A DNA stretch of 64,000 bases from Cyanophora paradoxa CCMP329. Its lineage: Eukaryota > Plantae > Glaucophyta. Location: NCBI GenBank assembly GCA_004431415.1, contig QPMI01000185.1, positions 53,646-117,645 on the forward strand, given 5' to 3'. Made by a program: the position numbers and the translations under genes. The notes under the pieces are model-generated. The model did no database searches and was not told the DNA's origin. It worked only from the letters and a program-made list of their open reading frames with translations. Of this stretch, positions 1-64,000 are shown one piece after another (position 1 is the first letter of the stretch; each line of letters begins with the position of its first letter).

Positions 1-546
1 ACTCGCTTGTAATTTCCCAAGCGTCTTGCAATTGGTTTCTCAAGCCCACGATCGCGACTTTGCCGTAGAGAGATCAGCCGTTGGTACCCCTCTCTCCAAA
101 CAAATTAAACTTGAAAGGCTCAATTCGGATTTCGGATTCGCAAGGCTTCATGAACTTTGGAAGGAGAAGAGCTAGAACTTCTTGGCAAGTTCTTGAACGT
201 GACGTTCACTCATCATGGCAAGGCCACTCCTCGGGCAAAGCCACTTCAAGTTCTAGCTCCACTGATTTTCTGCGTCAAGTATTTTCCTGCCCTACGGAAG
301 TACTAGCTGGTAGTAGCCTGGTACTAGTCACTGAGTCTGGTAGTAGTCTCAGTACTACCAGTAGCTATAGAAGTACTGTACTACGGTAGTACGGTACTGG
401 AACACGCCCGCGACGCTCAAGGGCAAAACGCCCGGCACTGGTGGGCGGAGGTACCTACTTGAAGAGGCCGTCACCGGCACCGGAAAGGTTCGAAACAAAT
501 AAGTTCATGTATTAAGATGGTCGATTTAGGTTGCATTCGTTGCAGA

Positions 547-2187
547 TCGCAGTGGTGATCAACGCGAATGCGGCGAAGAACGCGGAGGCGGCAAAGGCCG
601 TCGTGGCGGTGACCGCCGCCGACTCGAACTACCTCGACGTCTCGCAGGAGGTCACCTTCCCCATCGGGGCCGCCCCCACGGTGAGCTCGAGCTCGAGCAC
701 GGTCGACGTCAGACTTGCTTAAGCTTGCTTTTCGCCGACGTTTTCTTTCGCAGCCGAGCCCAAGCCCTACCCCATCTCCGAGCCCGACGCCCAGCCCAAG
801 CCCGACGCCCAGCCCAAGCCCGACGCCCAGCCCGAGCCCAACACCCAGCGCTACGCCGAGTCCCAGCCCGAGCCCCACCGCGACGCCGAGCCCGACCCCA
901 ACTGCTGCGCCGGCGCCGCTGCCGGAAGGGGCGAAGAAGAGCGGGGTGACCGTCGTAGAGACTACGTTGTCCGTGAGCATGCCGACTCGCCAAGACTGCG
1001 AGACGGCCGCCGCAGCGCCCGGCAAGGTACATGTCCACAAAGTCAAGGAACTTCAGTTGGGTGTTTTGTTACTTATTCCGCGGGACAGATTCAAAGCGAC
1101 GTCGTCAACAGTCTGCGCAAGGCTGATTCATCTGCGAGCTTTGACGACAACCAGTTCAAGGTACGAAAGGATCCGTCATTGTTTGCAGTTTAATCAACGG
1201 TATATCAAGAGAATCCAAATTAGAGAAAACAGATTAATTATCGCATTCATATCATGGCCATCAGCTGGGCCATCAGCTGTTGTACTTCCGCCTAAAAGCG
1301 CCTCCGGATCCGCAGGTCTCTGGCGCCAAATGCGCTTCAGTAGAAACTCGCCACTCGCGGAAGCTGCATGCAGTCTCGATGGACGTTTTCATCGTCATTT
1401 TCGACAGCCTGCGGTCCACCGCCGGTGGGGTCTCAGCCCGGGATCTCTACAGCAGCCTGCAGAAGGCCGCAACCGCCTCCGGGTCGACGTTCTCCGTGGC
1501 CGGCGGGACCGCCACGGGGGTGTCAAGCCCCGTCGTCAAGGAGAACCAGGCCATCGTCATGACGAGCACGGTCCGCGGCCTCTCATTCTTCTCCACCCGA
1601 GCTCAACGGGTCGGTGATCCCCGCGCGCTCGCCGCAGGGTCCGATCATCGAGCCCACCCCGGGTCCGGGCGTCACGTCCGGGTCCTCCACGAACGTCGGC
1701 GCCATCGTGGGAGGTGGTGCGCATTTAATTCAAATTATATAATTAGAACATGAATTGGCATTGATCATGATGCAAATACCCCCTGTGCGCCACGCCAGTC
1801 CTCGGAGGAGTAGTGGGCCTCGTCATCGTCGTCCTGCTCATCGTCTGCATCGTCAAGCGGCGCCGGAGCGGCGCCGCGCGGAAGAGCAAGAAGCGGGACG
1901 ACATCGAGGCTGCGAAGCAGCCCCCGGCGCCCGCCCCCGTCATAGCCCCGGCCCCGGCTCCAGTTTCGGCGCCGCATGCCGGAAGCGTTTATTCCCAGCC
2001 GGGCCCCAGATATGGCGATGCCGGCGCCCACTACCAAACCGGCGCAGGCAACGCCGCTCCGGCGCCCATCAACAATCAGCCCATGAACATTCATTCAAAC
2101 TCGCAGCCGGAGCCCAGATACCGACACGGCGCCGGTGCAGGCGGCGGCACGGAACTCAATTCTGTAGACGTTAATGTGCCCAACTAG
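547..2187 (+). CDS. 3' exons of a type I membrane/surface glycoprotein with a (PSPT)n stalk; 5' part probably upstream of the window
   Basis: Exon [17 protein letters not shown]...PIGAAPT, GT-AG intron 681-752, then a [10 protein letters not shown] repeat exon. Hydrophobic [16 protein letters not shown] followed by KRRR; Pro-rich tail ending at TAG 2185-2187. Confidence 0.7.
753..905 (+). repeat. 18-bp coding tandem repeat (PSPSPT)n
   Basis: cccagcccaagcccgacg-like units repeated about 8 times. Confidence 0.9.
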
Positions 2188-3286
2188 CTATAGCGCCACC
2201 GAGCATGTTCCATGAATATTAATACTCTTCAAGGGTTGATTGATATATATGCGCATGCGCATATCATCATAGTATGCCGGTTCTCTCGTTTACTAGGTCT
2301 TCAGCTCGCGCTCGCCCCCCGCTCGTCTCAGGATGTGCAAGGTGGGGTCTAAATAATAAATATAGAGAAAGCATCGATATGTAGATCTATAGCTACAGCT
2401 AACGCTCGATCTCGCAGCAGTGCTAGCGAAACCGAAATGGATAATTGTAAGCCGCGCCGTGGCACAGAATTCAACAATTACTATTAAAAAGCCCCCCGCG
2501 CTGCCCAGGCTGCGCCGCCGTCCCCCGTGCCTCCGCACCGCCCGGCCTGGCGGGCCGCGCCGCCACCCGCCGTGCCTTTATGCTCCAGGCCGCCTGGCGA
2601 GCCGCCCCCCGCCCCCCAGGCCGCCGCGCCTCCGGCCCGCCTAGAGCCTCGGAGAGCCGCGCCGCCGCCCGCCGCGCCTCCGGCCCATCCCGCCAATTGC
2701 ACGCCGCGCCGCCGCCCGGCGCCCGCCGCGTCCAGGACTCCGCCCGACCCCTCTGTATTTCGGGGGCGATTCTCCTAGTGTAGCCGGGCGCCGCAGCACG
2801 GCGGGCCCGGGGATACGTATACCACAAGAAGACGTATCGGTGACGGGAAAAAGACCGACTTGCGAACTGGCCCAGGCGCCGGCCGGCTCAGACGGGACGG
2901 GGTATACGTAGGGGGCCGAGGAGGGGGAGGGGCAATTGCAACACTGACCAGCCACGTGATACGCATACACGGGGCTGGTCCCAGCAGCCGCGCCACGGAT
3001 CCGGATTCGTCGCTGGCCTCGGGCCCTGGCCTCAGCGCGGCCTCGCTCTCGGCCTTTCGTGCTTTCTCTCTTTCTCTATAGCTAGATCTGCCCCAGCTGC
3101 AGCTGCTGCGCATGCGGGCGCGCGGAAATGTACATATATATCTGTATATAAATGCCGCAATGCACACACCGTACATGTCCGAATGCCGCAGAAAATTAAA
3201 GGAAAAAACAAAGAATCGGACTATAGCTATAGGTGAGCGACGAATTGGAATACGAAGTATTTCAGTGCCCGACGGGGCGACATCGA

Positions 3287-4012
3287 TCAGAGGAGGGCCG
3301 AGCCGCTGCCAGTGCTGTCGTGGTCGGCGCAGAGGCCGGCGTCGAGGAAAGCGTCCGCCGCCTCGCCGCCCTCCGCCCCGAAGGCCTCGCCGCCCTCCTC
3401 CCCCTGCGCCCCGGGTGAGGGGGGGATTCGAAGGGGGGGGGAGGGGGGGGAGGAGGTACGCACGGCGGCGCCGGTGTCATCGTCGACGAAGCCGTTCGGG
3501 ACGGCGTACTGGAGCACCTGCCGGCCGCGGGGGGACCGTCGGACGGGGTGCATGATCATGAGGCAGATCTCGGAAATTAAACGCCAGGGCATTGCGCTCC
3601 GTGCCATGGCCGGGGAACACTTTAAATTTCAAGCGCACCTGCGTGTCCGAGTCGAGCTTGAAATCGTACGCGTCCCAGGAGCGGTCGATGGTTCTGCACT
3701 GGCCATTCCACCCTTTCTTTTGGCTCAGGCTGTACTCGGAGCCGGTCAGCTTCTTGCATTCTTTGTCGGCGTCAAGGACGTTACTCGCTTGCACGGATTT
3801 GTACGAGCCCGTGCCTGCGCGCACGGGCGCCGGCGCGAGCTTCATCATCAGACAATTGCAACCCCAGGATGCGCTGCTCACATGAGCGGGCGGGCGGGCG
3901 GGCGGGCGGGCGGGCGGGTAGGCCTAGGCCTAGGGCCGCGGCCGCGGGCCGGGGAGACTCTGAGAACTTGGAACGCACAGTTGGGGCCAGTCCAGCACAT
4001 GTAAACTTCCAT
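3287..4012 (-). CDS. Hypothetical multi-exon protein; exon structure uncertain
   Basis: Protein-like segments SWGCNCLMMKLAP...YDFKLDSDTQ, ICLMIMHPVRRSPRGRQVLQYAVPNGFVDDD and GEEGGEAFGAEGGEAADAFLDAG, separated by intron-like stretches. No family recognised. Confidence 0.3.
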
Positions 4013-4104
4013 CTCGTTCGAGGGCGAAGCGCTTGAAGGCGAGGGCGAGGGATGCTCGGCGGCTGAAGCTTAAGCTTCGAAATGTTGATGCGAACTTGAT
4101 CTCA

Positions 4105-5065
4105 GGCCGCGGTACCGGTGTGCACTGTGCACTGTGTAGTCCCGGGACCCGAGTCCCGAGTCGGGAGTCGGGACTCCGGGGAGTCGGCCGAGTCGGGGAG
4201 TCGGATTCCGAAGCGGCGGGAATTAATTCGAACTTTGAATTCGGAAAAATCGGAAGTACTAGTCTGATTCGGAATCGAAGTTCTCATCATGGCATGATCA
4301 GATCTAGATCTAGAGCAGTGATGGTATTATTAATTCTTGGCAAATCGTGACCGTTATTGATTTTTAGAAACCCCGCTCGGTCCGCGGCTCGGACAGCTAG
4401 AGCATAAACGTGCACCCGGCCCAGTCTCCGGGCCTCCTTATAATTACGTATACTACCGGCCCTAGGCCTAGTGCCGGTATAAAGTTACTAGAGAGTCCTA
4501 AGTACTAGTGGGGTGCGGATCGATCTCCCTGGTACTTCGCGAGTCCCCACTCCGACTCCCGACCGTCGACGTCGGACTCCCGACTCCCGCGAGTCCGGTA
4601 CCGGTCAGTGCGGTCACGAGACTCACGACTCCGGTCACGAGTCCGGTGACTCCGGTGGGAGACTCGGAGAGTAGTCGGAGTCCGAAATTTCTCCGATTCC
4701 CGAGATTCCCGAGTCCCGACTCCCGAGTCCCGATCGCGACTCGCGAGTCCCGGGCGGCCCCCCGCGTCTTGTCCGAAGTTGTCACGGTCTTGATCATGAG
4801 TTTTGACTCTTGATCACGCATTCCATCATTTTCCATGTCATTCCATCATTTTCCATGTCATTTTCTGCCCCGGCGGGCCGGCCGCGCCGGCGGCCCGCCG
4901 GCCCCCCGCGTCTTGACTCTTGAGTCTTGCAATTGACTCTTGATCACGCATTCCGAAGTTCCTTCATTCTCCGTGTCATTTTCCATTTTCCATTTTCCGA
5001 GTTCCATCGTTATTATTCTGTTTTACGATACATGTCATGATCATGAATCATGATTCATGATCACC
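4105..5065. repeat. GAGTC/GACTC-rich, partly inverted low-complexity repeat region
   Basis: gagtcgg clusters at 4150-4210 mirrored by ccgactc clusters at 4540-4600. Direct repeat ccccgcgtcttg...gactcttgatcacgcattcc at ~4758 and ~4904. Confidence 0.5.
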
Positions 5066-5357
5066 GTGAACCGTTAAACCCCGTGCGCATGGCGCCGCAT
5101 GCAAGTGACCTGACCATAACTTGTTTTCATCCATATATAATACGGCTACCACGGCCCACGGGTAGCAGAGCCGGCACGGCCAGCCGTATAAAAGCGCGGA
5201 AGGGAGGCCGCGGAAAGGTTCGAGAGAGATTTACGGGGCAGCGCCGGCCGGGGGGGTACCGGTGGCCCACAGATCTAGATCACAAGTTCTCGTATATTTT
5301 ATAGACCGGGGGAGGGAGGGGGCATCCCCGGGGAAGGAAGGGCCCGGCCGGCTACAG

Positions 5358-7138
5358 CTACGCGCCGAGGAGGACGGGGACCATGACCTCGTTGCGCCGC
5401 AGGAAGGGCAGCGTCCACTGCGCCGAAAGCCGGAGCCGCGTGAGGCGGCGCCGAGCTAAGAGCTAAGCGCTCGCAGTTCGCCCTTGCTGTTAGCTAATTA
5501 TATAAGTAGTTCGCAAAGTAGTTAGCTAATTAGTTCGCTCGTGCTGTTAGCTAAGTAGTTCGCTCGGGGCCGCGCGCGTGAGGCAGCGCCGAGGCGGAGG
5601 GGATGTGCATGTGCTCACTGAGTCATATGCCTTAGGCGGACGAGCTCAAGGCGGGGGGGGGGGGGGGGGGGGGGGCGGGGCGCATGGAGAGCTAACAGAG
5701 CTAAGAGCTACACGTGCTTATATGATTTAGGCAGGGAGGGCGGGGCGGGGCGGACCGGGGGGTTGTACTGGCAGAGGCGGAAGGCGGCGCCCGGGGCGAG
5801 GGCGACGCCGTCCCGCGCCAGCAGCCCCCGCAGCTTCCCCTCGTGCTCCTCCCGGTTGCTCTCCCCGAACCCGCTGTACGTGATCTGCCCGCGTAGCGAA
5901 GCGAGGCGTGAGAGCCCTCTAAGAAACACTACAGGTAATGCCGCAGTGCTGTTTGAAGCGTTATATATATAATTTGTAAGAAGCTTAGTGAGCGCCGTCG
6001 GAGACGCTTAAGCTTCAGAGCCGGGTAGGGAATTCGAAGGCCGGGCGAGGGTCTCTCTAGTGAAGCAAAGCGAAGTGTGAGCGCCCCCTCTCTAAGAACT
6101 ACAGGGAATTTAATGCTACTTGGAGCGTCATGCAAGAAGCTTAGGAAGCGCCGTCGGAGACGCTTAAGCTTAAGCTTAGATTGTACATCCGGAGGCGCGG
6201 ACCACGGCGAGAGTCTCGGAGGCGGCGCGCTTGATGGCGACCTCGGGGTTCGTGGGCTTCGGCAGGCTCGCCTCGTCGTACTGGGCCGGCATCACGAACT
6301 TCATCTGAGGCGGCCCTGGGCCTTAGCCTAGGCCCTTTCGGGGCTCAGGGCTCAGGTGAACCTCACCTTGCTCTCCGCCATGATCACCGGCGCCCTGCCC
6401 CCGCGCGCCCGATCGTCAGCTGAAGGAGCTTGTGTGGGCTCTCCTTTTAAAAGCTTAGATGATCGCCGCCATTAAACGTGGCTCCATCGTTAGCTAAAGG
6501 TGCTGAGCCCGTACGCGTGCACGTGGCGGAATCGATCGAGCGGAGGCGGGGCGCGCGCGGGGCCTGGGCGCACGTCATGGCGACCTTGGTGCTGCTCCCG
6601 CTCGGCGCGACGTTCTTCCCAAAGATGAAGCCGGCGAGCTGCGCCCAGGCGCACGCGCGCCTCAGACCGAGGACGGGCCAGCGCGCGGTAGCTATCCCGC
6701 GCAGGCACAGAGGCGCTCTGGAGCGCAAGCACTTCCAGTCCATAGCTTATTATAAAGACGAGCGCGCGCGACTCCGCGAGCCGCGTACCTTGCGGAAGGC
6801 CGTGCCCGTGTCCGCGTTCTCCATCTGCACCTCTGCGATGATGAGGTTCGGGTACTTCCTTATCTCGTAGCCGTCACACTTCTTGACCAGCTCGAACTTC
6901 GGCTCCTCGACCTGCGCGGTTGGCCGGTTGGGCCGAGCAGGTTCGCCGAGGGCATGCGCGCGCAAGCCAGCTACTGCAGCGCCCTCTAAACTGAGCAGAG
7001 GGCCTGGGGCGCGATGCGCAGCGCATGGCTAGCCCGTGCACGCGCGTCGATTCCCGGCGCGCGTGGGAGGTGCGGCCCTTTCCGTACGACCACGCGGCCC
7101 GCCACGCGCACCGTTTGCACGCCAAAGATGGACGCCAT
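5358..7138 (-). CDS. SOUL haem-binding protein (multi-exon)
   Basis: Spliced MASIFGVQT|VEEPKFELVKKCDGYEIRKYPNLIIAEV...AFRK|LAGFIFGKN...VAMT|APVIM..|MKFVMPAQYDEASLPKPTNPEV...|YNPP|WTLPFLRRNEVMVPV: hallmark SOUL motifs. Confidence 0.92.
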
Positions 7139-7391
7139 GGGTGCTGGTGATGTGCTTGCGCGCCGACTGGGTGCGGGGACGACGGTTCGCCGAACGATAC
7201 CAGAGACACGGAGAAAGCGAGCGGCGCGGTATGCGGCCGAGGTCTGCACTGTGTGGTTGAAGCGCAGGACCCGGGATGCAGAGCTGGAAGGATGTACCCG
7301 GAAGTCGGTGCGACAGCTGTACCCCAAATACAGCGCGAAACGCTGCGAACGCACCCGCGCGGCCTCTCGCGCGGCATCAGCCCGACTCGAA

Positions 7392-10221
7392 ATGATGCCC
7401 GCGCACGGTGTAGTTCCGCCCTCCGCCGCGAGCGCGCCGCAGAAGGCGGCACAGCGCATCAGCATCGCAGCGGCAGGAGACTTGCAGCGCCTCCGCCCAG
7501 CACATGGGAGCGGCAAGCTCGACGCTTATCGAGGAGCCCAACCCCGCATACGCGGGCTACGGCAGGCAGCAGCACTCGGCGGTCCGCGCCGCCCAGCCGC
7601 CGTCGCAAACCGGCCGCGCGCCCCTCTCCACCGGCCCCTCCGCCTACGGCGCTAGTGAGTGCTCGAGGAGCGGTTTCGGCATCGCCGCGCGGCTTGGGAT
7701 GAAGGTGTACGACTGCGTGGGCGCGGACGTCGGCCTGACGACGACTTTCCCGGGCCACCGCGGGTCCCGGGCGGGCCTCGCGGCGGAGGCGACGGCGGTG
7801 GACCTGGGAGACGCGGCGGCGTTCAAGGGCTTCTGCTCGCAGACCTTCGTGGAGCGGACGAAGCGGCCGGCCCCGAGCCTGCTCGACCAGATGGCACTCG
7901 CCCGCATCGAGGAGGCCGAGCGGCGCCGCGAGAAGGCCGCCCGCCGCGCCATGGCCGATGCCCGCGTGCGCCCCTCCGCCTTCCTCGGCCGATTTGAAAT
8001 TTGAAAGGCCTCGCGCAGGGGAACGGGCTCTCGCCGCCGGGGCACACGGGGCCGGCGCCCCGCATCCTGAGCCTCTCGGCCGGCGGCTCGCCGCTGCTCA
8101 CGACGGAGCCCTTCGCGTTCGAGAGGAGCCGGGCGGAGCCGGGCGGGAGGGCGGCCGACTCGTCGCCTGCCGCGGAGCTGCGGGAATGGGTGCAGCGGGC
8201 GCTGGACGCCGAGCAGCAGGCGCGGGAGCAGAAGCGCGTCCTGGACCAGCTGGTGGAGGACTTCCGCCTCGGGAACATCGGGTCGGCCCCGCGGCACGAC
8301 TCGTTCGTCGAGGAGAAGCGGCGGGAGCTGGCGGCGCGGGAGGTGCGCGCGGAGGAGGCGGAGGCGGCGGCGCGGGAGCGCGTGCGGGCGCTGGACGCGC
8401 GCGAGGCGGCCGTGCGGGCCGCCGAGGAGCGCATCCGCGCCGACGAGCGCGCCCTGGGCGAGGTCCGGCCTAAGTTCTTAACTTCAAGCTTTCTATGCTT
8501 TGAAACTAACTAACTCTGCTTCCTTCAGATGATGGACGAGCTCCTCGAGAAGAAGCGGGCGCTGGACCGAGAGCGCGCCGAGGCGGCCGCGGGCGGCGCC
8601 GGGCACGGGCGGGATCGGACGGACGAGGAGCGGGAGGCCGCGCTGCGCCGCCGCGAGCGCGCCGTCACCGATCGCGAAACAGTGCGCCGCGCCCGCCTCG
8701 CTCAGCCCTCTGCTCCGATCCTTACTATCGTCCCGCGCCGCAGCTGCTGGCGCAGCAGCAGGCGGCCCTCGAGGAGCGCGAGGCGGTGCGACGCTTCCCC
8801 CTCCTCCTCCTCCCCGCTCTCTGCGCCCCTGACTTTCGCCTTAGGCCGTCGCGGAGAAGGAAGCGGCGCAGGAGGCGGCCGGGGCCGACGCGAACGCCGA
8901 GGCGGAGGCGGAGGCGGCGCGGCGGGAGGCGGGGCGGCGGGAGGCGGAGGAGCTCGCGCGCTCCGTCCTCCGCGTCGTCGACGCCATCCACGGGCGGCAA
9001 CTCCCGGGCCTCCCGGACGAGGACGAGGAGGAGGAGGACGAGGAAGAGGGCGAACAGGGCGAGGACGAGGAGGCGGAGGCGGCGCCGGAGGCAGTGGAGC
9101 CGCGGGGCCGGCGGCGCTGGAGCTCGGCCGAGCGCCTGCTTCGGAGCGAGCGGCGCTGGGTCCGCGAGCAGCTCGCCGCGGTCACCCGCGTCCTCCAGAA
9201 GGCGAGCATTTCGAATTCGATCCGAGATTTGATCTGGAATATGATCTGAAATTTGATCTGATCTGAGCTCGCCCAGTTCCTGGCGGAGGGCGAGGCGCTT
9301 CGGCGGTCGGCGGAGGCGGCGGAGGAGGGCAAGAGCCACGCGATCCTCAGCGTCGAGCGCATGCTCCAGCAGCTCACGCGCGTCGCCGCCGACGCCTCCG
9401 CCGCACACGTGCGCGAACTCCGTTCAACTTCGTCGTCGTCGTTGGAGTTCAGCTGATTTGGATTGCGGGGTACAGGTGGAGGCGGAGCGGCTGCGGGAGG
9501 TCGTGGGGACGCTGACGGCCCGCCTCACGAGCGCCCAGACCGAGCTCGCCACCCTCCGGCCCCGCGCCGCGGTCCGCCCCGCCCCCGCCCCCGCGCCCCG
9601 CCCCGAAGACCTCGCCCGGACCGAGCGCCCGCGCAGGGCCGGACGACCGGGACGCAGTGCGCGTCCGGGTCCCAGCTGCCTGCGATCCCGGAGACGAGCG
9701 GGCGGGCGGCGCGGGAACAGGAGGAGGAACAGCAGCAGCAACAACAACAGGCGGAGGCGCTGACGGCGCGGGCCGGCGAGCTGGAGGCACTTGTGACGCG
9801 GTACGAGGGGGAGCTGAAGGAGACGGCGGGGGCCGTCCTGGAGCTCCACGCGGCGCTGGAGCAGCGGGAGGCGGAGCTGGCGGAGCGGCGGCGCGAGGTC
9901 GAGCTGCGCGAGGTCGACGTGATGGAGGCGCGCTACGTCGCCCAGTGCCGCGAGCGCGAGGCCGGCGAGGCCGAGCGCGCCGCCGCCCTCGCCCGCCGCG
10001 ACAACCAGCTCCTCCTCCAGAAGGTGCGCTGGATCAAATTCAAATTAGATCTGGGCCTGACGCCGCGGCCGCAGATCAACGCGATGCACAGCCGGCTGAC
10101 GGATCTGACGGCCCGCTACGCCCGCGCCCGCTCCAAGTGCTCCTGCCGCGCCTTCGCGGGCCAGGGCGCCCTGCCCAAAGGCGACCTGCAGCACGAGGCG
10201 CCCAGCCGCCGCTGCCTCTAG
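7392..10221 (+). CDS. Long coiled-coil protein (multi-exon), function unknown
   Basis: Successive E/R/A-rich heptad exons (ELREWVQRALDAEQQAREQKR, ELEALVTRYEGELKET) bounded by GT/GC-AG introns; ends ...APSRRCL*. Confidence 0.65.
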
Positions 10222-10473
10222 CTCTAGACCGCTGTGCCCAGCCAGGTAGATGTCCGCGGGGGTCCAAAAAGCGATTGAAAGCAAACAGAACTACAGTTCA
10301 CACGGGAGCGAGAGGGACGAGGAAAGTAAGGGACAGCGGGCGGTCGGCGGGGGTCCGGAGGACGCGGCATGTCCCGGGGAGGGAGGGGGCGCGGCGAGCC
10401 GCGGGAAGCGCCCTGTGCGTCGGCATAAGCGATCCGGAGCGCCGGATAAAGCGGCGGACCCAAAGAGCACGCA

Positions 10474-11058
10474 CTACTCGTCGTTCTTGACAATGTCCTT
10501 GAACGCCTTGCCGGCGCTGAAGTGCGGCACACGCGTCTCCGGGATTTCAATGGTTTCGCCGGTGCGGGGGTTGCGGCCAGTCCGCGCCTTGCGCACACGC
10601 GCGTCGAACGAGCCGAAGCCGGGCAGAGTGACCTTCTCGCCGTTGGCAACCGCCTCCGCGATGGTCTCGAGCGTCGCTGCGACGAGGGCCGCCCGTCAGC
10701 ATCTAGGCGGCGTGTGGCGGGCAAGGGGCGGTTCCAAGTCGGCTAATGTCCAGCAGCCTAACAGACGTCTACTTTGCGTCGCGTCGTGCTCACCGGTGAG
10801 GACGAACTTGGCCTCCTTCTTGGTGATATTCGCGCGGAGCGAGATCTCCTCGAGCAGGCGATCGGTGTTCATGACCGCAACGGGGCCAGGCGTGGCCGCG
10901 GCACCGATGAAAGAGCGCTCAGCCTTCTGAGCGGCCGGGGCCGCGGCGAAGCCGCCGCGTACGCCGAAAACCTCGCTGCGTGCCGAGCAGACGCGGCTGC
11001 TGGACTGGGGAGCCGCCGGAACAGCCCGAGGCGCGAACGGCGCGATGGTGAAGGCCAT
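10474..11058 (-). CDS. hup: Bacterial-type histone-like DNA-binding protein HU with an N-terminal plastid transit peptide
   Basis: MAFTIAPF... extension, then [26 protein letters not shown]|..[59 protein letters not shown], matching the HU/IHF signature. One intron at ~10678-10793. Confidence 0.93.
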
Positions 11059-11348
11059 TTTGCCAAAAACTCTAGGTCGAACGGGTACAGTGTCGCAAAG
11101 CGGGGTACACACGTCCAGCAGCTCAGCGACCCTGCCTTCTATCGGAGCTACTTTGAGCCTCTGTCGGTGTCAGAGAGGTCGTAGCCGTTGCAACGCGTGC
11201 AAATCCCCTTGCTCTGGAGGTTTCCCGTATTTCAGCCCGGACTCTAGAGACTGGTGTCTCGCGCATGCGTAGCTAAGTCTTTACAGGCATGTGCACTGCG
11301 TGCCGGCAGCCTAGCTAGCGATTGGCGGCAGCCGGGCTTGTTGCCAAC

Positions 11349-13841
11349 ATGGCACACACTTCTAGAGGGGGCTCGGCCACGCGGCTAGCGATCTGCGCTG
11401 CCGTGCTGTATGCGCTCCTACCGCTCTCCTTGGGGGGCACTACGGGTGCGCCTGTGCTCCGGTCATGCTTGCCGCATCTCACTCTGCATGCTTCGCAGGA
11501 CTCGGAATCACCGAGCCTGTGGCCGCGGACTACACGCGAGGGAGGCCGCTGGACATAAAGATCAGCGTCGACGTCCGGTTGCTTGTGGATCTGGAGCTGT
11601 TCCGGTGCGGGGCGCTGCCCGGCCGGCCGCCCCCGGCCCCGGGCCGCGCCAGCCTCCTGACGCGCAACGCAGCGTCAAGGAGGACGGGAGCGAGGTCTAC
11701 GTGGTCCTGGAGCCTCCTCTGCCGCAGCAGAGAGGCGTGGGCCCCGGCGTGGCCACCATCCAGTGGCTCATCCCCGCCACCTTCGGTGCGTCACGCCGGC
11801 GCGCGCCGGCGCCTTCCGGACCGCGGCGGCGCCGACGGGGGAGCGCAGAGCCCGGGTCGTACTACGTGCGGGCCCGCATCGCCGGCGACACGGTGAACAA
11901 CTACCGGGTGCGCTTCTCATGGCCCCCGTGATGGGAACTTTCCTTGGGGAAGTCGCTGAGCCGCCTGCCCCTTGCCCCCGCCCGCGCAGAGCGCAACGTT
12001 CCAAGTCATCATCCCCACGATCACTGTACCCCTGCCGCCCTCCGCAGGCGGCGCCAGCGTCCTGTACACCGGCACCGGTACCCCCCGCCCCTCCCGCGCG
12101 CCACCCTGTACCCCACGCGACGCTCCCCGGCAGCGTACCTGGTACCCTACAGCGTCAAGGGCGACCTGTCGCAGGGCATCTTCGTGGACGCGTGCCCGGA
12201 GGGCACGACCTCCGCGAGCGCGTCGTGCCCGTACCCCGTCTGGTCTGGCGGCGTACCCGGGAACAACGTGCGCGGTTGCCTTCCACTATGTTGTACCCGG
12301 GGACGCGCTCGGCCTCACCTTGCGCTGTCCAGGCCTTCTCGTGGCTCGTGCCCAAGGCGATGGCTTCCCCCGGGGGGGCGAAGTACGTCCTGCGCTTAGT
12401 CTCGTCCATCGACCCGGCGGCCGTCGCCTTCTCCCCCGCCTTCACCGTGGCCGTCGGGAGCGTGGAGGCGTCACTCTCTGATTCCAAGGGCGGCGCGGTG
12501 GCCACCCTCCGGGCCCTGGGGGGGTACTCCGTCTCCTGGACGTGCACGAGCGCGTACAACACGCGCGTCACGTACTCGTTCGGCTCCACGACGTGCGTCC
12601 CCGTACCCCCAAGCACCCCGGATCGAATCTAACGTGCAAGGCGCGCAGGGGTACAATCAGGGAGGAGGGCGGGCAGTCCGGGAGCGCGGCCTTCGTCGTC
12701 CCGTTTGCGGCGCAGGGCGTACCCTCCTTCGTCGTGCGGGTCGCCGCGTACCAGCCTTCGCAGCCCGACGCCCCCGCATTCACCGCCCAGCTCCAGTACG
12801 CCGTCCAGGGTACGCGAACGCGTATATCCCCGCCCCCTTCGGACTCGAGCTGAAAATAGATCCATCGCAGCGGCCCGGGTGGAGTGGACGTCGCCCGCGT
12901 CAGGCGCGGCGCTCGCGGTCGGGGAGCGGCGGGAGCTCGCCTGGTCTTCCACGGCCGACGTACCCCGCTGGGACATCGTCCTCCGCTCCGCGGACGGGAC
13001 CTCCTTCATGCCCGTCGCCTCCGGGGTACCGGGCCCATCCTTTTCCTGGCTCCTCCCCGCCTCCGTACCCATCATCGCCTCCGCGACCCTTTCAAGTGCT
13101 TGCTCGCCCTGTACTCCCTTCTTTCTCTCTTGCCTTTGCTAATCTAGCCATTCCCCGGCAGTCCGCGGGACGGACACGGAGCATATGGCGGTCTCGGCGA
13201 CGCTGGCGGTCTCGACGGTCCCCGGCGGCGGCGGCGGCGTGAACATGCTCGCTATCATCGTCGGCTGCTCCGTAGGCGGCTTCGTCCTCCTCTGCCTCGT
13301 CGTCGTGCTTGTGCTCTGGTGGATCGCGCGAACGTTCGTCGACGACGGGGACGAGGACGAGGAGGCGGCGGCGCCCGGGAACGCCCCGGAGTACAAGCAC
13401 GCCGGCTCGCGCCTGGCCGCCTGGTTCACCATCGGGCGCGGCTCCAAGACGAACAAGTCGCTGCAGGGCCTCGGCCGCTCCCTCCGCAGGTTCGGCTTCG
13501 GCGGCAAGTCCGGCAAGGCGCCGCGCGCCTCCAAGACCGCCAAGGTCGTCCCCGGGGGCGAGGCGGGCGCGGCCGGGCCAGCGCGCAAGGCGGAAGACGA
13601 CGGGGAGGGCATCGGGGGCAAGAGCGTGCGCTTCGGGGCCCGCGGGGGCCCGCAGGCGCCTGCGCCTGCTGTGCCGACTACGCCGGCTGCGCTGCCGTCG
13701 CTCATGCAGCCGATGGCGGCGCACCCGACGGTCGTCATGCCGGCCTTCTCCACAGCGATCTCGATCCCGGCGCCGGCCGTCCGCCCCGACTCCACAGCCG
13801 ATGCCCTTAAGCTCCTCCCCGTATCGAACTCCATGGGCTAG
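11349..13841 (+). CDS. Signal-peptide type I membrane protein with a beta-rich ectodomain (multi-exon)
   Basis: Signal-like MAHTSRGGSATRLAICAAVLYALLPLSLGG, beta-rich exons, TM segment MLAIIVGCSVGGFVLLCLVVVLVLWWIA, cytoplasmic tail to the stop at 13841. Confidence 0.65.
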
Positions 13842-13938
13842 CTATCATGATCATGCAATCTATCTTTAGCTCGCGTTCTTATATATCTTTATGTATATTT
13901 CAAGCAGAACTTTCTTTAACAGGATGGGAGAGCCGACG

Positions 13939-16900
13939 CTAGTCGTTGTAGCGGGCGGCGAGGGTGCGCAGCGCGGCCGCCTCGGCCTGGCCCAGGCGCA
14001 GGGCGGGGTCGGGCGTGCCGTACCCCCCCGCGGCGGGGAGGGAGAGAGCCGAGACGAGGCGGGAGACGAGGGGTACGGCCGTCGAGCCCTGCAGGGCCTC
14101 CAGGGCCTCGGGCGTGGCGAGGGTGCGGAGCAGGGCGGAGGCGAAGGCCGGCGAGTAGGGCGCCTCGACGAGGGATAGGAGGCGGGAGAGGAAGTAGCGG
14201 AGGAGGGAGCGGTCGAGGCGGGCGGCGGCCGCGCGCCGCTCGAGCCACGCGAGGACCGGGAGCGCGTGGCCCCGGCACAGCAGCAGTAGGACCGCGTCCA
14301 GCAGCTGCCGCTTCGTCCGCACCTCCATCATCGCGTCGGATTCTGCGTACCCGGGCGTGTCGGGGGGGGGAGGAAGAGCGAGGCGGGGGCGGGGGGGCGG
14401 GGGGGGGGGGGGGGGGGGCGCACCGGCTTCGCCGAAATCGAAGGCGGCGGCGGGGGCCGAGGCGGCGGCGGCGCCCCCGCGGTCCTCCAGGGGGGCGGAA
14501 AGGAGGTCGAGTACCCTGCCGACCGTGAGGAGAGAGAAAAGGGGTACGGGTGAAGTCGGAGGGGGGTACCGCGGGCGGAGGAGCGGGTGGCGGTCGGCGA
14601 TCGCGCCAAGGAGGAAGGCGAAGGTGGGGGTAGCCTGCGCGCTCGAGGCCGAGGCGGTGTACCCCGGGTCGCCCAGGGTCGGCTGCAGCCAGGCGCAGAC
14701 GGCCCATCCCACGACGGGCCGCTCGCAGAGTCCCGCAAGCGCGTCGGCGCTCCCCTGCGGAGAGCCTCGTCGGAACGGCCCCCTCTCGCCAGGAGCGGGG
14801 GTACGTCAATAGAAAGAAGGCCGCACGGGCACGGTGAGGAGGGCGTAGGGCCCGCGGGCGCAGATGGCCTGCGCCTCGCGGAGGGCGGCGGCGGCCTCGG
14901 CGCGGTCGCCGGGGTCCTCGGATCCGGAGGCGGGCCCCTCGGGGGCGGGGCCCTCCCACGTCCTCGTGTCCCGCGCGCACGCCGCGTGCGCCAATAACTC
15001 CAAAGCCTTTTCCCTATGCGCCTCGGACATCTGCGGAAGCGTCGGTCGGTTTGGATCTTTCGCACGACGGGACGGGAGGGGCGCACGGGGCGGGTCGAGG
15101 CGAAGAGGTCGGCCGTGAGGAGGCCCACGACCTCGGGGTCCCTGAGGAGCTGCACGGGCGGCGGGGCGCGCCCCGGGGTACAGTAGAGCGCGTGCAGCTT
15201 GAGCACGTCTCCGGGGGTCGTCCTTCCCGAAGCCAGCATGGAGGCCACGGCCGAGGCGGCCTCTGCGTGGGAGGGGCGCTGCGGCGCCCACGCCGGCGCC
15301 GCGCAGAGGCGCACGGTCCGCAGCCGCTCGCGGGCGGCGCTGCCGCCGCGGACGGCCGCCTCCTCGGCGGCCCTCGCCTCCAGCTCCTGGGCGACCCGGC
15401 GCAGGCGGTCCCCGCCCGGGAGGGCCGCCAGCCGCTGGAGGAGCGCCTGCGAGAGGGCGTACCCCGCCTCCGAGTGGCAGCAGAGGCGCCCGAGCTCCGC
15501 GAGGTGCGCGGGGTACGCGGTTCCGTCGGGGGGCAGGTCCCACAGGACCGCCAGGCCCCGCTTGAGCGCCCCGTTGAAGATGCTGAAGAAGGCGGCCGCC
15601 GTGGCGACCGACGCGATCGCCTCTTCCCCCCCCCGCGCCCCGGCCCCGCCGGCCCCGCCGCCCCGGTCGCCCTGGCGCGCAGGTCGCCCATCGTGCCGCC
15701 CCGCCCCGCCCTCGCCTCCTCCTCTGCTGCTGCTGCCGCTGCCGGCCTGCTCCGAGATCTTGCGGATGCAGAAGGCGAGCATGAGGCAGCTCCGGTTGGG
15801 AGGGTCGTCCGCCAGCCTGCGGCGCATCACGAGTCAGCGCCGTCCGCTTAGGAAGGGGAAGGAGCGGGAGGGGGGTACGCGGTACGCACTTGTAGAGGAG
15901 GCTACGCCACTCGGGGTACTCGAGAAGCTGCGGGCGGGGTGCGGGGAAGGGGTAAGAGAAGCTCTCCTGGCTGGGTGCGAGTGCAGGAAAGAAGGAATGA
16001 AGGGAATCAAGAGGCGTGCCTCGAAGAGCCACGTGGGCGCCGCGGCTCCCTCCGTGAAGAGCGTGTCGACCCGCTTCGGATCGAACCGCTCCGTCGCCAG
16101 CCGCTCCAGGAGGGACACGATAAGGGCGTCCCCGGGGGCCCGCCCCTCCCCGCCCAGCCCGGGGGCCGAGCCGCCCTCCGCCTCGGCCTTCGAGATCCAC
16201 GAGGACACGAGGTTGCACATAGACGCCAGGCCTGCCGGGCGCGGTGCGTCAGAAGTCGGAAGAGATTCGCTGCACCCTCCGCCCAGCCCGCCCGCACCGG
16301 TGTAGGAGCCGGAGAGGTTCCGCACGACGTCGTTGGGGTTGCCCCCCGCCTTGACGAAGTCCCGCACGCTGGCGAGCACGTTAGGCTCCATGATCGAGTC
16401 CTGCGCCGCGAGCCGCCTCGACGCCTCCTCGCCCCGCCGCCGCTGCGCCGCCGCCTCGTCCTCCTCCTCCCCCTCCCCCGCCGCCGGCGACCCCGCCGGG
16501 CCCTCCGGCGACCGCTCGGGCGACCGCTGCGGCGAGCGGCGCTCTTCCGCTGCCTCGCCGCCCTCCTCGGGCTGCTGCGGGATGGGCACCACCCGCCCGC
16601 TCTCCTCGTACACCTCGTACTCGTCGGACCCGCCGCGGGCGCCCTCACCGCCCTCCTCGGCCCCCGCCGGCGTGGAGCCGGAGGCGGAGCCGTACGAGTC
16701 GAACTGGAAGGAGGAGAAGGCGGGCGGGAGAGGCGCCTCCTCGTCGTCGTCCGGGGCCGCGTGGCCGTACGCGGCGCTGTAGACGTGCGCCGGGGGCGCC
16801 GCGTGCTCCTCGTCGCTGTCCCAGCCGCTCCCGGCCGCCCGCTTCGGGCCCTCCTCGTCACTGTCCCACCCCGACGATTGCTGCGCCCCGCAGAGATCAA

Positions 16901-17292
16901 ATGGGGCGCCCCGCAGCGCCCGCCGGCCGCTCGGCGCTCCCCAGAACGCACCGGCTCAGACGACGACAGCGCAGGCCCGCGGCCCGCGGGCTCCGCGTCG
17001 GGAAGGCCCTCGCCGTAGTCGTCGTACTCTTGCGGCCTGCGAGCGCAGCCACGTGAGGCCGGGCGATGAGAGCGACGCGGCCGGTAGCGGGGCCCACCGC
17101 GGCATGAAGGCTCGCATCGGCTCGGGTTCCTGGGCGTGCTGTCAGTTTGGGGAGCGCTCCGCAGCTAACGCCGACGCGGCGCACCTCGTCATCGTCGCCC
17201 TGCGCCTGCTCGTCTCGCGCGCGCTTCGCGGGCTCTTCCGGCGCCTCGCCCTCCTCTGGGCTGTCGACAATCCGCGTGCGCTTCCTCGCCAT
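13939..17292 (-). CDS. NELFCD: Negative elongation factor C/D (TH1-like), multi-exon
   Basis: DSIMEPNVLASVRDFVKAGGNPNDVVRNLSGSY, FDPKRVDTLFTEGAAAPTWL, WRSLLY, CLMLAFCIRKISE, TTPGDVLKLHALY, PPVQLLRDP and DRSLLRYFLSRLLSLVEAPYSPAF all match TH1/NELF-C/D motifs. Confidence 0.88.
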
Positions 17293-17581
17293 CGTCACGA
17301 GCTCGCCTTCGCGGGGCGATCCAGCGCTCGATGTTCGAACGCCAGCGGGTCGCCCGCGGCCGAAGAAGCCTGCCGGCTACACGGCAGCCTGCTGCGCTCG
17401 TTGCAGCTCGATTACAGGCTCGCGCTCGATGACTGACAGGACATCGGTTTCGCTCTATACCCCTCTCGACCACCTACCCCCCCTCGACCGGCTTTAAGGC
17501 GGCTTACTGGGCTTAGTGAGCTAAAACACATCTTTCAGCCTCGCCTGGCCTCCCTCAGCGCTTGAGAATACATCAAGAGGT

Positions 17582-17869
17582 ATGAGGCCGCCACCGCGGC
17601 CGAGCTTCCGGGCGGTGTACGCCCGCGAGCTCGGACAGCGCCTCACTTCGCAACCGCGGGCCGAGGCCCTGCAGATGCTGCGGTTCCTACAGATGCGCGA
17701 GCTCGTTGGTCCTTCTTGCATGAAACTGGAGCCGCGCGGCGACCAGCAGAGCCGCGGCTGCGGCGTACGCATGCGCATCGAGCATCCGGCGCGGCAGCCG
17801 TCGCCGGCTGGCGCCGTTGCAGCGGAGAGTCCCTCTAGTTTTTTTCGAGTAGATCACGATCGTTTTTGA
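17582..17869 (+). CDS. Possible small single-exon protein (95 aa)
   Basis: ATG-initiated ORF divergent from NELFCD, in the slot where the neighbouring pattern predicts a partner gene. No family recognised. Confidence 0.25.
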   Translation: MRPPPRPSFRAVYARELGQRLTSQPRAEALQMLRFLQMRELVGPSCMKLEPRGDQQSRGCGVRMRIEHPARQPSPAGAVAAESPSSFFRVDHDRF

Positions 17870-18068
17870 GGCCCGCAAGCAAGCGCGGCCCCGGCACCAG
17901 CTCCGATCCCAGCATCAGAAAGGCCACGGCCAAGCCAACACGCTGCAGGATATAGATGAGCGTACTAGTAGTTAGCATTGACAAGATAGCAAGCAGATGG
18001 AAGCGTTACAGTGGTGTATAATACAGGAAAAAGAGAGTTGCCCGAGCGAGCGTCCTAGGGGCCTACGG

Positions 18069-20644
18069 TTACGGATCCGGATCCGGATACCCGGCGAGGG
18101 CGTCGGGCCCGCGGACGTGGCCAGCCTCGGCGTCGCGCTCGAGCGGCCTCCTGCCGCCCCCGCCGACGGGCTCCGCGGAGAGGGTGAAGGGCTTGATGGG
18201 CGGGAGCTCCCCGGCGATGGGCAAGAGGGGCGGCGAGCGCGAGTGGAAGGCGTTGGGCGCGTCCTCCGCGACGGCCGGCGGGTACGCGTGCATCGCCCAC
18301 GTCTCCAGCGCGTACCTGCGGCCGGAGCGTCAGGCGGAGGGGTAGAGGAATACAACAGAGAAAGAAGGCGCACGCGACAAGGGCGAAGAGGGCGGCGAGC
18401 CAATAGGGGAGACCCTCGGCGAATAAAAGGGCCCCGGAGGGGACGGAGGCGGCGACGCCCTCGCGCGTGACCAGCCCGAAGGACTGCGTCGCAATCAGGG
18501 GGCCCACCACGCGCGTCAGCGTCGACACGCCGCCCATCGCCCCCTGCAGCGCCCCCTACCCCCCAGGATCAGATGATTCTGGGAATGGTAGAGGGGGGGA
18601 AGGGTAAGGGGGGTACCTGCTCGTGCTCGTCGACCATTTTGGCCATGAGGGAGCGAACGAGGGGCCCGATGAGGAAGCCTGCGGGGCGCGCGCGCGGGCG
18701 TCGGGGGGCGAGCCGTGGTCCGGATGGGAAGCGCGCGGGGGGCAGGGGATGATGGAAGATTATTTAAGCAGGCGTTCGCTTGAGCAAGCCTCCAAGTTGA
18801 GGTTGCTCTTAAAGTTGTAGATGCATAGCTCTTAAAGTTATCAGGTAAAGCTCTTATGTAAGAGAGCGCACCGACGGCGGAGAAGGCGAGGGCGGAGTAG
18901 GCGATGGCCCAGTGGACCGCCATCGCGAAGACGATGAACTGCAGGCGGGCTGTTAGAAGGGGGAATGAGGGGCGGGGGGGTACGGGCGGGCGCGCCTGGA
19001 GGATGTTTCCGATGAGGCCGTAGGTGAGGAGGCGGCGGTCGCCCAGCCGCGGGAGCAGCTTCGGCATCGCCAGGCCCTGAATGAATCGAATAAATTTGGG
19101 GAGGGGAATCGCCGGGCGCGAAGAGATGGGGGGGGGGGCCGCGGCTCACCTGAGATATGCAGGAGAGAATCCCAACGAGGCCTGCCGGGGGCGAGGGCCG
19201 TCACGAGGGGGGCGTGGGTGGGGGAGGGGGGGGCGGGGGGGGGGGAAGGGGCGTCTTCGTTCGTTTCGTTCGCACTCACCGAGGAAGGCGCCGACCTCCT
19301 TCATGCCCCAGCCCATGCGGTGCTCGGAGTAGAGCACGAAGACGTTGTAGGAGCCGGCGGCGACTCCCGAGAGGAAAATGACCGCCGTGCCCACCCTGAA
19401 ACGAGACGAGCCAATCAGACACCGTGGGATCAAATGTGGACAGGAGCGGGTCACCTGAGCATCGGGGTGCGGTTGAGGATGCCGAGGGCGTGGAACGGGC
19501 TGGCGGCTCGCCAGTTGAAGGGCTTGCCCTTCATGTCGCACCTTCGTCGCCGTCAGTACTGCTATAAATAGAACGCCCTACGTGCGCACTCGGGGTTCGT
19601 CTCGCGAATGAAGAGAGCCGTCCAGAGGACGTCCAGCGCTAGGAAGGCGGCGGCGAGGAAGAAGGGGTACCGCGGGCTGACGGAGCCCAGGAGGCCCCCT
19701 ACCCCCGGCCCCACCACGAAGCCGACGCCGAAGGCGACCCCGATCAGGCCGAAGTGCTGGGGTACAGATCAGGCGGGGCGCCCCGGGGAGGGGGTACAGC
19801 TTTCGGTACCTTGCTGACGTCCTCCTTCTCGGAGACCTGCGGAGGGGGAGGGGGGGGCACGTTAGCTAGGGGGCGAGGCCGGCGGCGGGGCGCGGGGGCG
19901 CGAGCGCACGTCGGTGATGTATGCGTAGCTCATGCCGAAGGTGATGCCAACGGCGCCCGTGACGGTGTGGCCGATGGCGAGTATGATGAAGGTCGGGGAG
20001 AAGGCGAGGAAGAGAGCTGACACGAAGCTCCCGCCGACCGCCATCACAAGGATCCACTTCCGCTGCGGAAAAGGCATGAGGGCGGGCGGGCGTGCGGGTC
20101 CGGTCTGTCTGCGCGGGGCGGGGGCGGCGGGGCGCCGCGGCGGTCCGCACCCCGTAGTGGTCGGAGAGCTCGCCCAGGATCGGGTTGAAGAGGAACTCCA
20201 TCAGCGCGTGCGTGGCGGTCACGACGCCGAGGTAGACGGACGCCGTCGACGTGTCGTCGCCCGCGAAGCCTTTGATGACCTTCGGCACTGCGCGGGGCGC
20301 CGCGTTAGCTCGACTCGAAGCGCAGGCCGGAAAGCGCTCCGACGTATGCTAGGCGCGATTCGAATCCATAGCTCACCATTCGGAAGCATGGCTCCTGCGG
20401 TACGGCGCGCGGCGGTCAGCGCGCGCTCCAGCTGTGCACGTTTCAAGTAATGCTGACCGAGGGAGAAGGTGTAGAGGACGAGGGTCACGAAGAGCTTGGT
20501 CAGGTCCTTCTTCACGCCTGGATCCAGCGGCTTGCTGCCCGGCGGGCCGGCCGGCGCCGACAGGACCGGATTCGATGCGGCTACCTTGCCGGCCGGGATC
20601 CCGCCGCCGCCTGGCGGCACGGAGTCCGGATCCCCACGCATCAT
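18069..20644 (-). CDS. MFS transporter, DHA1/TetA-like (HIAT1/MFSD14-like), multi-exon
   Basis: LMEFLFNPILGELSDHYG|RKWILV (MFS motif A), AYITDV, HFGLIGVAFGVGFVVGPGVGG (antiporter motif C), QGAMGGVSTLTRVVGPLI. Confidence 0.88.
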
Positions 20645-20763
20645 CTCGGGCGACGCGCTCTAGGCGCGCGGCTCCTGAAACGCTCTCTCTGGGGCCCCGG
20701 CGCCGGCTGCTCTTTGTTTGGGGGGATCAGATGCCGGACGGCTACAGTTCGCTTCGTGCGCAA

Positions 20764-22797
20764 ATGGCGTTTGCGACGGGCGCGTATGCGCGTCTCCCGG
20801 CCGCGGGGCAGGCGATACTGCCGCAAGCGGCGTGTACTTCCAGCCGCGACGGCAGGCCGGAGTGCTCCCAGTGGAGTTCGCGGTCCGGCCCGGCAGCGGC
20901 CCAGCAGCCCCTGCCGGACCGGAGGGTTTCGTTCCGTTTGGCGAGCGAGTGGATTGGTGATCGAGGCGGGCTCCGCGTGGCCCCGGTGCTGGAGCCAGAG
21001 TCGCTAGGCCCGCCCCCGATTTCCATGATCCGCAAAGCGCGGGCCGGCCGGCGAATGCGGCTGTTCCGCGAGAAGATACATCTCCGAAAGATCGACACGT
21101 ACCGCACTCCCTCGCCATGCGAGACAAGTGACGAGCGCCTCGCTCTGCTGCAAGAGAAGATGGTCAAGCTCCAGCGCATCTGTGCGTGGCGCTGAGATCC
21201 GAGGCTCGCTCTCGGATTCGCGTAGCTAACTTGAGGCGCCTCTCGCGCTGCAGATCGCCGCACGGGGACCCGCGGGATTCTCGTCTTCGAGGTAATCGCG
21301 ACCGCGGCCGCCGCCCGCGGCTCCCCGCGTTAGCTAACGCGTGCGGGGCGCAGGGATTGCACGGCGTGGGCATCGGAGACGCCATCCGGACGATCGTCGA
21401 GCCGCTCGACCCGCGCTTCTACAAAGTGCACAAGTACGACCCGCTCCTCGAGGTGGGCCGCCCCCTCCCGCGCCCCCGGGCTCCGCCGCGGCCGATGAGG
21501 GCGCAGGGGATGCCCTCTCTGGAGCGGTCGATGTCGAAGCAGGCGCCTCCGGGGAGCGGGGGCGCCCCCGGGGAGCTCTTCATGCGCCGCTTCTGGGACG
21601 CGCTGCCGGGCCCCGGCCAGATCGCCATCTTCGACGGCTCCTGGTACTCCCGCGTCCTCGAGGGCCGCGCCTACGGCCTCGTCTCCAAGAGTGCGCCCCG
21701 CCCCGCCCCGCCCCGCGCCGCCCCGCTTCGGCCGCGCCGACGCGCGAGGGCCCCGCGCAGAGGAGTGGACGCGTGCCTACCACGAGATCAATTCCTTCGA
21801 GCGCATGCTGTACGATGAGGGGTACCGCGTTGGCAAGGTGCGCGGCCGCGCCCGCCGCGCCCGCCTTTCGCCCCGCCGTGGCCGAAGCCGACGCCGGCGC
21901 CGGGGCAGGTCTTCCTGCACATGCACTTCGAGGAGGCGTCGCGGCGGCTGCGGGCGCAGCTGATGGACCCGCGGCGCTCGGCCGAGGTCTCCGAGCGGCA
22001 TATCACCGCCCTCGGCAAGTACTCCAGGTCCGCCAAGCCGAGCGAAACGCATCTGAGCTCGGCGTGAGCTCAGCCGCGCGGGCGGCAGGTACGCGCGGTC
22101 GGCGCAGGACTGCATCGAGGCCACGAACACGACCGTCGGCCGCTGGAACGTCCTCCCCGCCCACGACCACCGGTGCGCCCCGGGCTAGCTAGCTTGCTTG
22201 CTCGCTGTGGTACCCGTACCCTCCCCTCTCGCCTACCCCCCTTCCCCCCCCCCCCGGCAGGTACGCGCGGATAAGGAGCCTGTACGTCTGTTCGCGGGTG
22301 CTCCAGCGGCAGCTCGAGCTGTGCGCCGCCCCCGCAGAAACAAACTTCCCGTCTCGTCGTCTCTATCTCTCTCGCGCCGCCCCTGCAGAAGCTTCCCGTC
22401 TAGTCGTCATTATTGTCTCTCTCGCGCCTCACGTCGGCGCGGCAGGGACGAGTCCGAGTTGGAGCTCGACGCGGACAAGCTCGCCCTCTACTCCGAAGTC
22501 GTTTCGAAGGCGCTCCCCGAACAAGCGGCCCTTTCCTTTCCAAGGGGCCGGGCTGAGCCCGGCCCGGGGGCTCAGGTGAACCGGGAGACCGCCGGCAAGT
22601 TCGAAATCCTGGCGCCCGAGCTGCGGAACAAGCCCCGCCGGGGGCGCCGCGGCGGCATCATCGAGGCCTTCCCCGGCCACGACGATGAAGACGAGGACGA
22701 GGAGGACGACGAGGACGAGGGCGAGGAGGATGGGGAGTACGGCTCCGACGGGAGCGACGAGGGGCGGGCGCCGGCGGCGGCGGCAGCGGCGGCGGCG

Positions 22798-22829
<32 letters not shown>

Positions 22830-22899
22830 GGCTGAGGAGGCGGAGGCGGAGGTGACGATTGATTTCTCGGCCCTGCCCGAGATCCTCCGCCCCGAATAG
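20764..22899 (+). CDS. ppk2: Polyphosphate kinase 2 (PPK2)-family protein with an MAF transit-peptide-like N-terminus and a degenerate Walker A
   Basis: Spliced ILVFE|GLHGVGIGDAIRTIVEPLDPR, FMRRFWDALPGPGQIAIFDGSWYSRVLEGR, AYHEINSFERMLYDEG, VFLH, WNVLPAHDHRYARI; acidic and poly-Ala tail. Confidence 0.85.
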
Positions 22900-23127
22900 C
22901 AAGGGGGGCGAGACCGCTCAAGCTCCCCCTTTCCTACCTCCTCCAGATATTTCGAACCTTTTGCTTCCGAGTGCCTACTCCTGCTTTTCGCTTCATTGTC
23001 TTCTAATTCGATTGCATATTTTGCGGTTTCAGAAGCGGCGAGCCTACGAGGCTAGACCTAGGCCTAGCCTGAAGCCAGCTAGCCAGAGCCGGCGGGGCCG
23101 CGGGCGCGGGCGCAGGGCGCCGCTCGC

Positions 23128-27405
<4,278 letters not shown>

Positions 27406-27453
27406 TTCTGCTCTGTACCCGGCCTGCGCTCGTACCCCGCCAACAAAACCCGA

Positions 27454-29676
27454 ATGGCGTTCCAGGCCGCCTGCGCGGCGCCCGCCGGCTCCAAGCGTTC
27501 AGACGTGTTCGGTGCGAGCCTCGTGAGGCACCATCCGGCCGCCCCGCAGCGCCGGGTGCGCCGCGCTCCTTCGGCGCCGGCGCCGGTCTCCGCCTCGTCC
27601 GAGGAACGCCTCGTTTCCGTTGTCGGAGCGTCGGTACGTCCATTTCGCTCATCGTCCTGCAACGCGAGACGTGCACGTGCTGACACGCCGCAGGGAGAGG
27701 TCGGCCGCAAGGTCCGCTGCTGGCCCCGGCCCGGCGCCGCGCACGACAAGTGACGGCCTCTCTTTCCTGCTCGCCGCGCATCCATCCGACGGCGCCTGCG
27801 GCTCCGCAGGTCGTCGAGGCGCTGCTTCAGCGGAAGGAGTTCCGCGTGCGCGCCGTCGTCCGCAGGTGCGCCACCCGCGGGCCCGCCCCCCGCGCCCCAC
27901 GACTCGATACTCTTCGTTAAGGTCAATCGCAATGCGCGCTCTCCTAGCTGGGCCGAGGGTTGTCCTGGTCTCCTCGAGCTATTCAATCATAGGCTCTGTA
28001 CATGTGCTAGCCCCCGCCGCGGGCCGGGCGCCCTAGCTAGATACACCCCAACACCACACATAGCTATATATATAAACCCCTGAACCGAGGCGCCTGCGCC
28101 GGCTCCGCCGCCTCGTTCCGACCGGGCGCCTGTACCCCGGGGCGGCAGCGAGGCGCGGGCGCGGGCGCTCTTCGGGGACCGGGTGGGGTACGCGGAGGTG
28201 GACGTGTTCGATCCGGCGTCCGTCCGCCGCGGCCTCGCCTCGTCCGACGCCGTCGTCTCCTGCATGGGCACCACCGTGCGCGTGCCCCCCCCAGCTTCTT
28301 CCCCCCCCCTCCCCGGAAAGCCTCCGCTCATAGCGCGCCCCCCGCAGGCCTTCCCGACGAAGAAGTGGGACAACGTGCGGGCCTCTACCCCCCCTCCCCC
28401 CCCGCCGGCCCCTCCACCCCGTACCCCCCTCCTGAGCCCTCCCCCCAGGGGAACACCCCGGAGCGGGTAGACTTCGAGGCGGTGCGGAACCTGGTGGAGG
28501 GTACCCCCGAGGGCCTGCAGGACTTCGTGCTCCACTCCTCCATCGGCGTCCAGCGCCGCTCGAGCTTCCCCTTCACGATCCTGAACGCCTTCGGCGTGCT
28601 CGACTGCAAGGCCAGGGGCGAGGCCGAGGTCATTCGGGGCGCCAGGGAGCGCGGCTTCGCCTGTGCGTCTGCGTCGCCCTTTGCTTCGCTTAGGCGTGGC
28701 CCTAGGCCCTGGGCGCCGTCCCCGCCTCGCCCCCGCGCTGAAAGCCCCGCCGCAGATTCGATCGTGCGGCCCGGCCAGCTGAACGACAAGAAGACGTACC
28801 CCAACGAGACCCTCATCCTCTCCAAGGGCGACCGCGTCTCCGGTACCCCACTCTCACTTCCTCCCCCGCCTTACTCCCCCTTCCCTCCTTCCCCCCCCTC
28901 CCCCCCCCTCTCCCCCGCCCCCCCTCCCCGCCCCACCCACGCCCCGGCGCCCTGACGAGCCCCCACCCCCAGGGCTCGTCTCGCGGGAGCAGGTGGCGAA
29001 CGTGATGGCGGAGGTACCCCTACCCCCTACCTTCCCCCCCCCCCCGCCCCCCTTCCCCGTCGCCCCTCTGAGGCGCGTGCAGGCGCTGCGGATCGGGGCG
29101 GGGCGGAACAGCGACTGGGCGGTCGTGTGCGACCCGAAGCGGGCCCGTGCAGCAGCGGCGCCCTTCAGCTACGAGGCGCTGGCGGGGACGCTGGAGGGAC
29201 CCGGCGAGGAGGTCCTCCGCCTGTCCTTCGACCGCCTCGACGCCGCCCGCCTCGCCGGGTACGTCTTTTTGTTTATCTTTGAGCTCAAGGTTTCAAGTTT
29301 TTTACTTATCAGGTGGCTGGCGGACTGGGGACTGGCGCTGAACCAGCGCGCGGCGCTCTTCCCGCCGCTGCCGGCGGCCGTGCGGGCCACGCGGCTGGAG
29401 GACGGCGTCGAGCTCGCCATGCTGGAGGCCCGCCAAGAGCCGGACGCCCTCGAGGCGCGCGCCCCTTTGCTCCCCCCTCCTCATCCTCCTCCCCCCCCCC
29501 TCCCGCGCTCATGTGATCGCGCCCGTCAGATCGAGGCGGTGGGGAAGCTGGTGGTGCGGGTGGAGGGCGGCTCGGCGCTGGTCGTGCGGCGGGGCTCCTG
29601 GGGCGCCCCCGTGCCCGGCGAGAAGCAGATCCTCGCCCTCCTCGCCGCCGACCTCGCCCGCATCGTCTCCCAGTAG
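27454..29676 (+). CDS. NAD(P)-binding Rossmann/atypical SDR protein with an MAF transit peptide
   Basis: MAFQAACAAP..., then VSVVGAS|GEVGRK, AVVSCMGTT|AFPTKKWDN|GNTPERVDFEAVRNLV, SSIGVQR..FPFTILNAFGVLDCK and SIVRPGQLND, resembling cyanobacterial/plastid NAD(P)-binding proteins. Confidence 0.85.
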
Positions 29677-30593
29677 TCTAATTTGCGGGCGAGGCCAAGG
29701 CGGCGAACTCATGATCAATATGTCCTCGTGAACGTGTACGAAGTACTAAGCTAGATCGACTACGAACTTCGGAAGTGGCAGCCTTTTTTGTCTCTGTAAA
29801 CGCAATCATTGAATTGGGCGGCGGATTTCGCGGAATTTGCGGATTTCGCGGGCCGGGGGGGGTGGGGGGTCATTGCGTATATATATCGGATTGCGCTCGA
29901 GGGAATTGCAATCGAGGGGCGGAGGGGCTAGTTTTTTTTTTGCAAAAATGGACGTCGCATTGATACACCACGGCACATGTATCAATGTTCTACGTGACGT
30001 GCCCTTCCGACCGGTCACCTATCTAGCCGAAGATGCTAGCGAGGTGCCGGCCATGGGTCGCTCAATATGGGAGGTTCGCCTGAGTGGGGGAGCCATGGTT
30101 TTGAGGGGCGGAGGGGCTAGAGCTCGAGAGAGTTTTGTTCGAATTCGAGATTCCTGCGATTGAGCGCATGCAGGATCGCGGAGCCCCGAACTCGAGGGAG
30201 AGCTAGCTATAGGGAGACGCTCAATCGAAAAGAGGGGAATTCGAAGGCCCGGAGGGGGAGGGGGATCGCGATCGAGGAAGAGGGGGGGGGGAGGGGGGGG
30301 GAGGGGGCGAGGAGAAATTTGCCGCCAAAGCAAATTCGAAAAGCCTGCCGCCCGCGGCCAGGAGCAGCGGCAGCGTGCGGGCGGAGGCTAGGAGCTGCGC
30401 CCGCTCATCAACAGCTGCAGGTTCGTTCGATTGCTACTCATTCGTTTCTCGCGTGTCGATCGGTCATCATGGCATCGAGATTCATGCAACTCGCATGCGC
30501 TCCTGCAGGCCGCATCGGAATTGCAGCCTTCTTGGTCAGGGCCTGCAGCTGGCCTCCTTGGCTACGCTGCGGTCTTCGTAGCGACGGCGAAAA

Positions 30594-33500
30594 ATGCCGG
30601 AATTCGAATTGCAAGCGCCAGCGGGGGAAGGCCCGACCTCGTCTCGCAGAAATGTCAATGCTCCTCCTGCATGCATACTAGGCCTATGCGCAGCAGGCGA
30701 GCCCGCGGCCGTTGTGCCTAGGCCTGCTGTCAGCAAGCTTCGCATGCATTTGCGCAAGCTCGCGGCGTCGGCGCCGGCGCCGGTCGTACGCGTCCTGGCG
30801 TCAACTTCAGCGGCGGTGCCGGCACCAGCAGCATCTGCCTCATTTGATCCAAGGCAGAAGCCAAAGAGCCGGCCGCGGCAGCCTCTCCAGGTTTTGCACT
30901 TGTCAGCCTCGAGCTCCGCAAACTCAGGCGCAATCAGCAGTATGCGTACGTATACTGGTGTCGACGCCCTACTCCAGCATGCGCAAGCGAAGAAGAAAAG
31001 GGCTTTGATCACGAAGCCAGTGACGGTGAGTTCGCGCCCGCGCGTATTGAATTCAAGCTCTTTGATAGCGTTATCGACCATTAAAATTAATATTGATGTT
31101 TCGAAGGTTATTGATGTCATCTCGGATTCGGAGGACGTCGACCATGCGAAGCAGAAGACAGTCGACGTCGAAGCAATTGCAAGTCAGCAGAACAAGATCG
31201 TCGTTTCCTACGATGGTGTCACGGGGCTGATTGTGCGCATCCCTGCAGATCGTGAAATGTTTCTCATGATGTATATATTTTTCATAACGTGCCCGTGCAG
31301 ATCGTCAAGGAAAGCGATCTTGGGTACTATGAAGATGGCCAGATGCTCAACGATGTGAACGTCGATTTCGGAATCAAGTAGGCATCATTTTGAAAATCTT
31401 CGTTATATAATTATACACCAGTCTAAAATTTTTGTCCGCAGCGCTCTGCACAAGCACGTCAGCGCCCGGCTGCAGACGACTGAGCAAGGAGGCCAACCGA
31501 AGTTTTTTTTCTTCAGCTCATACTCCTACACTTCTCTTTGTGAGGTTTGGCACTTCGCTTTCAAGCCTTGTACATGTACGGATTCGCTTTTCTGATCTTC
31601 AAAAATTTAACTATAAGCTGCATGGCCATGAGAAGTTCTGGCGGAAAATCCGCACGCTCGAGAAAATCCAGGGCTTGAGAATGCTGGAAGCGATGTACAT
31701 CTTCTTCCCAATTCATTCGCCGTGCGTGTTTTTCAGATTTGTCATCGATTTATTTAGCTATATAGATTGTTTCAGATTTCTCTTTGTAGCTGATTTGTGT
31801 GTCGCAGGCTCCACTGGTCGTTGGCAATCATTTGCAATCTGTCTCACTTTGTCAGCGCTATCCAGAACAACGTCAAACCTGATGCATCAAAGCGCAACCA
31901 GCCTATCATCATGCACTTGAATAGCGCTCAGAACAAGGAGTTGACAACGACTGTCGGTAGCAACCTGGCAGAGTGAGTTCGCGCACGCGCGTTAACGTTT
32001 GGTTTTTTGCTTGCTATCTAGAAAGTGATGAGCGAGCGCGCAGAATGCTCCGCAACGAGCTCATCAAGTATTCGAAGCTAAATGCAGATATCGATCTGGA
32101 GCTCCGACAGTTTTTGAATTCGAATGACTCAAGCGATTTCGCGGAGTCTGTTCGCATTGTTGAAGTAAAGGTATATATTTCACATTCATGCTCTGGTGAT
32201 TTGAAATTCGCGATCGATTCATGGGGTTGCGGGGCTTATGTATATTTTATGCATGCAGGTCCCCCAGCAGGACAACGCCGTTGACTGCGGCATCTACATG
32301 TTTGAGAATCTGATCGGTTTCGCTCATGAGCCGTTCATTCCGGATCCTGACCTTGAGCAAGGATACGTACGTTGACGTCCTGCTTCATATATATGTTTTG
32401 TGATTATATGCATTCCTCATAAAATATCGCTTTTAAATAGGGAGATATCTGGAAGAGTCGGGAGCCTTACGGCACGGAAGTCATTCGCGAGAGGAGGCGA
32501 GCTTGGCGGGAGCTCGCAGTGGAACTGGGCCACGTCGTCAAATCGAAGGGCGACTTGAAGGAGCACAGATTCTTTGATCCCTCAGCGGCAGCACGGGTGG
32601 AGACTCAAATACTCACCCAGGCATTCCAGGCCCCTTCCCGACTCGGGTTCCCGGCTGCAGCTGCAGGCGCTACCCGACAATCAGTGCGCTGATTTAATTT
32701 TGAGTGCGCGCGATAGTGCGAATAATGCTTCTTCTGATTGAGACATTTCTCATGAGTCTGCAATCGAGACGCGAACGCTCTCGCAAACGCCGGCGCCGCA
32801 GCTGCAGGTCCCTGCATCCCCACACGATGAACAGGCGGGTGCTGTGCGTGTGCTGCAGCTGCTCGAGCTCCTTCGAATTCCGGATCCGACACCCTGCACG
32901 GCAGTTTCCTGTTGCAATTGGTGCTAGTGATCGAAAAGCCTCGAGCCTTGGTATCGACGTCGACGGCGCTGCTGAATCGATGGTCACTCCTCGCCGATCG
33001 CAATCGATATCCGGCGTCAGTCCTAATTATAAATTATATATACCCTGTATTCTCAAAGTCAATGCCGACCGTAATATTAATTACATGTTGCAGGAATCTG
33101 ATGTCGTTGGAGATACTGGCCAAGCAGCTGCTGCAGCCGCGGCCGGTCCTGAAACCGAATCCGAAGGAGCGTCCTTGCAATTGATTGCCACGCGGCGGCT
33201 CGGAGACATCGGGACGCCGCCAGCGACTGGTCTCCGGCACGATCAGAAGCGCGTCCGAGACGTCCAAGAAGGCTCGAGCTCCGGCTCGATCGAAATCTCA
33301 GCCCCAACTAGTACTGGTACTGCTGCGCCGGTGAGCAAGTAATTATATGTATACACTATTGCTTGCACTATCATTCGAATTAAACGCTTGCAATTACATG
33401 CAGACATCGGGAGGTGAAGTGCAGCAGTCGGGAGCTCGAGGGGAAGGGCTCAATCTCATCTCTGCTTTCCAAGCTTCAGGCGATGCGCACGCGAACTCGA

Positions 33501-36500
33501 TATCGCCAGCAGCTGCAGCCGAGTCAGATAACGCAGTGCGCTTTCATTTCCCATTCAACGGTCTCTTTTTAATGAGATCTTAATCCGCCATATGCATGCA
33601 CATTCATGGCTTTATTTATTTTCGGAGTTCAGAACGCACATGATCATGATCATGATTCCAGCCCGGTGCCCGCTCTTGAGGTACCGCACCTGATTAATTC
33701 ATGCACGTGCACATGCGTATATACGTAGACTGAAACATTCATTTCCGAACGTGCAGCCTCTCGTTGTCGATGCAAATCTTGGAGGCCTAGGGCTGGAACG
33801 AGAAATTGCCGAAGCGGGAATTCAAAGCTTGAATTCCCCGCGGCCGCAGCAACCGCACGACCCTCGAGCTCTGATTCAGAATAATTATAACAACGTGCGC
33901 TCTCTTTCCCTCTCCAAAAGCATTCGAATTCGCGCAATCAAATGAAATCTATGCATATTGCAAGGTTGCACTCCCGGCATCACGTGCACGCGTACGGGTG
34001 CCTGTTGAGCAACGTGCGAGCTCCTGGGCGAACGACATGGAGAGGTTGGCGCCGGCTGCAGAGCAACCTGCGTCAATTGCAACGTTCAGCGTCGGTGCTT
34101 CGGGCAGTGGAGCAGCGCCGGCGCCAGCGGAACCTGCAATCGCCAGCGGAGCAGCGGGATCGCAGCCTACAGCTGCAATCGCCAGCGGAGCAGCGGGATC
34201 GCAGCCTGCAGCTGCAATCGCCAACGGAGCAGCGGGACCGCAACCTGCAATCGCCCACGAGCAGCCAAAGCGGCACGTGCACGGAACCCGTGCTCGTGGC
34301 CGTGGTAAGAAGAATCTTGCAGTGCGAGCCAGGACGATCACCCCTTCTGCACGAGTGATGCTGAAACGAATGGTGTGTTAAAATAAAAAACCGTTGAACA
34401 GCTCGCTTTAATTTGAGATTTAGAAATTGCTTTCAATTCGAAATTGATTGGACTGGCCATGTTGCAGCTGCAGGGTTTGCCGCTGAAAACTCCAACGAAA
34501 CGAATTAACATCGTCTCGGATTCCTCTGCCAATGCGGTGCAGGGCCCGGAGTCAAGTGCACCTTCCCCTCCGGATCCTGCCGCGGCCAACCTCCCAAGCT
34601 TAAGGGCGCCAGAGGAGGCATCGTCTGTTGCAATGGGGTGCGTAAACGGCCGCGGTATAACTATATATATAGCTATATAGCTACGTATACAGCCGTCTCA
34701 TCGCTTCGAATATATACGTAATTATATATAATTCAAGCTGACCCGCATGAAAGCTCTCTGCAGCTGGCTCAAATTCCGCAGTCGACGTCGACGTCAGACG
34801 TTGCACATGCATTTTCAGAAATCGATCCGGATCCAAAGGAAGTACCTGCGCACGAAACACCTCCACAGGTGCAGGGGACACCTCCCCAGACGATGTTCAT
34901 GGCGGCCGCTTCCAACAACGTCAACTCCGAGCTCGAGGCATCGTCGCCTGCAGATCCATCAGTTCTTGAACATGAACTTCTCGGCACTGCACAACCTGTA
35001 CATGTTCAGGAAGTGGCGCCGGCGCAGGACGTTCCAGCCCCTGTGCATTTGCATGCGCAGCCGGCGCCAGTCCCTGTCTCGGAGCTCAATTGCACGCTCG
35101 AGGCTCTCGCCATCGTTTCAGTACAGCCTCCAGCACAGCCAGCAGCTGCAGCCCCCACGGTACCATTCCAGCTGGACAGCGAAGCACAACGAGCTGCAGT
35201 CGCCCATGGACAACCAATTGCAAGCGCCCCGCTCGCACATGCTGAGTCTGATGCAGCTGCGGCTGGTCCATCAATGCAGAAGCCATCCAATGCAGAAGCC
35301 GACTTCAGCTCTGCAAAAGTCTCAGAAACATCTCGAGTCCCTCTTCGGATTCAATTACCACCAGCTGCAGTTCGTCCTTTATATATAATTACTCAGATTG
35401 GCAATTGCAACGCCTATTATAATTAATATATTTAAATGTGCAGCCCGTTGAATTTCCTGTCTTTTAATACTTTCTCAGGCACCGATGCGGGTCAAATGTG
35501 GAGAGCCCCAGTTACTGATCGGAAACAACTCATCCTTCGTTCAGCCAGATATCGATGTCGAAGCACGCGTCTCGCAACTGCACGAGTCCGCTGCAGGCGC
35601 ACTCTCCGCGGCCGAGGCACGCTTCCCACGCGAATTAAATTAAATCTCGATAAGATAGTTTGACATGCGTTGACTCCTCCGGCAGATTTCGCTTCCGCAA
35701 CTGCCTCTCGCTGTTTCAAGCTCGAGCTCCCGTGTGCAGGACCCCGCGCATGCACATGCAGCTGCATCTGCCCGCCCAGTCGCCCCGCGGCTGGGTGCCG
35801 GCACCCACGCCCACGTGAGCGCGCACCATATGCATGCCCCGTCTGCAAGCATATTCGGGAATACAGGCCTCGACGACAAGCGCAAGGTGCGCCGCATGGC
35901 CCTGGATATTCCATTAATATTCAACATGAACTCGTTCATCACCTTTCTGAATATCTCTTTTAAATCGAATTGACAGGAATCCGTCAAACGAAGGATGATT
36001 TTATTGAGCCGAGATCTTTGTTTGGCTTCCCCGGAAGAACAGGCCGTCATCCTTTCGAGCTTTTTGTACGTTCTCAACCGGCGAGGCTTTGATTTTGCGG
36101 GCCGCTGCGTTCGCTTCATTGTGGGCCAAGGTGCACTGATCATGATCATGAACTGGCGTTTTGCCTTTCAAGTTTTGGGAATCCGCAAACAAAGACTATC
36201 AATCGCGAAGCTATAATTTAATTTCATGTCCCATCCCTCATTCGCGATATTTCGTGCAAACGTATTTAACGCTAATACGTTGTCTCATTCACGCTCAGCA
36301 TTCTCAAGCGGGGGACTTTCCGGAGAATTTCTGCAGTGCATTGAAGACCTGCGAGACTCCCAGCTCTTTTTCTATGCCCACGAGCTATCCAGCTACCGCG
36401 AGGCATCAAAATTTGATTTGGTACCGTATACATGCAACCGTCTTCCTCGCTTTTAACGATTCTATATCGCTAATATTTGATCGATTCGCAGTCAAAACTA

Positions 36501-36752
36501 AATGTGCACGAGGGTGCACGAACAGAGCTGCAGGCTACGGGTGCGGATGTACGCTTGGCGTGGGCCCTGAAGCCCTCCGTCCAGTCTTCAGTTGCGGAGG
36601 TCGCAGTCGTAACCCGAGGCAGAGCCGCCAAAGTGAGTCGCCGCGCGGGAAAAACAACGCTTCCAGCTATCACTAATTTATGTAAACCAGCTTCAGGGAT
36701 TGCCGCCAGGAGTCCAGGAGAAATCCTTTCGATGGATGCAAGAAACCCTTAA
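30594..36752 (+). CDS. Ulp1/SENP-like C48 cysteine protease gene with long Ala/Pro-rich downstream exons; 3' extent uncertain, possibly transposon-borne
   Basis: Spliced GQMLNDVNVDFGI, FFFFSSYSYTSL, YIFFPIHSP|LHWSLAIICN, IMHLNSA, VPQQDNAVDCGIYMF. The His, Gln and Cys catalytic motifs of Ulp1 peptidases are present. Confidence 0.75.
34133..34255 (+). repeat. 39-bp coding tandem repeat x3 (AIASGAAGSQPxA)
   Basis: ctgcaatcgccagcggagcagcgggatcgcagcc repeated. Confidence 0.85.
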
Positions 36753-37700
36753 AGGAAGTTCCAAAGCCACCCTGTGAAAATGATGATGAATATTAATCGG
36801 AATCGAATTCGGGCTTTTAGGACAATCGCCTTTTACGGGCTTTTTCAGGGAAGAAGAAGATAACCACGGATCAATCTACTTGGCCATATATCACGAGTTC
36901 GATATCGATAGGACCACTGCATGCGCAACAACCACTAGTACTAGCACTAAATCACTGAAACAAAAGAACCGGAGTAGAACTATGTAAACCGGATTGCTAT
37001 ATATAAATTATAGATCAACTCCGTATTGCGATAATAATAATGTAGGAGGCGTAGTTTTGCCGGATATTTCAATTGCCGTAAATTGCCGAGACGCAGAATT
37101 GCCGAGACTAATTGCAGAATTTATCGCCAGAGTAATTCCGGTTTTGGAGGAATTCGGCAATTCAAGAGCGCGGCAATATTTTATTTTGCAATTGCCTGCT
37201 AAAGTAGCAGTGAACATTGCAAGGGGGGAAAAGAAGACCGAAGGTCTCCCCCCCCTTGCTTCCCGTTCCCTCGCTTCAGCCAAAATTCTCCAGTTTGCAA
37301 CGCAGGAAAAAAATGAGCCAAAATGGCGTTGCGACACGTGTTGGTCGCTGGGAGCGTGCACGCAAAAAGCGGTTTTCGAGGGGGAAAACCAGTTTTCTCT
37401 CTTTCGATCTTGTCGTCTCTTCGCGACAGCTCTCATCTCCTCTCTCCAGTCTGCAGCTGCAGTCAGAACTCGAGTCTAGAGCAGGTTGCCCGGCGGTCTG
37501 CAGGAACTCGGGGAAAACCAATTTCTAGGCTCTAGATGTAGATCTGAGCTCTCCGGGCCTCTCCTTCGCGCGGCGCTGGGGTGTAACGCGGCGGTTTTGC
37601 ATGCCAACCACTTCTACCAGCGCTAGCTGTCTCCTCTAAATTTTGCGCGGCATGCGCAGTCACTGAGTCCAGACTGTAGCTAGTCTCTTGCTGCGCTCAG

Positions 37701-38131
37701 CAAGCCGCCGACATCGCGCGGCAGGATCGCTTCGTCGTTCGCTTTGTCGGGTGCGTGAACATTCATTCAACTGGACTGCCCATATCTAGATCTCACCTCT
37801 GTTTCATGATTGCCACGGCAGGCCTGCGATCGAGGACCTCCACATGGGAGTCCTCAACCGCCTCCGTGACGCCGGCCTCGCGGATATCGAAATTCAAGAC
37901 CTTGTCTACCAGATGCGCGGCGGGAGCGAGCAGCGCGCCAGCCGCGTGGCTCTGCGGGGACTCGAAGCGGCGGGCCGCCTCACCATGCTCTCGCAGGACG
38001 GCTCTCTTCAGGACCGGCGCCGCTGGCTGCCGCTCACCCCCATGTTCGACTTCCGCCCCGACCCCCTCCAGAAGGCCTGGATCGCCTATGTTTACGGCGA
38101 GCCCTCTGCAGACAGCACCATCATCTTTTAG
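37701..38131 (+). pseudogene. Last two exons of an unknown gene, amplified in each 686-bp unit
   Basis: cag|QAADIARQDRFVVRFVG|gtgcgt..ggcag|PAIEDLHMGVLNRLRDAGLADIEIQDLVY...STIIF* splices in frame. Confidence 0.45.
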
Positions 38132-39360
38132 CCTGCTGTTCAGGGTTAGGGGTAGGCCGTGCAAACACAGTTGATGCGCAGAGTTTTTTCGCTCCAGAAC
38201 AATCTTTCATATACAGTGCGCTCAATCTCGCCGTTCATTCAGGCTTTTCTTTATTCGGTTAGATCGCAGCGTCTGCTTATCAGCCCTTTTCTACTCTTTA
38301 CAATCACATATAATCTGTCTCTATCTTTACTACTTCAACCTGCCGCGCGCGCTGGGCCGGGGTCGATCTACATCTGCCCCGTGCATGTTCGTGCCAACAT
38401 CGCGCGGCAGGATCGCTTCGTCGTTCGCTTTGTCGGGTGCGTGAACATTCATTCAACTGGACTGCCCATATCTAGATCTCACCTCTGTTTCATGATTGCC
38501 ACGGCAGGCCTGCGATCGAGGACCTCCACATGGGAGTCCTCAACCGCCTCCGTGACGCCGGCCTCGCGGATATCGAAATTCAAGACCTTGTCTACCAGAT
38601 GCGCGGCGGGAGCGAGCAGCGCGCCAGCCGCGTGGCTCTGCGGGGACTCGAAGCGGCGGGCCGCCTCACCATGCTCTCGCAGGACGGCTCTCTTCAGGAC
38701 CGGCGCCGCTGGCTGCCGCTCACCCCATGTTCGACTTCCGCCCCGACCCCTCCAGAAGGCCTGGATCGCCTATGTTTACGGCGAGCCCTCTGCAGACAGC
38801 ACCATCATCTTTTAGCCTGCTGTTCAGGGTTAGGGGTAGGCCGTGCGAACACAGTTGATGCGCAGAGTTTTTTCGCTCCAGAACAATCTTTCATATACAG
38901 TGCGCTCAATCTCGCCGTTCATTCAGGCTTTTCTTTATTCGGTTAGATCGCAGCGTCTGCTTATCAGCCCTTTTCTACTCTTTACAATCACATATAATCT
39001 GTCTCTATCTTTACTACTTCAACCTGCCGCGCGCGCTGGGCCGGGGTCGATCTACATCTGCCCCGTGCATGTTCGTGCCAACATCGCGCGGCAGGATCGC
39101 TTCGTCGTTCGCTTTGTCGGGTGCGTGAACATTCATTCAACTGGACTGCCCATATCTAGATCTCACCTCTGTTTCATGATTGCCACGGCAGGCCTGCGAT
39201 CGAGGACCTCCACATGGGAGTCCTCAACCGCCTCCGTGACGCCGGCCTCGCGGATATCGAAATTCAAGACCTTGTCTACCAGATGCGCGGCGGGAGCGAG
39301 CAGCGCGCCAGCCGCGTGGCTCTGCGGGGACTCGAAGCGGCGGGCCGCCTCACCATGCTC

Positions 39361-39462
39361 TCACACATATGAATATTCATATTTTAATCCTGAGGCGGAA
39401 CTCATATTTTAATCCTGAGGCGGAACGCCGAGGGATTAAAATATGAATATTCATATGTGTGA
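39361..39462. repeat. Opened hairpin telomere: 30-bp perfect inverted repeat with an imperfect GGCG-GAA-CGCC apex
   Basis: tcacacatatgaatattcatattttaatcc (39361-39390) is the reverse complement of 39433-39462. Apex 39419-39429; 25-bp direct duplication at 39377-39401/39402-39426. Confidence 0.9.
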
Positions 39463-39463
39463 T

Positions 39464-39687
39464 TCGATGTTATATCAATAAAATCGATTAATTTATTTGA
39501 ATTTGCACATGAATTTGCATATTTTATATGCATTTTCAATTAATTTAATCGATGTTATATCGATAAACTCGATTAATCGATATTGTATCTTAATTAGAGT
39601 TAATCGGAATTATATCAATAACTTCGATTGATCTTAATTGAATTCTAAATGAATCTAATCGGAATTATATCAATAAATTCGATTAAA
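39464..39687. promoter_or_regulatory. Four ~29-bp dyad iterons next to the hairpin (candidate origin or resolution sites)
   Basis: TCGnnnTTATATCrATAAnnTCGATTrA at 39464, 39549, 39604 and 39659. Confidence 0.65.
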
Positions 39688-40367
39688 TCATGTTCTTTTC
39701 CGATTAAATCAATTAAATATTCAACTTTGTGAACTCTTAGTCTCCTTGAATTTCTTAAGATGACTCAACTTAGTCAACTTAGTCAACTTTGTTACCATAA
39801 TCAATCAGGGTGGACTCACTTTTAGATCAACTTTGAAATTTCAAGCAAAATCAACTTTGATTTCAAAAGTGGATCTCCTAAGTGGACTCAAAATGTTCAC
39901 TTTGTGATACATGTTTGCTCAAATCCTTACTGTTTATGGTCAGGGTTGACTAAGTGGGGGGAGTTGACACATTTTTTGAAATCCTTTTTAGAAAACTTTA
40001 GGTCCCAAATATTTCCTGTGAAATTTGAGTCAACTCAACCCACTTATTCAACCCTTGCATTGAATTCGTAACATAATCCATATACTTTTACTACTTTTAC
40101 GATTAATATGAGTCAACCTTGAGTCCACTTTAATATAAATATTATATAATAGGGGGAATGAAGGGGAGATGCTGAGCTTTATTGTAAGGAAATCGAATAG
40201 TATTCGAAATACTTGACATTGCTTAATGTAGGGTGCATTCATATTTCGGCTACATCATACAGTAGAATTTCTATCGTAAAGAATGACCGGAATCCGGAAA
40301 ATAATCATTGTAGAAAGCTATTGTAATAAAAAATGTAAATCACCCTGATCATCATTATAGAAACCCA

Positions 40368-40766
40368 TCAAAACGGAAATCTTTCATGTTTATGTCTCTC
40401 AGTCTTCTCAAATGTGAGGAAATTCATTGTTTTATCGATCTCATCTGCAACTGCTTGTGTTTTATGCTGAGCTTCTTTACCACAACTGAATATATCAATT
40501 GCTAACATGCCTTCATTGGAATAACAATGAGCTGTACAATGGCTTTCATCTAATAGCAGAACCAATGCAAAACCAGGAGGTGATAGTTTGCCATCAAATA
40601 TCTCACAATGCTTATGAACAATCCTAATACCTTGTCTCAATATAGCTTGTTCAAGGGTTCCCATAATCCAATTACCTAGGAAGCTAACATGCTCATGTCC
40701 TGTTGCAATAGCTGATTTAGCTTTGTAATCAAGCATAATATAAAAGCCTCTGTATTTAGTCTCCAT
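40368..40766 (-). CDS. speH: Prokaryotic-type (class 1b) pyruvoyl S-adenosylmethionine decarboxylase proenzyme, viral
   Basis: 132 aa; PPGFALVLLLDESHCTAHCYSNEGMLAIDIFSCG contains the E-SH autocleavage site and the DxFxCG motif. Confidence 0.9.
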   Translation of the reverse strand: METKYRGFYIMLDYKAKSAIATGHEHVSFLGNWIMGTLEQAILRQGIRIVHKHCEIFDGKLSPPGFALVLLLDESHCTAHCYSNEGMLAIDIFSCGKEAQHKTQAVADEIDKTMNFLTFEKTERHKHERFPF

Positions 40767-40795
40767 TAAGAATACCTTAGAAAAATTAATTAAAC

Positions 40796-41068
40796 CTAAT
40801 CGAACCTAATGCAAACATCCCTATATTCCACTGTGAATGATGAAGTAGCCCTTTTCCTATGTGCTTGACTTTTTCTTTTATTACAGTCCCTACACCCTGA
40901 TCCCTTCACATGATTAAAGGGATAGGTTAGGATCACCTTGTTACACTGCAAACATCTAACAGATACCTTCTCTTGAGCTTTGATGTAATGTGTCTCACTG
41001 TAATCGAATTTATCTTTACCATGGACTGTCATAGCAGCATCAATAAACTTTTTTGTTTTACTATCCAT
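40796..41068 (-). CDS. Small Zn-ribbon protein (DUF723-like domain of phage/giant-virus endonuclease-associated proteins)
   Basis: FIDAAMTVHGKDKFDYSETHYIKAQEKVSVRCLQC...PFNHVKGSGCRDC. Confidence 0.7.
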   Translation of the reverse strand: MDSKTKKFIDAAMTVHGKDKFDYSETHYIKAQEKVSVRCLQCNKVILTYPFNHVKGSGCRDCNKRKSQAHRKRATSSFTVEYRDVCIRFD

Positions 41069-41090
41069 ACTCTATATATAATCAACATTC

Positions 41091-41924
41091 TTATGGAGCA
41101 GTATCCTGCCCAAAAATGGGGAAATATCGATTTGTCCCATAGTATTCAGCATAGGTATTCTGCTTTGCAATAAAATCGGTTCTCTCTGCAAACATCACAC
41201 ATTTGTAGATACCAAACTTGGTGGCTCTAACCAGAAACTGATAGTCTTCCAAACCGAAATTGACTCCATGATAAGCAATTCCGAAATTATCATATGGGGT
41301 GATCACAACTGCAAAGTTGGGAGTTCCACCTTCAACTTGGCATACAGCATATACATCTGGTGGAATATCCACAACTACCTTGTAGTGGTCACCAATCTCA
41401 ACAAGAGAGTCTACTACTGCTGTTTGTTCATTCACAACAATGGGGAATATCTTTATAATGTATGGGGCATTCATGCTGGGGACATAGGTTCGAATTCTTG
41501 TGTTGGGATCAATGGGATTGGGTTGATCATTCACAAATAGAGGCGCTCCAACAGCCCCACCAACCCTAAGACCATCACCAATATAAGCTCCCCCCGATTT
41601 GCAGTTAATAGCTCCCGACCTAGATTCAAAAGAATAAGTAGACAGAGGATCTCCATAGCTATCTGGGTCTCCATAATGAGCAGAAAAGTTTGCATTTGTG
41701 ACAAGTAGCTTAGTTGTCTTAACTATTCCATTATTTTTATCACATCTGAGTTCCTGTAATCTCAGCTTGTGGGTGGAACCAAATGTATTCATTGTAGGTT
41801 GGACCTCTGTGGATTGGAGACCTTCCACATCATCAAAAGTAGCATGCTGTAAAACATGGTTTGCTGGGGCAGCTAATGATAGCTGTGGTGTAATAATTCG
41901 TTCAAGTGGGGGTTGCTCAGCCAT
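41091..41924 (-). CDS. Viral fibre/spike-like structural protein, paralogue A
   Basis: 277 aa, intronless. SGGAYIGDGLRVGG beta-repeat; C-terminal DIPP..VVITPYDNFG..F.V..AERTD resembles phage tail-protein C-terminal domains. Aligns with the neighbouring gene. Confidence 0.6.
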   Translation of the reverse strand: MAEQPPLERIITPQLSLAAPANHVLQHATFDDVEGLQSTEVQPTMNTFGSTHKLRLQELRCDKNNGIVKTTKLLVTNANFSAHYGDPDSYGDPLSTYSFESRSGAINCKSGGAYIGDGLRVGGAVGAPLFVNDQPNPIDPNTRIRTYVPSMNAPYIIKIFPIVVNEQTAVVDSLVEIGDHYKVVVDIPPDVYAVCQVEGGTPNFAVVITPYDNFGIAYHGVNFGLEDYQFLVRATKFGIYKCVMFAERTDFIAKQNTYAEYYGTNRYFPIFGQDTAP

Positions 41925-41947
41925 TTTACATTAAAGGGATATATCTT

Positions 41948-42793
41948 TTATGGGGTTGGGTCATCAATTACATCTGGTTCCGAATAAAACCCTGTTTGAG
42001 AAAGAGTATCAGGAGTAACACCTCTTAGAGCTGAGACAGCAGCTATATCTGTTCTGATACCCATAACTGTAATTGTATATTTTCCAATATCTGTAACAAA
42101 CAGATCATAGGTGAAATTGTTATTATAAACACAGAATCCTGTGCCAAAATTATCATATCCTTGAACATTGAAATTGTATCTGTGACCTGGCTGGTTATTG
42201 TTGGCTCTACATAAAGAAAGCATTGCAGAAGGAATGACCAGCCCTCTCATTACTCTTTTGGTTCCTTCAATCAATTCAGAGTTTTCAAGTGTGACAGTAT
42301 AACCTTGGTAAAATTGAATAAGTGGCTGTTGTGCAACTGGTATATATAATCGAATTCGTTGGGGGTCTTCAACATTCTGTTCAAGAGTATCTGGGACATC
42401 ATTATACGAAATTGAGGATGAAAGCTGACCTGAAACTCTGCAACCTCCACCAATAAAAGCTCCTCCTGATCTCACAGTAACAGCTGCAGAATTCTTATCG
42501 AAATCAAGGGCTTTCAGATCAACACTGTAAGCATCAGGACCTCCATTTGTAGGTTGGAAGAAGTTTGCATTTGTGACAAGAAGTCGAGTTGTTTTCACCA
42601 CACCTGAATTCTTATCAGCTCTCAGCTCTTTAACTCGAATAATCGAATTTTTATCAAAGGAGTTACCATTGGAGTTGGGTCTCTCTGTGGATTCTAAACC
42701 GCGAACCTCATCATTAACTTCATGCTGGCGAAAGTGCATAGCAGGGGATCCAAGGGAATATATTGGAAGTTGAACTCGATTATATTCACCCAT
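41948..42793 (-). CDS. Viral fibre/spike-like structural protein, paralogue B
   Basis: 281 aa; shares D(D/E)VxGLxSTE, ELRxDKNxGxVKTTxLLVTNANF, SGGAxIGxGxRVxG, YDNFG and RTD with paralogue A. Confidence 0.6.
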   Translation of the reverse strand: MGEYNRVQLPIYSLGSPAMHFRQHEVNDEVRGLESTERPNSNGNSFDKNSIIRVKELRADKNSGVVKTTRLLVTNANFFQPTNGGPDAYSVDLKALDFDKNSAAVTVRSGGAFIGGGCRVSGQLSSSISYNDVPDTLEQNVEDPQRIRLYIPVAQQPLIQFYQGYTVTLENSELIEGTKRVMRGLVIPSAMLSLCRANNNQPGHRYNFNVQGYDNFGTGFCVYNNNFTYDLFVTDIGKYTITVMGIRTDIAAVSALRGVTPDTLSQTGFYSEPDVIDDPTP

Positions 42794-42842
42794 TGCTTCT
42801 TTTACTAAGAAGGAAAGAAAAATAAAGCGCTTTGTGAGTTAA

Positions 42843-45800
42843 TTATGGTATTCCATATGCTGTCCAATGGATAGTGCATGTGATACTTCGGCTTGAAGAT
42901 AGAGTAGGGGATGCTATGAATGTCACATAGATAGTGGTATATGTAGATGTGGAGTTTGAGATTCCAATTCTAAAATCTACATCTCCGGGGTTTGTTGCAG
43001 GAGTTCCTTGAAGTGTGGCATTTACAACAGGTGTTTGTGTGTAAAAAGCAGGATTCCAATGTAAAACATATGCATGCTGTGTGTCTTATCACACCACTTG
43101 TAGCTTCGTATTTTCCTGATTTGAAACGTCTTTCTATATCATACCATGTTGGAAGTTGGCTAATTGTGTTGGTTGTTCCCGCATTCATTGCATAAAATGC
43201 TCTCGCATAAGCATTTCCGCGACACAGTAGGGTTTATCATAGAAGTTTGCTGAATTGTGGAAGAACCAAGTCTCCTCATTTGTCGGTGATGCGGGCGTTA
43301 CTATTGAACCTGATCCTACATACATGGTATTGTTGGCTGTGATTGTGTTGGCTGTGAATGGGTCTAAACTTGGGAAATCCGTGATTTCTGATTTTGTGTG
43401 AGTATGGGCGAAATCTGTGATATTTGCCTTTGTGTGTGTATGTGCAAAATCTGTGATATCTGATTTTGTGTGAGAGTGAGGACCGACAGTCGTAGAAGCT
43501 GTTGGCTTTCCGTATATATTATCCCAATGGAAGTAACCACTGTGTGACGATATAGCGGGGTTTTTGCTCCAACCAACAGTTATCGGACCTGGAAGATAAA
43601 TTCTTTTCGAGCGACTAAATATAATTTTTGGACGAGAACCATCAGTAGCGCTTACATCTGTTACATTCACTTGCAAAATGGCGTCTTTGTCATCATAAGT
43701 TGCTGGATCAGATGGTAGCGGTGGTAATCCTGCTGTAACTGGGATGTCTTCATTATAATAACTTGTAAGATAAATACCCGGTTTGGTATCTATCAATGCA
43801 TCACCACCTGCTGCTACTAATGTTGTTCTTGTGGGTTGTTTAATGTATAATTCGCCTTCCATAGTTGTTCCCGCATCTATTCCTTTGCGATTCAGGTAAT
43901 ATTCACTTAATTGTAATCTTTCAGCGATAGTATCACTCTGATAGAAACTAACCCCATAAAATCCATCACCATTTACTAAATCACCTGCCGATGCAAAACG
44001 TGGTTTTTCATCTATTTGACTCCATGGGTGCCTGTGGTTAGAGTTTGTAATTTCGGAATAATCATGAGTGTGTGCAAAATCTGTGATCTGATCTTTGGTG
44101 TGAGTATGGGCAAAGTCTGTGATCTGATTTTTTGTGTGAGTATGGGTATTAGGAGGAAAGGTTGAAGGTTTCAAAGCCACATTGTCCCAATGAACGAAAC
44201 CAACCTCATTGTCGGTTGCTCTTTGTCGGCTCCATCCCAAATGCCTGTAAAGTGGATTCTGCCCTTCACACCTTTTATTATTATCTTTGTGTAAAACTCA
44301 CAGTTTATTGATGTAAACATAATTGCATTAACGATTCCATCTTCAAGAGCGCTATTCTGAACGGCTTGATAACAATTTACTCGTTTGAGAAAATGCTGAT
44401 ACCCATTTACAGTCTGACCATAAATATCAAAGTATCTACAATTAGACCACTTCACGTGCTGCATGTAAAATGATTTCATACCTTCCGGAACTGTCCATCT
44501 CATCCAATAGCTGCTACAATCAGCATCATTTTCAACAAAAGTATAAATACTTCTCTGACCTGTTCTATATGTTGTCCCCAATAACCAGTTCCCTGCATTG
44601 TCAGTAGAATAGGCTGTTAAGACAATATCGAAATCATAACCTTTTGGTATTGTGGTTCCATCAATTTGTAAAGTGGTAGCATTCACAGTTCCTGTTACAG
44701 TTCCACCTGTGAGAGGTAGATAATTAGCAAGTGCCGCCGTTAATTCGGTATCTGTAACAAAATCTGTAACAGCTAACTGTAATTCTGTATTTGTAACATA
44801 ATCTTTGTTTTCTAAGTAATCATCTGTAACGACACCGGAAAGGGTTGTATTGTGTAAGTTTTTTGCCGCCATTCTCTGATTGACTTCTAAGGCGCCTCCT
44901 GTTGTCGTTTTAATCCACGCCATCTCACATTTCCCGTGATCATCATATGGTTGTCCCGCAAGTGGGACGTAATTGAATTTCGAGCGACTAAATATAATTT
45001 TTGGACGAGAACCATCAGTAGCGCTTACATCTGTTACATTCACTTGCAAAATGGCGTCTTTGTCATCATAAGTTGCTGGATCAGATGGTAGCGGTGGTAA
45101 TCCTGCTGTAACTGGGATGTCTTCATTATAATAACTTGTAAGATAAATACCCGGTTTGGTATCTATCAATGCATCACCACCTGCTGCTACTAATGTTGTT
45201 CTTGTGGGTTGTTTAATGTATAATTCGCCTTCCATAGTTGTTCCCGCATCTATTCCTTTGCGATTCAGGTAATATTCACTTAATTGTAATCTTTCAGCGA
45301 TAGTATCACTCTGATAGAAACTAACCCCATAAAATCCATCACCATTTACTAAATCACCTGCCGATGCAAAACGTGGTTTTTCATCTATTTGACTCCATGG
45401 GTGCCTGTGGTTAGAGTTTGTAATTTCGGAATAATCATGAGTGTGTGCAAAATCTGTGATCTGATCTTTGGTGTGAGTATGGGCAAAGTCTGTGATCTGA
45501 TTTTTTGTGTGAGTATGGGTATTAGGAGGAAAGGTTGAAGGTTTCAAAGCCACATTGTCCCAATGAACGAAACCAACCTCATTGTCGGTTGCTCTTTGTC
45601 GGCTCCATCCCAAATGCCTGTAAAGTGGATTCTGCCCTTCACACCTTTTACTATTATCTTTGTGTAAAACTCACAGTTTATTGATGTAAACATAATTGCA
45701 TTAACGATTCCATCTTCAAGAGCGCTATTCTGAACGGCTTGATAACAATTTACTCGTTTGAGAAAATGCTGATACCCATTTACAGTCTGACCATAAATAT

Positions 45801-48800
45801 CAAAGTATCTACAATTAGACCACTTCAAGTGCTGCATGTAAAATGATTTCATACCTTCCGGAACTGTCCATCTCATCCAATAGCTGCTACAATCAGCATC
45901 ATTTTCAACAAAAGTATAAATACTTCTCTGACCTGTTCTATATGTTGTCCCCAATAACCAATTCCCTGCATTGTCAGTAGAATAGGCTGTTAAGACAATA
46001 TCGAAATCATAACCTTTTGGTATTGTGGTTCCATCAATTTGTAAAGTGGTAGCATTCACAGTTCCGGTGACAGTTCCACCTGTTAGAGGTAGATAAGCAT
46101 GAGTATGTGAATCCGGAGGGAAGGTTAACGGAGGATTTGTAATTTCTTCCCAGAAATGCTTATGGGCGAAATCTGTTATTTGCGCTTTGGTGTGTGTGTG
46201 GTTTTGTATCCAACCTTGAACCACATTTGACGTTGGATGATGAGGAAGATTAGCATTACTTGTTACAGTAAGATTATCAATCACTGTCTCGGGTGATGTG
46301 ATCTTTAATCCCCTGTAAAAGATCAGAGGTTGAGTAATTGGAAATCCATACATTTGTTGAATATAATACCTCACATCACGTTTTTCATCATTTGTCAATG
46401 CTCTGTTGAATACTATAATTTCGGCAATACTACCCCCATCAGTTAGCCCAAGTCCAAAGAAGTTTACTCTGGAATAAGGTAAATAATTAGTCTGTGTAGC
46501 AGTTTTGATCTCTACACCATTCAAACCTACTGTATAAGAATCGGAAGTGATTGTTTGGTCTATGTAATACCATTTATTTAGCATAGAAGGAACAGTGATA
46601 GAAGGGGTTGCTTGTAGCGCATTTGATATTACAAAACTTGTCATTCCAAGTGTTGTATTTGACTTGATACCATATTGAACAGTTCTGTTTGGTGATTCTG
46701 TCCTCATTATTCGTAGATGATCAACAACACTGGGTGACTGGTTGTATTTACCTATCGCAAAGTATGTGAATCCTAATGACCAATCTATTGTTACATCTGG
46801 ATAGGAAAATGCAGCCATACTGTCTACGGAAGGAGTTGTTATAGTGAATTGGTTATTGATTTCTGTATTTGATGTAAAATATGTAGTGTTTCCCGAAGCC
46901 ACTTTTATTGATGGAATCAAAGCATTTGGGACTCTATTGAAAAGATTAGAATTGAATGCGGATTCACCGTGAACACCTGATGCTTTCCATGCACAAAGAC
47001 AATTTGGAATATTAGAAGCGGGGTCATTGCTTGCTGTGATGCGGTAGTAATCTTTGTTAAATTCTTGCAATGTGTTTACATTCGCTGAGCCAATCGTAAG
47101 AACTCCATTCACTTTTAAATTACTCGTCTCTATATTGCTACTGTAAATATTACAATTAACCGTAAGGTCTCCTGTGATTGTCCCACCAACAAGCGGAAGA
47201 TATTTTGATAATTCATTTGCAAGTTCAGGTTTTGTTACATAATCTCCAAGCATAGCAAGAGTTACGAAATTTACAAGTATTACAGCAGTAAGGTAATCTT
47301 CTGTTACAATTCGTGAAATATCTTCATTGTGTATGTTTTTGGCGCTTGCCCTTTGATTGATTTCTAATAAACCTTCACCAACATCACCGTTATAATTTGT
47401 TTTTATCCATGCTACCTCGCATCTTTCGTAACTATCACGATCTCCTATAAACGTTTTTGGTAAAAGACGCTGCCGACTAAATATTAATTTCGGTCTCGAT
47501 TGGTCAAAATCGCTAACATCTGTTACATTAATTTGTATTGCTGCATCTTTGTTATCGCAACTATTTGGATCTAATGGAAGTGACGGTAGCGGAGGTAATA
47601 CATTTGTCATCTCGATATCCTCAGGGTAGTAGCTTGTTAGATAAATCCCGGGTTTTGTCTCATACAAACCAAAATTACCACTAATTGGTAAAATCCCTTC
47701 TCTTCTTGGCGGTCTAATGTATAATTCGGCTTCCATTCCTGTGCCTGCTTCTATTCCCATGCGATTAAGGTAGTGGTCATTTAATTGTAATCTTTCTGGT
47801 ATTGTATTACTTTGGTAAAGACTTACGCCATGTTGGAAATCTGTTAATAAATTTCCTGCTGATGCGAAAGTAGGTTGTAAGTCGATTTCGTCCCAATTAT
47901 GCCTATGGTCTGCTGGTGGAAATTCTCCCGGTATCCCATCAATTTCACCCCAATCATGCCTGTGATCCTCTGGGGGATACTTTGGAGGTTTGCCTAAGAT
48001 CTCATCCCAATCATGATTGTGATCCTCTGGGGGATACTTTGCAGGTTTATTATTAATTTGTTCATAATCAGGAAAGAACTCCCAGATCTCAGGTCGAAAT
48101 CCATCTGGTAACAATTCCTCATGGGGTTCATAAGGTTGCTCATAGTCAACAGCTGGTGGATCATGACCATCTGGCAAATACTCCTCATCAGGTTCATAGT
48201 TCTGCTCATACTCAAACTCTTGTGGATCTAAGCCATCTGGTAGTATCTCCTCCTCATTGGGATCAAACTGATCATATTCATATTCTTGTGGGTCAAAACC
48301 ATCTGGTAAATACTCTTCCTCATCTGGGACGAAATGATATTCATCAAGCTCTAATATATCGACTTCAGGAGGTAAATACTGCTCATCTATTTGCTTTTTT
48401 GGTTCAATTATAGGTTTATTGCGAACTTGCTCCCAACTCACAATATGCTGCCCAAAAGGAACTGTCTCATCTGCTGTGTATTCTCTTCCAGGCTGCTTTT
48501 TCGGTGTTAAATCCGGTGGATCCCATGGAAGAGGGAAGGGAACTGGGACAGGTCCATAATACTCAAAGATCTCTCTTATGGTCTTCTCACTTACAAGCTT
48601 CTCACCATTTGCATACACATTGCTGCCATGGATATTTCGCCATTGCCTGGTTCTAATACCAAGGTCTTTCACATTGCTATACAAAGGCAAAAGGTGCCTA
48701 TCCATTTCAACAAGATCAGGATGTAAATGGATTGCTACTGGTTGACTGGGGCTACTGCTGATTGTAATTGATGGCTTTTTTTGATGGACATCTTTTGGAG

Positions 48801-48858
48801 TAAAGAACCCAAAAGGCTCATTCCTTGCAAAGTCATATGTAATATCCTTGGGGTAGAC
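42843..48858 (-). pseudogene. Giant modular viral fibre/adhesin gene (~2000 codons), 5'-truncated at the junction and broken by four apparent frameshifts
   Basis: Frame open from the 48858 junction (VYPKDITYDF...MDRHLLP). Contains acidic EEYLPDGxDP repeats, PPxDHxHxW and HTHTKxQITDF fibre repeats, YLPLxGGTxTG motifs, LamG-like GSIAEIIVFNRALT, and a C-terminal H-type-lectin/gp53-like ...TPVVNATL...IHWTAYGIP*. Confidence 0.8.
43605..46096. repeat. 1119-bp direct duplication inside the fibre gene (43605-44723 and 44978-46096)
   Basis: Offset 1373 bp; only about six substitutions seen by eye. Confidence 0.92.
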
Positions 48859-49246
48859 CTGCAGACAGCACCATCATCTTTTAGCCTGCTGTTCAGGGTT
48901 AGGGGTAGGCCGTGCGAACACAGTTGATGCGCAGAGTTTTTTCGCTCCAGAACAATCTTTCATATACAGTGCGCTCAATCTCGCCGTTCATTCAGGCTTT
49001 TCTTTATTCGGTTAGATCGCAGCGTCTGCTTATCAGCCCTTTTCTACTCTTTACAATCACATATAATCTGTCTCTATCTTTACTACTTCAACCTGCCGCA
49101 CGCGCTGGGCCGGGGTCGATCTACATCTGCCCCGTGCATGTTCGTGCCAACATCGCGCGGCAGGATCGCTTCGTCGTTCGCTTTGTCGGGTGCGTGAACA
49201 TTCATTCAACTGGACTGCCCATATCTAGATCTCACCTCTGTTTCAT

Positions 49247-49702
49247 TTTTTTTTTTTTTGAAGTTTGTGGTGTCATTCCTTACATGCACACCACCCCACC
49301 GTCCGTCACATCCACCGGCACGAGGGCTACTCTACTACTGTGAGCGGGTACGTCGTAGTCCAACTAACTATGTGTCCGGTCTTGCCGAGCCAGTTCTCCC
49401 AGAGCTGATTGTACCCTTCAGACATAATCCTCCGGAGCCTCCAATGGGGCCGCAGCTGAAGATGCGTGTGTCCACAGTCGTGAGTCTTCGGCATGATGTA
49501 CCCAGTTGCACGGTCCTAGTTGCTTGCTTGATGGCTCCTATGCTTGGCCGTGTTGGGACCAGGAGCTCGGTACCCCTTGCGGGGCCCCGAGGTCGGAATT
49601 TCTCCGGGATTTGAAGCGGGTTCGGTAGTTCCGGTCCGGATTCGAACCGGGGTCCTCTGAGCGGTAAGGCCGACACCTTATCCACTCGACTATGCCTCCC
49701 CC
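49247..49702 (-). mobile_element. tRNA-derived SINE (~456 bp) with poly(A) tail and 18-bp TSD
   Basis: Minus-strand head with A box TAGTCGAGTGG (49682-49692) and B box GGTTCGAATCC (49638-49648). Poly(T) on + at 49247-49259. TSD atctcacctctgtttcat at 49229-49246 and 49703-49720. Confidence 0.93.
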
Positions 49703-51814
49703 ATCTCACCTCTGTTTCATGATTGCCACGGCAGGCCTGCGATCGAGGACCTCCACATGGGAGTCCTCAACCGCCTCCGTGACGCCGGCCTCGCGGATAT
49801 CGAAATTCAAGACCTTGTCTACCAGATGCGCGGCGGGAGCGAGCAGCGCGCCAGCCGCGTGGCTCTGCGGGGACTCGAAGCGGCGGGCCGCCTCACCATG
49901 CTCTCGCAGGACGGCTCTCTTCAGGACCGGCGCCGCTGGCTGCCGCTCACCCCCATGTTCGACTTCCGCCCCGACCCCCTCCAGAAGGCCTGGATCGCCT
50001 ATGTTTACGGCGAGCCCTCTGCAGACAGCACCATCATCTTTTAGCCTGCTGTTCAGGGTTAGGGGTAGGCCGTGCGAACACAGTTGATGCGCAGAGTTTT
50101 TTCGCTCCAGAACAATCTTTCATATACAGTGCGCTCAATCTCGCCGTTCATTCAGGCTTTTCTTTATTCGGTTAGATCGCAGCGTCTGCTTATCAGCCCT
50201 TTTCTACTCTTTACAATCACATATAATCTGTCTCTATCTTTACTACTTCAACCTGCCGCGCGCGCTGGGCCGGGGTCGATCTACATCTGCCCCGTGCATG
50301 TTCGTGCCAACATCGCGCGGCAGGATCGCTTCGTCGTTCGCTTTGTCGGGTGCGTGAACATTCATTCAACTGGACTGCCCATATCTAGATCTCACCTCTG
50401 TTTCATGATTGCCACGGCAGGCCTGCGATCGAGGACCTCCACATGGGAGTCCTCAACCGCCTCCGTGACGCCGGCCTCGCGGATATCGAAATTCAAGACC
50501 TTGTCTACCAGATGCGCGGCGGGAGCGAGCAGCGCGCCAGCCGCGTGGCTCTGTGGGGACTCGAAGTGGCGGGCCGCCTCACCATGCTCTCGCAGGACGG
50601 CTCTCTTCAGGACCGGCGCCGCTGGCTGCCGCTCACCCCCATGTTCGACTTCCGCCCCGACCCCCTCCAGAAGGCCTGGATCGCCTATGTTTACGGCGAG
50701 CCCTCTGCAGACAGCACCATCATCTTTTAGCCTGCTGTTCAGGGTTAGGGGTAGGCCGTGCGAACACAGTTGATGCGCAGAGTTTTTTCGCTCCAGAACA
50801 ATCTTTCATATACAGTGCGCTCAATCTCGCCGTTCATTCAGGCTTTTCTTTATTCGGTTAGATCGCAGCGTCTGCTTATCAGCCCTTTTCTACTCTTTAC
50901 AATCACATATAATCTGTCTCTATCTTTACTACTTCAACCTGCCGCGCGCGCTGGGCGGGGTCGATCTACATCTGCCCGTGCATGTTCGTGCCAACATCGC
51001 GCGGCAGGATCGCTTCGTCGTTCGCTTTGTCGGGTGCGTGAACATTCATTCAACTGGACTGCCCATATCTAGATCTCACCTCTGTTTCATGATTGCCACG
51101 GCAGGCCTGCGATCGAGGACCTCCACATGGGAGTCCTCAACCGCCTCCGTGACGCCGGCCTCGCGGATATCGAAATTCAAGACCTTGTCTACCAGATGCG
51201 CGGCGGGAGCGAGCAGCGCGCCAGCCGCGTGGCTCTGCGGGGACTCGAAGCGGCGGGCCGCCTCACCATGCTCTCGCAGGACGGCTCTCTTCAGGACCGG
51301 CGCCGCTGGCTGCCGCTCACCCCCATGTTCGACTTCCGCCCCGACCCCCTCCAGAAGGCCTGGATCGCCTATGTTTACGGCGAGCCCTCTGCAGACAGCA
51401 CCATCATCTTTTAGCCTGCTGTTCAGGGTTAGGGGTAGGCCGTGCGAACACAGTTGATGCGCAGAGTTTTTTCGCTCCAGAACAATCTTTCATATACAGT
51501 GCGCTCAATCTCGCCGTTCATTCAGGCTTTTCTTTATTCGGTTAGATCGCAGCGTCTGCTTATCAGCCCTTTTCTACTCTTTACAATCACATATAATCTG
51601 TCTCTATCTTTACTACTTCAACCTGCCGCGCGCGCTGGGCCGGGGTCAATCTACATCTGCCCCGTGCATGTTCGTGCCACTAGTACTCTTTCATTAGATC
51701 CAGATTCCCCCCTTGCACCCCCGGCGCGCCAAAACGCGGCCGGGCCACTAGTAATTAGAACGAAAGCTATATAGCAGCTATAACGAGAGATACACTCAGA
51801 TCCCTGGGCAAAGC

Positions 51815-54800
51815 AAGCCTGGGCTTGGGGCCAGCTCTCTTTCTTCTGATTCTGATTCCCATTCTCTCAATTTAAAATCAGGACCTGCCGCGCGGGGCCA
51901 GCCTGGGCTTGGGGCCCCGCGTGCGGTTTCTGATTCCCTTCCCCCCAATTTAAAATCAGGACCTGCCGCGCGGGGCCAGCCTGCGGACCCCGCGTGCGGT
52001 TTCTGATTCCCATTCTCTCAATTTAAAATCAGGACCTGCCGCGCGGGCCAGCCAGGGCTTGGGGCCCGCGTGCGGTTTCTGATTCCATTCTCTCAATTTA
52101 AATCAGGACTGCGCGCGGGCCAGCCTGCGGACCCCGCGTGCGTTTCTGATTCCCATTCTCTCAATTTTAAATCAGGACTGCCGCGCGGGCCAGCCTGCGG
52201 ACCCGCGTGCGGTTTCTGATTCCATTCTCTCAATTTAAAATCAGGACCTGCGCGCGGGCCAGCCTGGGCTTGGGGCCCGCGTGCGGTTTCTGATTCCTTC
52301 CCCCAATTTAAATCAGGACCTGCCGCGCGGGCCAGCCTGCGGACCCGCGTGCGGTTTCTGATTCCCATTCTCTCAATTCAAAATCAGGACCTGCCGCGCG
52401 GGCCAGCCTGGCTTGGGGCCCGCGTGCGGTTTCTGATTCCCTTCCTCCAATTTAAAATCAGGACCTGCCGCGCGGGCCAGCCTGCGGACCCGCGTGCGGT
52501 TTCTGATTCCCATTCTCTCATTTAAAATCAGGACCTGCCGCGCGGGGCCAGCCTGGGCTTGGGGCCCCGCGTGCGGTTTCTGATTCCTTCCCCCAATTTA
52601 AAATCAGGACCTGCCGCGCGGGGCCAGCCTGCGGACCCCGCGTGCGGTTTCTGATTCCCATTCTCTCAATTTTAAATCAGGACCTGCCGCGCGGGGCCAG
52701 CCTGGGCTTGGGGCCCCGCGTGCGGTTTCTGATTCCCTTCCCCCCAATTTAAAATCAGGACCTGCCGCGCGGGGCCAGCCTGCGGACCCCGCGTGCGGTT
52801 TCTGATTCCCATTCTCTCAATTTAAAATCAGGACCTGCCGCGCGGGCCAGCCTGGGCTTGGGCCCGCGTGCGGTTTCTGATTCCCTTCCCCCAATTTAAA
52901 ATCAGGACCTGCCGCGCGGGCCAGCCTGCGGACCCCGCGTGCGGTTTCTGATTCCCATTCTCTCAATTTAAAATCAGGACCTGCCGCGCGGGCCAGCCTG
53001 GGCTTGGGGCCCCGCGTGCGGTTTCTGATTCCCTTCCCTCCAATTTAAAATCAGGACCTGCCGCGCGGGGCCAGCCTGCGGACCCGCGTGCGGTTTCTGA
53101 TTCCATTCTCTCAATTTAAAATCAGGACCTGCCGCGCGGGGCCAGCCTGGGCTTGGGGCCCCGCGTGCGGTTTCTGATTCCCTTCCCCCAATTTAAAATC
53201 AGGACCTGCCGCGCGGGCCAGCCTGCGGACCCCGCGTGCGGTTTCTGATTCCCATTCTCTCAATTTAAAATCAGGACCTGCCGCGCGGGCCAGCCTGGCT
53301 TGGGGCCCGCGTGCGGTTTCTGATTCCTTCCCCCAATTTAAAATCAGGACCTGCCGCGCGGGGCCAGCCTGCGGACCCGCGTGCGGTTTCTGATTCCCAT
53401 TCTCTCAATTTAAAATCAGGACCTGCCGCGCGGGGCAGCCTGGGCTTGGGGCCCGCGTGCGGTTTCTGATTCCCTTCCCCCAATTTAAAATCAGGACCTG
53501 CCGCGCGGGGCCAGCCTGCGGACCCCGCGTGCGGTTTCTGATTCCCATTCTCTCAATTTAAAATCAGGACCTGCCGCGCGGGGCCAGCCTGCGGACCCCG
53601 CGTGCGGTTTCTGATTCCCTTCCCCCCAGTTTAAAATCAGGACCTGCCGCGCGGGGCCAGCCTGCGGACCCCGCGTGCGGTTTCTGATTCCCATTCTCTC
53701 AATTTAAAATCAGGACCTGCCGCGCGGGCCAGCCTGGCTTGAGGCCCGCGTGCGGTTTCTGATTCCCTTCCCCCCAATTTAAAATCAGGACCTGCCGCGC
53801 GGGGCCAGCCTGGGCTTGGGGCCCCGCGTGCGGTTTCTGATTCCCATTCTCTCAATTTAAAATCAGGACCTGCCGCGCGGGGCCAGCCTGGGCTTGGGGC
53901 CCCGCGTGCGGTTTCTGATTCCCTTCCCCCCAATTTAAAATCAGGACCTGCCGCGCGGGGCCAGCCTGCGGACCCCACGTGCGGTTTCTGATTCCCATTC
54001 TCTCAATTTAAAATCAGGACCTGCTGCGCGGGGCCAGCCTGGGCTTTGGGCCCCGCGTGCGGTTTCTGATTCCCTTCCCCCCAATTTAAAATCAGGACCT
54101 GCCGCGCGGGGCCAGCCTGCGGACCCCGCGTGCGGTTTCTGATTCCCATTCTCTCAATTTAAAATCAGGACCTGCCGCGCGGGGCCAGCCTGGGCTTGAG
54201 GCCCCGCGTGCGGTTTCTGATTCCCTTCCCCCCAATTTAAAATCAGGACCTGCCGCGCGGGGCCAGCCTGGGCTTGGGGCCCCGCGTGCGGTTTCTGATT
54301 CCCATTCTCTCAATTTAAAATCAGGACCTGCCGCGCGGGGCCAGCCTGCGGACCCCGCTTGCGGTTTCTGATTCCCATTCTCTCAAATTTAAAATCAGGA
54401 CCTGCCGCGCGGGGCCAGCCTGCGGACCCCGCGTGCGGTTTCTGATTCCCATTCTCTCAATTTAAAATCAGGACCTGCCGCGCGGGGCCAGCCTGGGCTT
54501 GGGGCCCGCGTGCGGTTTCTGAGTCCCTTCCCCCAATTTAAAATCAGGACCTGCCGCGCGGGCCAGCCTGCGGACCCGCGTGCGGTTTCTGATTCCCATT
54601 CTCTCAATTTAAAATCAGGACCTGCCGCGCGGGGCCAGCCTGGGCTTGGGGCCCCGCGTGCGGTTTCTGATTCCCTTCCCCCCAATTTAAAATCAGGACC
54701 TGCCGCGCGGGGCCAGCCTGCGGACCCCGCGTGCGGTTTCTGATTCCCATTCTCTCAATTCAAAATCAGGACCTGCCGCGCGGGGCCAGCCTGGGCTTGG

Positions 54801-57800
54801 GGCCCCGCGTGCGGTTTCTGATTCCCTTCCCCCAATTTAAAATCAGGACCTGCCGCGCGGGGCCAGCCTGCGGACCCGCGTGCGGTTTCTGATTCCCATT
54901 CTCTCAATTTAAAATCAGGACCTGCCGCGCGGGCCAGCCTGGGCTTGGGCCCCGCGTGCGGTTTCTGATTCCCTTCCCCCCAATTTAAAATCAGGACCTG
55001 CCGCGCGGGCCAGCCTGCGGACCCGCGTGCGGTTTCTGATTCCCATTCTCTCAATTTAAAATCAGGACCTGCCGCGCGGGGCCAGCCTGGGCTTGGGGCC
55101 CGCGTGCGGTTTCTGATTCCCTTCCCCCCAATTTAAAATCAGGACCTGCCGCGCGGGGCCAGCCTGCGGACCCGCGTGCGGTTTCTGATTCCCATTCCCT
55201 CAATTTAAAATCAGGACCTGCCGCGCGGGGCCAGCCTGGCTTGGGCCCGCGTGCGGTTTCTGATTCCCTTCCCCCAATTTAAAATCAGGACCTGCCGCGC
55301 GGGCCAGCCTGCGGACCCCGCGTGCGGTTTCTGATTCCCATTCTCTCAATTTAAAATCAGGACCTGCCGCGCGGGGCCAGCCTGCGGACCCCGCGTGCGG
55401 TTTCTGATTCCCTTCCCCCCAGTTTAAAATCAGGACCTGCCGCGCGGGGCCAGCCTGCGGACCCCGCGTGCGGTTTCTGATTCCCATTCTCTCAATTTAA
55501 AATCAGGACCTGCCGCGCGGGGCCAGCCTGGGCTTGAGGCCCCGCGTGCGGTTTCTGATTCCCTTCCCCCCAATTTAAAATCAGGACCTGCCGCGCGGGG
55601 CCAGCCTGGGCTTGGGGCCCCGCGTGCGGTTTCTGATTCCCATTCTCTCAATTTAAAATCAGGACCTGCCGCGCGGGGCCAGCCTGGGCTTGGGCCCCGC
55701 GTGCGGTTTCTGATTCCTTCCCCCCAATTTAAAATCAGGACCTGCCGCGCGGGGCCAGCCTGCGGACCCCACGTGCGGTTTCTGATTCCCATTCTCTCAA
55801 TTTAAAATCAGGACCTGCCGCGCGGGGCCAGCCTGGCTTGGGCCCCGCGTGCGGTTTCTGATTCCTTCCCCCAATTTAAAATCAGGACCTGCCGCGCGGG
55901 GCCAGCCTGCGGACCCCGCGTGCGGTTTCTGATTCCCATTCTCTCAATTTAAAATCAGGACCTGCCGCGCGGGCCAGCCTGGCTTGGGCCCCGCGTGCGG
56001 TTTCTGATTCCCTTCCCCCAATTTAAAATCAGGACCTGCCGCGCGGGCCAGCCTGGGCTTGGGCCCGCGTGCGGTTTCTGATTCCCATTCTCTCAATTTA
56101 AAATCAGGACCTGCCGCGCGGGCCAGCCTGCGGACCCCGCGTGCGGTTTCTGATTCCCATTCTCTCAATTTAAAATCAGGACCTGCCGCGCGGGCCAGCC
56201 AGGGCTTGGGGCCCCGCGTGCGGTTTCTGATTCCCTTCCCCCCAATTTAAAATCAGCCCCTGCCGCGCGGGGCCAGCCTGCGGACCCCGCGTGCGGTTTC
56301 TGATTCCCATTCTCTCAATTTAAAATCAGGACCTGCCGCGCGGGGCCAGCCTGGGCTTGGGGCCCCGCGTGCGGTTTCTGATTCCCTTCCCCCCAATTTA
56401 AAATCAGGACCTGCCGCGCGGGGCCAGCCTGCGGACCCCGCGTGCGGTTTCTGATTCCCATTCTCTCAATTTAAAATCAGGACCTGCCGCGCGGGCCAGC
56501 CTGGGCTTGGGCCCGCGTGCGGTTTCTGATTCCCTTCCCCCAATTTAAAATCAGGACCTGCCGCGCGGGCCAGCCTGCGGACCCGCGTGCGGTTTCTGAT
56601 TCCCACCCCGCGTGCGGTTTCTGATTCCCATTCTCTCAATTTAAAATCAGGACCTGCCGCGCGGGGCCAGCCTGGGCTTGGGGCCCCGCGTGCGGTTTCT
56701 GATTCCCTTCCCCCCAATTTAAAATCAGGACCTGCCGCGCGGGGCCAGCCTGCGGACCCCGCGTGCGGTTTCTGATTCCCTTCCCCCCAATTTAACATCA
56801 GGACCTGCCGCGCGGGGCCAGCCTGCGGACCCCGCGTGCGGTTTCTGATTCCCATTCTCTCAATTTAAAATCAGGACCTGCCGCGCGGGGCCCGCCTGGG
56901 CTTGGGGCCCCGCGTGCGGTTTCTGATTCCCTTTCCCCCAATTTAAAATCAGGACCTGCCGCGCGGGGCCAGCCTGCGGACCCCGCGTGCGGTTTCTGAT
57001 TCCCACCCCGCGTGCGGTTTCTGATTCCCATTCTCTCAATTTAAAATCAGGACCTGCCGCGCGGGGCCAGCCTGGGCTTGGGGCCCCGCGTGCAATTTCT
57101 GATTCCCTTCCCCCCAATTTAAAATCAGGACCTGCCGCGCGGGGCCAGCCTGCGGACCCCGCGTGCGGTTTCTGATTCCCATTCTCTCAATTTAAAATCA
57201 GGATTTGCCGCGCGGGGCCAGCCTGCGGACCCCGCGTGCGGTTTCTGATTCCCATTCTCTCAATTTAAACTCAGGACCTGCCGCGCGGGGCCAGCCTGGG
57301 CTTGGGGCCCCGCGTGCGGTTTCTGATTCCCTTCCCCCCAATTTAACATCAGGACCTGCCGCGCGGGGCCAGCCTGCGGACCCCGCGTGCGGTTTCTGAT
57401 TCCCATTCTCTCAATTTAAAATCAGGACCTGCCGCGCTGGGCCCGCCTGGGCTTGGGGCCCCGCGTGCGGTTTCTGATTCCCTTCCCCCCAATTTAAAAT
57501 CAGGACCTGCCGCGCGGGGCCAGCCTGGGGACCCCGCGTGCGGTTTCTGATTCCCACCCCGCGTGCGGTTTCTGATTCCCATTCTCTCAATTTAAAATCA
57601 GGACCTGCCGCGCGGGGCCAGCCTGGGCTTGGGGCCCCGCGTGCGGTTTCTGATTCCCTTCCCCCCAATTTAAAATCAGGACCTGCCGCGCGGGGCCAGC
57701 CTGCGGACCCCGCGTGCGGTTTCTGATTCCCATTCTCTCAATTTAAAATCAGGACCTGCCGCGCGGGGCCAGCCTGCGGACCCCGCGTGCGGTTTCTGAT

Positions 57801-60800
57801 TCCCATTCTCTCAATTTAAAATCAGGACCTGCCGCGCGGGGCCAGCCTGGGCTTGGGGCCCCGCGTGCGGTTTCTGATTCCCTTCCCCCCAATTTAAAAT
57901 CAGGACCTGCCGCGCGGGGCCAGCCTGCGGACCCCGCGTGCGGTTTCTGATTCCCATTCTCTCAATTTAAAATCAGGACCTGCCGCGCGGGGCCAGCCTG
58001 GGCTTGGGGCCCCGCGTGCGGTTTCTGATTCCCTTCCCCCCAATTTAAAATCAGGACCTGCCGCGCGGGGCCAGCCTGCGGACCCCGCGTGCGGTTTCTG
58101 ATTCCCATTCTCTCAATTTAAAATCAGGACCTGCCGCGCGGGGCCAGCCAGGGCTTGGGGCCCCGCGTGCGGTTTCTGATTCCCTTCCCCCCAATTTAAA
58201 ATCAGGACCTGCCGCGCGGGGCCAGCCTGCGGACCCCGCGTGCGGTTTCTGATTCCCATTCTCTCAATTTAAAATCAGGACCTGCCGCGCGGGGCCAGCC
58301 TGGGCTTGGGGCCCCGCGTGCGGTTTCTGATTCCCTTCCCCCCAATTTAAAATCAGGACCTGCCGCGCGGGGCCAGCCTGCGGACCCCGCGTGCGGTTTC
58401 TGATTCCCATTCTCTCAATTTAAACTCAGGACCTGCCGCGCGGGCCAGCCTGGGCTTGGGGCCCCGCGTGCGGTTTCTGATTCCCTTCCCCCCAATTTAA
58501 AATCAGGACCTGCCGCGCGGGGCCAGCCTGCGGACCCCGCGTGCGGTTTCTGATTCCCATTCTCTCAATTTAAAATCAGGACCTGCCGCGCGGGGCCAGC
58601 CAGGGCTTGGGGCCCCGCGTGCGGTTTCTGATTCCCTTCCCCCCAATTTAAAATCAGGACCTGCCGCGCGGGGCCAGCCTGCGGACCCCGCGTGCGGTTT
58701 CTGATTCCCATTCTCTCAATTTAAAATCAGGACCTGCCGCGCGGCGCCAGCCTGGGCTTGGGGCCCCGCGTGCGGTTTCTGATTCCCTTTCTCTCAATTT
58801 AAAATCAGGACCTGCCGCGCGGGGCCAGCCTGGGCTTGGGGCCCCGCGTGCGGTTTCTGATTCCCATTCTCTCAATTTAAAATCAGGACCTGCCGCGCGG
58901 GGCCAGCCTGGGCTTGGGGCCCCGCGTGCGGTTTCTGATTCCCTTCCCCCCAATTTAAAATCAGGACCTGCCGCGCGGGGCCAGCCTGCGGACCCCGCGT
59001 GCGGTTTCTGATTCCCATTCTCTCAATTTAAAATCAGGACCTGCCGCGCGGGGCCAGCCTGGGCTTGGGGCCCCGCGTGCGGTTTCTGATTCCCTTCCCC
59101 CCAATTTAAAATCAGGACCTGCCGCGCGGGGCCAGCCTGCGGACCCCGCGTGCGGTTTCTGATTCCCATTCTCTCAATTTAAAATCAGGACCTGCCGCGC
59201 GGGGCCAGCCTGGGCTTGGGGCCCCGCGTGCGGTTTCTGATTCCCTTCCCCCCAATTTAAAATCAGGACCTGCCGCGCGGGGCCAGCCTGCGGACCCCGC
59301 GTGCGGTTTCTGATTCCCATTCTCTCAATTTAAAATCAGGACCTGCCGCGCGGGGCCAGCCTGGGCTTGGGGCCCCGCGTGCGGTTTCTGATTCCCTTCC
59401 CCCCAATTTAAAATCAGGACCTGCCGCGCGGGGCCAGCCTGCGGACCCCGCGTGCAGTTTCTGATTCCCATTCTCTCAATTTAAACTCAGGACCTGCCGC
59501 GCGGGGCCAGCCTGGGCTTGGGGCCCCGCGTGCGGTTTCTGATTCCCTTCCCCCCAATTTAAAATCAGGACCTGCCGCGCGGGGCCAGCCTGCGGACCCC
59601 GCGTGCGGTTTCTGATTCCCATTCTCTCAATTTAAAATCAGGACCTGCCGCGCGGGGCCAGCCTGGGCTTGGGGCTCCGCGTGCGGTTTCTGAGTCCCTT
59701 CCCCCCAATTTAAAATCAGGACCTGCCGCGCGGGCCAGCCTGCGGACCCCGCGTGCGGTTTCTGATTCCCATTCTCTCAATTTAAAATCAGGACCTGCCG
59801 CGCGGGGCCAGCCAGGGCTTGGGGCCCCGCGTGCGGTTTCTGATTCCCTTCCCCCCAATTAAAAATCAGGACCTGCCGCGCGGGGCCAGCCTGGGCTTGG
59901 GGCCCCGCGTGCGGTTTCTGATTCCCTTCCCCCCAATTTAAAATCAGGACCTGCCGCGCGGGGCCAGCCTGCGGACCCCGCGTGCGGTTTCTGATTCCCA
60001 TTCTCTCAATTTAAAATCAGGACCTGCCGCGCGGGGCCAGCCTGGGCTTGGGGCCCCGCGTGCGGTTTCTGATTCCCTTCCCCCCAATTTAAAATCAGGA
60101 CCTGCCGCGCGGGGCCAGCCTGCGGACCCCGCGTGCGGTTTCTGATTCCCATTCTCTCAATTTAAAATCAGGACCTGCCGCGCGGGGCCAGCCTGGGCTT
60201 GGGGCCCCGCGTGCGGTTTCTGAGTCCCTTCCCCCCAATTTAAAATCAGGCCCTGCCGCGCGGGGCCAGCCTGCGGACCCCGCGTGCGGTTTCTGATTCC
60301 CATTCTCTCAATTTAAAATCAGGACCTGCTGCGCGGCGCCAGCCTGGGCTTGGGGCCCCGCGTGCGGTTTCTGATTCCCTTTCTCTCAATTTAAAATCAG
60401 GACCTGCCGCGCGGGGCCAGCCTGGGCTTGGGGCCCCGCGTGCGGTTTCTGATTCCCATTCTCTCAATTTAAAATCAGGACCTGCCGCGCGGGGCCAGCC
60501 TGGGCTTGGGGCCCCGCGTGCGGTTTCTGATTCCCTTCCCCCCAATTTAAAATCAGGACCTGCCGCGGGGCCAGCCTGCGGACCCCGCGTGCGGTTTCTG
60601 ATTCCCATTCTCTCAATTTAAAATCAGGACCTGCCGCGCGGGCCAGCCTGGGCTTGGGCCCCGCGTGCGGTTCTGATTCCCTTCCCCCAATTTAAAATCA
60701 GGACCTGCCGCGCGGGCCAGCCTGCGGACCCCACGTGCGGTTTCTGAGTCCCTTCCCCCAATTTAAATCAGGACCTGCCGCGCGGGCCAGCCTGGCTTGG

Positions 60801-63800
60801 GCCCCGCGTGCGGTTTCTGATTCCCTTCCCCCCAATTTAAAATCAGGACCTGCCGCGCGGGCCAGCCTGGCTTGGGCCCCGCGTGCGGTTTCTGATTCCC
60901 TTCCCCCAATTTAAAATCAGGACCTGCCGCGCGGGGCCAGCCTGCGGACCCCGCTGCGGTTTCTGATTCCCATTCTCTCAATTTAAAATCAGGACCTGCC
61001 GCGCGGGCCAGCCTGGGCTGGGGCCCCGCGTGCGGTTTCTGATTCCCTTCCCCCAATTTAAAATCAGGACCTGCCGCGCGGGGCCAGCCTGCGGACCCCG
61101 CGTGCAGTTTCTGATTCCCATTCTCTCAATTTAAACTCAGGACCTGCCGCGCGGGGCCAGCCTGGGCTTGGGGCCCCGCGTGCGGTTTCTGATTCCCTTC
61201 CCCCCAATTTAAAATCAGGACCTGCCGCGCGGGGCCAGCCTGCGGACCCCGCGTGCGGTTTCTGATTCCCATTCTCTCAATTTAAAATCAGGACCTGCCG
61301 CGCGGGGCCAGCCTGGGCTTGGGGCTCCGCGTGCGGTTTCTGAGTCCCTTCCCCCCAATTTAAAATCAGGACCTGCCGCGCGGGGCCAGCCTGCGGACCC
61401 CGCGTGCGGTTTCTGATTCCCATTCTCTCAATTTAAAATCAGGACCTGCCGCGCGGGGCCAGCCAGGGCTTGGGGCCCCGCGTGCGGTTTCTGATTCCCT
61501 TCCCCCCAATTAAAAATCAGGACCTGCCGCGCGGGGCCAGCCTGGGCTTGGGGCCCCGCGTGCGGTTTCTGATTCCCTTCCCCCCAATTTAAAATCAGGA
61601 CCTGCCGCGCGGGGCCAGCCTGCGGACCCCGCGTGCGGTTTCTGATTCCCATTCTCTCAATTTAAAATCAGGACCTGCCGCGCGGGGCCAGCCAGGGCTT
61701 GGGGCCCCGCGTGCGGTTTCTGATTCCCTTCCCCCCAATTTAAAATCAGGACCTGCCGCGCGGGGCCAGCCTGCGGACCCCGCGTGCGGTTTCTGATTCC
61801 CATTCTCTCAATTTAAAATCAGGACCTGCCGCGCGGGGCCAGCCTGGGCTTGGGGCCCGCGTGCGGTTTCTGAGTCCCTTCCCCCCAATTTAAAATCAGG
61901 CCCTGCCGCGCGGGGCCAGCCTGCGGACCCGGTGCGGTTTCTGATTCCCATTCTCTCATTTAAAATCAGGACCTGCTGCGCGGCGCCAGCCTGGGCTTGG
62001 GGCCCCGCGTGCGGTTTCTGATTCCCTTCCCCCCAATTTAAAATCAGGACCTGCCGCGCGGGGCCAGCCTGGGCTTGGGGCCCCGCGTGCGGTTTCTGAT
62101 TCCCATTCTCTCAATTTAAAATCAGGACCTGCCGCGCGGGGCCAGCCGGGCTTGGGGCCCCGCGTGCGGTTTCTGATTCCCTTCCCCCAATTTAAAATCA
62201 GGACCTGCCGCGGGGGCCAGCCTGCGGACCCGCGTGCGGTTTCTGATTCCCATTCTCTCAATTTAAAATCAGGACCTGCCGCGCGGGGCCAGCCTGGGCT
62301 TGGGGCCCCGCGTGCGGTTTCTGATTCCCTTCCCCCAATTTAAAATCAGGACCTGCGCGCGGGGCCAGCCTGCGGACCCCACGTGCGGTTTCTGAGTCCC
62401 TTCCCCCATTTTAAATCAGGACCTGCCGCGGCGGCTCCCGGCGGGGCCAAGCCTCGGGCTTGGGGCCCCGCGTGCGGTTTCTGATTCCCTTCCCCCAATT
62501 TAAAATCAGGACCTGCGCGCGGGGCAGCCTGGCTTGGGGCCCCGCGTGCGGTTTCTGATTCCCTTCCCCCAATTTAAAAATCAGGACCTGCCGCGCGGGC
62601 CAGCCTGCGGACCCCGCGTGCGGTTTCTGATTCCATTCTCTCAATTTAAATCAGGACCTGCCGCGCGGGGCCAGCCTGGGCTTGGGCCCCGCGTGCGGTT
62701 TCTGATTCCCTTCCCCCAATTTAAAATCAGGACCTGCCGCGCGGGGCCAGCCTGCGGACCCCGCGTGCGGTTTCTGATTCCCATTCTCTCAATTTAAATC
62801 AGGACCTGCCGCGCGGGCCAGCCTGGCTTGGGGCCCGCGTGCGGTTTCTGATTCCTTCCCCCAATTTAAAATCAGGACCTGCCGCGCGGGGCCAGCCTGC
62901 GGACTCCCTCGGTGCCCGCGTGCCGGTTTCTGATTCCCTTCTCTCAATTTAAAATCAGGACCTGCGCAGCCGTGGGCCGCGCGGCCAAGCTGCGCGGGGG
63001 CCTGCCGCGTGCGGTTTCTGATTCCCTTCTCATTTAAAATCAGGACCTGCCGCGCGGGGCCAGCCGGCTTGGGGCCCCGCGTGCGGTTTCTGATTCCCTT
63101 CCCCCCAATTTAAAATCAGGACCTGCCGCGCGGGGCCAGCCTGCGGACCCCGCGTGCGGTTTCTGATTCCCTTCCCCCCAATTTAAAATCAGGACCTGCC
63201 GCGCGGGGCCAGCCTGGGCTTGGGGCCCCGCGTGCGGTTTCTGATTCCCTTCCCCCAATTTAAAATCAGGACCTGCCGCGCGGGCCAGCCTGGGACCCCG
63301 CGTGCGGTTTCTGATTCCATCCTCAATTTAAAATCAGGACCTGCCGCGCGGGGCCAGCCAGGGCTTGGGGCCCCGCGTGCGTTTCTGATCCCTCCCCCAA
63401 TTTAAATCAGGACCTGCGCGCGGGCAGCCTGCGGACCCGGTGCGGTTTTGATTCCATTCTCTCAATTAAATCAGGACCTGCCGCGCGGGGCCAGCTGGGC
63501 TTGGGCCCCGCGTGCGGTTTCTGATTCCCTTCCCCCCAATTTAAAATCAGGACCTGCCGCGCGGGGCCAGCCTGGGCTTGGGGCCCCGCGTGCGGTTTCT
63601 GATTCGCCTTCCTCTCAATTTAAAATCAGGACCTGCCGCGCGGGCCCTGGGCTTGGGGCCCCGCGTGCGGTTTCTGATTCCATTCTCTCAATTTAAAATC
63701 AGGACCTGCGCCGGCCAGCCTGGCTGGGGCCCGCGTGCGGTTTCTGATTCCCTCCCCCAATTTAAATCAGGACCTGCCGCGCGGGCCAGCCTGCGCCCCG

Positions 63801-64000
63801 TGCGTTCTGATTCCCTTCCCAATTAAACAGGACCCGCGCGGCAGCCTGGCTGGGCCCGCGTGCGGTTTCTGATTCCTTCCCCCAATTTAAAATCAGGACC
63901 TGCCGCGCGGGCCAGCCTGCGGACCCCGCGTGCGGTTTCTGATTCCTTCCCAATTTAAATCAGGACCTGCCGCGCGGGGGCCAGCCTGGGCTTGGGGCCC
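51815..64000. repeat. Satellite array of alternating 78- and 73-bp monomers (151-bp dimer) with higher-order repeats; candidate centromeric or subtelomeric DNA
   Basis: caatttaaaatcaggacctgccgcgcggggccagcctg(ggcttgggg|cgga)ccccgcgtgcggtttctgattccc(ttccccc|attctct); starts at 57812, 57890, 57963 and 58041 give 78/73/78 spacing. Confidence 0.97.

Follow-up and report, generated by a model that had tools for sequence, protein, structure and literature searches.

A recurrent terminal palindrome at the tip of an AT-rich virus-like insert in Cyanophora paradoxa

Palindromic and hairpin ends of viral genomes

Terminal palindromes that lie beside host DNA have already been described for endogenous virophages and for one subtype of Polinton-like viruses (PLVs), and the kind of end is thus known. 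According to the available text of a recent preprint, the endogenous virophage subtypes 1, 2, 5 and 6 and PLV subtype 4 of Halocafeteria seosinensis carry such palindromes, which are located within terminal repeats and adjoin target duplications (bioRxiv 10.64898/2026.07.28.741278). The screen described there accepted arms of at least 20 bp with up to 4 mismatches and a gap of up to 10, and a hairpin-priming model was proposed for these ends, which the authors themselves call unconfirmed (bioRxiv 10.64898/2026.07.28.741278). In the accessible parts of the literature, how PLVs and virophages without a protein-primed polymerase copy their ends is treated as an open question, hairpin priming having only been proposed. 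Besides the Halocafeteria preprint, no description of such palindromes was found in the literature searched, most subscription journals being outside the search; flip/flop or terminal resolution in virophages or polintons is mentioned there only in passing, and an endogenous virus of Cyanophora with a hairpin is not among the cases described. Giant-virus insertions and PLVs have been reported in Cyanophora.

Hairpin ends are also found on larger genomes. Vaccinia, African swine fever virus, chlorovirus PBCV-1 and kaumoebavirus have, in the sections of the papers available, incompletely base-paired flip/flop hairpin telomeres (PMC11814242, PMC11788076), and a small duplication near the tip is noted for vaccinia in the accessible part of a further paper (PMC8956199). 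Hairpin ends can also be produced at protelomerase telRL sites, which are known from phage N15 and, as far as the accessible text goes, from an endogenous phaeovirus of Ectocarpus (PMC13236599).

Structure of the palindrome and its insert

The window, that is, the whole stretch of 64,000 nucleotides of Cyanophora paradoxa DNA that was analysed, contains a 9.5-kb AT-rich fragment (39363–48859; GC 0.38 versus 0.58 in the host unit). This insert interrupts a GC-rich 684-bp host tandem unit, the copies of which, to the left (37707–39362, the insertion target) and right (48859–51679), are 99–100% identical on both sides. The left tip of the insert is a palindrome, and all genes in the insert point towards it. 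On the plus strand, the outer arm (39361–39390) is the exact reverse complement of the inner arm (39433–39462), and each of these 30-bp arms, in which 7 of 30 letters are G or C, contains one copy of the perfect 16-bp palindrome ATATGAATATTCATAT (39367–39382 and 39441–39456, respectively). A 25-bp plus-strand tandem duplication (39377–39426; copies at 39377–39401 and 39402–39426) leads into the asymmetric 17-nt apex (39416–39432, plus strand), TGA-GGCG-GAA-CGCC-GAG, which is predicted to fold into a 4-bp GC stem closed by the 3-nt GAA loop, under a mismatched internal loop in which the folding program predicts a T–G pair and keeps GA/GA unpaired. Arms longer than 13 bp occurred in none of 200 dinucleotide shuffles of 39361–40360, as compared with the 30 bp observed, and the folding stability of the tip (z = -11.0) was equalled in 0 of 200 shuffles.

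The first-pass annotation had reported the perfect 30-bp arms with one 16-bp palindrome each, the mismatched apex with its GAA triloop and the 25-bp direct duplication. All of these are present in the sequence, and the predicted fold agrees with a mismatched, hairpin-forming apex. The further statement that the palindrome stops exactly at the host junction holds to within 2 nt but not to the letter: TC at 39361–39362 is shared by the arm and the host unit in its uninterrupted form, leaving the junction ambiguous by 2 nt. There is a weak hint that the 25-bp duplication is private to the copy in the window and that most copies go without it; the letter at 39401 is left unaligned in two 60-nt contigs that align to 39402–39460 (runs X2 and X12).

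Behind the palindrome lies an AT-rich sub-terminal region (39463–40367; GC 0.22–0.37 per 100 bp) with iterated short motifs and no known gene. It contains a second, imperfect inverted repeat at 39478–39558 (z -3.2, 2/200 shuffles) as well as, at 39509, a third and degenerate version of the nested-palindrome motif, and the letters of other copies differ from those of the window at 39505, 39517 and 39521. Next, and all on the minus strand, come a gene for S-adenosylmethionine decarboxylase (AdoMetDC; 40368–40766, PF02675, E 4e-11), a small zinc-binding module as found in phage HNH and other endonucleases (40796–41068; phrog_681, phrog_559 and phrog_4605, E 2e-8 to 4e-9), two paralogous genes (41091–42793; 277 and 281 aa, 36% identical to each other) that are likely virion fibre-associated and have four unnamed relatives among 1.84 billion representatives, and fibre-like genes with an internal duplication (43185–48859; PHROG tail-fibre matches down to E 4e-10). 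PLV fibre proteins with phage tail repeats have been reported, in the text accessible to us. The duplication inside the fibre genes (43605–44723 and 44978–46096; 99.5% identical, period 1373 bp) gives rise to chimeric fibre genes with swapped heads. The ratio of observed to expected CpG is 0.54 in the insert (39363–48859) versus 1.09–1.11 in host DNA, with TpG at 1.30, and the low CpG is either a viral trait or the result of decay after methylation.

Pfam and PHROG profiles found no capsid, packaging ATPase, integrase, polymerase or nickase gene in the 9.5-kb fragment, and neither Nucleocytoviricota core genes nor a Rep gene were found in it. Several further routes to an assignment were tried. 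AdoMetDC was rejected as a family marker, as its relatives at eight loci are split over four kinds: three PLV-like (L003 and L004 classed with a Pfam check), three giant-virus-like (L005–L007, judged by eye), one phage-like and one bacterial. At L002, L003 and L004, which are small PLV-like contigs, the AdoMetDC gene is located beside A32 ATPase and primase genes. None of the eight loci, on contigs that may not reach the genome ends, has a comparable terminal palindrome. The structure model of the 281-aa protein was set aside as evidence (mean pLDDT 47); the matches of the modelled fold, to viral fibre, tail and collagen-like proteins, have a TM of no more than 0.26. Relatives of the paralogous and long fibre genes with genomic context were confirmed in none of 28, 103, 600 and 2 candidate stretches, an exact search of viral contigs for the arm gave 0 matches, and a feature-based Atlas comparison was uninformative (best 0.77). 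In Rfam, the tip has three microRNA-precursor matches, which are generic hairpins scoring far below the thresholds, and a microRNA reading of the palindrome was rejected on these scores.

At the right junction (48859–48860), the break lies inside a fibre gene, with 1 shared base and 111–113 bp of the host unit missing, and there is no target-site duplication at the window's insertion. Since the palindrome and the gene-free region are on the left, while the last fibre frame stays open to 48859 and its gene is hence cut at the junction, the left end looks like a natural terminus, the right end being a break.

The 684-bp unit (37707–51679) has a high depth in the runs, gave no Pfam match in the one frame tested and carries two insertions here, and its copies show homopolymer-type differences. 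The second insertion, of 455 bp (49248–49702), is located in the next host unit and has a poly-T end and a direct repeat of ~17 bp on both sides; its far end bears what we take to be a tRNA B-box-like motif, and it is likely a SINE on the minus strand, in which neither ARAGORN nor Rfam found a tRNA. Further to the right, 51750–64000 is filled by a long satellite, the units of which alternate between 73 and 78 bp. In the flanking genome, introns are short and eukaryotic genes are present (NELF TH1, part of a DEAH helicase, Ulp1); a search for homologues of a host helicase exon gave no match at the strict cutoff. An intron-rich region of lower GC (30500–37000), in which one exon encodes a Ulp1-type protease (PF02902, E 2e-4 over 35 aa), is possibly part of a large DNA transposon.

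Joins and depth in other copies

Words of the insert are present at 0.42–0.50 in 20 of the 23 public runs listed, all of the same organism. All 23 are available as contigs, and one may be the window's own source; seven different runs of the 20 were compared in two analyses, X19 being in both. The contigs are built from 31-letter words, and the 30-bp arm cannot be phased in them; their depth does not equal copy number, and a stretch left uncovered proves nothing. In four runs, contigs span all 30 of the 30 bins in the first 3.9 kb of the insert and show many variants, and near-identical ends occur at high depth in runs from 2012 and 2024. In X12, a contig across the apex (39404–39454) has 0 differences and a depth of 4176, against 2263 for a body contig. 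In X19, depths are 50 and 61 to either side of the apex, 50 for the outer-arm word 39361–39391, 103 for the body and 3.3 for a contig with a unique flank. With each apex side at about half the body's depth, the X19 values agree with a ratio of one apex to two bodies, which closed hairpins or head-to-head joints would give. Those of X12 do not, and the depth ratio was rejected as a test of closed versus open ends because the two runs disagree. The apex is uncovered at 39398–39424 in X18 and X19, such holes being no proof of absence.

Loose ends in the contigs show where other copies meet foreign DNA. Twelve of the 15 loose-end rows listed (of 16) represent five foreign flanks, each seen in 2–3 of 4 runs, and the remaining three are host-unit or internal variants. 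The five flanks join at 39353, 39360, 39363, 39425 and behind 39463; four of them correspond to an arm length of 28–31, and the one at 39425 is a loop join. With the window's copy included, five of six joins have an arm length of 28–31, and among the 15 of 16 rows listed no join falls at arm lengths of 32–108. Five of six joins in a 4-nt window, with more than 100 detectable positions, correspond to a rough P of 2–4e-5, or ~1e-3, computed alike, when the window and the 39353 flank are counted as one event. No reverse-complement pair, as expected of a target duplication, was seen by eye among the five flanks, a comparison that includes no complete copy.

Together with an apex depth of about the same order as that of the body, the clustered flanks indicate a fixed end, and not one that arose from a single chance nick, from random breakage of a concatemer or as an artefact of the reads. 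The first-pass annotation had proposed an opened hairpin telomere joined to host DNA, and what was found is the tip of a virus-like insert that recurs with clustered joins; the question it raised of whether other copies are opened at the same nucleotide is answered by the shared arm length, and a fold-back limited to a single read is ruled out for the palindrome, as the apex recurs in public contigs. Its idea of a one-off chance nick with P-nucleotide-like unfolding does not agree with joins clustered at an arm length of 28–31.

About six joins are seen where depth suggests tens of copies, which leaves most ends unexplained; contig building may have dropped joins into other repeats, or many ends may be free or concatemeric. 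The window's own junction is not among the best 32 of 223 contig pieces listed, and at 11 of 40 listed variant places the window's letter is absent from the contigs of four runs. Possible reasons are that the window's copy is a minority of low depth and was lost from the contigs, that those cultures lack it or that it is partly in error. The flank joined at 39425 begins with 9 letters that are identical to 48845–48853 in the fibre gene, next to the right break (3 matches in the window, 0.95 expected), and may represent a virus-to-virus join, of a fibre gene to a loop-cut tip, rather than a join to host DNA.

Interpretation and comparison with known ends

On the basis of its structure, its position outside a sub-terminal region that has no genes, its recurring apex and its clustered joins, we regard the palindrome as the fixed tip of an AT-rich virus-like element and likely as the opened double-stranded terminal hairpin of a multi-copy endogenous dsDNA virus, a reading to which we give a probability of about 0.6. 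For such an end, a putative enzyme would nick the hairpin at a set position ~38 nt away from its loop, and copy-through after the nick would yield an open end starting at 39361. The single strand could then refold and prime synthesis, as proposed for the Halocafeteria virophages, and the open end would be the one joined to host DNA. Less firmly, the element would be a small virus that integrates, either Polinton-like or virophage-like, as the many near-identical ends and the series of fibre-like genes suggest.

The window's copy itself may have a more indirect origin. The 39353 flank, with 1 mismatch over 31 aligned letters, has 7 of the 8 host-side letters of the window and then differs; a match of 7 of 8 letters has a chance of 4e-4 to 1.3e-3 per flank, with four flanks compared. 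Most simply, a break in the 684-bp unit could have been repaired by copying from the locus of the 39353 flank via short microhomology, and at somewhat under even odds we consider the window's copy to be such a secondary copy from another locus. Secondary copying would explain the truncation, the loss of host sequence, the missing target duplication and the private 25-bp slip; other readings that agree with the observations are a target preference and a full insertion that later lost part of its sequence.

Alternatively, the palindrome could be the covalently closed, mismatched hairpin telomere of a large Nucleocytoviricota-type virus, with a fixed nick from junction resolution and opened fragments repeatedly captured by host repair; this corresponds to the model of the first-pass annotation, but with the nick at a fixed base. 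Such mismatched AT-rich hairpins with repeats behind them are, in the accessible literature, the ends of poxviruses, asfarviruses, chloroviruses and kaumoebavirus, a small near-tip duplication is seen in vaccinia, three of the eight AdoMetDC loci are giant-virus-like, and the absence of a target duplication, the broken right end and the X19 depths would all fit. However, the high depth of near-identical ends in the 2012 and 2024 runs suits a self-spreading small element, 9.5 kb hold no giant-virus core gene, and the apex is deeper than the body in X12, so that we consider this origin unlikely. It is also conceivable, but still less probable, that the palindrome never forms a hairpin in vivo and is a two-fold symmetric, att-like site for a recombinase or integrase dimer, with the 16-bp palindromes as binding boxes. 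Recombinase sites have an asymmetric spacer between inverted arms, and this layout, the fixed join position and the nested perfect palindromes with their degenerate third copy would be expected of one; also, PLVs with a tyrosine recombinase leave no target duplication, as far as the accessible text goes. Against it, both arms and the spacer are on one side of the join, while recombination within the spacer would split them, as only the 39425 flank does, and the apex spacer has a stem and loop of its own (z -2.7, 7/200 shuffles as stable).

The remaining explanations concern single events and errors. A head-to-head concatemer junction or a chance fold-back, randomly broken and end-joined once, would account for the missing target duplication, the host loss and the random right break in the window's copy, but the joins of four other flanks lie no more than 3 nt from the same position, which speaks against the randomly broken junction that the first-pass annotation had offered as an alternative and makes this origin very improbable. 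That the palindrome or its junction is an artefact of long-read assembly is hardly credible: the homopolymer-type differences among repeat copies suggest noisy reads, and neither the window's junction nor the 25-bp duplication is among the contig pieces listed (best 32 of 223), yet the apex contig in X12 has no differences and the outer-arm word has its own depth in X19, and an artefact could touch at most the duplication or the window's single junction. A protelomerase site was rejected, as the 17-nt apex is asymmetric and lacks a perfect palindromic core, in line with the earlier view that a mismatched apex argues against a protelomerase product.

On the preferred reading of a fixed, opened hairpin, the asymmetric apex is a built-in marker: nick-and-copy predicts both orientations, plain integration of one fixed end predicts one, and with many copies in a much-sequenced organism the orientation is countable on existing long reads. 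The asymmetric apex and the clustered joins thereby add a direct test of the hairpin model, and the mismatched apex with phasing across the 30 bp makes the mechanism testable with long reads. More tentatively, and with rather low probability, the ends could belong to a protist virus family with poxvirus-like mismatched flip/flop hairpins, a site-specific nick 30 bp down the stem and integration by the open end without a classical integrase footprint, most copies in culture being free or concatemeric. If true, this would tie parvovirus- or poxvirus-style end replication to chromosome integration in a cultured host.

The feature is real and well formed and joins a recently described kind of viral end, while its membership in a group would be one by likeness. 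Parvoviruses have terminal hairpins that undergo Rep-mediated terminal resolution, and genomes of ~4–6 kb with a Rep/HUH gene. The nested palindromes would be similar, and a fixed nick with copy-through would give such an open end and two isomers; in contrast, the Cyanophora element exceeds 9.5 kb and has fibre-like genes, and its fragment contains no Rep gene. With the telomeres of poxviruses, asfarviruses and chloroviruses, as described in the accessible texts, the locus shares an AT-rich hairpin with unpaired bases (here in the predicted fold), repeats behind it and genes pointing to the end, but those are closed ends of large free genomes, whereas here an open end is joined to chromosomes at a fixed base. 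As at telRL in the available account, an inverted repeat yielding hairpin ends would be found in an endogenous algal virus; there, however, a perfect palindromic core is located inside the integrated genome, and here an asymmetric centre is at the boundary.

The closest described system appears to be that of the Halocafeteria terminal palindromes, by likeness of working as far as descriptions allow. In both, to judge from the available preprint text, a palindrome marks the outermost edge of an AT-rich viral element that is endogenous to a protist, and the Cyanophora palindrome, with its 30-bp arms, would pass the screen applied there. The end recurs in other copies in both, here on four other flanks at an arm length of 28–31. 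The Cyanophora palindrome is longer, at 77 bp without the duplication versus 52 nt in subtype 5, and has an asymmetric apex and nested palindromes, the preprint text at hand being silent on imperfect palindromes. Finally, target duplications are present in Halocafeteria according to that text, whereas the Cyanophora copy, which is truncated, shows none.
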